Assembly: GCA_963743305.1 (NCBI GenBank)
Contig: CAVUPH010000014.1
Span: 448,001-512,000, forward strand
Source of the DNA: an uncultured delta proteobacterium
GTDB taxonomy: Bacteria; Desulfobacterota; RBG-13-43-22
Length of the DNA: 64,000 nucleotides
Direction: 5' to 3'
Of this stretch, positions 1 to 64,000 are shown piece by piece; the stretch's first letter is position 1; each line of letters opens with the position of its first letter. The notes beneath the pieces are model-generated. The model searched no databases and had not been told where the DNA came from. It worked only from the letters and a program-made list of their open reading frames with translations. The position numbers and the translations under genes were made by a program.

Positions 1-1
1 C

Positions 2-355
2 TCGATTGTCGGAGACCGGTTGAAGCGTTATGACGAGGCCGTGGAACGCAACGGCTTCGCCACGGTGCTGTATTTGCGACTGATCTATTTCCCTTTCACC
101 CCGATGAACTTCGGCATGGGCTTGACCCGGGTCCGTTTCCGGGACTACTTCTGGGGCACGGTCCTGGGCATCATTGCCGGGACCTTCATCATTACGTTTT
201 TTGTGGGAACCATCAAAGAGGTTTGGGCCACCGGAGATTGGTCGCAGCTCCTGTCCTTAAAGCTCGCATTTTCCGTAGCCTTGTTTGCTTTTTCCCTATT
301 CATACCCAAAATTGTGAAAAAATTTAAAAAGGAGGAGACCCATGCCGACCTGTGA
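2..355 (+). CDS. TVP38/TMEM64 (VTT/SNARE-associated) family membrane protein, 5' partial
   Basis: Frame is open from the window edge; motif LYLRLIYFPFTPMNFGMGLTRVRFRDYFWGTVLG is typical of DedA/TVP38 proteins. Confidence 0.85.
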   Translation, partial: SIVGDRLKRYDEAVERNGFATVLYLRLIYFPFTPMNFGMGLTRVRFRDYFWGTVLGIIAGTFIITFFVGTIKEVWATGDWSQLLSLKLAFSVALFAFSLFIPKIVKKFKKEETHADL

Positions 356-671
356 GTATGAAGGATTGAAAATCGAGGTGGATGAAGAGGGGTATTTGCT
401 TAACTTTGATGCTTGGAATGAAAAAGTGGCCTGTGCCCTGGCGGAGAGGGAAGGGATAACCCAGGACTGTCCCCTGAAACCCGAACAAATGGAAATTCTT
501 AAATTCATCCGGGAATATTATAAGAAATTTGAATCCGTGCCTGTGGTCCGGGCGGTCTGCACCAATGTCCATCAACCTAAAAGTTGCGAGTACCTGCAGT
601 TTCCCGATCCGCTGATCACCTGTAAAATCGCCGGGATTCCGAAACTGGAGACCGGTTACACCTTGATGTGA
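342..671 (+). CDS. TusE/DsrC/DsvC family sulfur-relay-like protein lacking the penultimate Cys
   Basis: VDEEGYLLNFDAWNEKVACALA, IREYY and CKIAGIPK motifs; RBS GGAGGAG upstream. Confidence 0.85.
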   Translation: MPTCEYEGLKIEVDEEGYLLNFDAWNEKVACALAEREGITQDCPLKPEQMEILKFIREYYKKFESVPVVRAVCTNVHQPKSCEYLQFPDPLITCKIAGIPKLETGYTLM

Positions 672-886
672 TGACGGCTGACCATTTGAGAGTGGTCGGC
701 TGTACCGAGCCAACTGCCACTGACTTTGTCTGTGGCAGTTGGCTTACTATCCCTGGGAAGTCAATCAGGGGTAAAGGAGGCCGTAAAAAGCAGGGCTACG
801 GCCTGTTCATCATTGGCCTGTTCCAGGGTTTGGTCACCCACGTTGGCGACCATCAGGGTGGCTGCCTTCAAATTGAGCCTAATCTC

Positions 887-1858
887 TTAGCCGAGTACTC
901 CAGGGAATTTAATCGCCTGTTTCATCTCAACGTAGTGAGCCGTGGCCAGAGCGGCCGTACAGCCATCGGCAGCGGCGATCACAATCTGATTGGCATACTT
1001 TTGCCTTAGGTCGCCGATGGCGAAGATCCCCGGGATACTGGTCTCGCATTTTTCATCCGTTATGACGTAGCCGCTCTGATTGACTTTAACGCCTGCAGGA
1101 ACGAGCTGGTTATTGGGAGAAAAACCAGCAAAAATGAATACGCCGTCCGTTGAAAGTTCCCTTTTTTCAGCGGTCTCTACATCTTGAAGGGAAACCGCGC
1201 AGACCCCGGATTCATTGGATATAATTTCAGTGACAACTTTCTTAAGAAGAATTTCTATTTTGGGCTCGGCCTGAACGCGCTGCTGGAGGATTCGGCTTCC
1301 CCGGAAAGCATCCCGTCGATGGACCAGGTAGACCCGCTGCGTTATTTTTGAAAGGTAAAGGGCATCCTCAAGGGCCGTATCGCCGCCCCCTACGACTAGT
1401 ACGGTTTTATCCCTGAAAAAGAACCCATCGCAGGTGGCACAGTAAGAGACGCCTTTGCCGAAGTTATCGATTTCCCCGGGAACATCGAGTTTTCGAGCGC
1501 TGCCGCCTGCAGCCAAAATCAAAGCGTGGGCCTGCAGAAGAGCGCCATTAGCCAGACGGACTGAGTGGTATTCAATTCCCGGCTCAATAGACACCACTTC
1601 GTCCTGGATCATTTCCAGGCCATACCCGCGAGCGTGGTTTAAAAATTTATCGCAAAGCTCGAACCCACTTATTTCAATGAATCCAGGATAATTTTCCACC
1701 CCTTTGGTTAAAGCCACCTGGCCGCCAGGCATTCCCTTTTCGATAAGAACCGTTTTTAGGGCCGCCCTCATGGCATAGATGCCTGCGGTAAGACCGGCCG
1801 GACCACCCCCAATAATTATAGAATCATAAAATTTGCTATTCGCAATTAAATTGCTCAT
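887..1858 (-). CDS. trxB: Thioredoxin-disulfide reductase
   Basis: GGGPAG FAD motif, CATC redox motif, GGGDTA NADPH motif, HRRD, GIFAIGD. Confidence 0.95.
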   Translation of the reverse strand: MSNLIANSKFYDSIIIGGGPAGLTAGIYAMRAALKTVLIEKGMPGGQVALTKGVENYPGFIEISGFELCDKFLNHARGYGLEMIQDEVVSIEPGIEYHSVRLANGALLQAHALILAAGGSARKLDVPGEIDNFGKGVSYCATCDGFFFRDKTVLVVGGGDTALEDALYLSKITQRVYLVHRRDAFRGSRILQQRVQAEPKIEILLKKVVTEIISNESGVCAVSLQDVETAEKRELSTDGVFIFAGFSPNNQLVPAGVKVNQSGYVITDEKCETSIPGIFAIGDLRQKYANQIVIAAADGCTAALATAHYVEMKQAIKFPGVLG

Positions 1859-1909
1859 TTTCCCTCCAGCCTGGCCTTGAATTTATCCGGGCAATAAAAA
1901 AACATTTAA

Positions 1910-1929
1910 ATATAAATAGATATTTATAT
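1910..1929. promoter_or_regulatory. Perfect AT-rich palindrome upstream of trxB, candidate repressor operator
   Basis: ATATAAATA-GA-TATTTATAT (9-2-9), next to a minus-strand TTGACT at 1942-1937. Confidence 0.45.
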
Positions 1930-2013
1930 ATGATTGAGTCAAGAAGAAATTTCCATATCCTCATCCTCTCGGATTCTGATGGTCTTCAGGTAAAGTGGAA
2001 AAATTGGGACAGA

Positions 2014-3003
2014 TTACTCAAATATTAGTAAAAAATACTGGAAGATATAGCGGACAGCCAGGTAAGTGATGATTACGCCCAAAATTCCTTTGATCCATTT
2101 TTGGGAAACATATTTTTGCGCTCTCGCACCCAGATAAATTCCTATAAATCCACCAGCCCCGAAGAGGAACCCCAGGAACCAATCCGGGGCGGTGGACAAA
2201 CCTGCGGGATGGGGGCTGAAACTGTAAAAGATAACCCCCAAAATGGAAGTAATAAATGTCCCCAGTAGCGCTGCTCCCGCCACGGTGTAAACCGGCAAAT
2301 GAAAAACGGCCACACAAAAAGGGGCGATGATGGCCCCGCCTCCGATTCCGTAAGTCCCGCCTATAATGCCTACGAGTAAGGCCAAAAGAAACATGGCCGG
2401 CGTGCTGAAGGAAAAACGCTCTCCCCAAAATTCGTATTCGACCCGGCGCAGGGAAAAATAAACGGTTTTGACAATCGCTTCAGGCGGAAGGCCGGCGCTT
2501 AAGCGGGCATTTTGGCCAGCCTTCATTTTTATTACTCTTCGATTGAATTTATCCTCGAGGGCCTTCATGGTTTTTTTGCCTTTTTGGGATCGGGGCGTCA
2601 TTTCATAAAGCATGCGAAGGCCGAGGTACAGGAGAACGCAACCGACAAAGAATTTGAAGGCCCGAGGGTCCGGAAGGTAGAGGACCCGAATATAGTAGCC
2701 GAAAAAAACCCCCGGCAGGGTTCCGGTAATGACGATCCAGGTCAGGGGCCAGGCCATGCGCCCCTCTTTAAGGTACCGGTAAACCCCGCTCGGAATGGCT
2801 ACAATGTTATAGACGAAGTTAGTCCCACTGACCGAAGGGGTACTATAATGCAGGTAGCTCACCTGAAAAGGCAGCAGTAAAAAGGCCCCGGAAACCCCGC
2901 CCATGGAGGTGAAGAAGGAAACCACCAGGGCCACTAAGGGAGGGAGGAAGAGATAGGTCTCAACTCCGGAAACCGAGAACGTCCAATAAAGGCTGTCCAT
3001 CAT
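2014..3003 (-). CDS. Sulfite exporter TauE/SafE (DUF81) family protein
   Basis: Two repeats of the GGxSG / GIGGG...P helices; multiple transmembrane segments. Confidence 0.88.
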   Translation of the reverse strand: MMDSLYWTFSVSGVETYLFLPPLVALVVSFFTSMGGVSGAFLLLPFQVSYLHYSTPSVSGTNFVYNIVAIPSGVYRYLKEGRMAWPLTWIVITGTLPGVFFGYYIRVLYLPDPRAFKFFVGCVLLYLGLRMLYEMTPRSQKGKKTMKALEDKFNRRVIKMKAGQNARLSAGLPPEAIVKTVYFSLRRVEYEFWGERFSFSTPAMFLLALLVGIIGGTYGIGGGAIIAPFCVAVFHLPVYTVAGAALLGTFITSILGVIFYSFSPHPAGLSTAPDWFLGFLFGAGGFIGIYLGARAQKYVSQKWIKGILGVIITYLAVRYIFQYFLLIFE

Positions 3004-3044
3004 GGGAACTCCTTTTTTATGGTTTAAAATATTAGCGAATATGC

Positions 3045-3060
3045 ATCAAAAAATATGCCA
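3045..3060 (-). promoter_or_regulatory. Sigma54-like -24/-12 promoter for the TauE gene
   Basis: Minus strand TGGCATATTTTTTGAT = GG-N10-GA, about 40 nt upstream of the start codon. Confidence 0.5.
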
Positions 3061-3227
3061 TTAAGAACAAGGCTTCGATCATCATTTGACTTTTTACCCC
3101 ATTCTGGTCTATTTTATAAGCTAAATGTAGAAGAGAAGTTTTGATCTTAATTTCAAAGGGTTTCGCAGTATTCCGGGCGGGCGGGAACCTTTTACCAGAC
3201 GTCCCGAGCCCCAAAGGAGAAGTTCAA

Positions 3228-4457
3228 ATGCCAGGTCATCATAAAAAGGTTCAGGGATTCTTCCTGAGGTGTATCTTTTTCAGTCTTATCTGTCTCCTGC
3301 CCGGTCCATCCTGGGGAGAGAAAAAGACTGTGAAGCTCGGTTTCGTAGCGGATGTTACCGGGCCTGGGTTTCTGATTGCCCTTTCGCAGAAAAACGCCCT
3401 GGAACTGGGACTGGAAGAGATCAATTCCTCCGGGGGTCTGCTGGGGCGCCGGGTGGAGCTGATTATCCGTGATTCCCAAATGAAACCGGACCTGGGCGCC
3501 AGGCTGACCAAGGAACTGATACTGCGGGATAAGGCGGATTTTCTCTTCGGGCCGACCAGTCCTTCGGTAGCGCTGGCGGTGTCCCAGGTCTGCAAGGAAC
3601 AAAAGAAGCTGCTCTGTTTACATAGCGCCAATATCGAGCGACTGATTAATGAACTGGGCCATCGTTATGTCTTTTCGGTAATCCCCAATACCTATATGGA
3701 AGGCCAGGCCCTGGCGGCTTTTTTGGCCAAAAGGGGATATAAAAAGATTTTGATTATCGGACCGGACCTGGAATACGGCCGCAGCCAGGCCGAGGCCTTT
3801 AAAAAGAAAATCACTGAACTTAATCCGGCTACGACCGTAATCAAAGAACTCTGGCCCCGGATTGGTGAACAGGATTACACGCCGTACATCGCCACCATTT
3901 TGTCGGCCAAACCGGATATGGTCTGCTCCCTTCTCTGGGGCGGCGATTTGGCCAGTTTCATGCGCCAGGCCAGTCCCCATCAATTTTTTCAAAAGATCCC
4001 CTTTATCGGCTTATTCGATTACGACCTTTTGAAGGGGTTAGGCAATGAGATGGTTCCGGGATTATACGGTTTTGACCGGGCACCCTTTTACGCCCTGAAT
4101 AATCCCCAGGCCAAGTCCTTTATTGAACGGTACAAGACCCGGACCGGGGAATACCCCTCCGCCTGGTCCATCCTGGCCTACGATGGGTTAATGGCCCTGA
4201 GGAAGGCGGTCGACAAGGCCAGGAGCCTGGAAACGGAAAAAGTGATCGGGGCCCTGGAGGGCCTGAATTGGGACTCTTTGAGAGGACCTCTCCAAATTCG
4301 CCCCCAAGATCATCTGGCCAGCGGCGGTCTGTTTTTCGGGATCACCTATAAAGATCCCAAATATTCTTTTTTTATTATGCGAGAGATGGTTTACCTTCCC
4401 GGAAATGATCTTTGGCATTCTTTGGAGGAGATTAAATCCTTGAGAAAATCGCCTTAG
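3228..4457 (+). CDS. ABC-type branched-chain amino acid family (LivJ/LivK-like) substrate-binding protein
   Basis: Signal-peptide-like N-terminus, EEINSSGGLLGRRVELIIRDSQMKP, AYDG motif; ATG 3228 follows AAAGGAG. Confidence 0.88.
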   Translation: MPGHHKKVQGFFLRCIFFSLICLLPGPSWGEKKTVKLGFVADVTGPGFLIALSQKNALELGLEEINSSGGLLGRRVELIIRDSQMKPDLGARLTKELILRDKADFLFGPTSPSVALAVSQVCKEQKKLLCLHSANIERLINELGHRYVFSVIPNTYMEGQALAAFLAKRGYKKILIIGPDLEYGRSQAEAFKKKITELNPATTVIKELWPRIGEQDYTPYIATILSAKPDMVCSLLWGGDLASFMRQASPHQFFQKIPFIGLFDYDLLKGLGNEMVPGLYGFDRAPFYALNNPQAKSFIERYKTRTGEYPSAWSILAYDGLMALRKAVDKARSLETEKVIGALEGLNWDSLRGPLQIRPQDHLASGGLFFGITYKDPKYSFFIMREMVYLPGNDLWHSLEEIKSLRKSP

Positions 4458-4573
4458 TCAATACCCGCCAGGCCATTCGGGTGTTGATTTCCGACCAGGA
4501 GGTAACCGTGGACGCCGACCGGGGTCGGGTTTATCGAGGGCGCTTCAAATTCTCTGAAATGACTCCAGTGTAA
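4451..4573 (+). pseudogene. Remnant of the C-terminal end of a PEP-utilising enzyme mobile (swivel) domain
   Basis: Manual translation ALVNTRQAIRVLISDQEVTVDADRGRVYRGRFKFSEMTPV*; matches the (G)xxVTVDxxxGxVYxG signature; no start codon. Confidence 0.6.
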
Positions 4574-4641
4574 CCTGGAGGAATCAGTTTCTTCTTCCAT
4601 TTTTTCCCGCCTTAGTGCCATCCATTCCATAACCATTTGAA

Positions 4642-4696
4642 TTTCAATAAGTTGGGCGATTCACCCTTTCAAATTAGGGTTGGCATACAAATTGAA
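4642..4696 (+). promoter_or_regulatory. IHF-like site plus sigma54-like promoter upstream of the two-component system
   Basis: TTTCAATAAGTTG (1 mismatch to WATCAANNNNTTR) at 4642; TGGCATACAAATTGAA at 4681 (GG-N10-GA). Confidence 0.5.
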
Positions 4697-4819
4697 ATCG
4701 ATTTAGTGAAACCAGGGGTTTGTCAAAAACCATTCTTGTGAAATGCACCGTTTGACAAAAATTACTACAATGGCGTGCTACCCTGAAACTTGGTCCTTTT
4801 CAGGCAAGGAGGACGGTAA

Positions 4820-5786
4820 GTGAAATTTACTTTAAAACTGGAGGCGCTTCAAAACCTTTTCTGGCGGATCTATGTGGATATTGCTATCGTGGCACCGATT
4901 GCCTTCCTCCTGGGTTTTTTTAAACCGCTACAAGACGGGTGGTTGTGGTTAATTTTGTTTGGAGGGGGGTATATCTTATTTTGTTTTTTCCTTTTTTTCT
5001 ATCTGCAATCGGTTTTTTCTAAAGAAAATATCAGTAAACTGGCGGAGATCAGTTCGATCGCCGAAGACTTGCAGGCGGAAAAACTGGCCTCCCTGGAAAC
5101 CTTGGTCGCCGGGATCGCCCATGAATTGAACAATCCCATCAGCATAATATTAGGTTTCAGCGGCCTTCTCCTGGAAAAAGCGGATCCGGGTAGCCGGGGG
5201 TATAAAGATCTAAAAGCGATTGAAAGGCAAAGTCTAAATTGCCGGCAAATCGTTGAAAATCTTTTAAGTTTTTCCAGGATCCGAGAGGACGCCCGTGGTT
5301 TGGTGGATATTAACCAGGTGATTGAACGATTGATGCTGGTGGTTGGGCCGGGTCTGAGCGGCCAGGGTATACGCTGGGAGTGTTCTTTAGCCGAAGAACT
5401 CCCTTCCGGCCCGGGCAATCCGCAGAAGTGGCAGCAAATCATCCTCAATCTGGTCAATAATGCCAAAGAGGCCATGCCTTCCGGAGGGCAATTAAAGATT
5501 TGGACCGTCCAGCGAAATCAAGAAAAGCGTATCGAGATAGGATTCCAGGATACCGGGCGAGGGATAGCCGACCCCTATGTAGGCAGGATTTTTGACCCCT
5601 TCTTTACCACCAAAAAAGAAGGACGTGGAATTGGTTTGGGCCTTTCCATTACTTATGGTATAATTTCCAATATGGGTGGGACGATTACCTGCCAAAGTAA
5701 AATCAAAGATAGCTCCGGATCAACCGCAGGGAACGACCTTCCTTATTTCTATTCCGGTCCCTGAAGGTCATCCGCTGATAGCCTAA
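4820..5786 (+). CDS. Membrane sensor histidine kinase (NtrB-like), apparent +1 frameshift near 5725
   Basis: H-box AHELNNP, N-box NLVNNA, DTGRG, FDPFFTTK, GLGLS; canonical tail GTTFLISIP continues in the shifted frame to TAA 5786 (track ORF ends 5764). Confidence 0.88.
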
Positions 5787-5800
5787 ATTCAAATAACCCA

Positions 5801-7201
5801 ATGGCCGAAAAAATTCTAATCGTCGACGATGAGGTCGATATGCTCGACCTTTTAGAGCGGATCATCGAAGATAAGACTCCCTACCAGGTGATTACCACTG
5901 CCGATCCTCTCCAGGTTCCGCAGATCTTGGATGAAATGTCAATCGATTTGATGATCACCGATCTGAGGATGCCCGGCCAGAACGGGATCGATCTTCTGGA
6001 AACGGTCCACAAAAAACATGAACGCCTCCCGGTGATGGTCATCACCGCTTACGGCACCATTGAAACGGCCGTCGAAGCTATGCAAAAAGGGGCTTTCAGC
6101 TATATCACCAAACCTTTTAAACAAGAAGAAATTTTGTTGTCCGTTGAAAAGGCGCTTGAATACCAGCGATTAAAAAAAGAAAACCTTAGCCTCCAGCGAG
6201 AACTGGGAAAAGAAATTAAATATCCCCTCATCCTCGGCACGAGCCCGGTGATGGAAAAAGTCTTCGAGCGGATCATTCAGGTGGCCAAAACCTCCGCCAC
6301 CATATTAATAACCGGGGAATCGGGCACGGGTAAGGAATTAGCCGCCAAGACCATCCACTATCATAGTTTGCGTCAGAACAACCCCTTTGTGGCCGTCAAC
6401 TGTTCGGCCATTCCTGAGTCGCTGATCGAGAGCGAACTATTTGGTCATCTGAAGGGTTCCTTCACCGGGGCCATTCGCGACAAAAAAGGTTTGGTCGAAG
6501 AGGCGGACCGGGGGACTTTCTTTTTAGATGAAATCGGGGATTTAAACCCGATCATGCAGACCAAGCTGCTCCGCCTTCTGCAGGAGGGGGAATATAAGCC
6601 CATCGGGAGTTCTAAAACTTTTACCGCCGATATCCGCTTCATCGCCGCTACCAACCAGGATTTGATCGAAAAAATACGGAAAAGGGAATTCCGAGAGGAT
6701 TTATACTATCGGCTCAATGTCATCCAATTGAGACTTCCGCCTTTGAGGGAACGAAAGGAGGATATCCCCCTGCTAGCCAATCATTTTCTGAAAAAATTCG
6801 CCCGCCTCAATCAGAAACCCATACAGGGGATTTCTACGGAAGGGTTGGACGCGCTGAGTGCGCGGGATTGGCCCGGCAATATTCGGGAGTTAGAAAATGT
6901 ACTGGAACGGGGGGTTATCCTATCCAGTTCAGACCAATTGAAAGTCCAGGACCTTTTTCCGGCGGATCATGATTATTCTTTGCCCTTTGATATCGATAAA
7001 GATATCTTCCAGGTTCCCTTTAAAGAGGCCAGAGACAAGCTGATTACCAATTTTCAGGCCGAATATATCCGGCAGTTGTTAGCTAAACATGGGGGCAATG
7101 TCTCCTTAGCCGCTAAAGAATGCGGTATAAAGCGGCCTTACCTGCATCGCTTGATGCGCGAAAGCGCTATTCAATCCAAGTCCTACCGATCATCGGATTA
7201 G
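5801..7201 (+). CDS. Sigma54-dependent response regulator (NtrC family)
   Basis: Receiver domain (DD, DLRMP, KPF), GESGTGKE, GSFTGA, DEIGD, WPGNIREL, C-terminal Fis-type HTH. Confidence 0.95.
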   Translation: MAEKILIVDDEVDMLDLLERIIEDKTPYQVITTADPLQVPQILDEMSIDLMITDLRMPGQNGIDLLETVHKKHERLPVMVITAYGTIETAVEAMQKGAFSYITKPFKQEEILLSVEKALEYQRLKKENLSLQRELGKEIKYPLILGTSPVMEKVFERIIQVAKTSATILITGESGTGKELAAKTIHYHSLRQNNPFVAVNCSAIPESLIESELFGHLKGSFTGAIRDKKGLVEEADRGTFFLDEIGDLNPIMQTKLLRLLQEGEYKPIGSSKTFTADIRFIAATNQDLIEKIRKREFREDLYYRLNVIQLRLPPLRERKEDIPLLANHFLKKFARLNQKPIQGISTEGLDALSARDWPGNIRELENVLERGVILSSSDQLKVQDLFPADHDYSLPFDIDKDIFQVPFKEARDKLITNFQAEYIRQLLAKHGGNVSLAAKECGIKRPYLHRLMRESAIQSKSYRSSD

Positions 7202-7270
7202 CCGATCCCCGTCACAGAGATGAATATTTCCCACCTTCGGCCCCGTTTTCTAAATAAAAATAGGGCACAG

Positions 7271-7288
7271 TGTTTCTTCTTAGATACA
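7271..7288. promoter_or_regulatory. Candidate enhancer-binding-protein site
   Basis: TGTTTC-N6-GATACA near-palindrome (TGT-N12-ACA), about 100 bp upstream of a sigma54-like promoter. Confidence 0.4.
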
Positions 7289-7380
7289 GCCCCTGTAATT
7301 TATTTGGTTCCAAATTCAAGGCCCGGGTCGAATTTTATAAAAAATAATAATAAATTAAGTTAGTTAAGGTTTATTTTTTT

Positions 7381-7396
7381 TGGCATAAAACTTGAT
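7381..7396 (+). promoter_or_regulatory. Sigma54-like -24/-12 promoter of the TauE / membrane protein / USP operon
   Basis: TGGCATAAAACTTGAT = GG-N10-GA, preceded by an AT-rich tract. Confidence 0.55.
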
Positions 7397-7572
7397 ATAA
7401 TACAGGCAGCTTGCCAAACCCTGATTTTTTTTGTTCTCTTGACCGGATATCCGCCAAGGGTGAAAGGGGAGAGCGGCAGGTGGGACTTTAATATTAAAAG
7501 GCGCCGATGATTGCAGTAACCGTTGACGCGTTTCGGTGACATACCTAAAGCGGAACCCAAAGGAGGAGGATT

Positions 7573-8827
7573 ATGAACGTAGGCAGGGAGGTTTTTGAAT
7601 TTCTAAAGGCCGGAGCCGTCGCCCACGCCAAGTGGGACTACGAGGTCTCCATGAGTATCCTGAAAAACAGGAAAAAACTGTTAATCATTCTTTCCATGCT
7701 GCTCCCTATTTTCGCGGTGGCCATCTGTGAAGGGGCCGGAATTTTAGGGGGCAAAACGGCCTATGCCCCGGCCCATTACACCACCATGATCTTCCTGGTT
7801 TCCATTGCCATCGGATTATGCGCCGGGCTGATCACCGGCTGCATCGGCGCCGGGGGCGGATTCATTATCACGCCGGCCCTGATGGCCGCCGGGGTCAAGG
7901 GGATCCTGGCCGTGGGGACCGACCTCTTTCATATCTTCGCCAAGGCCATCATGGGGACCGTGATCCATAAAAAACTGGGGAATGTCTCGGTCAAACTGGC
8001 GGTGGCCTTTTTAGTCGGGTCCGCCGGGGGAACGTTCATCGGCGGATTTATCAACAAGACCCTCTACAACATCGATCCCCTGCTGAGCGATACCTTTATC
8101 AGCGTCATCTATGCCGTCCTCCTGGGGTTTTTGGGGACTTACGCGATGATGGATTTCATCAAGTCGTCGCGCGGTCCGGCCGCTACCGGAGGAGGCGGGC
8201 ACGATGCCCACGGCGGGCCTTCCGGGGTCACCGGTACGGCGATTAAGCTCCAGAATTTAAACATTCCCCCCATGATCACTTTTGACGAAGACCTGGGCGG
8301 ACGGAAGATCTCCGGGGTGATCGTGGCCCTGGGCGGTGTAATCGTTGGTATGCTGGCCGCCCTGATGGGGGTCGGCGGCGGGTTTGTGACCTTCCCCATG
8401 TTCGTCTATATCTTCGGCGTCTCCTCCATGACCACCGTGGGGACCGATATCCTGCAGATTATTTTCACCGCCGGCCTGGCGGCCGTGACCCAGTACGCCA
8501 TCTACGGCTATGTGTTTTACACCCTGGCCATGGGCATGCTGATCGGCTCCCTGATCGGGATCCAGGTGGGGGCCCTGACCACCAAGGTGGTCAAGGGGAT
8601 CCATATCCGGGGTTTTTACGCCGTATCCATCCTGGCCGGATTTTATCAACCGGGCGGCCACCCTGCCCAAGAAGCTGACCGAAATGGAAGTGATCGATAT
8701 TTCCAAACCGGTAGTAAACGCCATCGATTTTGTGGGGGCCGTGGTCTTCTGGGTCGTGGTGGGAGGGTTCGCTCTCTGGGTCTTAAGTAAATTCTTTGGA
8801 AATATTAAAGCGTTAAAGGAGGCCTAA
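7573..8827 (+). CDS. Sulfite exporter TauE/SafE family protein (long deltaproteobacterial type), apparent +1 frameshift at 8641-8644
   Basis: GCIGAGGGFIITP and MGVGGGFVTFP motifs; removing one T gives GFINRAATLPKKL...VVFWVVVGGFALWVLSKFFGNIKALKEA* ending at 8827. Confidence 0.85.
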
Positions 8828-8830
8828 CCC

Positions 8831-9557
8831 ATGGCAGCATCCAAAAAAGGCGCATTTACGATCGGCCTGCTCATGGCCATCTCGTTTGGGGTTGTTTTAT
8901 TTTTGATGTTTTCCGAAATTTTCCCCGGTCCGGCCGGCAAGAAGATGAATGGGTTGGATTGGGCGGATGACCTATTTAATAAACTGGCCAAGGGGTCTTC
9001 TTATTTCATCCCTAAGTTGAAGGAGACCAATCAAAAATTCATGGGCCGACCGTTCACGGCCACCATTAAAGTCCAGAATGCCGCGGAGGCGGATCAGATC
9101 AACAAGCTCTTTACCCAGGCCGGCGCCCGGGTAAACGTCCAGGGCGAGGCGCTGACCATTGAAGGGGACCTGGGCCAGACCATGGGGGTCATCCTCCGGG
9201 ATTCGGACGACATGTTTAACAACCAGGGTCAGAAACTGGCGGTCCTGTACGGTTATGACGAAAAAGAAGTGATGAAAAACTGGTGGACGGCCCTGAGCAG
9301 CATGGATAAGTTTTTCAAAAAGAACCTGAAGATCGAAGAAGCCAAACTGGTTTCGGAAGTCTCCAAGAAAGGGGCTTGAGCCGTCCTATAACTTCTACAA
9401 GATCGAGTCCCAACGGGTCGTCGACCGGGTCGGGATCATGACTTTTCTGTTGGTCTTCTATGTGTTTTACACCCTGTGGTGGGGCTATGCGATTTTCTAC
9501 CTCTTTGAAGGGTTCGGGCTGACCATGAAAAAAGCTAAGGTAAAGAAAGAGGTTTAG
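8831..9557 (+). CDS. Conserved membrane protein partner of TauE, apparent +1 frameshift at 9371-9374
   Basis: NGLDWADDLFNKLAKGSSYFIP; removing one G gives LEPSYNFYKIE...FYVFYTLWWGYAIFYLFEGFGL...KKEV* ending at 9557. Confidence 0.75.
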
Positions 9558-9690
9558 GCCGGAGAACAGCATACCGGAACCGGGAATCAGAAGGAAAACA
9601 ATAAATCTCGTAAACCCCTGCCCCTTGATCCTTTTATCCAAGGGGCAGGGGAAACAAACCGCTACTGGAGATGACCCGAAGGAGGGAATC

Positions 9691-10120
9691 ATGAAAATAT
9701 TAGTCCCTGTTGATGGTTCAAAAAGTTCTCTGGAGGGGGCCCGGCTGGTCGGGGATCTGGCTCTGGCAAAAGCGGCTCAGATAACCCTTCTGGCCGTGGT
9801 CTCCGTTTATCCCGATATTGATCTGGAAATATCGGCCCGAGCCAGGGAATCTTTGGACAGTAAATTGAGCGCTCGGGCCGAGCAGGCGCCTTGACCAGGC
9901 CAAGGGGTTCTTTACCGGGCTGACGGTCGAAAGCATACTCGTCAGTTCGAACGACGTGGCCGATGAAATTGTAACACTGGCTGAAGAGGGGAAATTCGAC
10001 CTGATTGTCATGGGCAGCCGGGGCTTTAATGCCACCGGCAGGTTTTCCGTGGGTGGGACGGCCCTTAAAGTGGCCAGCCATTCCAGGTGTTCGGTGTTGT
10101 TGGCTAAAGGGCAGGAATAG
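9691..10120 (+). CDS. Universal stress protein (UspA family), apparent +1 frameshift near 9890
   Basis: MKILVPVDGS start; shifted frame gives DLIVMGSRG...SVGGTALKVASHSRCSVLLAK to TAG 10120. Confidence 0.85.
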
Positions 10121-10139
10121 AATTTAACCGTGACTCGTT

Positions 10140-10180
10140 GAGGCGAAAGGAAACCCCGCCGTTTCTTTTCGCCTCTTTTT
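10140..10180 (+). terminator. Rho-independent terminator between convergent genes
   Basis: GAGGCGAAAGGAAAC / GTTTCTTTTCGCCTC stem followed by a T-run. Confidence 0.7.
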
Positions 10181-11282
10181 ATTGATCGGTTTCGAAGGCA
10201 TAATTGCCCCTTAAAAAGGCCTCGGCGTACCAGTTCACCGTCGATTCATTATTCATGACCATATCCCGCTGCCGGGAGCAGCCCATCAGTCGGCCGATCA
10301 TATCCAGCCGGTTTTCTATCACGGTTCGTTCGGCGTTGTTCAGCCGAGCCTCGATCAAATCTTTGTGGACATCCACCTCAAAATCCAGGCGTTCGAGGAC
10401 CAGCCCGATAAAACGGGCCCTCCGGGCCCGGCGCAGGTCGTCGGCCGCCCCCCCTCTGAGCATAAACCGGATATGATTGTTCCGGGGATCATCGCTCAAG
10501 TAAGAAGCCACGGAGGTGTAATGGTATCCCAGGCGGGAGTTATAGTTCATATATTCCTTGGCGGCCAGGAGGTAGGTCTTATCCCAGAAATCCTCCTCGG
10601 GTCGACTGGAACTCTGGGCCATAATGACCATAAATCCTTTCAGGTTGACCCCGATGGGACCCGACCAACTGATCCCGGGATAATACATCCCCTGGAACAT
10701 GGCCTTCACGGGGTCGGAAAGAATTTCTTCTTTTAAGACCATTTTGTTGTCGGAAGCGCAGACCCCGCCGCCGAGGTCGATCACGTGAAGCTTTATGGGA
10801 AGACCGGTCTGAACCGGAGTGGCTTTTATTTTTCTCAGGTCATAGAGGTCCATCAGGCAAAACATTTCTTCCACGGCCAGGTCGTGGGCGTATTCCAGAA
10901 GCTCCGGCAGGGTCTGATGGTTTCCCCGGCAAAAGGACTCCGGCATGACATGTCGGCATTGGGAAAAATCCAAATCTTTAAAAGTCTCTCGATAAATTTT
11001 TTCCACCTCTTCCCGGGTCTGGGCCTCCCGGGTTAAGGCATAGGCTTTGAAAAGCTGGGGTAACTTCTGGTCAAATAATTTACTCAGCAGGTCGATCAAC
11101 TGGCTGGCCAGATCAATGAACACTCGACTGCCTCCGGGGGTGTCGGCGGCGAGTAAGTCCGATAATTTTCGACGGACTCGGAGGATTCCCTGGTAATGAC
11201 CGAAAAAATTTCGAAATTCCTCGGCCAGAGGAAGCAGGGCGCAGTCTTTAGGTTTAAATAAACTTTTTAACCAGGTTCTCAA
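10179..11282 (-). CDS. Stand-alone domain resembling the C-terminal extension of deltaproteobacterial PEP-synthase/pyruvate-water-dikinase-related proteins
   Basis: LHVIDLGGG, YMNYNSRLGYH, GGAADDLRRARRARFI, GRLMGCSRQRDM motifs recalled from that family; no ATP-grasp or swivel domain visible. Confidence 0.6.
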   Translation of the reverse strand: MRTWLKSLFKPKDCALLPLAEEFRNFFGHYQGILRVRRKLSDLLAADTPGGSRVFIDLASQLIDLLSKLFDQKLPQLFKAYALTREAQTREEVEKIYRETFKDLDFSQCRHVMPESFCRGNHQTLPELLEYAHDLAVEEMFCLMDLYDLRKIKATPVQTGLPIKLHVIDLGGGVCASDNKMVLKEEILSDPVKAMFQGMYYPGISWSGPIGVNLKGFMVIMAQSSSRPEEDFWDKTYLLAAKEYMNYNSRLGYHYTSVASYLSDDPRNNHIRFMLRGGAADDLRRARRARFIGLVLERLDFEVDVHKDLIEARLNNAERTVIENRLDMIGRLMGCSRQRDMVMNNESTVNWYAEAFLRGNYAFETDQ

Positions 11283-11390
11283 GGGGGATGGCTCAGATCA
11301 GGAAATAAATTATTACCTTAAGTGCTGTCAAAAATCTTTCGAATGGTATATTATATTAGATTAAACATCAAATCAAAAAAGGATGTTTCT

Positions 11391-11576
11391 ATGGACCCTT
11401 GGTCAATTTTGGCCAACCTGGCCTCAGATGGAGACCCCCGCCAACCCGGATTCCAGGCGCAAGGCTGGTATCTACTTACCAACCTCGTCCTGCCCATCCT
11501 GATGGGGGTGATTTTGATTGGTCCGGTCAAATGGATTGAAAAAATTTTGAGCCCCAGCCGGGGAGGCCGGGGTTAG
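11391..11576 (+). CDS. Small single-pass membrane protein, hypothetical (61 aa)
   Basis: ATG after AAAGGA; hydrophobic segment WYLLTNLVLPILMGVILIG. Confidence 0.5.
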   Translation: MDPWSILANLASDGDPRQPGFQAQGWYLLTNLVLPILMGVILIGPVKWIEKILSPSRGGRG

Positions 11577-11608
11577 ATGGATGAAATCCGGTCAAAAGCA
11601 TTATTTCT

Positions 11609-11635
11609 TAAAGTTTTCCAAATAAAGTCCGATAA
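11609..11635 (+). promoter_or_regulatory. Sigma28 (FliA)-type promoter
   Basis: TAAAGTTT-N11-TCCGATAA versus consensus TAAAGTTT-N11-GCCGATAA. Confidence 0.65.
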
Positions 11636-11674
11636 AGAGAGACAGAAAATAGTTTTAAGTTAAAAAAATCAAAA

Positions 11675-11769
11675 CCTGTAAAGGGCAAACCATCCGAAAG
11701 GGTGGGACGCAAAGCCACTGGCCTAAATGATCTGCAATATGCGGAACATAGGGTAGCAGGGTTGCCAGG
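11675..11769 (+). ncRNA. Cyclic di-GMP-I (GEMM) riboswitch
   Basis: AGGGCAAACCATCCGAAAGGGTGGGACGCAAAGCC..GGCCTAAA...GGTAGCAGGGTTGCC closely matches the Vc2 aptamer; P1 CCTG/CAGG. Confidence 0.93.
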
Positions 11770-11828
11770 CGAAGACGGTACCTCTCGGGACTGTTCATCG
11801 CTGAACGGCAAAAACGGGAGGTACTGGA

Positions 11829-12665
11829 ATGGCTATTCAACAACAGAAGGTTCTACCGTCCCTTTCCCTTTCTTTTCCCGCCTTATTCTTAATCGGTTTC
11901 TTTTTCTTCCTGTTGCTCTTTCTGGCCGGTCAGGCCCGGGCCGAACAGGTTTCCTTAGCCTGGGACGCCAACACGGAACCCGACCTGGGTGGATATAAGC
12001 TCTATTACGGGACCGCCGCCCAGGCCTATTCCCAAGTGATTAATGTGGGCAAAAATACCCAGGTGACGGTGAGCAACCTAACCCAGGGAGTCACCTATTT
12101 TTTTGCAGTTACCGCCTACAATCTTCAAGGGGCGGAAAGTGATTATTCCAATGAAATCAATAACACGGTCCTGCGCCAGTACCGATTGACCGTCACCAAA
12201 AGAGGGTCCGGCGACGGGATTATCTCCGGGGAAGGGATCAACTGCGGCGCGGACTGTGATCAGTGGTATGACGAGGGGACCCCCATAACCCTGACCGCAA
12301 ACCCGGGACAGGGATCGGTGTTTGTCGGCTGGTCCGGAGACGACTGTAGTGGGGTGGGGGAGTGTACGATCACTCTGAACGCGGATAAGACCTTGACCGC
12401 CGGCCTGGTTTTAGACGGGTATAATGTGACCAAGAAAAATAGAAATATGAAGGGAGGGACTAGGCTTGCCGGAACCGTTCCCCAGGCTGAGCCCGGTAGA
12501 AGGGCAGGAACGATGCTGAATGGCTCCTCGACCGGGGAGACGCCCGCCATTTCCTCGGTTTATGTGATTGCTAAAAGAAACGGCCTTCGAGAAAAAAATT
12601 CGCTTCTCACACCGGGCACACAGGGATTAAAGCAGGAAGCGGCGTTAAGATTCCGCAACAATTAA
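11829..12665 (+). CDS. Secreted protein with a fibronectin type III domain and an InlB B-repeat-like domain
   Basis: Signal peptide ending ARA; VSLAWDAN...YKLYYG...YFFAVTAYN...ESDYSNE (FN3); LTVTKRGSGDG...CGADC...LTANP..GSVFVGWSGDDC (B-repeat). Confidence 0.8.
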   Translation: MAIQQQKVLPSLSLSFPALFLIGFFFFLLLFLAGQARAEQVSLAWDANTEPDLGGYKLYYGTAAQAYSQVINVGKNTQVTVSNLTQGVTYFFAVTAYNLQGAESDYSNEINNTVLRQYRLTVTKRGSGDGIISGEGINCGADCDQWYDEGTPITLTANPGQGSVFVGWSGDDCSGVGECTITLNADKTLTAGLVLDGYNVTKKNRNMKGGTRLAGTVPQAEPGRRAGTMLNGSSTGETPAISSVYVIAKRNGLREKNSLLTPGTQGLKQEAALRFRNN

Positions 12666-12947
12666 ATTCCTCGCAATCGGAGAGTTCGCCTCCTAAAGAG
12701 ACGAAAAATTCCACCCCAAAGAAACGATCCGCCTTTTCCACCATTCCTTTACTCAAATCCCCCCCAAATGCCTTTTCACAAAAATATCGATAGAGAAGAT
12801 TGATTTGGAGTCAATATTTTGCTATTCTGATGCTTCCTGAAATGGAAATGTTATAGGTAAGGGCCTTCCTAAAAATAGAAAGAAAAAAAGCAGGCCAAAT
12901 CCAGAGGTGACCGACTCGCGAACAGTCCGCGGAAAGGGAAAAGTTTC

Positions 12948-13841
12948 ATGTTTGAGCAATGTCAGCTAAAACTTTTTCCGATGACGGTGCAGGAGGTTTT
13001 GTCCGTCATTCCTTTATCCATCAACCATGCCGAACTTCTTTATCATGAAGGATTGATTTCTTTCCAACCGGAGCCGGCAAAAAAATTGCGTCCAAAGGAA
13101 CAGGCGGAGCTTTTTTTCGTAGGGACTTTAGCCAAAAATCCGATCCCTTTAGAGGCAATCAAGTATCTGCTTCAATCCTTGCGACCCCCCTATGCTTATT
13201 CTTTTAAGGAAGTTTTTTTTGACTGGGTTCAGGGAACTTGGGGAGAATTTCCTTCCGGAAGGCAGCCGGAAAAGGAGAGCAAGGAGGGGCGGCTTTCCTT
13301 GGATTGGACAGCGGTTTATCCCCTGGCCCAACGGGTCTTCACCCTCTGGCCCGGACAGCCTGAATTGATCTGGGTGCGGGAGTCCTGGGGTATGGTCCGG
13401 CAAAGCGATCTAGCGGATTATGTCGATGATTTCGAGCGCTGGGGAGTGTTGTTTCGATTCCTGGCGCTGGCGGGGATCTATTTCGATTTTTGTCACTTGG
13501 CCTGGAATCGGGAAAACCTGCCTGATTATGAAATCCTGGGAAAGGAACTGGGACTGGGACTGCTCCAGGTGGTGATGCTGTTGGGGCCGGACGCGCTTTT
13601 GGAACAGGTCAATGAGGAGGAAGACCTTTTTCGGATGGGAATGAAATCCCTGGCCGACCAGGCTCGAGTAGAGATCGTTCCCGTCCTGATTCGGGGCTAT
13701 GGTGGATTAAAGGCCCTTTACGAGGCTTTTCGCCGGAGCCGGCAGACGGAGCCCTTACCGGCGGAAAATGAACAAATCATTCAACTTTCTGAACGGAACG
13801 CCTTTCGCTGGCTGGAAGATGGCTGTCGGGCTTTCCGCTGA
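12948..13841 (+). CDS. Hypothetical protein, possible N-terminal MerR-like winged helix
   Basis: Long ORF with a plausible RBS; N-terminal pattern resembles MerR HTH (weak). Confidence 0.6.
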   Translation: MFEQCQLKLFPMTVQEVLSVIPLSINHAELLYHEGLISFQPEPAKKLRPKEQAELFFVGTLAKNPIPLEAIKYLLQSLRPPYAYSFKEVFFDWVQGTWGEFPSGRQPEKESKEGRLSLDWTAVYPLAQRVFTLWPGQPELIWVRESWGMVRQSDLADYVDDFERWGVLFRFLALAGIYFDFCHLAWNRENLPDYEILGKELGLGLLQVVMLLGPDALLEQVNEEEDLFRMGMKSLADQARVEIVPVLIRGYGGLKALYEAFRRSRQTEPLPAENEQIIQLSERNAFRWLEDGCRAFR

Positions 13842-13928
13842 AACAGCCGCGCGATCCATTCGGATCTTGCGGATGAATCTCTTCAGCGGCCACGACGGCC
13901 GTTCTCCCCTTCGCCCTCCTGCCTGGTG

Positions 13929-16900
13929 ATGTCCGGCCTGACCCTCTATACCAGCAACCGTTTGGAAAATCTGGCGGACCGGTTGGCCGAGGTGCTGGAG
14001 GCCCCGTTGCCTTCGCCCTTAACACCGGAAATTATTCTGGTCCAAAGCCTGGGGATGGAGAAATGGATCTCCTTGGAATTGGCCCGGCGCCTGAAGATCT
14101 GCGCCAATATGCACTTTCCCTTCCCCAACCATTTTATCACCGGTGTTTTCAGACAGGTCCTGCCCGAATTGGAAGAAACCCCGCTTTTCAACCCTGAAAT
14201 CATGGCCTGGCGGCTAATGAAAATCCTGCCACCCCTTTTGAAAGAGAAAGGGTTTGACGCCCTATTCCTCTATTTATCCGAGGGGCCTACCGACGTGAAA
14301 CTTTTTCAACTTTCGCGGCGGGTGGCCGAGCTTTTTGACCAATACCTCCTTTTTCGTCCGGAGATGATCTTCCTTTGGGAAAAGGGGCAAGAGGATCATT
14401 GGCAGGCGGTTCTCTGGCGGAATATGGTTCGGGGAATCGAAAATAAACACCGCGCCGCCTTACAAAAAACCGTCCTGGAAAAAATCAGGAGTTCAGTCTT
14501 CCAGCCGGAGATCCTGCCTAAGCGGATGGCCGTCTTCGGGATCTCAGCCCTGCCCTTCTTTCATGTGGAAATGCTGGCGGCCCTATCCCGTTTCATGGAG
14601 GTCAACCTTTTCCTGATGAATCCCTGCCGGGAATACTGGGGGAACCTGCTGACCCGAAGGGAAACGCAGCAGGTCAAGGAAAAGGCTAAGGGAAAGCAGG
14701 CCCTTACGGAATACCTGCATCTAATGCCGGGAAACAGCCTTCTGGCTTCTCTGGGCCGACTGGGTCAGGATTTTTTTGATATGATTCTGAATTTTGAGCC
14801 TCGAGAGGAAGATGGCCCGGTTGATCCAGGGCAAAAAACGCTTCTCAACTGCCTTCAGCAAGACATTCTTTTTCTGCGTGAACGCGGTGCGGGGGATGAA
14901 GGAAAAAAAGAAATCGACCCCGCTGACCTTTCTATTGAAATCCATTCCTGCCACAGCCCCATGAGGGAGGTGGAGGTTCTCCAGGACCGCCTTCTTTCCC
15001 TATTTGAAGCACACCCGGGATTGCTTCCCAAAGATGTTATGGTTATGACTCCGGACATCAAAACCTATGCCCCTTATATTCAGGCGGTTTTTTCGGTGCC
15101 CCCGGAGGATCCGCGCTGGATCCCCTTCAGCCTGGCCGATCGGGGGATTCGGCAGGAAAGTCCCTTGGCCGATCTGATTTTGGGAATGCTTGACCTGCGG
15201 GGAAGCCGGTTCGGAGTTTCCCGGGTGATGGCATTTCTGGAGTCGCCTCCGGTGCAGAGGAGATATTCCCTGGCCGAGGAGGACCTGGAGCTTATCCGTC
15301 GATGGATAGAGGATACCCGGATCCGTTGGGGCATTGACCGGGAAAGTCGGAAGATCCTGGGTCTTCCCGACTATCCGGAAAACACCTGGGGAGCGGGCCT
15401 GGAAAGAATGTTGCTGGGTTACGCCCTACCTCGCCGGGAGGATGAGCTCTTCATGGGAATCCTGCCCTATGACCGGATTGAGGGGAGCGAGGCCTCGGTC
15501 CTGGGAAATTTTGTGCATCTGGCCAATCGTCTATTCGCTCTGGAAAAAGATCTGGGGGAACCGCGGTCCCTGGGGGCGTGGGGTGATTATCTGACCCGAG
15601 TGCTCGACGAATTTTTTTCTTCCGACGAAGAGACCGAACGGGACCTCCTTTTTTTTCGCCGGCTATTGCGACAGTTTGGGGAAAGACAGGAACTCTCCGG
15701 GTTTGACGAAAAAATCAACCTGGAAGTGATCCGATCCCTGCTGAAATCTACCCTGGAAAACGAGGGGTTCGGGACCGGCTTTATAACCGGGGGGGTGACC
15801 TTTTGCGCCATGTTGCCTATGCGCAGTATCCCCTTTAAGGTGATCGGCCTCCTGGGAATGAACGATGACGCCTATCCCCGGCCGACCCAATCTCTGGGAT
15901 TTGACCTGTTGGCCAAGAATCCCCAGCCGGGAGATCGCTCGCGGAGGAACGACGACCGTTACCTTTTTCTGGAGGTCCTGCTTTCCGCCAGGGAGAGGCT
16001 CCATATTAGTTATGTGGGACAGAGCATTCAAGATAACAACCCGCGGCCGCCTTCGGTCCTGGTCAGCGAGCTTTTGGACTATCTGGAAGCAGGATACAGG
16101 ATTTCCGGAAAAGAGATCCGCGGGCAAATCGTTCGGCGGCATCCCCTTCAGGCCTTTAGCCCGGAGTATTTCAAAAAGAATCCGGAAGGCCGGTTCTTCA
16201 GTTATTCCCAGGAGAACCTCGAGGCGGCCCGGCAGGCGCAAAACCAGCTTCCTGAAGTAAGCCCGTTTATCGCTCAAGGCCTTCCCGAGCCGCCACTGGA
16301 ATGGAAAACGATCGAGGTCGGGCAGCTCATCCGGTTTTTCGGAAACCCGTCCCAATTCATCCTCAACCAGCGTTTGGGGATCTATTTAGAGGAAGGAGAG
16401 GCGATATTAGAGGAAACCGAACCCTTCGAGGTCAAAGGGCTGGATAAATATGTCCTTGAACAGGAGCTGGTCGAAAGGGGAGCGGAAAACCGCAGCCTGC
16501 CGGCAGCTTTTTCAGCCGTCCGGGCGGCGGGATTGCTTCCTCACGGAAGACCCGGTGAGTGTTTTTTTCAAAAGACCTGCCGGTCCATCGATGATTTTCT
16601 GGAAATACTCCACCCTTACCGGGAAGGAGGACCGCTGGCGCCCCTGGAAGTGGATCTGGCCCTGGGAGGGTTCCGGGTCGTGGGCCGGATTGAGGGCCTT
16701 TACCCTCAGGGGCTGATTCATTTCCGCTACGCCAAGGTGAAACCAAAAGACCGTCTGCGACTCTGGATTAGGCATCTTTTGGTGAACCGCATCGGCTTTC
16801 CGGGCTATCCGGATCAGGCCCGACTCTTCGGTCAGGATAAAGCCCGCACTTACCCGTCGGTCCCAGACAGTGATGCGCTGTTACAAGAGCTACTCGAGCT

Positions 16901-17165
16901 TTACTGGCGGGGACTGCAAAAGCCCGTCCATTTCTTTCCGCACACTTCCTGGGTTTACGCCGAGGCCTTATGGAAAAAGAAAAAAAAGGAGGAGGCCTTG
17001 AAAATTTCCCGGATAGTCTGGGAAGGATCTGACTTCAACCGGGGAGAGGACCAGGACCCCTATTATCGGGTCTGCTTTGAACACCGGGACCCTTTGGATG
17101 AAGAATTCGAGACCCTGGCCGAGAATGTTTTTCTGCCGGTGCTGCAGTGCGAACGGAAGAGTTGA
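13929..17165 (+). CDS. recC: Exodeoxyribonuclease V gamma subunit
   Basis: YTSNRLENL, HSCHSPMREVEVL, VMTPDI, PMRSIPF motifs. Confidence 0.95.
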   Translation: MSGLTLYTSNRLENLADRLAEVLEAPLPSPLTPEIILVQSLGMEKWISLELARRLKICANMHFPFPNHFITGVFRQVLPELEETPLFNPEIMAWRLMKILPPLLKEKGFDALFLYLSEGPTDVKLFQLSRRVAELFDQYLLFRPEMIFLWEKGQEDHWQAVLWRNMVRGIENKHRAALQKTVLEKIRSSVFQPEILPKRMAVFGISALPFFHVEMLAALSRFMEVNLFLMNPCREYWGNLLTRRETQQVKEKAKGKQALTEYLHLMPGNSLLASLGRLGQDFFDMILNFEPREEDGPVDPGQKTLLNCLQQDILFLRERGAGDEGKKEIDPADLSIEIHSCHSPMREVEVLQDRLLSLFEAHPGLLPKDVMVMTPDIKTYAPYIQAVFSVPPEDPRWIPFSLADRGIRQESPLADLILGMLDLRGSRFGVSRVMAFLESPPVQRRYSLAEEDLELIRRWIEDTRIRWGIDRESRKILGLPDYPENTWGAGLERMLLGYALPRREDELFMGILPYDRIEGSEASVLGNFVHLANRLFALEKDLGEPRSLGAWGDYLTRVLDEFFSSDEETERDLLFFRRLLRQFGERQELSGFDEKINLEVIRSLLKSTLENEGFGTGFITGGVTFCAMLPMRSIPFKVIGLLGMNDDAYPRPTQSLGFDLLAKNPQPGDRSRRNDDRYLFLEVLLSARERLHISYVGQSIQDNNPRPPSVLVSELLDYLEAGYRISGKEIRGQIVRRHPLQAFSPEYFKKNPEGRFFSYSQENLEAARQAQNQLPEVSPFIAQGLPEPPLEWKTIEVGQLIRFFGNPSQFILNQRLGIYLEEGEAILEETEPFEVKGLDKYVLEQELVERGAENRSLPAAFSAVRAAGLLPHGRPGECFFQKTCRSIDDFLEILHPYREGGPLAPLEVDLALGGFRVVGRIEGLYPQGLIHFRYAKVKPKDRLRLWIRHLLVNRIGFPGYPDQARLFGQDKARTYPSVPDSDALLQELLELYWRGLQKPVHFFPHTSWVYAEALWKKKKKEEALKISRIVWEGSDFNRGEDQDPYYRVCFEHRDPLDEEFETLAENVFLPVLQCERKS

Positions 17166-20100
17166 CCTTGATCCCTCAAGACCTCAAAACCCCCGGTTTT
17201 GATCTCTTGAATAGTCCCCTGGAGGGAACCAACCTGATTGAAGCCGGGGCCGGCACGGGAAAGACCTATACCCTCACCGGCCTCTTTCTGCGACTGATCC
17301 TGGAGAGGCGGCTGCCGGTAAACGAGATCCTGGTGGTGACTTATACCGTAGCCGCCACCGAGGAATTGCGCGATCGGATCCGCCGCAAAATCCGAGAAGC
17401 CCTGGAGGCTTGTTCCGGCGGAACCAGCCCGGATTCGTTTTTGCAGAGTTTGCTCCTTAAAGTCCCGGACCGGGAAGAGGCGGCCGTCCTCCTGCACGCC
17501 GCCCTCCTGGATTTCGATGAGGCGGCTATTTTCACCATTCATGGCTTTTGCCAGCGGACGCTGCAGGAGAGCGCGTTTGAAAGCGGCAGCCTGTTTGATA
17601 CGGAATTGGAACCTGAAGAGGAAACCGAGCTGATAGCGGAAATCGTCCAGGATTTCTGGCGCCGGCACTTTTATGATGCTCCCCGGGAGTGGGTCCAGTA
17701 CGCCCTGAGCCTGAACCTCGGTCCGGTTACCTTCCTGGAGCTTTTGAAAAAAGGGCGGTTTCAGTCCGACTTGAAAATTATTCCCCGGACCGATCCGGTG
17801 GTTTTCACAACCCTGGAGCCTTTTCGCCGGGCCTATGTCGAATTGCGGAATGCTTGGCCGAAGGCTCGGGACGAGGTGGAACAGGCCTTCAGCGATCCGG
17901 CTTTGACCGCCGACTACAGGGATCAGGTAGCTGCCAGACTGAGTCTGATGGATGCCTTTTTAGAGGAAAACAGCCCGGTCTTTCCCCTGCCGGAAAAATT
18001 CGAAAAATTCACTTCCAGGGGTTTGGAGAAGAAAACCAGGAAAAAGTTGAAAACCCCGCGGCATCCCTATTTTCTATTGTGCGATGCCCTGAAACTGGCG
18101 GCCGAGGCGCTTCGCCTGGAAATGGACCGCCACTTGCTGTATCTAAAAGGGGCGGTTTTTCAGTTCCTGGGGCAGGAACTGCCGATTCGGAAGCAGCGGC
18201 GCAACATCCAATCGTTTGATGATCTCCTGATCCGCCTGCGCCGATCTCTGGAAAAGCCTGGGGGGGACGAACTGTCCCGAGAGGTCAGGAAACGATATCG
18301 GGCCGCCCTCATTGATGAGTTCCAGGACACGGATCCCGTCCAGTACGCTATCTTCAGGAATATTTTCGGACAAGGGGGCTCCATATTATTTATAATCGGC
18401 GACCCCAAGCAGGCCATTTACAGATTCCGGGGTGCCGACCTGTTTGCCTACCTGAAGGCTGCCGGTCGGGTGGATCGTCGCTACACCCTGGACCGGAACT
18501 GGCGTTCCGAACCGGGATTGATTGCCGCGGTCAATACGGTCTTCGGCTGCCGGGAAAACGCCTTTCTCTACCGGGAGATCCCCTTTGAACCTGCGGTAGC
18601 GGAGGAAGGGGGATCGCAGGCCTTTTTAACCATCCGGGGGAAAAGGGAACCGCCGCTGCACTTCTGGCAGGTTAATTCGGGCGATGGAGGCCTCATTAAT
18701 AAAGGGGAGGCCGAAGCCCTGATTCCCGGGGCGGTGGCCGGCGAAATCTCCCGCCTCCTGAGGCTCGGAAAGAATGGCGAAGCCCTCCTGGACAGCCGGC
18801 GGCTGCGCGAGGGAGATCTGGCGGTACTGGTGCGCACCAACCGGCAGGCCCGGCTGATGCAGACGGCCCTGGGCCGATTGAAAATCGCCAGTGTCCTTCA
18901 TACTACCGGAAATTTGTTTGACAGCTACGAGGCACAGGAGGTGCAGCGGGTACTGGACGGGATGGTTCATCCCCTTCGGGAGGGTCGGATCAGGGCGGCG
19001 CTGGCCACCAACCTGCTGGGAGTGACCGGGGAAACCCTGGAAAGGCTCACCCGCGATGAGGCCGGGTGGGAGGAGTGGCTTTCCCGATTCAGGGAATATT
19101 ACGACATAGGGGAAAAGAAGGGGTTTATCCGGATGTTCCGGTATTTTCTGCTTCGGGAAAAGGTCCGTTCTCGCTTGCTTGGCTTGCCTAACGGGGAGAG
19201 ACGGCTGACGAATGTGCTCCACCTTTCCGAGGTGCTCCACCAGAGAGTTGTTGAAGAAAAGCTAGGCCTGACCGGACTCTCAAAATGGCTGGCCAGGCAA
19301 TGCGACCCTGGTTCCCCGCGGCTGGAGGAACATCAGCTTCGGCTGGAAAGCGATGCCGAGGCCGTAAAAATCGTTACCATCCACAGGAGCAAGGGGTTGG
19401 AGTACCCGATCGTTTTTTGCCCCTTTAACTGGGATCCATCGAAGATTAAAAAGGGGGCCTTTAGTTTCCACGACCGCGAGGAAGACTGGAGGCTCAACCT
19501 GGTGCTGGACCCGAAGGCGGGGGGGGATCGCGATTTGGTCGAATTGGCCGCACAGGAGGAACTGGCAGAAAACCTGAGGCTGCTCTATGTGTCGCTGACC
19601 CGTGCCAAAAACCGCTGTTATCTCATTTGGGGAAGGTTTCGGGACGCGGAGACCTCCTCCCTGGCCTACCTGCTGGCTCCTCCCGGGGACACTGACGAAA
19701 ATATTGTCCAAAAAGTGGAAACCCATTTTCAGGCCAAGACCGATGTCAGGCTCCGGCAGGACTTGGACGGACTGGCCCGGAAATCCGAGGGAATGATCCG
19801 GGTAACCGAGCTGCCGAGAGTCCCGGGTGAGGAAGTTAGCCCGGATGAAATAGACTGGGATGAATTGAGCGGGAGGGTTTTCCGGGGGACTGTTTCCCGG
19901 GAATGGCAGATCGCCAGTTTTTCCCGACTGACCGTCGGGGTTAAAGAAACCTTTGATTCCCCGCAATCGGAAGACGCCTCCGCTGACCTGCCGGACCACG
20001 ACCAGGCCCAGGACGCCGAAGAACCGTTTTTGGATCCGGAGCCGTTCTCCATTTTTGCCTTTCCCCGGGGGGCCAAAGCGGGGACTCTGCTGCATGATCT

Positions 20101-20800
20101 TTTGGAAAATCTGGATTTCAGCGAAACAGACCCTCTGGTCATAATGAAATTGGTGGCGGATAAACTGGCAGAATACGGGTTTGATCCGAAGTGGCAGGAT
20201 ACGGTCGTCGGCTTAATCGGCCGGGTGCTGAAGGCGCCGCTCCCCTCCCCTTTCGGGAGCTTCAGCCTGGGGCAGATCTCCCGGGCCGAGCGTCTCAGTG
20301 AGCTCGAATTTAATTTTCCCCTTCAGCGGGTAACCCCCCAGGGGCTGGCAAAAATTTTTGCCGATCACGGGGGGATAGGGCTGTCGGCCGGATTTTCCAC
20401 CCGGCTTGAAAACCTAGATTTTCAACCGGCCCGAGGGTTCATGAAAGGTTTCATCGACCTGGTTTTTCAATTCCAGGGGCGCTATTACCTGGTGGACTGG
20501 AAATCAAACTTTCTGGGGGGGAGAGCGAAAGACTACCACCGGGAGAACCTGGTTCGGACCATGGAGGACCATTTTTACCGCCTGCAGTTAAATCTCTACG
20601 TGCTGGCCCTGCACCGTTATTTAAAATACCGGCTCCCCGGGTATCGCTATGCAGAACATTTCGGCGGTGCCTTTTATCTCTTTCTGCGGGGCATAAACCT
20701 GGAGGAAGAAAAGGGATTCGGGATCTACTCTGAATCGCCGCGGGAGGGGCTGATTGAGGTCCTGAGCCAAAGCCTGATCGGGGAGGAGGCCGCTTCATGA
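17147..20800 (+). CDS. recB: Exodeoxyribonuclease V beta subunit
   Basis: AGAGTGKT, DEFQD, GDPKQAIY, TIHRSKGLEY, nuclease motif GFIDL...YYLVDWKSN. Confidence 0.96.
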   Translation: MRTEELTLIPQDLKTPGFDLLNSPLEGTNLIEAGAGTGKTYTLTGLFLRLILERRLPVNEILVVTYTVAATEELRDRIRRKIREALEACSGGTSPDSFLQSLLLKVPDREEAAVLLHAALLDFDEAAIFTIHGFCQRTLQESAFESGSLFDTELEPEEETELIAEIVQDFWRRHFYDAPREWVQYALSLNLGPVTFLELLKKGRFQSDLKIIPRTDPVVFTTLEPFRRAYVELRNAWPKARDEVEQAFSDPALTADYRDQVAARLSLMDAFLEENSPVFPLPEKFEKFTSRGLEKKTRKKLKTPRHPYFLLCDALKLAAEALRLEMDRHLLYLKGAVFQFLGQELPIRKQRRNIQSFDDLLIRLRRSLEKPGGDELSREVRKRYRAALIDEFQDTDPVQYAIFRNIFGQGGSILFIIGDPKQAIYRFRGADLFAYLKAAGRVDRRYTLDRNWRSEPGLIAAVNTVFGCRENAFLYREIPFEPAVAEEGGSQAFLTIRGKREPPLHFWQVNSGDGGLINKGEAEALIPGAVAGEISRLLRLGKNGEALLDSRRLREGDLAVLVRTNRQARLMQTALGRLKIASVLHTTGNLFDSYEAQEVQRVLDGMVHPLREGRIRAALATNLLGVTGETLERLTRDEAGWEEWLSRFREYYDIGEKKGFIRMFRYFLLREKVRSRLLGLPNGERRLTNVLHLSEVLHQRVVEEKLGLTGLSKWLARQCDPGSPRLEEHQLRLESDAEAVKIVTIHRSKGLEYPIVFCPFNWDPSKIKKGAFSFHDREEDWRLNLVLDPKAGGDRDLVELAAQEELAENLRLLYVSLTRAKNRCYLIWGRFRDAETSSLAYLLAPPGDTDENIVQKVETHFQAKTDVRLRQDLDGLARKSEGMIRVTELPRVPGEEVSPDEIDWDELSGRVFRGTVSREWQIASFSRLTVGVKETFDSPQSEDASADLPDHDQAQDAEEPFLDPEPFSIFAFPRGAKAGTLLHDLLENLDFSETDPLVIMKLVADKLAEYGFDPKWQDTVVGLIGRVLKAPLPSPFGSFSLGQISRAERLSELEFNFPLQRVTPQGLAKIFADHGGIGLSAGFSTRLENLDFQPARGFMKGFIDLVFQFQGRYYLVDWKSNFLGGRAKDYHRENLVRTMEDHFYRLQLNLYVLALHRYLKYRLPGYRYAEHFGGAFYLFLRGINLEEEKGFGIYSESPREGLIEVLSQSLIGEEAAS

Positions 20801-22638
20801 AGCCCTCCTGGACGGCCGCTTTTTTGGAAAGAAAAATCCTTTCGCCGCTGGATGTCCATTTTGCCGGGCTGATGACTCGACTTGCCGGGACCGCAAGCGA
20901 AGCCCTCTTCCTGGCTGCCGCCCTGGTCAGCCATTACCAGGGGCTGGGGCATGTCTGCTTCGATCTCTCCGGTCTGGCCGGGAAGATGCTACTGGAGGAC
21001 GCACCGGATTCCCCGGCCTGCCCCCCCTTGGAGCGCTGGGTTCAAGGGCTGAAAAAGGAAGGGGTGGTGGGGAGGCCGGGGGATTATAAACCCCTGATCC
21101 TAAATGGTCCCCGCCTTTATTTGTTCCGCTACTGGGAGTATGAACGAAAACTGATCGATTTCCTGAAGGAACGAACCGCTGAAGAGGCTTTCCCGGCAAA
21201 TGAAGCTTCCCTCCGGGACGGGCTGGCCCGACTTTTTCCTTCCCTAGACCCCGGAGAGACGGATTGGCAAAAGGTGGCTGCCCTGGCTTCGGCCTGGAAA
21301 AGGTTCTGCGTAATCTCCGGGGGCCCGGGGACCGGGAAGACCTTTACGGTGGCCAAGATCCTGGCGCTTCTCCTGGAGCAAAATAGTCCCGGGAGGCTGC
21401 GGATAGCCCTGGCGGCCCCCACCGGAAAGGCCGCCGCCCGGGTGCAGGAAGCCCTAAAAAAGGCTCGAGAGCTATTGGAATGTACGGAGGCGGTTAAAGC
21501 CGCCCTGCCCCTAGAGGCCTTTACCCTTCACCGCCTATTGAAGCCTATCCCGGCGACTCCCTATTTCCGCTACGATTCGAAAAACCCCCTGCCCTTTGAG
21601 GTAGTGGTCATCGATGAGGCCTCGATGGTGGACCTGGCCCTATTGTCCAAGCTGGTCCAGGCCCTCCCCCCGCTATCCAAATTGATCCTGCTGGGGGATA
21701 AGGATCAATTGGCCTCGGTCGAGGCTGGGGCCGTATTGGGAGATATTTGCGGCTTAGAAAATAAATACGGATTTTCGAGAGATTTCCGTGATGCCTATCA
21801 AAGAATTGTCGGGGAGAGGCTGGGGGGCGGGGCAGAGGAGGACCGCGGAACCGGGATGAGGGACGTTATCATTCCGCTCAAAAAAAGTTACCGCTTCGGG
21901 TCCTCAAGCGGGATTGGGGCCGTGAGTCGAGCTGTAAATGAAGGAGATGGCGCCGGCGCCTATGATCTGCTGAGAGCCAGCAACGCCGCTGATATCCGCT
22001 GGGGGGACCTTCCCAGCCCCGAAGCCCTGGGGGCGAGGCTAAAAGATCTGGCGGTAAGGGAGCTTTCGGGGTATTTTCAGCCGAACCGGGCCGAGAATAT
22101 TTTCGAATTGTTCAGCAGATTCCGGATCCTCTGCGCCCTGCGGGAAGGCCCTTATGGGGTCCAGGCGCTGAACCGGCTGATGGAGCAGCTTTTGCGGCAG
22201 GAAGGCCTGATCCGCCAGATAGGCCGCTGGTATCCCGGCCGGCCGGTCATGGTCACTAAAAATGACTACCAGTTAAGGCTTTTCAACGGGGATATGGGGA
22301 TTACCTTGCCGGACCCTGACGGAAATCATGAGCTCAGAGTCTTTTTTCCCTCCCCGGAAGGCGGAGTTCGAAAATTTCCTCCCCGCCGGCTCCCGGAACA
22401 TGAGAACGTTTATGCCATGACGGTGCACAAAAGCCAGGGGTCGGAATTCGACCGGGTCCTCCTGATTCTGCCGGACCGGGATGTCCCGGTGTTGACCCGG
22501 GAATTGATTTACACCGGGATCACCCGGGCCCGGGAGCAGATGGAAATATGGGGGAAGAAAACGACTTTTTTGCGGGCGGTATCCCGCCGCATCGAGCGCT
22601 CCTCCGGACTCCGTGAAGCCCTCTGGGGGGAAGATTGA
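20797..22638 (+). CDS. recD: Exodeoxyribonuclease V alpha subunit
   Basis: GGPGTGKT, APTGKAA, DEASM, YAMTVHKSQGSE, YTGITRA. Confidence 0.96.
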   Translation: MKPSWTAAFLERKILSPLDVHFAGLMTRLAGTASEALFLAAALVSHYQGLGHVCFDLSGLAGKMLLEDAPDSPACPPLERWVQGLKKEGVVGRPGDYKPLILNGPRLYLFRYWEYERKLIDFLKERTAEEAFPANEASLRDGLARLFPSLDPGETDWQKVAALASAWKRFCVISGGPGTGKTFTVAKILALLLEQNSPGRLRIALAAPTGKAAARVQEALKKARELLECTEAVKAALPLEAFTLHRLLKPIPATPYFRYDSKNPLPFEVVVIDEASMVDLALLSKLVQALPPLSKLILLGDKDQLASVEAGAVLGDICGLENKYGFSRDFRDAYQRIVGERLGGGAEEDRGTGMRDVIIPLKKSYRFGSSSGIGAVSRAVNEGDGAGAYDLLRASNAADIRWGDLPSPEALGARLKDLAVRELSGYFQPNRAENIFELFSRFRILCALREGPYGVQALNRLMEQLLRQEGLIRQIGRWYPGRPVMVTKNDYQLRLFNGDMGITLPDPDGNHELRVFFPSPEGGVRKFPPRRLPEHENVYAMTVHKSQGSEFDRVLLILPDRDVPVLTRELIYTGITRAREQMEIWGKKTTFLRAVSRRIERSSGLREALWGED

Positions 22639-22683
22639 GTCCACTGATGACTTTCATACGAAAAAGGAAAACCTTCCGCTTTT

Positions 22684-24150
22684 TTACCGTTTCCGGCCGC
22701 TGCCGAAGAGGGACCCCAGAACCCCCCGGATGATTTGCCGACCGATCTGGCTGCCGATGGCGTGGGCCGCGCTCTGGGCCATGGCCCCCAGCATTTTTGA
22801 AACCTGAGAGGATTCTCCCTGGGGACGAACTTTGGCCGCGGCCGCCTCCAGTTCCTCGTTTTGTCGCTTTACTGCCCGCTCCTTCAATTTTTCATAAGCC
22901 GATTCTCGGTCCACATCCCGGTCATACTGCCCGTAGAGCACGGACCCACGGATGATTTGGGTCCGCTCCTCCGGGCTCAAAGGGGTTAATCGGCTTCGGG
23001 GGGGAAGAATCAGCGCCCTTTCCACCGGCGTAGGCGCACCCTTCCGGTCCAGGACCGATATCAGGGCCTCGCCCACTTTGAGTTCGGTGATGGCCTGAAA
23101 AACGTCAAGGGGTGGATTGATCCGGAAAGTCTCGGCGGCCGCCTTGACGGTTTTCTGGTCCTTGGGGGTAAAGGCCCGGAGGGCATGCTGCACCCGATGG
23201 CCCAACTGACCCAGCACCGCTTCGGGGATATCCAGGGGGTTCTGGGTCACAAAGTAAATACCCACTCCCTTGGACCGGATCAGACGCACCACCTGCTCGA
23301 TTTTGTCCTGGAGGGCTTTGGGTATATCTTCAAAAAGCAGGTGGGCCTCGTCAAAAAAGAAAACCAATCGGGGTTTCTCGGGATCGCCCACCTCCGGAAG
23401 CTGTTCAAAAAGTTCGGACATCAGCCAGAGCAGCAGCGTGGCATAAACCTTGGGGGAGCGCATCAAACGGTCGGCGCTCAGGACATTGATGATCCCCTTA
23501 CCGGAACCCTCCGTTTGGATAAAGTCCTGGATGTTCAGGGCCGGCTCGCCGAAAAATCGGGCGCCGCCTTCCTGCTCCAGGGTCAGCAGGCCCCGTTGAA
23601 TGGCCCCGACGCTGGCCTTGGAGATATTCCCGTATTGCGTCGTGAACCGTTCCGCCTGATCCCCCGCGAATTGCATCATGGCCTGCAGGTCGTTTAGATC
23701 CAGGAGCAGCAGGCCGTCATCATCGGCGATTTTAAAGGTTATATTCAGAACGCCGCTTTGGGTTTCGTTCAGGTTCAGGATCCGGCTTAGCAGTAACGGC
23801 CCCATCTCCGAAATCGTGGTCCGGAGAGGATGGCCTTGTTCCCCGAAGACATCCCAAAAAACTACCGGATTCCCTTCAAAGGCAAAGCCTTTGAGACCCA
23901 ACTGCTGGACCCGCTCCGCCACCTTGGGGTTTTCTCCTCCGGGCAACGGCAGTCCGGAGAGGTCGCCTTTGATATCGGCCAGAAAAACGGGAACGCCGAT
24001 CCGGCTGAAGGCCTCGGCCAGGACCCGCAAAGTCACGGTTTTGCCGGTGCCCGTGGCTCCGGCGATGAGGCCGTGGCGATTGGCCATTTCGGCCAAGATG
24101 GCGATCTCCTCCCGGGCCTGGGCTACGGGCAGGGATAATGGTTCAGTCAT
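22684..24150 (-). CDS. HerA-like ATPase, DUF853/YjgR family
   Basis: [39 protein letters not shown]; start at ATG 24150. Confidence 0.92.
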
Positions 24151-24447
24151 CTCAGGTCTCCTTCTGCTATCCGGGATGAGTTCACTATAGGAAGTTGTCG
24201 GCTCTCTTGTCAACCTTCCTGAAAAGAGGGGGCGACAGTAGGGGACCGAGGGCCGACTCGAACTGGAAACAACAATTTTCCGTCCCGGGAAAAGTGCAAA
24301 TGGAGTATTTCATTTTCTCCTTGCTCATCGGGCCGTTTTCATTTTATATTTTAGGATAATGCGATCAGCCCAATAAACAGGACGGGACCGGGGAATATTG
24401 ACCGGGGGGGATAATTAATCACCAAACACGGTACCAGGGAGAAAACA

Positions 24448-27219
24448 ATGGCAAAATCTTCGGCCCGAGGGAAGAATGAAAAACAGTGGGTTTATTTGTT
24501 TGATAACCTGGAGGCGGTGGAGGCCTATCTGCAGCCCAAGAGCTGGGATGAAGTGAAAGGTCTATTGGGCGGAAAGGGAGCCAACCTGTTTGAGATGACC
24601 CGCCTGGGCCTTCCGGTTCCGCCCGGATTTACCGTCACCACCAAGGCCTGCAACGCCTATTTGGACCACGAGCGGAAGTTCCCTCCCGGCCTCTGGGAAC
24701 AGGAGATGGCCGCTCTGCGCCATCTGGAGGAAAAAACCGGTAAACGCTTCGGGGATCCGACCCGCCCGCTTTTTGTTTCCTGCCGCTCCGGCGCCAAGTT
24801 TTCCATGCCCGGCATGATGGATACCGTACTCAATATCGGTCTCAACGATGAAACCGCCCAAGGTCTGGTGGCGTTGACCAATGACCCGCGTTTTGTGTTT
24901 GACTCCTACCGGCGGCTGGTCCAGATGTTCGGGGTCGTGGTCCTGGGCGTTCCGGATGAACCGTTTGAAGTTTTTATTGAAAAAATGAAAAAGAGTCGGG
25001 GAGTACGGTTGGATGTGGAGTTGGAGGCCGAAGACTGGCTGCGCATTACCGCGCACTTTAAAGGTCAGATCATGTCCTATACCGGCCGGGAATTTCCCCA
25101 GGATCCCAGCGAGCAATTGGAAATGGCCACTCGGGCCGTATTCAACAGTTGGTTCGGCAAGCGGGCCGTGGATTACCGCAACGCGACCGGTATCCGCCAC
25201 GACCTGGGCACCGCCGTCAATATTCAGGTGGTAGTCTTTGGCAACATGGGTGAGGACAGCGGAACCGGCGTGGCCTTCACCCGGAATCCGGTCAACGGGA
25301 ACAAGGAACTCTATGGCGATTATTTGCTCAACGCCCAGGGCGAAGATGTGGTGGCCGGCATCCGCAACACCTCGTCCATACAAAACCTCCAGCGGGACAT
25401 GCCGGAGGCCTTCGCTGAGTTCGCCGCTATTTGTGAAAAGCTGGAGAGCCATTTCCATGAAATGCAGGACGTGGAGTTCACGATTGAAAACCGCAAACTC
25501 TGGATGCTGCAGACCCGGGACGGCAAACGCACCGCCCGGGCGGCCATCAAAATTGCCGTGGATATGGTCGAGGAAGGCCTGATCGACAAGAAAAAAGCGA
25601 TCCTGCGCGTCAATCCCGAACAGGTGGACATGCTGCTCCACCCGCAGTTCAGCGCCGTCGCCAAGGAGCAGGCCCGGGTCGAGGGACGGCGACTGGTCCA
25701 AAAGGCCGTCAATGCCAGCCCCGGCGCCGCCGTGGGCCAGGCTGTCTTTGATGCCGATACGGCGGAAAAATGGGGTAAGGAAGGCAAGGCGGTGATCATG
25801 GTTCGGCCGGAAACCAAGCCGGACGATGTCCACGGCATGATCGCTTCCAAAGGCATTCTTACCAGCCACGGCGGGGCGACCAGTCATGCCGCCGTGGTGG
25901 CTCGCCAATTCGGGACCCCGGCGGTCTGCGGGGCCGATGTGTTGACTATCGATGTGGAGCACCGGTTATTCACGGTCAAGAAAGAATCCACCATCGAAGT
26001 GCGGGAAGGGGACTGGATCAGCATCGACGGGGGGACCGGCGAGGTCTTCCTGGGCCAACTGGAAACCCAGGACCCGGATTTCGAACGCGAAACCGATCTG
26101 AACGTGCTGCTGACCTGGGCCGATGAAGTTCGCCGCCTGGGTGTCTGGGCCAACGCCGATTATCCCAAGGACGCCGAACGGGCCCGCCGCTATGGCGCCG
26201 AGGGCATTGGCCTCTGCCGGACAGAGCATATGTTCTTCGAGGAAGACCGACTGCCTATCGTCCAGGAGATGATCATGGCCACCAGCCGCGGGCGCCGGGT
26301 TCCCGCCCTGGCCAGACTGTTGCCCATGCAACGAAGCGATTTCGAAGGACTTTTCAAAGCCATGGACGGCCATCCAGTGATCATCCGGCTGCTCGACCCG
26401 CCGCTGCACGAGTTTCTGCCTGCCTACGACACCCTGGTACAGGATCTGGCCGATCTGAAGGTCCGCATCCAGCACTATCATACCTTGAACGAGATCGACC
26501 AAGCCTTGGCTGAGCTGCGTCAGAAGGAAGATATCCTCAACCGGGTCGAGGCCCTGAAGGAATCCAATCCCATGCTCGGCCTGCGCGGCGACCGCTTGAG
26601 CGTGGTCATGCCGGAGATTTCCGAAATGCAGATCCGGGCCATCCTGGAAGCGGCCGTGTGGGTTAAGCGCGACGGCGTGGATGTCCATCCGGAAATCATG
26701 ATCCCCCTGGCCAGTCACGTCAATGAATTGAAATTCATCAGGAAAATCGTGGATGCCACCGCCAAGGCCGTCTTTGAAGAAACGGGCCTGAGCGTCGATT
26801 TCAGATACGGCACCATGATCGAGGTGCCGCGCGCCGCCCTGACGGCCGACGAAATGGCCGGGGAAGCGGAATTTTTCAGTTTCGGGACCAACGACCTGAC
26901 CCAGACCACCTTCGGCATCAGCCGGGACGACGCCGAGGCCAAATTCCTCATCAAATATGTGGAGGATGGAATCCTGCCCCAGAACCCCTTTCAGCAATTG
27001 GACATCCAGGGCGTCGGCAAGCTGATCGAGATGGCGGTGGCCGGTGGACGACGGGTGCGGCCGGACCTGCAGGTGGGCATCTGCGGTGAACACGGCGGCG
27101 ATCCCCAAAGCATCGCCTTCTGCCACCGGATGGGACTGAACTATGTGAGCTGCAGTCCCTTCCGGGTACCCATCGCCCGTCTGGCGGCGGCCCACGCGGC
27201 CCTCAAAGAAGGGACCTAA
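24448..27219 (+). CDS. ppdK: Pyruvate, phosphate dikinase
   Basis: GGKGANL, SMPGMMDT, GGATSHAAVVAR (phospho-His), GTNDLTQ, GICGEHGG. Confidence 0.97.
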   Translation: MAKSSARGKNEKQWVYLFDNLEAVEAYLQPKSWDEVKGLLGGKGANLFEMTRLGLPVPPGFTVTTKACNAYLDHERKFPPGLWEQEMAALRHLEEKTGKRFGDPTRPLFVSCRSGAKFSMPGMMDTVLNIGLNDETAQGLVALTNDPRFVFDSYRRLVQMFGVVVLGVPDEPFEVFIEKMKKSRGVRLDVELEAEDWLRITAHFKGQIMSYTGREFPQDPSEQLEMATRAVFNSWFGKRAVDYRNATGIRHDLGTAVNIQVVVFGNMGEDSGTGVAFTRNPVNGNKELYGDYLLNAQGEDVVAGIRNTSSIQNLQRDMPEAFAEFAAICEKLESHFHEMQDVEFTIENRKLWMLQTRDGKRTARAAIKIAVDMVEEGLIDKKKAILRVNPEQVDMLLHPQFSAVAKEQARVEGRRLVQKAVNASPGAAVGQAVFDADTAEKWGKEGKAVIMVRPETKPDDVHGMIASKGILTSHGGATSHAAVVARQFGTPAVCGADVLTIDVEHRLFTVKKESTIEVREGDWISIDGGTGEVFLGQLETQDPDFERETDLNVLLTWADEVRRLGVWANADYPKDAERARRYGAEGIGLCRTEHMFFEEDRLPIVQEMIMATSRGRRVPALARLLPMQRSDFEGLFKAMDGHPVIIRLLDPPLHEFLPAYDTLVQDLADLKVRIQHYHTLNEIDQALAELRQKEDILNRVEALKESNPMLGLRGDRLSVVMPEISEMQIRAILEAAVWVKRDGVDVHPEIMIPLASHVNELKFIRKIVDATAKAVFEETGLSVDFRYGTMIEVPRAALTADEMAGEAEFFSFGTNDLTQTTFGISRDDAEAKFLIKYVEDGILPQNPFQQLDIQGVGKLIEMAVAGGRRVRPDLQVGICGEHGGDPQSIAFCHRMGLNYVSCSPFRVPIARLAAAHAALKEGT

Positions 27220-27248
27220 AGGATAGCCATTGAAAAAAGCCTGTATCG

Positions 27249-27424
27249 ATGGATAAGGACAACGACACCCACCTGAAGACCGTCGGCTACATCCTCTGGC
27301 TCTTTGGCTTTACCGGCGCGCATCGTTTTTATTTCGGCAAGCCGCTTTGGGATACTTGTATGACCTTTGGACCTTGAACGACCAAGTTCACGAAATCAAC
27401 AACGCCCTGGCGCAAACCTATTGA
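27249..27424 (+). pseudogene. Internally deleted TM2/NINE-domain gene
   Basis: MDKDNDTHLKTVGYILWLFGFTGAHRFYFGKP joined out of frame to LGYLYDLWTLNDQVHEIN, i.e. the two ends of a TM2 protein. Confidence 0.7.
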
Positions 27425-27475
27425 TTTTAAAGCTACGCCCCGACCGAATGGGCCTCGTTTTTCTGCTTAAGGGAT

Positions 27476-28126
27476 TTAAAAAAATCCAGGGGAAAAAGCT
27501 AGAAGGAATTGGCCGGCGTAATACAGGGGAAGCCCGATCAGGCGGTTGAAAAATGTCTTTCTAATGAATTGATCGCGGGCCACAAAAAGATCCGAAAGGT
27601 AAAACAGGATGGCCCCCCAGAAAAGCAAGGCCTTTCCCGTCCAGGGCAGGTCAGGACTTTCGAAAACCGCCCAGGCCCCGAAGACCATCAGCGTAATAAC
27701 CGCCACGTAGGCCAGAACCGGAAGCTTCATGGCCCCCAGATGGGACCAAAGCCAGCAACAGGTTCCCAAACTGATGGCGAGAACAAGAAAGTCCCCGGGA
27801 GAAAACCAGCCCTTGAAAGGGATCAGGAAAGTGAAGGCCAGGATATAGAGCACATGGCCAAGCAGGAAAGCCACCAATCCTGCCCTAAACCACTTCAGCC
27901 CCGAAAAAGCTAAGCAAACATCCCCTACCAGGCAAAAGATTAACCCCAGTGTCAAAAATCGGGTGAATGATTCGTTGCCGCCCGGCTGAAGAAAAACCGG
28001 GATTACAAAAAGAAGGGACAGCAAGGACTTGGTCACGATTCGGCCAAAGGGTTGTCCCATTTTTTCATAATAAAGAAGGACGATCAGCAAAAGGACCCCT
28101 AAGCCCGGAATAAGAAGATACCCCAT
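27476..28126 (-). CDS. YhhN-family (lysoplasmalogenase-like) membrane protein
   Basis: GDVCL, GLVAFLLGHVLY, GAILFYLSD, YYAGQ motifs. Confidence 0.9.
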   Translation of the reverse strand: MGYLLIPGLGVLLLIVLLYYEKMGQPFGRIVTKSLLSLLFVIPVFLQPGGNESFTRFLTLGLIFCLVGDVCLAFSGLKWFRAGLVAFLLGHVLYILAFTFLIPFKGWFSPGDFLVLAISLGTCCWLWSHLGAMKLPVLAYVAVITLMVFGAWAVFESPDLPWTGKALLFWGAILFYLSDLFVARDQFIRKTFFNRLIGLPLYYAGQFLLAFSPGFF

Positions 28127-28230
28127 ACTATCCTTTCAATTGATGCTCGCCGGTATTGGATTCAAAGGCCTAACCAATAATAGTAGTCAGCGTTTTGAAA
28201 CAGCCAGGGCTTGGAGTCCGGCAAAGGGCA

Positions 28231-29121
28231 TTATAGTTCCTCCTCCAGATCCTCGATCACCAACCTGACGATCTCAGGCAGGTCTTTCAGGTCATGGGGC
28301 CGGATAAGGCGCCGGAAGATGACTTGCCGGGCAAGACTGGCGGAATGCAGGAAGTGTTGCCGTTGGTTTATCCCGGCCTTTAGGGATCGAGGGGTATAGG
28401 AATAACGAAGCAAGGCGATAACCGCTTCCGGCCGGCTAACCGGCAATAGTTCGATATCTTTGCCTTTTTCGAGAAGGTAAATGCGCTTCAGTGGAAGAGG
28501 CGCGACTGAAAACCCCTTGAGTACCCTGGGGGTAATCTTTTCTTCAAGAGGATTCCCAGGAGGAGAATTTTCCGGATCGAAACCCAGGGAGGCGGCTGTT
28601 TCCGAATAGAGTTTTAGTTGAGGAAAAGCCGGGCAGATCAGAGGGGCGGCTTCATCGGTCCGGATGACCAAGACGTCGTCGGAAATGAGGGGATATTTGT
28701 CGCTGAAGGCCGCCGCCATGGTGGACTTGCCTTCACCGGAATGACCTAAAAAAACCGCCCCTTGGCCGTCGATAGCCACGGCGCTTCCATGCAAAACGAG
28801 GGAGCCCCGTAGAAAGGCCAGAGTCCCGAGCACATTGCCCAAGAGAAAAAGACGCAACGAACCTTCGTCTACCCCGGGGGCCGGATCAATGAGAATTTTC
28901 CGGCTTTCACGAATCAAAAAAGAGCCGATGCCGGCATAAGAAAAATAGGCTTCCCCGTTTGTCACCCGTATGGTTGTTTCCGAAAACCGGTCCGGGGAGC
29001 CGGCTTCACCCGGCCGGGGGAAAAAAATATTCACATCATATTTACCCGCACTCCCCTCAATCAGTTCAGGAAGTTGCAGCTCAGAACGGATGGCCAAGCC
29101 AAAGGCCTGGTAGTAATACAA
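28231..29121 (-). CDS. HPr-kinase-like protein, putative RiPP (lasso) precursor kinase
   Basis: LHGSAV, Walker A GHSGEGKST, ISDD; directly downstream of the precursor genes. Confidence 0.8.
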   Translation of the reverse strand: MYYYQAFGLAIRSELQLPELIEGSAGKYDVNIFFPRPGEAGSPDRFSETTIRVTNGEAYFSYAGIGSFLIRESRKILIDPAPGVDEGSLRLFLLGNVLGTLAFLRGSLVLHGSAVAIDGQGAVFLGHSGEGKSTMAAAFSDKYPLISDDVLVIRTDEAAPLICPAFPQLKLYSETAASLGFDPENSPPGNPLEEKITPRVLKGFSVAPLPLKRIYLLEKGKDIELLPVSRPEAVIALLRYSYTPRSLKAGINQRQHFLHSASLARQVIFRRLIRPHDLKDLPEIVRLVIEDLEEEL

Positions 29122-29162
29122 ATCTATTCCCTATTGTCCTCGGATTATTTTGAGGGCGCGGT

Positions 29163-29318
29163 TCAGACTGGGCCGCTTGGTTGGATTTGCCCCAATTTAA
29201 AACCTTCCGGATTGATCAGGTTTTCCTCGGTAATCTTTTCCACCGATCCGTGAACGACCAATTCAGGTTTCTGGTAGGGCTTCTTTTTCCTCTGGATCAG
29301 AGTCTCTTTCTCTTTCAT
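29163..29318 (-). CDS. Lasso-type RiPP precursor peptide A2 (51 aa)
   Basis: MKEKETLIQRKKKPYQKPELVVHGSVEKITE-ENLINPEGFKLGQIQPSGPV; leader YxxPxLxxxGxxxxxT; RBS GGAGG. Confidence 0.85.
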   Translation of the reverse strand: MKEKETLIQRKKKPYQKPELVVHGSVEKITEENLINPEGFKLGQIQPSGPV

Positions 29319-29640
29319 CTTCCGCCCTCCCTGGTTTTTCGTAGTCATCCCGGAATAAGTCCTGGACTCGGGAAGCTCCGCTGACGAAACTCCAGGGCCT
29401 CCATGATTGGAAAAAGGGTCGGGGTTAAACGGTGCCGGATATAGAAGCGTTGGATTTAAAACCTTCTCGGTTGATCAAGCTTTGTTCGGTGATCTTTTCC
29501 ACCGATCCGTGAACGACCAGTTCGGGTTTTTGGTACGGCTTCTTTTTCTTCTCGATCAGAATTTCTTTTTCTTTCATTTTCTACCCTCCCTTGTTTTTCG
29601 TAGTCATCCCGGAATAAGTCCTGGACTCGGGAAGCTCCGC
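29195..29640. repeat. Tandem duplication (259-bp period) of a precursor gene plus upstream region
   Basis: About 29195-29381 aligns with about 29454-29640; 48 bp are identical at 29334-29381 and 29593-29640. Confidence 0.9.
29425..29577 (-). CDS. Lasso-type RiPP precursor peptide A1 (50 aa, not in ORF track)
   Basis: Manual translation MKEKEILIEKKKKPYQKPELVVHGSVEKITE-QSLINREGFKSNASISGTV*; RBS GGAGG. Confidence 0.85.
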   Translation of the reverse strand: MKEKEILIEKKKKPYQKPELVVHGSVEKITEQSLINREGFKSNASISGTV

Positions 29641-29756
29641 CCAGCACTGGAATCCGGCCTTCGCCAGAATAACGACCTGATTAAACCAGATAATACCCTG
29701 TTATCATGCTTCCTGGGTATCCGAAGCGGATATGGGGAAATTATTTGTATTGGAGA

Positions 29757-30195
29757 TTACCTTTTGCGAAACTCCAGATTCTCCAGGGTTGGAAAAGCGA
29801 TATATGGTTCAACCGCTCCCCCGAGCAGCACCAGTCCTTGGGATTCCAGCCAGGCGTGGGCCTTCACCCGCTTTTCGGATTCGATCCTTTAATACCCCGA
29901 TGCGTAGGTCCGTCTGATGTCCATGTCGAGCCAGAAAGACTTGCCCGGCAATGGCCCGCACCAGGCAGGTGGCCCGGGGCACATTTCTCCCGGCGGTATC
30001 CATCGCCCCCAGCAATCGATTCAGTGGAAATGAAGCCGGTCCTCGTTTGATCGGGGCCCGCTTGATCAGGGTCAGCATCGTCCGGAAAGGAAGAAGCCGC
30101 AAACCGCATTTCGCCACCCAGAGGAACAGCAACGCTTTTATCAAGAGTCCCTTTTCGGATAAAGGCAGCTTTAGAAAATTATGCACCTTTTTCAT
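29757..30195 (-). CDS. Lasso peptide B2 leader peptidase (transglutaminase-like), apparent +1 frameshift near 29880
   Basis: TCLVRAIA (catalytic Cys), LRIGV, then AHAWLE in the shifted frame ending ...LEFRKR* at 29757. Confidence 0.85.
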
Positions 30196-30481
30196 CGGTA
30201 CACTCGATCAGGCCGTTGGCCAAAAGGTTCTTTATTAATTCGACTAAATCCCGCTCACATTGATCGGGCTCCACCTGATATTCCTTGAGGATTTGATCCT
30301 TGAGGCTGCTTATTTTAATCGGTTTTTGAATTGAATTCCAGATAAAGGTTCCCAATGGGTTCATACCATAGTACACCCCGGCCTTCAGCGCCAGAATAAC
30401 CGATTCCCCTCCTAAGTCGCACGAGACCTGGTCCTGAACAGCGACTACGGTTTGAGATATCAAGAAATCATCCTGCGACAT
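30179..30481 (-). CDS. PqqD-family RiPP recognition element (lasso B1/E protein)
   Basis: ESVIL...GVYYGMNPLGTFIW...EYQVE...DL..L...LL..GLI pattern; overlaps the B2 start. Confidence 0.9.
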   Translation of the reverse strand: MSQDDFLISQTVVAVQDQVSCDLGGESVILALKAGVYYGMNPLGTFIWNSIQKPIKISSLKDQILKEYQVEPDQCERDLVELIKNLLANGLIECTDEKGA

Positions 30482-30577
30482 GGCGACTCTCTATCAAGAT
30501 GTAACCCTGCGTTTTCCAAAATAGCCCATTGATTATTATATAAAAAGGAACTGGCGGATGAACTCGTTGGCGAAACC

Positions 30578-30799
30578 TCAGGCTTTGTGCCGGTGAATGA
30601 TCAGACCGTGGGTGGGGTCATAGAGGGAAACGCCCACCGTCACCCTATCCCCATCGATGACTCGTATTTTGTAGCGCTTCATGGCCCCGGACAACTTAGC
30701 CGTGATGACGCCCCCACTCTCCAGGGTAATGACGTAGTTTCCCCCTCCCGTGGTTTTGGTGACGCGACCCTCAACATGGACCAAATCGTCCTTGGACAA
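30578..30799 (-). CDS. infA: Translation initiation factor IF-1 (divergent)
   Basis: MSKDD..VEG.V...LSG.MKRYKIRVIDGDRVTV..S.YD. Confidence 0.85.
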   Translation of the reverse strand: MSKDDLVHVEGRVTKTTGGGNYVITLESGGVITAKLSGAMKRYKIRVIDGDRVTVGVSLYDPTHGLIIHRHKA

Positions 30800-30908
30800 T
30801 ATCCCTTCTCCTTATACCTTTTTGCCGGACAGCGGAAACAAAAATATCCCTTTCTCCCTGGGGAGAAGTAAAAAGATAAGTTTCGATATCGGTTACGAAA
30901 GCGGCTGG

Positions 30909-31253
30909 CTAATAGCGGCCGCGGGGTTTGGAAGTTCGTCCTCTTCCGCCGCCTCCCCCCGGCCGGCCCTGTCCTCCTTTATAACCGCCGCCATCCTCAC
31001 GCGGCGTTTGCGGACGGGCTTCGGACACTGTCAGCGCGCGTCCGTCAAATTCTTTCCCGTTCATCTTTTCAATGGCGTCCGCGGCTTCGGCCTCCGAATT
31101 CATTTCCACAAAACCAAAACCCTTGCTGAGCCCGCTGTAGCGATCCGTTATGATTTTGGCGGATTGTACCGTCCCGAAAGGGGTGAAAAGATCCTTCAGC
31201 GATTCGTCCGTGACAGTGAAACGAAGATTCCCCACATATAATTTATTACCCAT
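30909..31253 (-). CDS. RRM (RNP-1) RNA-binding protein with Gly/Arg-rich tail
   Basis: RNP2 LYVGNL, RNP1 KGFGFVEM. Confidence 0.93.
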   Translation of the reverse strand: MGNKLYVGNLRFTVTDESLKDLFTPFGTVQSAKIITDRYSGLSKGFGFVEMNSEAEAADAIEKMNGKEFDGRALTVSEARPQTPREDGGGYKGGQGRPGGGGGRGRTSKPRGRY

Positions 31254-31608
31254 ACACCCTCCTTATAGCAGTAGGTTCCAGTTAAAGAGGTCGTGGGCAA
31301 AAGGACCAGGAACTCTTTAAGGGCAGTAATATTTTGATTCTTTTATAACAAATTTTTTTCTCCTAATCCAGTATTATCTTCGAGTCGGCGGTCTTTTGGG
31401 TGAGTTCTCCCTCCTGTCTATCTGGTCTGGCCGATCTTAAGTTAATCATCCCCATCGACTTCCAAGTATATCCAATCCTCCAGCAATCAGCAAGCCGTTT
31501 ACCGCCCTTCTCTTTTACCTGAATTAAATGGCGTACCAATTTCCGTAACTCTTCCTTCTCCCAATACCAAAATTTTGAAAAATTTCCAGCAACTATCTCT
31601 CTTTTTCC

Positions 31609-31669
31609 TTGACAAGGCCCCTTTTTCTTATATATTAAACATAAGTGGGGAATTGTGGGGAATTGTGTT
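31609..31669 (+). promoter_or_regulatory. dcw promoter with MraZ-binding repeats
   Basis: TTGACA (31609), 16 bp, TATATT (31631), then GTGGG repeats at 10-bp spacing (31645, 31655, partial 31665). Confidence 0.8.
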
Positions 31670-31700
31670 TTCATTTTCCAAACAAAGGGGAGTTTGAAAG

Positions 31701-32141
31701 TTGTTTCGAGGCCGTTCGCTTCATTTGATCGATCAAAAGGGCCGGTTGAATATTCCGACCCGCTTTCGTGAGATTTTGAAGGCCAAAGGGGATGGCCGTT
31801 TAATCGTCACCAACTGGGAGGATTGTCTGGCCGCCTATCCCTACGAAGAATGGCAGCGAATTGAAGAAAAGATGAGCCAATTGTCTTCGGTGGACCGGGA
31901 TATTCGATCCTTCAAACGTTTCTTCATTTCCGGGGCCTGCGAATGCAGCCTGGACAGCCAAAGTCGGATTTTGATTCCACCGGCTTTGCGGGAATTTGCC
32001 GGCCTGGAAAAAGAAGTCATCGTAGCCGGTCAGTTGAAATATTTTGAAATTTGGGACAAATCAAAAATCGAGGAAGAGCTAAAAAGGGTCCAAACCAATT
32101 TACCGGCATTAGAAAACAAAATTGCCACACTGGGGCTGTAA
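31701..32141 (+). CDS. mraZ: Division/cell wall cluster repressor MraZ
   Basis: MFRG...DQKGRLNIP and DSQSRILIP (two DxxGR-type repeats). Confidence 0.95.
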   Translation: MFRGRSLHLIDQKGRLNIPTRFREILKAKGDGRLIVTNWEDCLAAYPYEEWQRIEEKMSQLSSVDRDIRSFKRFFISGACECSLDSQSRILIPPALREFAGLEKEVIVAGQLKYFEIWDKSKIEEELKRVQTNLPALENKIATLGL

Positions 32142-33100
32142 GAAAGACTATCGAAGCACGAGTTCATCAACCGGTCTTAGTCAGTGAGGTGCTCGGCTAT
32201 CTTCCCCGGGGGGAGGGGAAGATAATCGTGGATGGCACCGTAGGCACCGGGGGGCACACCTTGGCCATCTTGCAGCATTTTCCCGAAACCACCCGCGTTC
32301 TGGGGTTCGACCGCGATGCTGAAAGCTTAGCTTTCGCCCGGGAGCGTCTGAAACCCTTTGCTGAGCGAGTGACCCTGGTCCAAGGCGCCTTTGGAGAACT
32401 GGCGGGACTCTGTTCTCAGGCAGGGTTCCGTCAGGTGGATGGGATCTTATTGGATCTGGGTTTTTCCTCTTATCAGTTGGCTGCCACCGGTCGGGGATTC
32501 AGTTTTCAGCGGGCTGATCCTTTGGATATGCGTCTGGATCAAACCCAGGGCCGCACCGCCCTGGATTGGTTGAACCACCTGGATGAGCGGACCTTGGCCG
32601 ACCGTTTGTTTGAATATGGGGAGGAGCGCCGTTCCCGCCGGATTGCTCGAGAAATTATGGCAACCCGCCGGTTGCGTTCCTTGGAAAATACCCAGGATCT
32701 GGTGGAGGCCATCCTGCGGGCCATCCCATCCCGTTGGCGGGAAAAACGCCTGCATCCGGCGACCCGTACTTTTCAAGCCCTCCGTATCTTGGTTAACGAT
32801 GAGCTGAACCAATTGCGTCAGTTTCTGGAAGGCGTTGCCCGGCTCCTGGCGGCGGGGGGCCGGGTCTGTTTGATTGCCTACCATTCCCTGGAAGACCGTC
32901 TGATCAAGCAGGCATTTCAATCTTTGGAAAAGGGGTTCAACCCCTTTGAAGAATCCGCCGGCGAGGCGGTCCAATCGTTTCTTCCTTTTCGACGGTTGAC
33001 CAGAAAACCGGTTACCCCCAGCCGGGAGGAAATAGTAAATAACCCTCGGGCCCGGGGGGCCAAACTCAGGGTGGGGGAACGATACGAGTTAAACCAATGA
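32051..33100 (+). CDS. rsmH: 16S rRNA m4C1402 methyltransferase (true start uncertain, probably near 32150)
   Basis: HQPVL, DGTVGTGGH, DLGFSSYQL, HPATRTFQALRI, HSLEDR, NPRAR. Confidence 0.93.
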   Translation: MGQIKNRGRAKKGPNQFTGIRKQNCHTGAVRKTIEARVHQPVLVSEVLGYLPRGEGKIIVDGTVGTGGHTLAILQHFPETTRVLGFDRDAESLAFARERLKPFAERVTLVQGAFGELAGLCSQAGFRQVDGILLDLGFSSYQLAATGRGFSFQRADPLDMRLDQTQGRTALDWLNHLDERTLADRLFEYGEERRSRRIAREIMATRRLRSLENTQDLVEAILRAIPSRWREKRLHPATRTFQALRILVNDELNQLRQFLEGVARLLAAGGRVCLIAYHSLEDRLIKQAFQSLEKGFNPFEESAGEAVQSFLPFRRLTRKPVTPSREEIVNNPRARGAKLRVGERYELNQ

Positions 33101-33429
33101 AATCCATTCTTAAGCCACAGCCCCATACCCGCAAGAAGCGCACCCAGGAACCCGGACAGTCCATTCCTCCTGTTTTAAAATATGCCGTCCCGCTGGCTTT
33201 CGTTTTGGTGATCGGCATAATTTTTTATGTCTGGCTTCAAGTTCAAATGGTGGGGTTGAGTTACGAGATTTCCAAGGCTCAAAACCAAAAGAAGGAACTG
33301 GTGGAGACCAATAAGAAACTACGCATCCAATGGGCCAGCCTGAGATCACCGGACCGCATTGAACAGATTGCCTTAAATCAATTGGGCCTGCGGCCTCCGG
33401 AACGGGGACAAATCGAGATCCTCCCATGA
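33097..33429 (+). CDS. ftsL: Cell division protein FtsL
   Basis: One TM helix, coiled coil, SPDRIEQIA..LGL; position in dcw. Confidence 0.85.
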   Translation: MKSILKPQPHTRKKRTQEPGQSIPPVLKYAVPLAFVLVIGIIFYVWLQVQMVGLSYEISKAQNQKKELVETNKKLRIQWASLRSPDRIEQIALNQLGLRPPERGQIEILP

Positions 33430-35408
33430 ACGCGCCGGAATTCAAATGGATCCACTTCCGCCTTTATCTGATTTTGGGACTGAGTTGTTTTTTATTTGTG
33501 GTTGTCGTCCTCCGGGCCGGGCAACTGCAGCTTTTAGAGGGCCCTCGGTTGTCGAAATATGCCGACCATGAATTTCGCAAACAAATTCCACGAACCCATA
33601 AAAGAGGGATTATCTTCGACCGTAATCGAAATGAATTGGCGCTAACGGTGGAGATGGAATCCATTTTTGTGCATCCGAAAGAGGTGGCCGATCCGGAATT
33701 GGTCTCTCAGCGGCTTTCGCCCGCTTTGGGTCTGGATCGGCGGCGGATCCTCTTCCAAATGGCCCAGGGGAGGCCCTTCTTATTTTTGAAAAGACGGGCT
33801 ACCCCGGATCAGGTTGAGGCGGTAAGGGCCCAGGGTTTGCCCGGGGTGGCCTTTACCAAGGAGGCCCAGCGTTTCTACCCCTATTCGGATTTGGCCTGCC
33901 ACGTTATCGGCATGGTGGGCTCCGATCCCGACGGACTGGAAGGCATTGAGCGACAATACAATACCTACCTGAAGAGCCCTTATCTTTATGAATCCAGCGT
34001 CCGAGACGCCCTGGGGCGTTCCCTCTATCTCAAGGACGTGGAGGCCGTTCAGGAGAACGAGGGGCACAGCCTCATCTTGACCCTGGATAAAAATATTCAA
34101 TACCTGGCGGAAAAAGAGCTGAAAAAAGGAGTGATCAAAGCCCAGGCTAAAGGCGGAATGGCCGTTGTCCTCAACCCCAAGACCGGCGAGGTCCTGGCCC
34201 TGGCCAATCAGCCCGCCTACAATTTAAATGCCGCCAAGAGTTTCCCGCTACCCAACCGCCGAAACCAGGTGATCACCGATACCTTTGAGCCGGGCTCCAC
34301 TTTTAAGACCTTTTTGATGGCGGCCGCCTTAGAGGAGAAAAAATTCAATCCCAACGAAATGATTTTCTGTGAAAACGGGTCCTATCACGTCGGGTCCCAT
34401 GTCATTCACGATGCGCACAAACACGGCTGGCTTTCCTTCGCCGATGTCCTTAAGGTTTCGAGCAATATCGGGGCTACCAAAATCGGCCGGAAGGTGGGTC
34501 CGAAGACTTTTTATTCGTACATCAAGAAATTCGGATTCGGCGCTTCCACCCGAATCGACCTGCCGGGCGAAGTACCCGGGTTAGTCTGGCCCTATCAACG
34601 GTGGGGCGAAATCGAAGCCTCCAACATTTGCTTCGGTCAGGGAATTTCGGTATCGGCCCTGCAACTGATTACCGCTTTGGGCGCTATTGCCAACGATGGC
34701 CGTTTAATGAAACCCTACCTGGTTTCTCAGATCTTGGACCAGAAAGGGCAGCCGGCCAGGACCTTTGCCCCTCAACCGGTTCGCCAGGTCTTGTCGCCGG
34801 AAACCGCCCGCTTGATGCGGCAATTACTCATCAGGGTGACTGAACCGGGGGGAACCGCACCCCAGGCGGCTATTGAAGGGATTGCCGTGGGGGGCAAAAC
34901 CGGAACCGCCCAAAAAGTGGCTCCGGAAACCAGGCATTATGCCTCGGGGAAGTATGTTTCCACCTTCATGGGTTTTTTGCCGGCGGAGGAACCGGCCCTG
35001 GTCATCCTGGTGATTATCGATGAACCGAAAGGGAGTCATTACGGTGGGGTCGTGGCCGCCCCGGTTTTCAAAGCAATTGCCGAACAGTCTTTGCCGTTGA
35101 TCGGCATCAAACGCTTAACTCCGGCGACGCCTGCCGCACCGGCGATCGAACGGTCCGATCCCACGCCCTGGGTGATGGCCCAGCGGGCTTTGGAGCAGGG
35201 GCCCGTCCCGGCGGAACTCCAGGCCAAGAATCAATTGATGCCCGATTTGCGAGGATTGAGCCTGCGTAAGGCCGCAGAGGTTTTGAAAAACTATCCACTC
35301 GAGACGATCCTGGAAGGAAGTGGAAAAGCGGTCTCTCAAAAGCCTTTACCGGGGACGGCGATAACCCAGGGAACCCGCTGTCAGGTGCAATTTCGTCCCT
35401 ATCTTTAA
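33426..35408 (+). CDS. ftsI: Peptidoglycan D,D-transpeptidase FtsI (PBP3) with PASTA domain
   Basis: RGIIFDRN, EPGSTFK, SSN, KTGT motifs; MPDLRGLS PASTA. Confidence 0.93.
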   Translation: MNAPEFKWIHFRLYLILGLSCFLFVVVVLRAGQLQLLEGPRLSKYADHEFRKQIPRTHKRGIIFDRNRNELALTVEMESIFVHPKEVADPELVSQRLSPALGLDRRRILFQMAQGRPFLFLKRRATPDQVEAVRAQGLPGVAFTKEAQRFYPYSDLACHVIGMVGSDPDGLEGIERQYNTYLKSPYLYESSVRDALGRSLYLKDVEAVQENEGHSLILTLDKNIQYLAEKELKKGVIKAQAKGGMAVVLNPKTGEVLALANQPAYNLNAAKSFPLPNRRNQVITDTFEPGSTFKTFLMAAALEEKKFNPNEMIFCENGSYHVGSHVIHDAHKHGWLSFADVLKVSSNIGATKIGRKVGPKTFYSYIKKFGFGASTRIDLPGEVPGLVWPYQRWGEIEASNICFGQGISVSALQLITALGAIANDGRLMKPYLVSQILDQKGQPARTFAPQPVRQVLSPETARLMRQLLIRVTEPGGTAPQAAIEGIAVGGKTGTAQKVAPETRHYASGKYVSTFMGFLPAEEPALVILVIIDEPKGSHYGGVVAAPVFKAIAEQSLPLIGIKRLTPATPAAPAIERSDPTPWVMAQRALEQGPVPAELQAKNQLMPDLRGLSLRKAAEVLKNYPLETILEGSGKAVSQKPLPGTAITQGTRCQVQFRPYL

Positions 35409-35432
35409 GGTCCATTAGCAGAGGGTCCTGAT

Positions 35433-36959
35433 TTGAAATTATTGAAACTCATAAACGGACTGGCCCAACGATCGGTGCAGGGTCCTCTCGATCTGGAAAT
35501 CACCGGGATCGCTTATGATTCGCGGAAGGTCGTTCCCGGTGGGCTTTTTGTGGCCGTTTCCGGGCATCGGCAGGACGGGCATCAGTTTATCGGCCAGGCT
35601 CTGGATCGGGGAGCCATAGCCGTGGCGGCCGAGCGAGAAATCCCCCAGGTACCGGCAGCGATTGCGCGCATCACCGTGCCGGACAGCCGGGAAGCCCTGG
35701 CCCGATTCGCCGCCGCCTTTTATGATCACCCGGCCAAAAAACTCCATCTGATCGGGATCACCGGGACCAACGGGAAAACTACCACCGCCTATCTGCTGGA
35801 ATCGATCCTCAAGGCCTCGGGGGTCCGGGTCGGAGTCCTGGGCACCATCGAATACCGGATCGGGTCCCGAATCTGGCCGGCCCCGGTCACTACACCGGAA
35901 TCTCTGGATTTGCAGTATTACCTTTCCGAGATGGTGGGAGAGGGCGTTACCCACGCGGTCATGGAGGTCTCCTCCCATGCCCTGGAACAGGGTCGCTGCC
36001 GGGGTTTAAACTTTGAAGTGGGGGTTTTTACCAACCTGACCCGGGATCACCTGGATTACCATCAAAACATGGAGGCCTATTATCAGGCCAAAGCCAGGCT
36101 CTTCTTTCACTACCTGGGCGAAACGGCCATTAATCCGGGGACTCGGGCCATCATCAACCGAGATGACCCTTTTGGAGAAAGGCTCTGGTCGGAAGCCGCG
36201 GTCCCCAAAAGAGATTACGGGTTGGAGAAGGACACGGCCTATCGCCCCTTAACCGTACATACTAGTTTTCAGGGGACTCAGGCCAAAATTCAAACCCCCC
36301 GGGGCGTATTTGAAGTAACTTCGCCGTTGATCGGCCGGCATAATGTCTATAACTTTTTAGCCGCCTGGGCCGCGGGAGAAGCTCTTTATTTGCCGACTGA
36401 GCGGCTTCAGGAAGGGATCCGATCTTTGGACAAGGTTCCCGGGCGCATGGAACCGGTGCCCAACTCGAAAGACCTGTTCATTTTGGTGGACTATGCCCAT
36501 ACCCCCGAGGCGTTGCGCTTTGCCCTCACGTCCCTTAAAGAATTGACCCCCAAAAAAATAATTACCGTCTTTGGGTGCGGCGGCGACCGCGATGCCACCA
36601 AGCGGCCGCACATGGGACAGATTGCCGGCGAATTAAGCCAATTGGCGATTATCACCTCGGACAATCCCCGATCGGAGGACCCGCTGAAGATCATTGCCGA
36701 TATTGAAGCCGGGGTCAGGGGAAAAAAAATGCACCGCTATGACTTCGCTGCCCTGGAGCAAATGCCCAATCAACCCGGATATGTCGTCATTCCTGACCGC
36801 CGGCAGGCCATCCAACAGGCGGTTCATTGGGCCGGGACCGGGGAAGTGATTTTGATCGCCGGCAAGGGCCATGAAAATGTTCAACTGGTAGGCGGGCAAA
36901 CCCTCTCTTTTGATGATCGTCAGGAGGCCTTGAAGGCCACGGAGGCTTCTCGTGTTTAA
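35433..36959 (+). CDS. murE: UDP-MurNAc-tripeptide synthetase (DAP-adding)
   Basis: GTNGKTT, EVSSH, DYAHTP, DNPR (meso-DAP specificity motif). Confidence 0.95.
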   Translation: MKLLKLINGLAQRSVQGPLDLEITGIAYDSRKVVPGGLFVAVSGHRQDGHQFIGQALDRGAIAVAAEREIPQVPAAIARITVPDSREALARFAAAFYDHPAKKLHLIGITGTNGKTTTAYLLESILKASGVRVGVLGTIEYRIGSRIWPAPVTTPESLDLQYYLSEMVGEGVTHAVMEVSSHALEQGRCRGLNFEVGVFTNLTRDHLDYHQNMEAYYQAKARLFFHYLGETAINPGTRAIINRDDPFGERLWSEAAVPKRDYGLEKDTAYRPLTVHTSFQGTQAKIQTPRGVFEVTSPLIGRHNVYNFLAAWAAGEALYLPTERLQEGIRSLDKVPGRMEPVPNSKDLFILVDYAHTPEALRFALTSLKELTPKKIITVFGCGGDRDATKRPHMGQIAGELSQLAIITSDNPRSEDPLKIIADIEAGVRGKKMHRYDFAALEQMPNQPGYVVIPDRRQAIQQAVHWAGTGEVILIAGKGHENVQLVGGQTLSFDDRQEALKATEASRV

Positions 36960-38355
36960 TACCGGTGCCTTGCCCTGGTCCCAGATCCTGCAAAACCTCT
37001 CCGAGGGATTGGTCCAGGGGGATTTGGGCTTCCCGGCCTTGGGGGTATCCACGGACAGCCGGACGATTCAACCCGGTAACCTCTTCGTGGCCCTCTCCGG
37101 ACCTCATTTCGATGGCCGGACCTTCCTCTCCCAAGCATTTGAACGGGGAGCGGCCGGTGCCTTGGTTTCCACCCCCTATACCCGGAATTCGATACCGGTT
37201 GATAAGATTATCATCGAGGTTGAAGATACCCTTAAGGCCTTGGGGGACCTGGCCCATCTCTGGCGGAAGCGGTTTTCCGTCCCGGTGATCGCGCTCACCG
37301 GCAGCAATGGGAAAACCACTACCAAGGAAATGCTGGCCGGTATCTTGGAGCCGACCGGCGCTACTTTAAAAAATCCGGGCAACTTGAACAACCTGGTCGG
37401 CTTGCCTCTGACCCTGCTGGGTCTCGGGCCCGAGCACCGGTTTGCGGTTCTGGAGATGGGGATGAACCGGTCCGGAGAGATCCGTCGTTTGAGCGCCATC
37501 GCCGTGCCCACGGTGGGCTTGATAACGAACATCGGCCCGGCTCACTTGGAAGGGTTAGGATCCCTGGAGGCCATCGCCCGGGCCAAAGGAGAACTTTTTG
37601 AAGCCTTGACCCGGGAAGACTGGGCGGTTATCAATCAGGACGATCCTCGGATCCTGGAATTGTCTGCCGTCTGTCAAAGCCAAAAAATTACCTTCGGGCT
37701 GAACCCCCGGGCCGAAGTCCGAGCCGAAGGAATTCAACCGGCCGGCTCCGGGGTTGTATTTTTTCTCTGCTTTCAGGGACAGCGCCGTGAGGTCCGGATA
37801 CCGCTTCCCGGCCGCCACAATGTCAGCAATGCCGTGGCCGCCGCTGCTGCCGCCCTGGTCCTGGGCTTGTCTATCGACCGGATTCAACGAGGACTGGAAG
37901 ACTTCAGCCCTCCGGCCCATCGGCTTCAAGTACGACCCGGGCGAGGGGGCGCTCATTTGCTGGACGACAGTTACAACGCCAACCCGGCTTCCGTTCAGGT
38001 CGCCTTGAGTACCTTTCAATCCTTGAGGCAGGATCGACGAGGGGGAATGGTGCTGGGGGACATGCTGGAGTTAGGGGGTTTTTCCCGAACGGCTCATCAG
38101 GAGATCGGGACACGGATCGGTGAGCTGGGGATTGATTACCTGGTGACCATCGGGCAACAGACTCCGGCCCTTATGACTGAGGCCCTTAAGGGTGACCGGC
38201 CGCCATCCCAGGCTTTTCACTGCAGCTCGCCGACGGAGTTGCTGGAACAGCTCGACCGGCTAATCCAGGCCGGCGATTGGGTCCTGATCAAAGGATCGCA
38301 CGGGATGGCCCTGGAGACCATCGTGGCGGCCCTCCAACCCGAGGAGCAGGGATAA
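36952..38355 (+). CDS. murF: UDP-MurNAc-pentapeptide synthetase
   Basis: [29 protein letters not shown]. Confidence 0.95.
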
Positions 38356-38359
38356 GGCC

Positions 38360-39439
38360 ATGCTCTACCAGCTTCTCTATTCACTCCACACCCAATTTTC
38401 CTTCTTCAACGTCTTTCGGTACATCACGTTAAGAACCATCTACGCCACATTGACGGCCCTGATCATTACCTTCTTTTTAGGGCCGGTCGTGATCCGTCTT
38501 TTGGCTCGGCATCAGATCGGTCAGTACATCCGGGAGGAGGGCCCCCAGTCGCATTTAAATAAAAAGGGGACCCCTACCATGGGTGGCATCCTGATCCTTT
38601 TTGCCGTCACCTTGGCTACCCTCTTCTGGGCGGACCTGACCAACCTGTATATCTGGTTGGTCCTTTTGGTCACGTTGGGTTTCGGTCTTGTCGGTTTCAT
38701 AGATGATTACCGGATGCTGATCAAGAAAAGAAACAAGGGGTTGAGCGGACGGAGCAAAATGTTCCTGCAGATCCTCCTGGCCCTGATCCCGGCCATAATT
38801 TTGGTCCTTCATTTTCAATACAATACGCGCTTGAACATTCCCTTTTTAAAAACCCTTACTCCGGATCTGGGCTGGGGATATGTCCTGCTGACCGTTTTCA
38901 TTATCGTCGGGACTTCCAATGCCGTAAACTTGACCGACGGTTTGGATGGGCTGGCTATCGGACCGGCCACCATCGCCTTCGGGACCTACCTGCTTTTTAG
39001 CTATTGTACCGGACACTTGAAGATCGCCAATTACCTTCAGATTCTCTATGTCCCCGGAGCGGGAGAACTGGCTATTTTTTGCGGAGCCCTGGTCGGCGCC
39101 GGCATCGGCTTCCTCTGGTTTAACGCCTACCCGGCCCAGATCTTTATGGGGGATGTGGGCTCCCTGTCCTTGGGGGCGGCCCTGGGCACCGTATCCGTGG
39201 TTACTAAAAACGAGATTGTCCTCATCCTGGTAGGGGGTCTTTTTGTGGTGGAGGCCCTCTCGGTGATTTTCCAGGTGGGTTATTTCAAGATGACCCATGG
39301 CAAGCGGATCTTTCGGATGGCCCCTCTGCACCATCACTTTGAATTGAAGGGCTGGAGCGAACCGAAAATTATTGTCCGTTTTTGGATCATTGCCGTGATT
39401 CTGAGCTTGCTTTCCCTCAGCACGTTAAAATTGCGTTAA
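38360..39439 (+). CDS. mraY: Phospho-MurNAc-pentapeptide transferase
   Basis: [34 protein letters not shown]. Confidence 0.97.
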
Positions 39440-39449
39440 GGACGGTGCT

Positions 39450-40814
39450 TTGGATTTCAGCGGAAAAAAAATATTGGTAGTCGGTTTAGGCAAAACGGGC
39501 CTGGCATTGACGGAATATTTAAAACGGCAGGGGTCCCGGGTTTTGGTCTCCGATTCCCGTTCACGAGAGGAACTGAAACCACTGGTGTCCTCTGCTCTGG
39601 AAGGCACTTCCCCCTGGACCATTGAGGTCGGGGGGCATACGGTCGACTTTTTTCTCCAGGCCGATCTCATCCTGGTCAGTCCCGGAATTCCTTTGGACAT
39701 TCTTCCGTTAAAAGCGGCCAGGGAAAAAGGAATCCCCATTTGGGGGGAACTGGAGCTTTTTTCGAGGAAATGTCGGACCCCGATCATTGCCGTTACCGGG
39801 ACCAATGGGAAAACAACCACTACCGCCTTGATCAACAAAATGCTTCTGGAGGGTGGATTTTCGACTTTTCTGGGAGGGAATATCGGTCGCCCCCTGGTGG
39901 AGTACCTCTTGAACGGTCAGGATAAAAACTTTGTGGTCGCTGAGATCAGCAGTTTTCAATTGGATACGGCCCGACATTTTCGCCCTCGGGTAGGCGTGCT
40001 GTTGAATATTACCGAAGACCACCTGGATCGCTATCCCGATTTTCAGGGCTATATCCATTCCAAAGCCGGTCTCTTCCGCAATCAGGGTGAAGACAACGCC
40101 GCGGTTTTGAACTGGGATGATCCGCTGGTGCGCGGGATCGGGCAGCAGTTGAGAGTGCCGGTCTATTATTTCAGCCGGACCGAGCCCCTGACCCTGGGCG
40201 CCTATCTGGATCAGGATCGGCTGCGTTTAAATCTCAGCGGGTCGGCGGAAGAGTATGATCTGCGGGCCTTTTCCTTGTCCGGCGTCCATAATCGGGAAAA
40301 TGCCCTGGCGGCTGTCCTGGGCGCCCGGCTGTTGGGGGCCGCCTCTGAGGACATACAACGGGCCTTGGAGCAGTTTAAAGGTTTCGGGCACCGCCTGGAG
40401 TGGGTGGCCGAGGTCCGGGGAATTCAATTCTTCGATGACTCCAAGGGGACCAACGTGGGGGCCGTGGTGAAGGCCCTGGAAGGTTTTTCCCAGCCGGTGA
40501 TCCTGATAGCCGGAGGCCGCGACAAAGGGGGAGATTACGGACCCTTAAAAGGGCTGATCCGGGGGAAAGTCAAGTCCCTTATCTTGATTGGGGAGGCCCG
40601 GGAAAAAATGCAAGAACAGTTGGGGAATCTGACCTCCACTGAGTTGGCCGATTCCCTGGAAGCGGCGGTTTTCCGGTCTTTCAGACAGGGGGAACCTGGA
40701 GACGTGGTTCTTCTTTCCCCGGGCTGTTCCAGCTTTGATATGTTCAGGGACTATACCCAGCGGGGCGAGGTCTTTCAGCAGGCGGTCAGACAGCTTAAAA
40801 GGAATCATGAATAA
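39450..40814 (+). CDS. murD: UDP-MurNAc-L-Ala:D-Glu ligase
   Basis: GLGKTG, EISSFQL, DHLDRY, DSKGTN, SPGCSSFD. Confidence 0.96.
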   Translation: MDFSGKKILVVGLGKTGLALTEYLKRQGSRVLVSDSRSREELKPLVSSALEGTSPWTIEVGGHTVDFFLQADLILVSPGIPLDILPLKAAREKGIPIWGELELFSRKCRTPIIAVTGTNGKTTTTALINKMLLEGGFSTFLGGNIGRPLVEYLLNGQDKNFVVAEISSFQLDTARHFRPRVGVLLNITEDHLDRYPDFQGYIHSKAGLFRNQGEDNAAVLNWDDPLVRGIGQQLRVPVYYFSRTEPLTLGAYLDQDRLRLNLSGSAEEYDLRAFSLSGVHNRENALAAVLGARLLGAASEDIQRALEQFKGFGHRLEWVAEVRGIQFFDDSKGTNVGAVVKALEGFSQPVILIAGGRDKGGDYGPLKGLIRGKVKSLILIGEAREKMQEQLGNLTSTELADSLEAAVFRSFRQGEPGDVVLLSPGCSSFDMFRDYTQRGEVFQQAVRQLKRNHE

Positions 40815-42003
40815 TTACAGCCAACCCTTAGAAGAAAAAACCGCTTTGGCCGGGAGAAGGATGACCGCCTCCCCGGGCGCAGAATCCGAAACGACGCTCC
40901 AGAGAGGCCGGAGCCTCAATTATGTCTGGCTGGGGCTGACGGTCCTCCTGGTGCTGGTCGGCATTGTTATGGTCTACAGCGCCAGTTCCCGCCTGGCGGC
41001 GGAACGTTATCACAACAGTTTTTATTTTGCCCAGAAACAAGCGGCCTTTGCCCTCTTCGGGTTCTTGGCGCTACTGGTCTTTCGGTATATCCCGTATCAG
41101 GTTTACCAGCGCTGGGTCTATTGGGCCATGGGAGCCAGCTTTCTCTGCCTGATTTTAGTTTTGATTCCGGGCATCGGGTCACGGGTGGGGGGAGCCTCCC
41201 GCTGGTTTCGTTTGGGCGGCGTTTCTTTCCAGCCGGCCGAGTTTTCCAAGCTGGTACTGGTGATTTTTCTGTCGTATTCCATGACCAAAAAACAGGCGGT
41301 CATGAAGACCTTATCCCAAGGCTTTCTGTTTCATGTGGGGGTGGTCTTGCTCTTTATGGCCCTGGTTTTAGCCGAACCGGACCTGGGCATGGCCATTAGT
41401 ATTCTGCTGCTCACGGGGGTCCTTTTGTTTGTAGGCGGGGTCAGGCTGAAGCACCTGCTCGTGTCCCTGGTCCCCCTGATCCCGTTGACTTATTTTCTAG
41501 TCTGGCGGGTCCCCTATAGGCGGCTGCGAGTGTTGTCCTATCTGAATCCCTGGGGAGACCCTTTGGGGTCGGGATTTCATCTGATCCATTCTTTTTATGC
41601 CTTTGGGGCCGGAGGGTTGACCGGCCAGGGGTTGGGGGGGAGCCATCAGAAGCTTTTCTATCTGCCGGAACCCCATACGGATTTCATTTTTTCCATTCTG
41701 GGAGAGGAATTGGGTTTTTTCGGAGTATCGATAGTGGCCGCGCTATTTCTGTTTTTTATGGTTCGATGCCTCCTGCTGGCCCTCCGGAAAAAAGACCTCT
41801 TTGGGATCTATCTGACGGTCGGGATTACGGTCATGATCGGTCTGCAGGCGTTTATCAACATGCTGGTGGTCATGGGTTTGTTGCCCACCAAGGGGTTGAC
41901 CCTCCCCTTTTTAAGTTACGGTGGGACCTCATTGCTTCTCAACCTGATCTGCGTGGGCATCCTGATGAATATTTCCGCCCAAAGCCAGGAGGAAGGCGGA
42001 TGA
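40807..42003 (+). CDS. ftsW: Peptidoglycan glycosyltransferase FtsW
   Basis: RWF..GG..FQPAE, LPEPHTDFIF, PTKGLTLPFLSYGG; ATG overlaps the murD stop. Confidence 0.95.
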   Translation: MNNYSQPLEEKTALAGRRMTASPGAESETTLQRGRSLNYVWLGLTVLLVLVGIVMVYSASSRLAAERYHNSFYFAQKQAAFALFGFLALLVFRYIPYQVYQRWVYWAMGASFLCLILVLIPGIGSRVGGASRWFRLGGVSFQPAEFSKLVLVIFLSYSMTKKQAVMKTLSQGFLFHVGVVLLFMALVLAEPDLGMAISILLLTGVLLFVGGVRLKHLLVSLVPLIPLTYFLVWRVPYRRLRVLSYLNPWGDPLGSGFHLIHSFYAFGAGGLTGQGLGGSHQKLFYLPEPHTDFIFSILGEELGFFGVSIVAALFLFFMVRCLLLALRKKDLFGIYLTVGITVMIGLQAFINMLVVMGLLPTKGLTLPFLSYGGTSLLLNLICVGILMNISAQSQEEGG

Positions 42004-43091
42004 AGGTCCTGATCGCCGGTGGAGGAACCGGCGGCCATTTATTCCCGGGGATTGCCATTGCTGAAACCTTTATGGCCCAAGATCCTGAAAACCAGGTTCA
42101 TTTTGTCAGCACCCGTCGCGCCATCGACCAGCAGGTGTTGCCCTCTCGGGGATTTTCTTCCCAGACCATCGAGGCCGAGGGGATTAAAGGACGCGGAGTG
42201 CTCGGGCAACTGAAAGCCTTGTTTAAGATCCCCGGGGCCTTGAAAGAGTCCTGGCGGATCCTCCGGGAATTCCAACCCCACCTGATCATCGGGGTGGGGG
42301 GTTATGTTTCCGGACCGGTAGTCCTGGCCGGGCGGTTGAAAGGGATCCCCACGGCCATTCAAGAGCAGAATTCGATTCCCGGCCTGACCAACCGGATATT
42401 AGCCCTGCTGGTAGATCGGATTTATTATTCCTTCGAAAAAAGCCGGGAATATTTTCCCGCCCGAAAATCGTTATGGACCGGCAACCCGGTCCGCCGGGAA
42501 CTAAAGCGGGTCTTGGAAGAGCCCTCCAGTCCCCAAGCCCCCCTGACCATTTTGGTTCTGGGAGGGAGTCTGGGCGCCCACCGGCTTAACCAATTGGTCA
42601 CTGAAGCCCTGGACTTTTTAGTGGAACTCAATAAGGACTTGTCATTTATCCATCAAACTGGCACAAAGGATGAAGATTGGGTCCGGCAGGCTTACCTGAA
42701 AAAGGGATTTCAACATCAGGTCCTGGCTTTTATTTCCGACATGGTTTGGGCCTACGCTCGGGCCGATATGTTGATTTGCCGTTCCGGGGCCACTACCTTG
42801 GCCGAAATAACGGCCTTGGGCAAGGCGAGCTTCTTGATCCCCTTCCCTTTCGCCACCAACAACCACCAGGAAGAAAACGCCCGTTCTCTTGTTCTGCGAG
42901 GTGCGGCCGAGATGATTCCGGAAAAGGAACTCACAGGCGCCGGATTAGCCGCGGTCATCCAAAAATGGCGAAATGACCCCGAACACCGGGCCGATCTGGC
43001 CGCCCAAGCGAAAACCTTGGGCCGCTGGCAGGCGGCGGAGGAAATTGTAGAAAACGCTATTCAGTTGGTTTGGAAAGGCAAGCGGAATTAA
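42000..43091 (+). CDS. murG: Undecaprenyl-PP-MurNAc-pentapeptide GlcNAc transferase
   Basis: GGGTGGH, GGYVSGP, EQN, GGSLGA, RSGATT, HQEENA. Confidence 0.96.
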
Positions 43092-44488
43092 TGGACCATA
43101 AACCCTATCCTCGTTTTCAGCATATTCACTTTATCGGCATCGGGGGCATTGGCATGAGCGGGATAGCCGAGGTGCTTCTCAACTTAGGCTACCGGGTCAG
43201 CGGATCAGATAGGAGAGAAACCGAGATCACCCGCAGACTGGCTTCTCTGGGAGGACGGATTTTTTATGACCACCGCCCGGAGCATATCCAGGGGGCTGAA
43301 GTGATCGTCACCTCTTCGGCGGTACGGCCGGACAATCCCGAGGTCATCGCTGCCCGCCAGGCGTTGCTGCCGGTTATTCCCCGAGCCGAAATGCTGGCTG
43401 AACTGATGCGATTGAAATACGGCATTGCCGTGGCCGGGGCCCACGGCAAGACCACCACGACTTCCATGGTGGCCGCTGTTTTGGCCAGGGGGGGATTGGA
43501 TCCGACCGTGGTCATCGGCGGGCGGTTGGACATTTGGGGGACCAACGCCCGCTTGGGGCAGGGCCCTTTTTTAGTGGCTGAAGCCGACGAGAGTGATGGG
43601 TCGTTCCTCCACTTGACCCCCAGTATCGCCCTGGTCACCAACCTTGATCTGGAGCATCTGGATTTTTATCGGGACCTGCAGCATATCCAGGAGACTTTTT
43701 TGGCCTTTTTGAACCGATTGCCCTTCTACGGCTTGGCCATTCTCTGCCTGGATGATCCCTATTTGCCCTCCCTGATTCCGGAATTAAAAAAACGGTATCG
43801 GACGTACGGATTGACGGCGCAGGCCGATTTCCAAGCCCGGGATGTCCGCCAAGAGGGGTTGGTCACCCATTACCGGCTGTTCGCCCAGGGAAAGGAATGG
43901 GGTGATCTTCGTTTCAAGCTTCCGGGTCTGCACAACGTCTATAATTCCCTGGCCGCCATCGCAGCCGGCTTTGAATTGGAAATCCCCTTTAACCTGATCC
44001 AGGAGGCCTTTGAACACTTAGGCGGGGTGCAAAGACGCTTTCAAATAAAAGGCGAGTACGGGGGGGCCACAGTGCTGGATGATTACGGCCATCACCCTAC
44101 GGAAATCCGGGCCACCCTCAATGCCATCCGAGGGTGTTGGCCCGACCGCCGCTTGGTGGTGTTGTTTCAACCCCATCGCTATTCCCGCAGCCGGGCCTTG
44201 CGGGAAGAATTCACCACGGCCTTTTACCAGGCGGACCAACTGCTCCTGTTGCCCATCTACGGGGCCGGAGAAGACCCGATCGAAGGAGTGACTTCGGAAA
44301 AGCTCCTGGAAGGAATAAGGGCCAAAGGCCAAAAGGAAACGGCATTTTTCTCCTTAGCCGGAGAGGTTCTGGGGTATCTCCAAAACCAGCTCAGGCCGGG
44401 GGATATTCTGGTGACCCTGGGAGCCGGAGATGTTTGGAAGATAGGAGAAGAACTTGTCTCCAAGAAGGCAGATTCGGCAAAGCCTTGA
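43091..44488 (+). CDS. murC: UDP-MurNAc:L-Ala ligase
   Basis: [39 protein letters not shown]. Confidence 0.96.
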
Positions 44489-45420
44489 AGCCCTCTGCCC
44501 TGGGCGGGTCAAAATCAGGGAGCCCTTGGCCCCGCTGACCACCTGGAAAATCGGTGGGATAGCGGATTGGCTGGTGACGCCCAAAGACGCGCTGGAAGTG
44601 CAACAACTCCTGGCCGTTGGCCGTGAATTCCGGCTGCCCTGCTTTTTTTTGGGCGCCGGGAGCAACATCCTGGTGGGAGAACGCGGAGTTCGAGGGATTG
44701 TGATTCACTTGACCCCTTTTTTAAATTGGATTGAACCCCGGAAACGATCGGGGCGCGTACATTCCCTGGAGATCGGGGCCGGGACCCTCCTTTCCTCCGT
44801 GCTCCGTTACGGGGTTAAATACTCGCTGACGGGTTTGGAGTTCTTGGTCGGGATTCCCGGTTCTCTGGGTGGGGCCTGGGCCTTGAATGCCGGCAGTCAG
44901 GGGCGCGAAATTAAGGACCTGACCCGTTCGCTGAATATTATCGATTCCCGGGGCCAGGTCATAAAACGTACCCGTAAGGCCTTGGATTTTGGTTATCGTC
45001 GTCTGAGCCCTCAACCCCGATGAAGTGATTGTTTCCGGTCTCTTGAAAGTAGCCCCTGGGAATCGAGAGGTGATCGTCCAGGAGATGCGCAAGCTGGTTA
45101 AAAAAAGAAGGGCTTCCCAACCTTGGCAATACCCCAGTTGCGGATCGGTGTTTAAAAACCCTTCGGGAAACTATGCCGGACGGCTGATTGAAGCAGCCGG
45201 TATAAAAGGGAGGCAGCAGGGGGAAGCCCAAGTCTCTTGGAGACACGCCAACTTTATCGTCAATCGCGGTCAGGCCCGGGCCCGAGACGTACTCCGCTTG
45301 ATGCGGATCATCCGTCAGCGGGTACAACGCCAAAGTGGGATCATCTTGGAACCGGAGGTGCGATTCTGGGGTTGTTCTTTAAACCCTCGCCGACGGGTTC
45401 CGAAGGTCGTTCAAGAATGA
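44454..45420 (+). CDS. murB: UDP-N-acetylenolpyruvoylglucosamine reductase, apparent +1 frameshift near 45010-45018
   Basis: [21 protein letters not shown] in 44454-45023; [18 protein letters not shown] in 45025-45420. Confidence 0.9.
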
Positions 45421-45480
45421 CGGACCCGCAGAAGGCCGTTTTTGGATTTTTTGTGAGGTTATTGATCAGGGGAGAAAAGC

Positions 45481-46344
45481 ATGTATTTGGGAAAAACAAA
45501 ACTGGGGGCCGCCGGTCGGAATGGTTTCCATCGGCCCCTAAAAGAAGGCGGGACCAACTGGTTTCAACGGCTGGGGCACCACTTCTGGATCGGATCGATT
45601 GTCATTATGATCCTGGTCGGGCTGAGTATTACCCTCTTGGTCGGATATTTAGTCGCCTTATCGGCGCCTTTCTTCCGATTGGAGGATGTTAACTTTCAGG
45701 GGAATAAACAGGTTTCTCAGCTCGAATTGTTGCAAAAAGGGGGGCTGGAGGATAAGCTGAATATCCTTTCCCTGAACCTGAGCGACGTCAAAAAAAAGAT
45801 GGAGGCCATTCCCTGGGTCAAATCGGTGCAGTTGCGACGCGAGTTGCCCAATAAGCTCCTGGTTGCCGTTCAAGAACGGCAGCCGTTAAGCCTGGTATTG
45901 GTGGATGGGCGTCTCTTTTTTCTGGACCAGGAGGGCTTGGCTTTTAAGAAGGTCGAACGCCGGGAGGGGTTCACTCTGCCGGTATTAACGGGTTTGCAAA
46001 AAGGCGACTGGCGAGAAAGCGGTTATTTGGACCCTGAGGTTCTTCAAGAGATCTCCACCTTGACCAGGTTGCTGGCGCAGGGAGTAGACCCGCTTTATCC
46101 CGACAAGCTTTCGGAAATTCATTATGATCCCGAATGCGGCTACTCCCTCTACACCCTGGATTATGGGGTTCGCATCACCTTGGGCCGCGGGGAGTTAAAA
46201 ACGAAAATGGCCCGCCTGGAGAAGGTCTGGCGGAATCTGCAGAAACGCCCGGATCTTATGAATCTTCGAGGCATTTCCCTGCAATACGGCCAACGGATTA
46301 TCGTTCATGGCCTGCGACCCTCTTCGGGCGGGAAAAAGGGTTAA
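45481..46344 (+). CDS. ftsQ: Cell division protein FtsQ/DivIB
   Basis: TM helix plus POTRA (GNKQVS...PWVKSVQLRRELPNKL..ER). Confidence 0.9.
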   Translation: MYLGKTKLGAAGRNGFHRPLKEGGTNWFQRLGHHFWIGSIVIMILVGLSITLLVGYLVALSAPFFRLEDVNFQGNKQVSQLELLQKGGLEDKLNILSLNLSDVKKKMEAIPWVKSVQLRRELPNKLLVAVQERQPLSLVLVDGRLFFLDQEGLAFKKVERREGFTLPVLTGLQKGDWRESGYLDPEVLQEISTLTRLLAQGVDPLYPDKLSEIHYDPECGYSLYTLDYGVRITLGRGELKTKMARLEKVWRNLQKRPDLMNLRGISLQYGQRIIVHGLRPSSGGKKG

Positions 46345-46399
46345 TCCCTTTGATGGAGAGGCCGCCGAGCAGAGCAATAGGAAAGGAGGTGAACGCCTG

Positions 46400-47620
46400 A
46401 TGGAATCGAATCTGGTGGTAGGGCTGGATATCGGAACGACCAAAATATGCGCCGTGGTGGGAGAGGTTTCCGCCGAGGGGGTGGATATCATCGGTATGGG
46501 GACCCATCCCTCCGTGGGATTGCGCAAAGGGGTGGTGGTCAATATTGAGAGCACGGTCAATTCCATCAAAAAGGCTGTGGAAGAGGCGGAACTCATGGCT
46601 GGCTGTGAAATCACCTCGGTCTATGCCGGGATTGCTGGCGGTCATATCAAGGGCTTCAACAGTCACGGGGTGATCGCCGTCAAAAGCCGGGAAGTTACCC
46701 GGGGGGACATCGAACGGGTGATCGAGGCCGCCAAGGCCATTGCCATCCCCTTGGATCGGGAGGTCATCCATGTTCTGCCCCAGGAATTCATTGTCGATGA
46801 CCAGGACGGGATCCAAGACCCGCTGGGAATGGCCGGCGTGCGTCTGGAAGTCAAGGTCCATATTATCACCGGGGCGGTCACCTCGGCCCAGAACATCATT
46901 CGCTGCGCCAACAAGGCCGGGTTGGATGTCTGCGATATCGTATTGGAATCGGTTGCTTCCAGCGAGACGGTGCTTTCCCCCGAAGAAAAAGAATTGGGAG
47001 TGGCGTTGATCGATTTCGGCGGCGGGACCACGGATTTGGCCATTTTTTCCAACAACAGCATCAAACACACCGCCATATTACCCTTGGGGGGTCATAACTT
47101 GACCAACGATATTGCGGTGGGCCTGAGGACGCCCCACCAGGCCGCCGAACGGATCAAGAAAATGCACGGTTGCGGTTTGAGTTCGATGATCAACAAGGAA
47201 GAGACCCTGGAAGTTCCCAGCGTAGGGGGCCGAAAACCGCGGATGATCTCCCGGCAGATTTTGGGGGAAATCCTGGAACCCCGAGTGGAAGAAATTTTTA
47301 CCTTGGTTAACCGCGAAATTCTACGGTCCGGATTCGGGGATTTGATCGCTTCCGGGGTGGTGATCACCGGGGGATCTTCATTGATGGAAGGCCTTCCGGA
47401 GTTGGGGGAACAGATTTTTAATCTTCCCTGCCGCCGTGGTTATCCTCAGGGATTCGGCGGCATCACCGATGTGGTCAATAATCCCATGTATGCAACGGCC
47501 GTGGGACTTACCCTTTATGGGGCCCGTTCCATGCCCCGAAAGAAATTTCGCATTCGCGATCAAAATATTTTCTATCGGGTCATGGAACGGATGAAACGCT
47601 GGTTTAAAGAGATGATGTGA
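46400..47620 (+). CDS. ftsA: Cell division protein FtsA
   Basis: GLDIGTTKI, DFGGGTTD, ITGG, C-terminal amphipathic helix; RBS AAAGGAGGT. Confidence 0.97.
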   Translation: MESNLVVGLDIGTTKICAVVGEVSAEGVDIIGMGTHPSVGLRKGVVVNIESTVNSIKKAVEEAELMAGCEITSVYAGIAGGHIKGFNSHGVIAVKSREVTRGDIERVIEAAKAIAIPLDREVIHVLPQEFIVDDQDGIQDPLGMAGVRLEVKVHIITGAVTSAQNIIRCANKAGLDVCDIVLESVASSETVLSPEEKELGVALIDFGGGTTDLAIFSNNSIKHTAILPLGGHNLTNDIAVGLRTPHQAAERIKKMHGCGLSSMINKEETLEVPSVGGRKPRMISRQILGEILEPRVEEIFTLVNREILRSGFGDLIASGVVITGGSSLMEGLPELGEQIFNLPCRRGYPQGFGGITDVVNNPMYATAVGLTLYGARSMPRKKFRIRDQNIFYRVMERMKRWFKEMM

Positions 47621-47730
47621 TCAGAAAACGGCCGATAGATCGTTTTTTGGGAAGGAATAATAAAATGATGTTGACCGCTAGCCCGGTTTTGGATACAAAC
47701 AATAGACAGCAACGAGAGGGAGGAGAAGGG

Positions 47731-48912
47731 ATGAAGATCGAACTGGTCGAAATGGAGGCAAGGCCGATTCAGAAGGCCAAAATTCGGGTCATCGGCATTG
47801 GAGGCGGTGGAACCAATGCCGTGAACAACATGATTCAGTCCGACCTGAAAGGGGTGGATTTTATCGCCGCCAATACCGATATTCAATCCTTAACCTCCTC
47901 CCTGGCGACGGTTCAAATTCAATTGGGGGCCAATCTGACCGGCGGATTGGGGGCCGGGGCCAACCCTGAAATGGGCCGAAATGCCACCTTGGAAGACACG
48001 GATAAGATTCGGGAAGAATTGGCGGGGAGCCATATGGTCTTCATCACCGCCGGCATGGGCGGGGGAACCGGAACCGGCGGGGCCCCGATTATCGCTAAGA
48101 TCAGCAGGGAACTGGGAGCCCTGACCGTGGCGGTCGTCACCAAGCCCTTTCACTTTGAGGGGCAGCGTCGCCTCAAGCAATCCGAGGAAGGCATTCGGGA
48201 GTTGCGAAATACGGTGGACACCCTGATCACCATCCCTAATGACCGTTTGATTTCCCTGGCCACCAAGAAAGCCTCTTTTCTGGAAATGCTCAAGAAAGCC
48301 GATGATGTTCTTCTGTACGCGGTCAAGGGAATATCCGACCTGATTACGATTCCCGGTTTGATCAACCTCGATTTTGCCGATGTCCGGACCATAATGGCCG
48401 AAATGGGGATTGCGCTGATGGGGACGGGCCTAGCCAGCGGAGAAAACCGGGCCATGGAAGCCGCCCAAAAGGCTATTTCCAGTCCCCTGCTGGAGGATAT
48501 TACCATCTCTGGCGCCCGGGCCGTCCTGATGAACATCACCGCCAGTTCGAACCTGGGTTTTGAAGAAGTAAATGAGGCTTCCAGTCTCATTCAAAAGGAG
48601 GTCCACGAGGAGGCCAACATCATCTGGGGGACGGCCATTGATGAGTCCATGGGAGATGAACTTCGCATTACTGTAATCGCTACGGGAATCAACTCTCGGG
48701 AAGACCGGGTTCCGGTCGAATTGGAAAAGTTTCGGCCGACCATCCAGGACTCGATCAAAGAGCGCTCGGAAGACTTGGAAAAGCCCACTTTTATTCGCTC
48801 AGGCAAAGTCCTTGATCGGGTTGGACCACGCCGTCCGGCCAAACCGGCTGAATTTTATTTTGATGAAGAGGAGTTAGAGGTTCCGACCTTTATCCGCAAG
48901 GCGGCCGATTAA
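47731..48912 (+). CDS. ftsZ: Cell division protein FtsZ
   Basis: GGGGTNA, GGGTGTG, NLDFAD, C-terminal LEVPTFIRK. Confidence 0.98.
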
Positions 48913-49072
48913 ATCTTTTTTCAATCCTCCTCTCCCTGGTAAAAACCGGAGTAGATCCGGAGTAAGGGATTCCCCGTTCGGGATTTAAGATCGGGTGGCT
49001 TCTGAACGGTTGACTTTTTCTGTCCGCGAGCTTATTTTTTTATAAAAAAGGGCCAAGGGATGGAGGATAACC

Positions 49073-49522
49073 ATGACCATGCCATTGATAAAAAAAGGGA
49101 GAAGGCCGGCCTGGATGACCCCTTTCGGTGAAGAGGGATGGGGCGATATTTTTATGGATCGACTCTGGCGGGAATGGCCTCGTTGGAAAGGGGAGGAGTG
49201 GGTACCTACCTTTAATTTTTATGAAAAGGAGGGAAAATATTTTCTGACGGCGGAGATTCCGGGGGTCGAGAAAAAGGATATCGTCATTTCCATTGATCAT
49301 AATGTGCTGACGATCAGCGGCAGGAAGGAAGTGAAAAAGGAAGAAGAGGGAGCAAATTATTATCTTCGGGAGTCTTCTTACGGCTCTTTTTCCCGAAGTC
49401 TTCGCCTGCCCGGGGATGTCCAGGAGGACCAGGTGGAGGCTTCTTTTAAGGAAGGGGTCTTAAGTGTAGTCATTCCCCAGGCTGAAAGCCCTAAAACCAA
49501 AAAAATAGAAATTAAAAGTTAG
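49073..49522 (+). CDS. Hsp20/alpha-crystallin small heat-shock protein
   Basis: AEIPGV, LTISG, YGSFSRS..LP, ASFKEGVL. Confidence 0.93.
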   Translation: MTMPLIKKGRRPAWMTPFGEEGWGDIFMDRLWREWPRWKGEEWVPTFNFYEKEGKYFLTAEIPGVEKKDIVISIDHNVLTISGRKEVKKEEEGANYYLRESSYGSFSRSLRLPGDVQEDQVEASFKEGVLSVVIPQAESPKTKKIEIKS

Positions 49523-49534
49523 GCTAAAGAAAAG

Positions 49535-49570
49535 GGGTCAAGGGGTAAGGGTATCCTGACTCTTTGACCC
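49535..49570. terminator. Hairpin between convergent Hsp20 and SLT genes
   Basis: GGGTCAAGGGGT ... ACTCTTTGACCC stem (with G-U pairs). Confidence 0.45.
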
Positions 49571-49580
49571 GTTGAGAGTG

Positions 49581-50294
49581 TTAGGCTCTTTTCAAAATTT
49601 CGGTATAGGCTTTTTCCACCTTTAAGATGTAGCCTTGGGTTTCTTTCGGCAGGGCCTCCGGACGTTTTTCCAGATTCCCCATCCCCCAATTATAGGCGGC
49701 CAAGGCCAATCGTCGGTTCCCTTGATAGCGGTTCAGCAATTGACGCAGGTAACGGGCTCCCCCCTCAATATTCTGCGCCGGATCAAAAGAATTGGTCACG
49801 CCCATCTCGGTTGCTGTTTTAGGCATCAACTGCATCAGGCCTTGAGCCCCCACCGAGGAAACCGCCTCCGGATTACGGTTGCTTTCTACTTGTATGACCG
49901 CCCGGATCAGGGCCGGATCCAAATCGTATTTAGCGGCGGCTTCACTGATCGGGTAGTCAAAATCTTGTCCCTTATTCTTGGGTTTTGACTCCCCCTGTCG
50001 TTCGCAGCACCTGTCCGCCGGTTGTCCCCATTCCAGGATTTGCGCAGGAACATCTTCCAGAGGAAGGGCAGGAGGAATGACGCTGCTGTCAGGTTCGATC
50101 CTGGCCTCAGCCAAAGTTTTTTCAATCAATTTAAATAATAAGGCCAAGAAGAAACTATCCACCGAAGAAGGAGGACTCCCCTGCTCTACAGGGGAGGAAG
50201 GGTTTGACCTCAGGTCTTTTTCCCAAGGGCGGTCAACCCACAACTTGGATTCCCAGGATGAGATTTTAGGGATCATGTTGGGCTTAATATGCAA
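49581..50294 (-). CDS. Lytic transglycosylase (SLT domain)
   Basis: IQVES (catalytic Glu), GAQGLMQLMP, ALAAYN, ETQGY. Confidence 0.92.
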   Translation of the reverse strand: MHIKPNMIPKISSWESKLWVDRPWEKDLRSNPSSPVEQGSPPSSVDSFFLALLFKLIEKTLAEARIEPDSSVIPPALPLEDVPAQILEWGQPADRCCERQGESKPKNKGQDFDYPISEAAAKYDLDPALIRAVIQVESNRNPEAVSSVGAQGLMQLMPKTATEMGVTNSFDPAQNIEGGARYLRQLLNRYQGNRRLALAAYNWGMGNLEKRPEALPKETQGYILKVEKAYTEILKRA

Positions 50295-50297
50295 TGT

Positions 50298-51524
50298 CTA
50301 TGCCAAAAAATAGGATTTGATGGAAACCCCTTCCTGGTTGGGATCCAGGACGTTGGTAATCTTCCAGCGATCCTGTTGGGTGGAGGGGTCTTTTTCGTTT
50401 AACTGCACCATCCGGGTGGGGAAGTATTTCTCTCCCCCCTTTTTCATTATGAGCAATACTGTGGGCTTGAGCGCTTTTTCCCTGTTGGCCGCCGCCACGA
50501 TGCCCACTTCCGATTGATTGATCTCCACCAGGCTGCCGACCGGGTAAATTCCGAAACACTTAATGAAATTTTCCAGCAAACTCCGGTCAAAATCCCGGGG
50601 ACTCCATTCGAACATGCGCTTTACCGCCTCATGGGGCAGGACTCCCCTTCGATATACCCGATCACTAGTGATAGCATCGTACACATCCACAATCGTGGCT
50701 ATTTGGCCGAAAAGACTCAACTGTTCTCCTCGAAGCCCCTTGAGATACCCATGACCCCCATAGCGTTCGTGATGCTGGCCGACCATCTGGACCCCTTTGG
50801 GTGGGAAGTGGGGGATGCGGCCTAAAATCTCAGTCCCATAGCGAACATGATTTTTCATCTGATGGAACTCACCGTCAGTCAACCGGGCCGGCTTATTTAA
50901 GACCTCCAGTGGAATCTTCATCTTGCCGATATCATGAAGCAATCCTCCGATACCCAAAATTTGGAGGGCCTCCCGGGGAAGGACCAGGCTCCGGCCAAAA
51001 GCTACCGACAGGATGCTGACATTCAAGGAGTGTAGGGCGGTATATTCATCTTTGTTCTTGATTTGGGCTAAGCAAACCAGGGCATCCCGATTGCGGATCA
51101 CACTGTCGATAATATTCTCCACGGCTTCTTTGGCCCCTGAAGAATCAATACTTTTTCCCAGACGGGCGTCTTCCAGGATCTGATCCACCACCTGTCTGGT
51201 CTGGTCGCGAACCTCGCGGGCCAGAGAAAATTCTTTATCCCATGAGACTTGACTGGATAAAACGGCGGCGGTCGGTTCCTTTTTCTCCAGGATCTGCTGA
51301 AGCATTCCCGGGCCCACCTCTTTAATCGGGAGTGAATGGTCGGTGTCTTTTCCCTTGTCCGTATCAATATAGACGTAACGGCAGTACGCTTTCATTTGAG
51401 AGAGCTGTTGGGGGGATTTGATCAGGACCCTGTGAAAAAAGAAGGGGGTGTCCAACCAGGATCGGTCCAGTTGGGTTATAAACATACCCAGGGTGAGATC
51501 GGAGGTGTTGATCTTTTTTATCAT
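50298..51524 (-). CDS. HD-GYP domain c-di-GMP phosphodiesterase-like protein with DUF3391-like N-terminus
   Basis: LGMFI..LDRSWLDTPF, HDIGK, HHER..G.GY, DVYDAITSDRVY, GIYPVGS. Confidence 0.9.
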   Translation of the reverse strand: MIKKINTSDLTLGMFITQLDRSWLDTPFFFHRVLIKSPQQLSQMKAYCRYVYIDTDKGKDTDHSLPIKEVGPGMLQQILEKKEPTAAVLSSQVSWDKEFSLAREVRDQTRQVVDQILEDARLGKSIDSSGAKEAVENIIDSVIRNRDALVCLAQIKNKDEYTALHSLNVSILSVAFGRSLVLPREALQILGIGGLLHDIGKMKIPLEVLNKPARLTDGEFHQMKNHVRYGTEILGRIPHFPPKGVQMVGQHHERYGGHGYLKGLRGEQLSLFGQIATIVDVYDAITSDRVYRRGVLPHEAVKRMFEWSPRDFDRSLLENFIKCFGIYPVGSLVEINQSEVGIVAAANREKALKPTVLLIMKKGGEKYFPTRMVQLNEKDPSTQQDRWKITNVLDPNQEGVSIKSYFLA

Positions 51525-51603
51525 CCGATTCCCGGCAAGTCCTGATCGGCGATCGAGATTTATCCCCGGATAAAAAGATTTGTTCTTCCGCGGACGTTTT
51601 TAA

Positions 51604-51630
51604 TAAAAAAAAAATAATATCTTCCGATAA
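51604..51630 (+). promoter_or_regulatory. Sigma28 (FliA)-type promoter
   Basis: TAAA-N15-TCCGATAA upstream of the HDOD kinase-like gene. Confidence 0.5.
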
Positions 51631-51783
51631 CCCTTAAGAGAGGTTGCCTTTCTACCCGGTCGGTCGGTCTTGAACCTTTGGCAGGCAGGGGAGTTCTTAT
51701 TCGTCATCCTGAACGGCTATAAGAACTAAAGTGATCTTAATCATACAGAAATATGACCGCTTCCTGCAAGGAAAATTAAACTC

Positions 51784-53466
51784 ATGATGGATTCGGAAAA
51801 AAAAAGCAGGATCTTGCATCAAATCGCCTCCAATGATTTTTTGCCTTCTCTTTCTCCTTTAACCATTCAACTTATCGAGGCGGCCTCGGACGAACGGACT
51901 TCGGTTCTGGATTTAAACCGCATTATCGAGCAGGATCCGGGTTTGACCACCCGCCTGTTAAAAATGGTCAATAGCGCCTATTTTGGACGAAGAAACAAGA
52001 TTTCTTCCATTTCCCATGCCATTATCATGGCCGGATTCAAACGGGTCCGATTGATGGCCCTGAATATTTCGCTCCGCGACACCTTCCCTCTGGGGCGGGT
52101 CGGAGGAATGGATTACGACCTTTTCTGGAAAACATCCCTTTATCGGGCACTGATTGCCCAGGGTTTTTCCCAAGCCAGCTTTTGGGCTGAAGAATTGGAC
52201 CCGGAAGAGATCTTCACGGCCGGGCTAATACTGGAAATCGGGATGCTGTTATTATTCCCCGTTTGCCCAAAGTGGCTAAAGGAAGACTTTCCCGGTGGGG
52301 CCACCGACCTGACGGATTTAATCGCTTGGGAAACCGAGCATCTGGGGATAAATCATCGTGAAGTGGGACGGATTATCCTGCAACGCTGGCATTTCCCTGA
52401 TCAAATTATTGAAAGTCAGAAATACTTCGGCCCGGAGGCGCTTCAGGGAGACCGTTCACCCCTAGTCAGAATTTTAGAATTTTCACGGATCTGCACCCAA
52501 ATCTTCTTCGGGCCCCAAGATGATTTTCATTTACTGGACCGCTTAGCCCCGGGCCAGGGCTTGAGTCTGGAGAGAACAAATGAGATTTTGGTGACGACCT
52601 TTTCTCAGGTTGAAGAGGTTGCCGGCCAGCTCCGCTTAATGATCAACTCCCAGGATGATCTGTTGATAGTTATGGAAAAGGCCAACCGGACACTGGCCAG
52701 GATAAATGGTTCTTTGGAATCCAGCTTTATCAAGGTCTTCAACCTCATTTCCGATCTGGAACAGTCTACTGTCCAGGAACCCACCGAAGAACTTGAGGAA
52801 AAAAACAAACTGCTGGAAAACACGCTGGAAGCCGTGGTTCACGAAATCCGTAACCCCCTTATGGCCATCGGGGGGTTTGCCCACCGTTTAGCCAAAAATG
52901 TTGAACAGCGGGGCGATGTGATTGAATATGTTCACTTAATAACTAATGAATCCCTCCGTCTGGAAAAAGTCCTCAAGGACCTGGTAGCCTATTCCCAAAT
53001 CTATAAGCCTTTTATCATTACCCGCGACCTAACCCAGGTAGTGGAAAAAGTGCTGGCCGGCGAACAGGATCGCCTGACTGAAAAAGATATTCATTTGATC
53101 CGCCTTTATCGGCCCTCTTCGCTTCTAATTCCCCTGGACGAAGCGGAAATTTCCAAGGCCCTGCAGTGCCTCCTGGAAACCGAAATCCAAATCCTGGGGA
53201 AAATGGATCGGGAACTTTGGATCGGCCTGGAGGAGGTTCCGGAGAACAGAGAAATCCGGATCAGTTTCAGTACGAAATCCGGGCAGTTTCCCGAGGAATT
53301 GCGCCACACCCTCTTAGGCAGGGATTTCTCCGGAAAGGCTTTCGGCCTAGGCCTGGCACTGTCTCTAGCCCGAAAAATCATTATCGCCCATGGGGGCCGG
53401 CTGGAACTAACCCAGGAAAACGACCTGAACACCCTTTCCGTTTTCTTGCCGGCCTCTATCGGCTGA
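51784..53466 (+). CDS. HDOD-domain histidine-kinase-like protein with degenerate ATPase domain
   Basis: DPGLTTRLLKMVNSAYF (HDOD), H-box HEIRNPL; N-box Asn and DxGxG not seen. Confidence 0.8.
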   Translation: MMDSEKKSRILHQIASNDFLPSLSPLTIQLIEAASDERTSVLDLNRIIEQDPGLTTRLLKMVNSAYFGRRNKISSISHAIIMAGFKRVRLMALNISLRDTFPLGRVGGMDYDLFWKTSLYRALIAQGFSQASFWAEELDPEEIFTAGLILEIGMLLLFPVCPKWLKEDFPGGATDLTDLIAWETEHLGINHREVGRIILQRWHFPDQIIESQKYFGPEALQGDRSPLVRILEFSRICTQIFFGPQDDFHLLDRLAPGQGLSLERTNEILVTTFSQVEEVAGQLRLMINSQDDLLIVMEKANRTLARINGSLESSFIKVFNLISDLEQSTVQEPTEELEEKNKLLENTLEAVVHEIRNPLMAIGGFAHRLAKNVEQRGDVIEYVHLITNESLRLEKVLKDLVAYSQIYKPFIITRDLTQVVEKVLAGEQDRLTEKDIHLIRLYRPSSLLIPLDEAEISKALQCLLETEIQILGKMDRELWIGLEEVPENREIRISFSTKSGQFPEELRHTLLGRDFSGKAFGLGLALSLARKIIIAHGGRLELTQENDLNTLSVFLPASIG

Positions 53467-53549
53467 TAGGAAAATAATTCCTTAGTCGCCCCGCTCTCTT
53501 GGAATATCCGCTTTCCCTTCGTTCCCTTCCCTGGTTTTCTATTAAATAA

Positions 53550-53605
53550 TATCAAGATGTTATCTTGTGAATGCCCTCTGTTCTCCCCTTGGCATAGTTT
53601 CTGCT
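53550..53605 (+). promoter_or_regulatory. IHF site plus canonical sigma54 promoter for motAB
   Basis: TATCAAGATGTTA (perfect WATCAANNNNTTR) at 53550; TGGCATAGTTTCTGCT (GG-N10-GC) at 53590. Confidence 0.7.
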
Positions 53606-53647
53606 TATAATTTTATAAAAAAAGACATCGAAAAAAGGAGTCCGCCC

Positions 53648-54469
53648 ATGGTAGCCCAAGTATTCATTTCTCTAATCCTGTTGGTTTTAATTTTTTTGGC
53701 CGCCTTCAATTTGGAAGTAAAGGAGTTGGGACTGGCTTCCAACTTAAATGCACTAATGATCGTCTTAGGCGGTACCTTGGCAGCCTCCCTGATGGCCTAC
53801 CCCTGGAAAAAAATTCTTTGGACCTTCCGGCTGATGAAAAAGACTTTTACCTCCCGGGAGGAAATTGACTGGACCACCCAGACTTTGGTCAACTTAGCCC
53901 GTGTTTTTCGTAAGGGGGGGATCCGGTCTTTGGAACAGCAGGGAAACGGATTGCCTCCCGGCATGATTAAAACAGGGGTGGACTTGATAACCTATCATTA
54001 TTCCAAGGATAAGATCGAGCAAATCATGCAAAAAGAGGCCGATGGCATCTACGGACAGTATGAAGGCGGGTATAAAATCTTGAACAGCATGGCCCGCCTG
54101 GCCCCTGCTCTGGGCCTGACGGGGACCATTGTCAACCTGATTCGAATTTTTGGACATATCAGTGATCCCCAGGGCCTAATCGGGTACATGGCCATCGCCC
54201 TGTTAAGCACTTTTTACGGCGTGGTCCTGGCCAACCTCTGTTTTGTTCCCCTGGCAAACAAATTGAAGGAATTTATGGATCAGGATGAAATGCGCTTGGA
54301 ATTGGTCCAGGAGGGCATCCTGGATATATATGACCAGGAACACCCCAAGGCTATTCAATATAAACTGGAAACCCTGGCGGGGAACCTGTCAGCGCCTCAG
54401 CGCTCTTCCTTGAAACCTAAAATTGTATTGCTGTCACCCTATGACCAGCCCAGAGGGGCCCGGGTATGA
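53648..54469 (+). CDS. motA: Flagellar stator A subunit (MotA/PomA family)
   Basis: IVLGGT, APALGLTGT, ALLSTFYG..ANL..P.ANKL; RBS AAAGGAG. Confidence 0.85.
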   Translation: MVAQVFISLILLVLIFLAAFNLEVKELGLASNLNALMIVLGGTLAASLMAYPWKKILWTFRLMKKTFTSREEIDWTTQTLVNLARVFRKGGIRSLEQQGNGLPPGMIKTGVDLITYHYSKDKIEQIMQKEADGIYGQYEGGYKILNSMARLAPALGLTGTIVNLIRIFGHISDPQGLIGYMAIALLSTFYGVVLANLCFVPLANKLKEFMDQDEMRLELVQEGILDIYDQEHPKAIQYKLETLAGNLSAPQRSSLKPKIVLLSPYDQPRGARV

Positions 54470-55263
54470 ATCCCGTCCAACCCGACTATCAAATTCCATC
54501 TCAAGAATTCGAGCCCCTCCCGGTAAAGAAGAGCCGGACTCCCCCCAGATCCAGAAGACCGGCTTCTGGAGACAATGCCAATGAAATCTGGTTCTTAACC
54601 CTGAGTGATCTGCTTTTACTCCTGGTGATATTTTTTGTCCTCCTTTTCGGCCTGACCTGGAAGCAGCAAAGCCGGCAAACGTCCAGCAATCCCATCCTAT
54701 CGCGACCGGCGTCCTTTCCGATCCCAGCTCCTCCAGCCCAACAACCCGAAGCCTCGCGCCCCGATCCGCGCATAGCCGGCCTTCCAGGACAAAAAGAAAT
54801 CCCGGAAAGTATGGAACAGTCGTTGTCCAGTTCTTTAGGACTGAAACCGGAGGAGCAGGGGGTCACCATCGAACGCAGGGGACCCAAATTGATTTTGACT
54901 TTCCCGGAACAAATCGCCTTTGATACCGGACAGGCTGACCTTAAACCCTCGGCCGAACCGATCCTGGAAAAAGTGGGGGCCTTCATCCAAAACAAACCCG
55001 AAATGCTGGTGGAAATCCATGGCCACACCGACGACCGTCCCATCCGGAACCCGCGTTATCCATCCAACTGGGAGCTTTCTGCCGATCGGGCGACCCAAGT
55101 GGCCAAGTCCTTGATCCGACGAGGGATCAATCCGGCTCAGGTGTCCGTGAAGGGATTTGGAGAGCACCGGCCTATAGTCCCTAACGATTCGGAAATGAAT
55201 CGACTTAAGAATCGGCGGGTGGAAATCCATTTTACTATTCCCGATAACGGGCCTCAAACTTAA
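54466..55263 (+). CDS. motB: Flagellar stator B subunit (MotB/PomB) with OmpA-like domain
   Basis: [19 protein letters not shown] (conserved Asp), [20 protein letters not shown]. Confidence 0.88.
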
Positions 55264-55268
55264 GACAG

Positions 55269-55560
55269 GAATTAAATCAGGGGGCCGAACAGGAGGCCTC
55301 GGCTTCTCAACAGGTGTCCAATTCCAGCCTGAGCCTAGCAGAAGGGGCCTCGGAGCAAGCCGCCCCATCGAGGAAACTTCTTCTTCCATCGATGAAATTG
55401 CCTTCCAAACCAATCTGCTGGCCTTGAATGCCGCGGTCGAAGCGGCTCGGGCCGGGGAAGCCGGAGCCGGGTTTGCCGTAGTGGCCGACGAAGTCAGGAA
55501 TCTAGCTATGCGGCGCAGATGAAAAGATTTGTCAATGACTTGTCAACCTAAATCGAAGGC
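55269..55560 (+). pseudogene. Collapsed remnant of a methyl-accepting chemotaxis protein gene
   Basis: Fragments GAEQ...[60 protein letters not shown] and QMKRFVNDL, with frameshifts and stops. Confidence 0.85.
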
Positions 55561-55613
55561 ACCGGCCGTCAGGCGGCAGATGGGGTGCTGAAAGAATCAA
55601 CTGAAATTGGTCT

Positions 55614-55655
55614 CAATCAACCTGCCCCGGGCGGAAGCCCGGGGCAGGTTGATTG
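55614..55655. terminator. Perfect 19-bp hairpin between convergent units
   Basis: CAATCAACCTGCCCCGGGC-GGAA-GCCCGGGGCAGGTTGATTG. Confidence 0.6.
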
Positions 55656-55699
55656 GGGATGGAGAAAAAGGGGAGTTGGGTTAACGACAGGCTAGCGGA

Positions 55700-56158
55700 T
55701 TATTTGAAACACAGCTCGAGATGAAACCCCCCGTTGGCTGAGTCGAAGGGAATGGAAATAATGGGATCCTTGGTCACATGTCGTATCTCGTGCCCGGGTC
55801 CCGTAATAACCGAAGGGATGGCCCCCTGAAAGACGATCCCGGCCGTCTCCAGCCTCCGCCGGGCATCGCCGGATATCATATTGGTAAACTCGCCCACCGC
55901 ATCTTTCACTTCCTCGGTGATCTCCGTAAAGGGCTCACCGAACATACTGCTGACGATGTGCAGGATGCACTCTTTGGAGAAAGATAGGCTTAAGGATCCT
56001 TCGCTTTCTCCGGTCATGCCCACAATCCCGGAGATGTCTCCGGTGGAAATACTCCCTTTTTTGAGAAAGGGTTTGCCCGGGGCCAGGTCCACGGAAGACA
56101 TCGTTCTAATCACCGAAACCGTAGCCTCCAAAAAAGAATTTATTATTTCAACTTTCAT
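55700..56158 (-). CDS. cheX: Chemotaxis phosphatase CheX
   Basis: INSFLEAT, DISGIVGMTG, DAVGEFTNMISG (ExxN). Confidence 0.9.
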   Translation of the reverse strand: MKVEIINSFLEATVSVIRTMSSVDLAPGKPFLKKGSISTGDISGIVGMTGESEGSLSLSFSKECILHIVSSMFGEPFTEITEEVKDAVGEFTNMISGDARRRLETAGIVFQGAIPSVITGPGHEIRHVTKDPIISIPFDSANGGFHLELCFK

Positions 56159-56252
56159 AGTCTCTGATTCCTTTCAATGACTAACCGCTAACATTTTTTA
56201 GAGAGAAAGAGAATAACAAAATACCCCTATCCAGGGACAGGGAATAAAACCG

Positions 56253-56969
56253 TCAACCGACTTTTATTTTTTGTATCCCCAGACGTTGTTGTTCAAAGAT
56301 CAACCGTTCCAGTTGGGAGCGGCTCGATCCCGGCATCTGTAAAAATTCCAAAGCACCCTGAATGGTGTGCGGGGGAAAATCATCAATCCGCCGAATTTCA
56401 GCCGAAGGAATAGGGATGGTTAGGAGTTCCTCTCCCGAAGGGAAAAGTAATGCGTTATCCCGCAACGTAACATTGACCTCCAGATTCTTAAACCACTGTT
56501 CCCCCAGTTCCTTATAAAAAGCTAGCCCACCCGTGCTGTAATCTTTGACCCGGGCTTTATATTCTTGATGAAGCAAGTCTCGGACCAATATTTCCATCCC
56601 CAGCGAGGCCTTGACCCGGAAAAAGGCGCGCCGTTGCACCCGGTTGATCATCCGGGGCAGTTCCACCCAGATTTCCTTGGGTTGCAAGAAGCGGACCTCG
56701 GTAGAAAAATGGAAGGGGACACGGGTTCGATCAAAAAACGAGAGGGCAATGGTTTGATTCCTGGAAAAACGCAATGCTTGATCAAACCCGGCTACCTGGT
56801 CGATGATCAGCCAAGGTCTCCCCGGACCGGTCTCAAATCCCAGAAAGAGGGTAATCCAGGAAAATTCCGTTTGAGGGATCTCCATCCGTACTCGTTGCCG
56901 GGATTTGATGGCGGACTGGAGTATCAGGGGGATGTCCCCACCCTGGAGAGGTTGTGCCGGTTGTTCCAT
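56253..56969 (-). CDS. YcgR-like flagellar brake / PilZ domain protein
   Basis: QRRAFFRV (RxxxR) and DYSTGG (DxSxxG). Confidence 0.8.
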   Translation of the reverse strand: MEQPAQPLQGGDIPLILQSAIKSRQRVRMEIPQTEFSWITLFLGFETGPGRPWLIIDQVAGFDQALRFSRNQTIALSFFDRTRVPFHFSTEVRFLQPKEIWVELPRMINRVQRRAFFRVKASLGMEILVRDLLHQEYKARVKDYSTGGLAFYKELGEQWFKNLEVNVTLRDNALLFPSGEELLTIPIPSAEIRRIDDFPPHTIQGALEFLQMPGSSRSQLERLIFEQQRLGIQKIKVG

Positions 56970-56998
56970 TGAATCGGTTCTTTCCTTAAACCCTAACC

Positions 56999-57367
56999 CT
57001 ATTCGGGGTCAAAGGGGTAATGAAGAATTTCGGCATCGATCGCCTCGGGGTTCCCCGAATTATAGTAAAGAAGGTTTTTCAGATGGACAAAGGAGGTCGG
57101 GTCCATTTCCAGAAAGCGGACACCGATTCCAGTCTCGTCTGCCCGGGCTACCATTCCCTTAATACTCAGGGTGAGGGGGTGATTCCCTAGGCCCAGGGCG
57201 ATCTTTACTTCTCCGGTCGCACCTTTCTCCGGTCGGAGAGCGGTAACAAAATAGACGCCCGTTAAGCTGAGATCTTTTGAATCGGAAGAGAGCAGCTCCT
57301 CCCCTTGAATGATGAATCGAACCCGGGTATGGAAAGGCACTCGAGTTCGGCGGCGGCGGTTGTTCAT
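56999..57367 (-). CDS. Single-domain PilZ protein
   Basis: RRRRTRV and DLSLTG motifs, GIGVRF. Confidence 0.85.
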   Translation of the reverse strand: MNNRRRRTRVPFHTRVRFIIQGEELLSSDSKDLSLTGVYFVTALRPEKGATGEVKIALGLGNHPLTLSIKGMVARADETGIGVRFLEMDPTSFVHLKNLLYYNSGNPEAIDAEILHYPFDPE

Positions 57368-58161
57368 CCGGCGGTCCTTGGTTCAGGCCGGGGGTGCGAT
57401 CCTCCTGGCCTGGGCTCGACGGCTTTGAGATTTGCAGGGGGTTGACCGTCGGTTAGAGTATTCAGAAATTCCCGGGCCTCCTTGAAATCCTCTTTCAAGG
57501 TCAAGGCCTTGGTCATTTGTTCTATGGATTCCTCCCGGTCCTTTTTTTCGTAATAGGCCCGTCCCAGATTATAGTAGAGCACCGGATCTTCCGGATCGAT
57601 GGCGATGGCCTTGACATAGTTGGAGACGGCCTCGTCATGAAGATTGCGCTTGCGCAATTCGATCCCGAATTCATTGAATATGTGTTTGTTCTCATTTTCA
57701 TACAAGTCATCCATTTGGGATAGTTGGTCGAAAATTTCCTTGGCCTCCTTTTTATCTCCCCGGGCATAGAGGCTTTTCCCTTTGCCCAGATTGGCCTTCA
57801 GATCTTTTTCATTCAACGCCAGCGCCTTATTGAATTCTCGTTCGGCGCTGAAAAATTGTCGGTTATCATAGTGTTCTTCTCCCAATTCCACATATTTTTC
57901 CGCCAATTGGGCTTTCGGGTCCTTTTTATTTTCGAAGTATTCGGGACAGTGGGTGTAGTCCTGGTCCAGCTCCTCCCGGGTGATCAGGGTCGCTTCTCCG
58001 AAGGGTTGATCGCTGATGTTCAACATACGAATGGACACCATATTTTCCTCGTCGGCCTCCTCGACTTGAAAATAGTTTTCAATAGTTGTGTCTCGGGAAG
58101 TGGACCCAAACCCCAGCCTGATTGTTTCCTGCTTCAAAAAAATTCTTCTATTTTGTTCCAT
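57364..58161 (-). CDS. Tetratricopeptide repeat protein
   Basis: TPR patterns FNEFGIELRK...Y.KAI..DP.D..LYYNLGRAY. Confidence 0.85.
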   Translation of the reverse strand: MEQNRRIFLKQETIRLGFGSTSRDTTIENYFQVEEADEENMVSIRMLNISDQPFGEATLITREELDQDYTHCPEYFENKKDPKAQLAEKYVELGEEHYDNRQFFSAEREFNKALALNEKDLKANLGKGKSLYARGDKKEAKEIFDQLSQMDDLYENENKHIFNEFGIELRKRNLHDEAVSNYVKAIAIDPEDPVLYYNLGRAYYEKKDREESIEQMTKALTLKEDFKEAREFLNTLTDGQPPANLKAVEPRPGGSHPRPEPRTAG

Positions 58162-58180
58162 TAGCGCTCCCCGCGCCTCC

Positions 58181-58231
58181 AGGGAATTTTTGCGAAACCG
58201 TCAAATGAGGGCGGATTCGCAAAAATTCCCT
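58181..58231. repeat. Intergenic 16-bp perfect inverted repeat (REP/MITE-like)
   Basis: AGGGAATTTTTGCGAA ... TTCGCAAAAATTCCCT with a 19-nt, partly paired spacer. Confidence 0.6.
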
Positions 58232-58838
58232 TATTGGTAAAGAAATTCATCAAAATATAACTTCTTGATTTCCCGGGAAGGCAAGCGCTGGTTCAGCCGG
58301 CCTAATAATTCTCTTTTAAGTTTTTCCCGGTATTCGGGGTTCATCAGATCCGTCAGTTGCTGGTCACCCAAGGTCAGAATTACCATATCCGTAAGGGGCG
58401 CAGTCCGCTCCTTAATTTTTTCCAGATCGTCCGCTTTCGCCAGTTCCAGGACAACCGCCACCTTGACAAAATGAAATCCTGAGGGTTCATTTAGATTGAT
58501 AACCAGGGAACTCAATTTTAAAGTCGGCCCCATTTCCGGCGGCTTTTCCGGAGGTTTAGCGGCCATCCTGGCCCCCCCTTTATTCCCCGGAGCTTCCAGA
58601 TTCGGACTGCTGATTTGAATCCAGCCCAGCAACAGGGCCCCCATGATTCCCCCGCTAATAATCAACATGCCGGCCAAGATATAGATAACAACAGAGAAAC
58701 GCTTCAGCCACCCGGAAGACTTCCCGCTGGAAACATCCGCTGATTGGCGCTCTCCGTCGGTCCCCCCTCGGCCGACCGACTCTTGACTGGGATCAATCTC
58801 CAATAGGTCTATTTCGGTTTTCTTATTGCCTTTGGCCA

Positions 58839-58839
<1 letters not shown>
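58231..58839 (-). CDS. fliL: Flagellar basal body-associated protein FliL
   Basis: One TM helix, LVINLNE...FVK, KLKREL..RLN, LYFDEFLYQ. Confidence 0.85.
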
Positions 58840-60430
<1,591 letters not shown>

Positions 60431-60467
60431 TTTTTCCTCTGTCCATCAATTAAGTCCGGGAGGAAGG

Positions 60468-60944
60468 TTAGTCCTCCATCTGGATTTCTAACCGGATCAT
60501 TTGGTCTTCAGCTAAAAAATCCAACTGGAGCCACTTCGGCGACGACCCCGGGCCGGCCGAATCTCTGAACCCGATGACCTCGGTCTCAGGAATGGTCAAG
60601 GCATATCCGTAGGCTCGATCATACCGGGAAAAGAGATTACCGCAAATCATGTTGGTTAATTCTTTTGTCATATCGATCACCTGCTGCTCGGAAGCCTCTT
60701 CCTCCAACCCCAGAAAATTGGTGGTCAGATCCCGAGCCAAGCGAATGGGCAAAAAAAGTCGCAGATGTCCCCGCAGCTTACCCTTAAAGCCGAGCCGGCA
60801 TTTAAGCCAGTGTTCATTTTGGGACCAGGGGTTGCCAGCGGAATCGCCCAAGTCCGGGGTGTACGGCTCCAGAAAAACAAAAAACATGGTCTCGAATACA
60901 TGGCCAAGGGCCTCGACCGCCGCCGCCTGTAGTTCATTATCCAT
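60468..60944 (-). CDS. CheX/CheC-like phosphatase domain protein
   Basis: VFETMFF, FKG..RG.L, KELTNMICGN (ExxN). Confidence 0.75.
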   Translation of the reverse strand: MDNELQAAAVEALGHVFETMFFVFLEPYTPDLGDSAGNPWSQNEHWLKCRLGFKGKLRGHLRLFLPIRLARDLTTNFLGLEEEASEQQVIDMTKELTNMICGNLFSRYDRAYGYALTIPETEVIGFRDSAGPGSSPKWLQLDFLAEDQMIRLEIQMED

Positions 60945-61323
60945 TGACCACCTCCAGGATGCCGGTCAGGGTATCCCGGACGGCTTCAGGGTAAAAAGGC
61001 TTCTGGATATACCCGTTAATCCCTAAGGCCTTGGCCTCTTGGATCCGCTCCTCGCTGCCTTCAGTGGTGATTAACACCACCGGGATATGGCGATAGTTTT
61101 CATCCTGCTTCAGCGCCCGGAGCAGTTCCAGACCGTTCATCCGGGGCATGTTGAGATCGGTCAGGATGATATCTACCCAGCGGTCGTTTAGGGCCTCCAG
61201 AGCCGCCTGCCCGTCGGCGGCCTCCCAGCATTCCCCGATCTCAAAACCGGAAAGGGCGACGGTTTTTTTGATCACCGTTCGCATGGTCTGCGAATCATCG
61301 ACGATCAGCACATTGTAAGCCAT
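60937..61323 (-). CDS. cheY: CheY-like single-domain response regulator
   Basis: VDDS, TDLNMP, ITTEG, KPF. Confidence 0.85.
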   Translation of the reverse strand: MAYNVLIVDDSQTMRTVIKKTVALSGFEIGECWEAADGQAALEALNDRWVDIILTDLNMPRMNGLELLRALKQDENYRHIPVVLITTEGSEERIQEAKALGINGYIQKPFYPEAVRDTLTGILEVVNG

Positions 61324-61438
61324 GATCCTTCTCCGAGTACCTGCTTCTGCTTTAAAGGGTTCCCGCCATCGGGAGTGAATTCTCTCTGAGATGGGAATTG
61401 GCCAGGCCTCATAAAAAAAGGTTCAGCCATCCGACCTC

Positions 61439-62290
61439 TTATTCCACTTTCAGCCAGGATTCGACTACCTGCAGACGGTCATTAAGCTGAACGATACATT
61501 TTTCCACGTCTTTTTCCCGGAGGCGGAAATGCTTCATAATTTCCGGGTCCCCCTCATAGTACAGGCCGTCTGAGCCGCCACCGATGCCGGTGATCAGGGC
61601 CATGCAGTTGGCCAAATGGATCAGGGCCACCAGGTCCGGATCTTCACCCTGACACAACCAGGGCGTATGATGGTATCGAACCGCCTCGACAATCGAGCGG
61701 GGGAACTTCCAACTTTCAGCGATCAGCCCTCCCAGTTCGGCATGGTCCATTCCCAATACTTCCCGCTCCGCCGCAATGAACGAATAGCCCTTTTCCCCGA
61801 CCAAGGTTTTGATCTCCTCGAAGGTCTCCTTCACAAAGGCGCTGAGGACCACTTTGCCCATGTCGTGAAGCAGGGCGGCCGTAAACTGGGTGGCGCTGGG
61901 TTCCCGTTGTATCCGCTGGGCGACAATCTCGGTCAGAATGGCGCAGCTTACCGAATGTTTCCACAAGGCCCCGGTGTCCAGGTCATATCCCTGGCAGGGA
62001 TGGGCCAGAACGCGCTGGAAGGAACGGTTTAAAATGATCTGCATTAAGGTATTGAAACCCACGAACACCAAGGCTTCTTTTAAGGAATGGACCTGGCGAC
62101 GGAGGTTGAAGTAGGCGGAATTACAGACCTTCAGCACCTGAGAGGTGACCCCCTGATCGTATTGGATGATTTCCACCACGTCCTGGGCGGAACTCCGAGG
62201 ATCGTTGATGGACTGCAAGGCCCGGAGAATGATCGCCGGGAAAGGCGGAAGTTGGTCGATGGCCTGAACGATCAAGGCGATCCGGTTCAT
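61439..62290 (-). CDS. HDOD domain protein
   Basis: LPPFP, VLKVCNSAYF, LWKHS, LLHDMGK, DHAELG..W.FP, YHH. Confidence 0.9.
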   Translation of the reverse strand: MNRIALIVQAIDQLPPFPAIILRALQSINDPRSSAQDVVEIIQYDQGVTSQVLKVCNSAYFNLRRQVHSLKEALVFVGFNTLMQIILNRSFQRVLAHPCQGYDLDTGALWKHSVSCAILTEIVAQRIQREPSATQFTAALLHDMGKVVLSAFVKETFEEIKTLVGEKGYSFIAAEREVLGMDHAELGGLIAESWKFPRSIVEAVRYHHTPWLCQGEDPDLVALIHLANCMALITGIGGGSDGLYYEGDPEIMKHFRLREKDVEKCIVQLNDRLQVVESWLKVE

Positions 62291-62766
62291 AATTCGGTTT
62301 CTCCTTCCCCCGAAGTCTTCAGCCAGACCTGGCCGGTGGACATCTCCAGGCGCATCGTCCGGTTGACCATCCCGCCTACATTTTCCGCCTTGATCAGAAC
62401 GTTATTGCGCCATAATATCTTTCGCATGGCCGCATAGTTGCGTTTGCCGATATTAAAGAAACCGGCGTTATCCATAATTTGGGACCCGCCCGCCACCTTA
62501 ACGATCATTCGTCCTTTTTCCGCCCCCAATTTATAGGATTCCTTGAAAAGCAGGGGGATCCCCGTGTCGGCAAACATCCAGGGATTACGCCTGGCCTTCT
62601 CCGGGTCGATCTGGGATTCCGGCAGCATCATATGCAGAAGTCCCCCCACCTTGGCGAGAGGATCAAACACCGCCACCCCGATGCAGGACCCCAGGGCATA
62701 AGTAATCAGGGTAGCCTCGGGGTTTTTGGTAACCTTCAGGTCAGCGATTTCTACTACGAGGCGCAC
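62287..62766 (-). CDS. cheD: Chemoreceptor glutamine deamidase CheD (copy 2)
   Basis: YALGSCIGV, GGLLHMMLP, FADTG, KVAGG, IGKRN. Confidence 0.92.
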   Translation of the reverse strand: MRLVVEIADLKVTKNPEATLITYALGSCIGVAVFDPLAKVGGLLHMMLPESQIDPEKARRNPWMFADTGIPLLFKESYKLGAEKGRMIVKVAGGSQIMDNAGFFNIGKRNYAAMRKILWRNNVLIKAENVGGMVNRTMRLEMSTGQVWLKTSGEGETEL

Positions 62767-62777
62767 GCAAAAAATCC

Positions 62778-63626
62778 TTATTTTTTATAGATGGCCGGTT
62801 TAACATATTTAAAGGAGTGCGGAATGCCGGTCAGGCTCTCGGAGTGGCCAATAAAAAGGACGCCCTCCGGGCCCAGGCACTGGTAAAAACGGTTCACCAA
62901 GGTTTCCTGGGTTTTTTTGTCAAAATAGATCATCACATTGCGGCAAAAAATGCAATCAAAGGGTTCCTGGAAAGGAAAAGGTTCCATCAAGTTAAACCGT
63001 TTGAATTCCACGGGGTCTCTTAATCGGTTTTTGACTTTTACATATTCCCGCCATTGCTGGTCCCCCTTTAAAAAGTATTTCTTAATCAGCGGGGAGGGGA
63101 TATTGCGAATTCGGTCCTGCTCGTAGATCCCGGCCATAGCCTTTTTCAATACTTTGGTGGAGAGGTCCGTGGCCAAAATCTTGATTTTCCATTTTTCAGG
63201 AAGCGCCAACCCCTCCAGCAAGGTGATGGAAATGGAATAGACTTCTTCCCCGGAAGAGCAACCGGCGCTCCAGAGGCGGATTTGCGGGTCCCGGCCTTTC
63301 CGGGTCGCCGTCCATTGGGGGAGCAGTTCATTTTTCAGGTAGTCAAAATGGCTTTGTTCCCGGAAAAAACTGGTCAGGTTGGTGGAAATAGAGTCCAGGA
63401 GAAACACCAGTTCCTCTCCCGAGTTGTCCTCGACCACGTACCGGTAATAATCCCGGAAGGACTTAAACCGGCCCTGCCGGACCCGCTTGCTCAGTCGGGC
63501 CTTGATCAGCTCCTTTTTGCCGTCATGAAGCGAGATCCCGCTTTGCTCATACACCAGGCGGCTGAATTGTTCGAAGTCAACCTGGGTTAGTTCAAATTCG
63601 GAAACCGGTTGTTGCTGATTAGGCAA
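62778..63626 (-). CDS. cheR: Chemotaxis methyltransferase CheR
   Basis: TNLTSFFRE, WSAGCSSGEE, ATDLS, FCRNVMIYF, GHSESL; likely start TTG 63626 after GAGGAG (track ORF starts 63731). Confidence 0.95.
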   Translation of the reverse strand: MPNQQQPVSEFELTQVDFEQFSRLVYEQSGISLHDGKKELIKARLSKRVRQGRFKSFRDYYRYVVEDNSGEELVFLLDSISTNLTSFFREQSHFDYLKNELLPQWTATRKGRDPQIRLWSAGCSSGEEVYSISITLLEGLALPEKWKIKILATDLSTKVLKKAMAGIYEQDRIRNIPSPLIKKYFLKGDQQWREYVKVKNRLRDPVEFKRFNLMEPFPFQEPFDCIFCRNVMIYFDKKTQETLVNRFYQCLGPEGVLFIGHSESLTGIPHSFKYVKPAIYKK

Positions 63627-64000
63627 ACACGGACTCCTCATCCGCCGATAGAACCCGGTCGATATCCAACAGGATTTTAACCTGTCCCTTGACCTTGGCC
63701 AGACCCAGGATATAATCCGTATTGAGCGCACTGCCCAGGTTGGGGGTGGGTTCGATGTCTTCTCCGGAAATATTCAAAACCTCGGAAACCGAATCCACTA
63801 TTATCCCGATGGGGATGGACCCGCCACTGCCCAAAATTTCCACTACGATAATACAGGTCCGATCGGTGTAGTCCTCCTCCGTGATTCCGAATTTGGACCG
63901 CAGCGAAATCACCGGGATGACTTTACCGCGCAGATTGATCACCCCCTTGATATGCTCCGGTGTGCGGGGAACCGAGGTGATCTCCAGAATACCGATGATT
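63619..64000 (-). CDS. cheW: Chemotaxis protein CheW, 5' partial
   Basis: IKGVINLRGKVIPVI, GIIVDSVSEV, ILLDIDRVL; open to the window edge. Confidence 0.93.
   Translation of the reverse strand, partial: IIGILEITSVPRTPEHIKGVINLRGKVIPVISLRSKFGITEEDYTDRTCIIVVEILGSGGSIPIGIIVDSVSEVLNISGEDIEPTPNLGSALNTDYILGLAKVKGQVKILLDIDRVLSADEESVFA

Follow-up and report, generated by a model that had tools for sequence, protein, structure and literature searches.

A cyclase-less lasso-type gene cluster in an uncultured Thermodesulfobacteriota genus and its probable linear peptide products

Introduction

What does a lasso-type gene cluster make when it has the genes for leader processing and a kinase, but no cyclase? 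The question is raised by a locus at 28231-30481 on the minus strand of the window, the 64-kb stretch of DNA analysed here, where genes for B1, B2, two precursor peptides and a kinase (K) lie between infA (30578-30799) and a YhhN gene (27476-28126), both flanks being assigned by Pfam annotation. The original prediction had listed these five genes on this strand, and all of them were found at their expected coordinates.

Kinase-containing split-B lasso clusters follow the order C A K B1 B2 D in the paeninodin type of Firmicutes and A B1 B2 C K D in the proteobacterial type (ThcoK, SyanK). The window cluster resembles both in its discrete PqqD-type B1, transglutaminase-like B2, HprK-like kinase and YxxPxLxxxGxxxxxTx leader; unlike them, it has neither a cyclase C nor an ABC exporter. 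From comparison of sequences, we cautiously favour the reading that it descends from a split-B kinase-type cluster of ancestral order B1-B2-C-A-K-ABC, that C and the exporter were lost before an uncultured genus of Thermodesulfobacteriota split into its species, at least three of which are covered here, and that the remainder was kept as a cyclase-less maturation system in which B1 and B2 would cleave the leader and K would phosphorylate a linear peptide. Selection continued on the remaining genes after the loss of the cyclase, and the product is therefore probably a modified peptide, short and linear, of a new type.

Genes of the cluster

B1 (30179-30481, minus strand) encodes a discrete PqqD-type RiPP recognition element (RRE) of 100 aa. 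It scores 59.2 bits against PF05402 (PqqD) and 74.1 bits against NF033536 (lasso PqqD chaperone), slightly below the cut-off of 80 for the latter, and it matches PDB chain 9x90_B (“lasso peptide biosynthesis PqqD family chaperone”) with an E-value of 7.9e-14 and TbiB1 with 9.5e-9. Leader binding by B1 proteins is textbook knowledge.

B2 (29757-30195, minus strand) encodes a lasso-type transglutaminase-like Cys peptidase, with 38.8 bits against PF13471 and 45.2 bits against NF033537 (lasso B2, cut-off 33), the latter match covering only profile positions 4-99 of 132; no sequence match was obtained in the PDB. The incomplete coverage has a counterpart in the DNA: near 29884, an insertion of one base that neither sister genome has splits the gene, so that the Cys part (ORF 29809-30195) and the His-containing C-terminal part (KAHAWLESQG..., ORF 29757-29867) stand in separate frames. 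This frameshift was overlooked in the original prediction, which we correct here.

K (28231-29121, minus strand, TTG start) encodes a P-loop kinase of 296 aa with the HprK/PEPCK fold, carrying His111, a GHSGEGKST motif and a DD motif. Its match to Pfam Hpr_kinase_C is weak (21.4 bits, cut-off 33.3); a profile built from 24 sequences of its family nevertheless aligned with HprK/P structures across the His/P-loop/DD region (E-value 2e-10), and Foldseek related the AF2 model (pLDDT 90, pTM 0.89) to the ATP-PEPCK fold (E-value ~1e-7) and to the HprK/P fold (4e-5). Phylogenetically, K falls in a clade of 21 lasso-type kinases with 96/91 support; the deep nodes of the tree form a polytomy that leaves the sister group of the genus kinase unseparated. 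Fold and cluster context thus agree with the lasso-associated HprK-like kinases (PadeK/ThcoK/SyanK type), while the C-terminal Ser acceptor of that group is missing.

Two precursor genes separate B2 from K on the minus strand: A1 (29425-29577, 50 aa), with a leader ending in KITE followed by the core QSLINREGFKSNASISGTV, and A2 (29163-29318, 51 aa), with the core ENLINPEGFKLGQIQPSGPV. The mechanically called ORF of A2 spans 29163-29348 and begins at 29348; the true start is likely the ATG at 29318. Both peptides carry the YxxPxLxxxGxxxxxT leader that had been predicted, with Thr at position -2 (YQKPELVVHGSVEKITE in A1 and A2), and both exceed the cut-off of 19 bits for NF033521 (lasso leader), with 19.9 bits for A1 and 19.4 bits for A2. 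A repeat search revealed a tandem duplication behind the pair (29195-29381 and 29454-29640; 187 nt, 89% identical), in which the upstream region and ribosome-binding stretch of A2 were duplicated with A1, as well as a 30-nt copy of the 3′ end of B2 after A1. Scans for regulatory sites carried little information, with no sigma-70-like promoter (2.8 ± 1.9 in shuffled sequences) and 10 terminator-like sites (7.2 ± 2.9 in shuffles).

Public data, taken without genomic context, supplied a precursor family of 39 clusters at 90% identity. The leader is nearly invariant across these 39 variants, and the cores share a conserved start, are hypervariable in the tail and close with Ser-x-x-Val. Of the 39, 34 have Gln as core residue 1 and 32 have Glu as residue 7, and most cores keep this Glu7 followed by Gly-Phe. 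The C-terminal residue is Val in 33 precursors, as in A1 and A2, and 26 of these 33 have Ser at position -4. Precursors of the cyclase-containing relatives and of the type found in genome G330 end in Ser.

Search for a cyclase or an exporter

The lack of a cyclase and of an exporter throughout the 64 kb, already part of the original prediction, was upheld by two approaches: a six-frame phmmer scan of the window returned no cyclase-, AsnB-, ABC-exporter-, NTP_transf_5- or B12-radical-SAM-like segment, and Pfam annotation of its 50 ORFs returned no cyclase and no exporter. The locus has the leader and the PqqD-family RRE of a lasso biosynthetic gene cluster and lacks its Asn-synthetase-like cyclase.

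A cyclase encoded elsewhere, in an unassembled part of the genome, could still join Gln1 to Glu7 in an ordinary split lasso system, a reading that we consider very unlikely. Such an arrangement has parallels in two genomes of the phylum, G189 and G327, where B1-B2 lie on one contig and a lasso-type cyclase lies on another beside a methyltransferase; these cyclases score 449 and 436 bits against NF033535 (lasso cyclase), above their 243 and 240 bits against TIGR01536, and their contigs also carry an ABC transporter (G189) and an HprK-like kinase (G327). A typical lasso core opens with a small residue and has Asp or Glu as one of residues 7-9. The retention of Glu7-Gly-Phe in most cores is what a still-formed ring would predict, and the genome of the window (G000) is 90% complete. 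The Gln start is no evidence against cyclisation, since the cores of two cyclase-containing loci (L070 and L071) also open with a non-Gly residue.

Against a split system stand the seven of 39 precursors without Glu7 and the content of three assemblies of the genus, G000 and the sister species G002 and G003 (90, 97 and 94% complete). Searches with PF00733 and NF033535, prompted by the suggestion of a distant cyclase acting in trans, gave no support to it: PF00733 has two matches in G000, namely AsnB and QueC, and the same two kinds only in G002 and G003, each with one AsnB-type protein that has the catalytic Cys2. The G000 AsnB starts with MCGI, is of the glutamine-hydrolysing type with Cys2, and scores 515.9 bits against TIGR01536 versus 313 bits against NF033535 (cut-off 525). 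No protein exceeded the NF033535 cut-off in any of five genomes (G000-G003 and G330), and loci L039 and L040 have no C-like segment within ±8 kb. The fourth genome of the genus (G001, 77% complete and very divergent) yielded no such cluster in searches with the kinase protein or with window DNA; its extra Asn-synthase-like gene was rejected as a cyclase, being a fragmented AsnB type with no B1, B2 or K nearby.

Ancestry and selection

Both sister species have the locus in the order YhhN-K-A(-A)-B2-B1-infA, and a metagenome contig (L067) shows the end of B2 followed by A-A-K. Related loci were collected from a three-sequence kinase alignment, and 11 of the 27 loci with related kinases contain a C-like ORF. 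The closest ones outside the genus, in Chloroflexota MAGs (L041 and L042), encode kinases 39-41% identical to K, are arranged B1-B2-C-A-K-ABC, and have a precursor leader, PHLIVHGSVEKIT, that is nearly identical to that of the genus; together with L046, these nearest sequence relatives have the exact gene content of kinase-type split-B lasso clusters. The cluster thus descends from cyclase-containing ones, and the gene order in these relatives shows that its layout arose when C and the exporter were lost, ahead of the divergence of the species. A cyclase in the clusters of relatives had been named in advance as a sign of local deletion or misassembly: distant relatives do have C between B2 and A, but the loss is old and common to the closer ones, as the B2-A junction is homologous in G000, G002 and L067 and the deletion is therefore ancient and shared, with no local misassembly.

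Loss of cyclase and exporter might have left a non-functional relic whose remaining genes decay without yielding a product, which we regard as unlikely. The B2 frameshift in G000, a kinase split over two ORFs in G002, and a metagenome contig (L066) on which the second precursor copy has decayed and a 5′ fragment of the kinase gene is duplicated are together compatible with ongoing decay, and no exporter lies nearby. Genome G069, in which only a C-like fragment of 132 aa remains beside B2, shows that this phylum has decaying lasso clusters. Against a relic, B1, B2 and K all evolve under purifying selection: dN/dS among the three species is 0.26-0.31 for B1, 0.19-0.32 for K and 0.17-0.33 for B2, the part downstream of the frameshift included; whichever two of the three species are compared, the values are close to those of YhhN next door (0.22-0.26). 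The precursor leader shows dN of 0.03-0.13 versus dS of 0.5-1.8, next to a highly variable core tail. These dN/dS values of 0.17-0.33, the near-invariant leader and the patterned set of 39 precursors indicate that the cluster is no decaying relic.

For the frameshift itself, an assembly error is likelier than genuine inactivation of the gene. B2 is unbroken in G002 (71.6 bits against NF033537 over profile positions 4-129) and in G003, L067 carries the 3′ part of the gene in frame, and the extra base is missing from a contig of a ~90% identical relative. Positions 29864-29947 are left uncovered by the best-matching dataset (share 0.29, contigs at least 99% identical, depth ~3). Frameshifts also affect murB, an essential gene, in the window and ppdK in both G002 and G003, which indicates indel errors in these assemblies. 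Programmed frameshifting in B2 was rejected, as no slippery motif was seen in the sequence.

Predicted maturation

In the maturation route that we favour, B1 would bind the near-invariant leader KKPYQKPELVVHGSVEKITE and B2 would cleave behind the Thr-Glu pair, releasing linear peptides of 17-21 residues, most of which would start with Gln; they would have a conserved QSLINREGF-type head ahead of a hypervariable tail and would terminate in Ser-x-x-Val. The HprK/PEPCK-fold kinase would then phosphorylate a hydroxyl, most plausibly that of the conserved Ser at -4, and no macrolactam would form. Cleavage of this kind has a precedent in PadeB1 and PadeB2, which are reported to cut their own precursor without need of PadeC (PMC5067487). 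Linear precursors are likewise described as substrates of lasso kinases, which are reported to require a C-terminal Ser on the substrate (PMC8498205); phosphorylation here remains a prediction, because the C-terminus is Val. The suggestion that lasso machinery has been repurposed for linear phosphopeptides holds as the best-supported reading, given the indirect evidence of purifying selection and of leader and Ser-x-x-Val conservation across the family, but the C-terminal Ser that these kinases target is missing.

Simple leader removal leaves the conserved QSLINREGF head unaccounted for, and B1, B2 and K might instead work with an unrecognised partner, such as a radical-SAM enzyme encoded elsewhere, or K might activate the Glu7 carboxylate, so that the product would be modified or cyclised in a way that the cluster does not predict. 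Five genomes of the same phylum (G100, G140, G205, G113 and G404) offer a model, with lasso-type B1, B2 and HprK-like genes accompanied by B12-radical-SAM, radical-SAM, DUF362 or NTP_transf_5 genes and no cyclase; G100, which is 100% complete, has no full Asn-synthase homologue. No such enzyme is encoded within the 64 kb, and in the tree the genus kinase clusters with cyclase-associated, not radical-SAM-associated, kinases. We consider either form of this reading very unlikely, and we know of no precedent for carboxylate activation by this kinase family.

Relation to known systems

The cores of the window family differ from those of kinase-type lasso clusters at both ends: they start with Gln rather than Gly, Ala, Ser or Cys, and they end in Ser-x-x-Val rather than in the C-terminal Ser reported as the phosphorylation site of lasso kinases (PMC8498205). 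From its genes alone, the window cluster is like the pseudomycoidin type, which has a kinase plus a nucleotidyltransferase, in pairing an HprK-like kinase with a lasso-type precursor, and some related loci in the phylum (G330/L045, L072 and L042) also have an NTP_transf_5 gene; unlike that type, the window has no nucleotidyltransferase, besides having no cyclase. In combining a PqqD-like chaperone and an HprK-like P-loop protein while lacking a lasso cyclase, the cluster also recalls the HprK_rel_A/B cassettes of NCBIfam and SynChlorMet ScmC/ScmD with the radical-SAM proteins ScmE/F, all defined by comparative genomics only. The window kinase scores 18.6-25.8 bits against TIGR04352, TIGR04355 and TIGR04249, far below their cut-offs of 125-200, and its cluster, unlike these cassettes, includes a lasso B2 as well as lasso-type leaders and lacks a radical-SAM enzyme.

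A phrase search of the literature for the lack of a lasso cyclase returned nothing. RRE-Finder is reported to have detected ~8,000 discrete lasso-type RREs, of which only ~4,000 are accompanied by both a peptidase and a cyclase and ~300 lie beside radical-SAM enzymes (PMC7470986), so B1-like proteins outside lasso clusters are already known. In the excerpted text of that study, such RREs are treated as false positives or unknown classes, and a conserved unit of B1, B2, kinase and precursor missing only the cyclase is not described (PMC7470986). The C96 peptidase is known from lasso peptides only, according to excerpts of two sources (PMC10885120; PMC7470986). Because lasso genome mining demands B and C together, cyclase-less clusters are discarded as incomplete.

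If the favoured reading is true, the lasso leader peptidase could act as a portable module for leader removal, the rule for lasso-kinase substrates would widen past C-terminal Ser, and new peptide chemistry in uncultured anaerobes would be indicated; with only four genes, the system is simple enough for direct testing in E. coli. More tentatively, B1, B2 and the kinase may form a stand-alone maturation unit for a diversifying family of linear peptides that open with Gln (possibly pyroglutamate) and close with a phosphorylated Ser-x-x-Val. Such a unit would represent a RiPP subtype not described before and one branch of a wider, unrecognised Thermodesulfobacteriota radiation that pairs leader, B1, B2 and kinase with radical-SAM, B12-radical-SAM, DUF362 or nucleotidyltransferase proteins and not with a cyclase. 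Recurrence of the layout without C, raised as a check in the original prediction, was indeed observed, as further cyclase-less B1/B2/K loci occur in the phylum, some of them with radical-SAM enzymes.

Gene content of the cyclase-less cluster

Five co-oriented genes at 28231-30481 on the minus strand, bounded by infA (30578-30799) and a YhhN-family gene (27476-28126), were all recovered as the original prediction had described them. B1, the PqqD-type RRE (30179-30481), scores 59.2 bits against PF05402 (PqqD) and 74.1 bits against NF033536 (cut-off 80), and resembles TbiB1 (E 9.5e-9) as well as 9x90_B, a lasso PqqD chaperone of solved structure (E 7.9e-14). B2, the lasso-type leader peptidase (29809-30195), reaches 38.8 bits with PF13471 and 45.2 bits with NF033537 (cut-off 33), and the precursors A1 (29425-29577) and A2 (29163-29348) reach 19.9 and 19.4 bits with the lasso leader model NF033521 (cut-off 19). 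The last gene, K (28231-29121, 296 aa), has a weak, below cut-off HprK match (PF07475, 21.4 bits); a profile of 24 K-family sequences matched HprK/P structures across the His, P-loop and DD motif region (E 2e-10). Its confident AF2 model (pLDDT 90, pTM 0.89) matched ATP-dependent PEPCK first (E about 1e-7, TM 0.55-0.60) and HprK/P next (E 4e-5), which identifies K as a P-loop kinase of the PEPCK/HprK fold.

The A1 and A2 genes form a tandem duplication of 187 nt, 89% identical, that also brought along 30 nt copied from the 3' end of B2; the true A2 start is most likely the ATG at 29318, after the duplicated ribosome-binding stretch. Elsewhere, growth of the precursor region by tandem duplication extends into the K gene: a K 5'-end fragment was duplicated along with a precursor copy in metagenome contig L066 (200-520) and is fused upstream of a precursor in protein P0019.

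No cyclase found in the window or in the genome

Pfam annotation shows the window to be core chromosome: recBCD and a HerA-like gene come first, then ppdK and YhhN, the cluster itself, infA, a gene for an RRM protein, the dcw cluster (mraZ through ftsZ) and chemotaxis genes. When all six frames of the 64 kb were scanned by phmmer with four lasso cyclases and three AsnB proteins as queries, together with ABC exporters and the NTP_transf_5 and B12-radical-SAM proteins of related loci, the only matches were B1, B2 and K. Asn synthase and ABC exporter are likewise absent from the Pfam annotation of the 50 window ORFs, so that both approaches agree with the predicted lack of a recognisable cyclase or exporter.

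It had also been proposed that a distant cyclase acts in trans. The assembly, 90% complete in 43 contigs, contains two PF00733 genes in all. The first encodes a 621-aa protein beginning with MCGI, which scores 515.9 bits on TIGR01536 (cut-off 267) and 581.6 bits on TIGR03108 but, with the lasso-cyclase model NF033535, falls short of the cut-off of 525 at 313 bits; this AsnB-type gene lies between a gene for a large membrane protein and what we take, from its sequence, to be a carbamoyltransferase gene. The second is QueC, next to a presumed QueE gene, also judged from sequence. In four genuine cyclases of the phylum used for calibration, the NF033535 score always exceeds the TIGR01536 score (729/299, 364/218, 449/243 and 436/240 bits). 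The genomes of two sister species, G002 (97% complete) and G003 (94%), hold the same two kinds of PF00733 genes alone and no lasso cyclase, and NF033535 was above cut-off in none of five genomes tested (G000, which carries the window, G001-G003 of the same genus, and G330 of the phylum). These results speak against the proposal, and a cyclase in trans is unlikely.

Conservation and selection within the genus

Both sister species carry the same locus at the same place, in the order YhhN-K-A(-A)-B2-B1-infA, with no cyclase-like ORF within ±8 kb; the missing cyclase is thus no local misassembly, one of the causes that the original prediction had considered. The B2-to-precursor junction is alignable between G000 and G002 and shortened by deletion in G003. 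Two metagenome contigs extend this picture: L067 (K 81% identical) carries the B2 end, two precursors and K, and L066 (K 82% identical) carries a precursor, a decayed precursor copy with the duplicated K 5' fragment, and K. In both, K is followed by a convergent gene other than YhhN, presumably carB-like on sequence, which places YhhN outside the unit. No cluster was found in G001, the fourth genome of the genus (77% complete, very divergent). The cyclase-less cluster is old and common to several species. Between G000 and G002 (L020), dS of the cluster genes (0.16-0.52) is 2-4x above that of the flanking YhhN, infA and RRM genes (0.10-0.12), and this excess at 28231-30481 suggests recombination or allele exchange.

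The cluster could be a relic left after loss of the cyclase and exporter rather than a working system. Nei-Gojobori dN/dS among the three species argues against this, being 0.26-0.31 for B1, 0.19-0.32 for K, and 0.17-0.30 and 0.19-0.33 for the N- and C-terminal parts of B2, with neighbouring YhhN at 0.22-0.26 and infA at 0.03-0.05. Since the cyclase is absent at the homologous junction in all three, this divergence accrued in the cyclase-less state; the cluster is under purifying selection. The precursor leader shows dN of 0.03-0.13 at dS of 0.5-1.8, and the core tail is highly variable. Searching 5.8 billion proteins with A1 gave 39 clusters at 90% identity, as protein sequences alone without genomic context, among them the A2 of the window and the two precursors of G002. 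They share a nearly constant leader; 34 of the 39 have Gln as core residue 1, and 32 have Glu as residue 7, mostly followed by Gly-Phe, after which 6-10 residues are hypervariable. Val ends 33 of the 39, 26 of these with Ser at -4. Such conservation is as expected of a RiPP precursor family that is active and diversifying, and the near-constant leader beside a hypervariable tail likewise speaks against a relic.

A frameshift in B2

The predicted five-gene run stands, but B2 is not one unbroken ORF, a one-base insertion near 29884 having been missed. The ORF aligns with just positions 4-99 of the lasso B2 profile, which has 132, and the His-bearing C-terminal part (KAHAWLESQG...) sits in a different frame (ORF 29757-29867). 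DNA alignment with the sister genomes, where B2 is unbroken (145 and 152 aa), locates the extra base; a public contig of a ~90% identical relative lacks it, and the sole near-identical holder has no coverage of the site. Other genes are broken too: essential murB is split near 45023 into an FAD-binding domain (44454-45023) and a C-terminal part (45025-45420) in different frames, ppdK, whole in the window, is in two pieces in G003 (L019, 5730-8515) and three in G002 (L020, 5626-8426), and the G002 K gene is in two pieces. The murB and ppdK breaks suggest indel errors in this assembly and in the sister MAGs. Real inactivation of B2 in G000 would account for the frameshift, but it is less likely, because the codons downstream remain under purifying selection and murB is likewise frameshifted. 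Taken with the intact sister genes, the relative without the extra base and the broken ppdK and K, this makes an assembly indel error the more likely cause.

Origin from cyclase-containing clusters

A scan with the K alignment, one genome per species, yielded 27 loci, 11 of which have a cyclase-like ORF in their flanks (L041, L042, L046, L048, L049 (weak), L050, L053, L054, L056, L057 and L058). The other 16 comprise the two sister genomes, one G330-type locus, four with K and B1 without B2 or cyclase (L043, L044, L060, L061), two at contig edges and seven with a K-like gene alone. The closest K outside the genus (39-41% identical) occurs in two Chloroflexota MAGs (L041, L042) ordered B1-B2-C-A-K-ABC, C being the cyclase, with NTP_transf_5 added in L042. 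Their leader, WNTPHLIVHGSVEKIT, is almost the same as that of the window, YQKPELVVHGSVEKIT, and Ser ends their core. The order B1-B2-C-A-K also occurs in same-phylum relatives G051 and G029. Relatives with a cyclase in the same cluster thus exist, as the original prediction had allowed, at this distance and not in the sister species. In the K tree the genus falls within a clade (support 96/91) of 21 kinases, most of them cyclase-associated, and stands apart from kinases accompanying radical-SAM genes, its sister group not being fixed by the tree. The window cluster derives from a kinase-type lasso cluster and lacks the cyclase; given these relatives and the tree, its layout is best explained by deletion, in the genus ancestor, of the exporter and of the cyclase that stood between B2 and A.

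Predicted product

The split peptidase pair PadeB1/PadeB2 has been shown to cleave its precursor independently of the cyclase (PMC5067487), and for lasso kinases the substrate is the linear precursor, phosphorylated at its C-terminal Ser (PMC8498205). In the window cluster, B1 would bind the leader and B2 would cleave after Thr-Glu, releasing a linear peptide with a Gln start that may, from general chemistry, cyclise to pyroglutamate. K would then phosphorylate a hydroxyl, for which the conserved Ser at -4 is the best candidate, since these cores lack the usual C-terminal Ser. The best-supported reading is that the product would be a linear, probably phosphorylated peptide. Counted against it are the lack of an exporter gene in the window, the frameshifts in B2 (G000) and K (G002), and Glu7-Gly-Phe, kept as if a ring still formed. 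The Gln start proves nothing, since a core start other than Gly is also seen in L070 and L071, relatives that have a cyclase. The proposed repurposing of lasso leader machinery draws support from purifying selection and the conserved leader, and is weakened by the missing C-terminal Ser and the retained Glu7-Gly-Phe. The cluster is directly testable with four genes.

Lasso B2 loci across the phylum

The RRE-Finder paper counts ~8,000 discrete lasso-type RREs, about half without co-occurring peptidase and cyclase and about 300 beside radical-SAM enzymes, and classes such RREs as false positives or unknown classes (PMC7470986). A 2023 RiPP leader-protease review, in the passages covered, gives the C96 transglutaminase-like peptidase for lasso peptides only (PMC10885120), and an anaerobe survey mentions HPr-kinase genes in some lasso clusters and leaves out clusters without the modifying enzymes (PMC4289311). 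In full-text searches of openly available literature, none of the titles and abstract openings listed described a conserved B1/B2/kinase system lacking the cyclase, and phrases meaning 'lacking a lasso cyclase' returned no papers within the same scope.

Among 401 sampled genomes of the phylum, the lasso B2 model was above cut-off at 28 places in 27 genomes; an Asn-synthase domain lies within about 7 kb on the same contig at 13 of them and at none of the other 15. Three of the 15 belong to the window genus, and the rest to G189, G327, G330, G100, G140, G205, G113, G404, G069, G196, G105 and G263. G189 (L026/L036) and G327 (L027/L037) have B1-B2 on one contig and a lasso-type cyclase with a methyltransferase on another, and are therefore genuinely split lasso systems; an ABC exporter follows B1-B2 in G327, whose cyclase contig carries an HprK-like kinase, and an ABC transporter is on the cyclase contig of G189. 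A second cyclase-less lineage is represented by G330 (L029/L045, 4857-10103), ordered A-K-ABC-NTP_transf_5-B1-B2, where the neighbourhood lacks a cyclase and the 99%-complete genome has AsnB-type enzymes alone, and by L072 (4596-9852), which has the same gene order and no cyclase nearby. Their Ser-ended precursors have an FR[DE]RF motif in common, and the lineage adjoins a polysaccharide-export locus.

Radical-SAM or B12-radical-SAM genes accompany B2 in G100, G140, G205, G113 and G404, and the first four have B1, NTP_transf_5 and an HprK-like kinase as well, with DUF362 in G100 and G140. At the G100 locus (L030, 8492-15462), NTP_transf_5, B1 and kinase genes are joined by six precursor genes, whose 30-32-aa products bear a lasso-type leader such as MKKEYEKPELIVYEDLSDVTGGEISVSGGKS, and by genes for DUF362, B2 and B12-radical-SAM proteins; this 100%-complete genome has no full Asn-synthase homologue, and the cluster may represent an undescribed RiPP family. 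L033 (G205, 2323-10277) and L034 (G113, 9783-17913) share a cyclase-less run of B1, HprK-like kinase, radical-SAM, NTP_transf_5, B12-radical-SAM, second radical-SAM and B2-like genes, in which no precursor matched the leader pattern used. B2 is paired with an HprK-like kinase in G196 and lies on a 4.2-kb contig in G105. In G069 (L024, 9869-11489) what comes after it is a DUF4258 gene and then a fragment of 132 aa that resembles the N-terminal part of a lasso cyclase, and this locus looks like a lasso cluster in decay.
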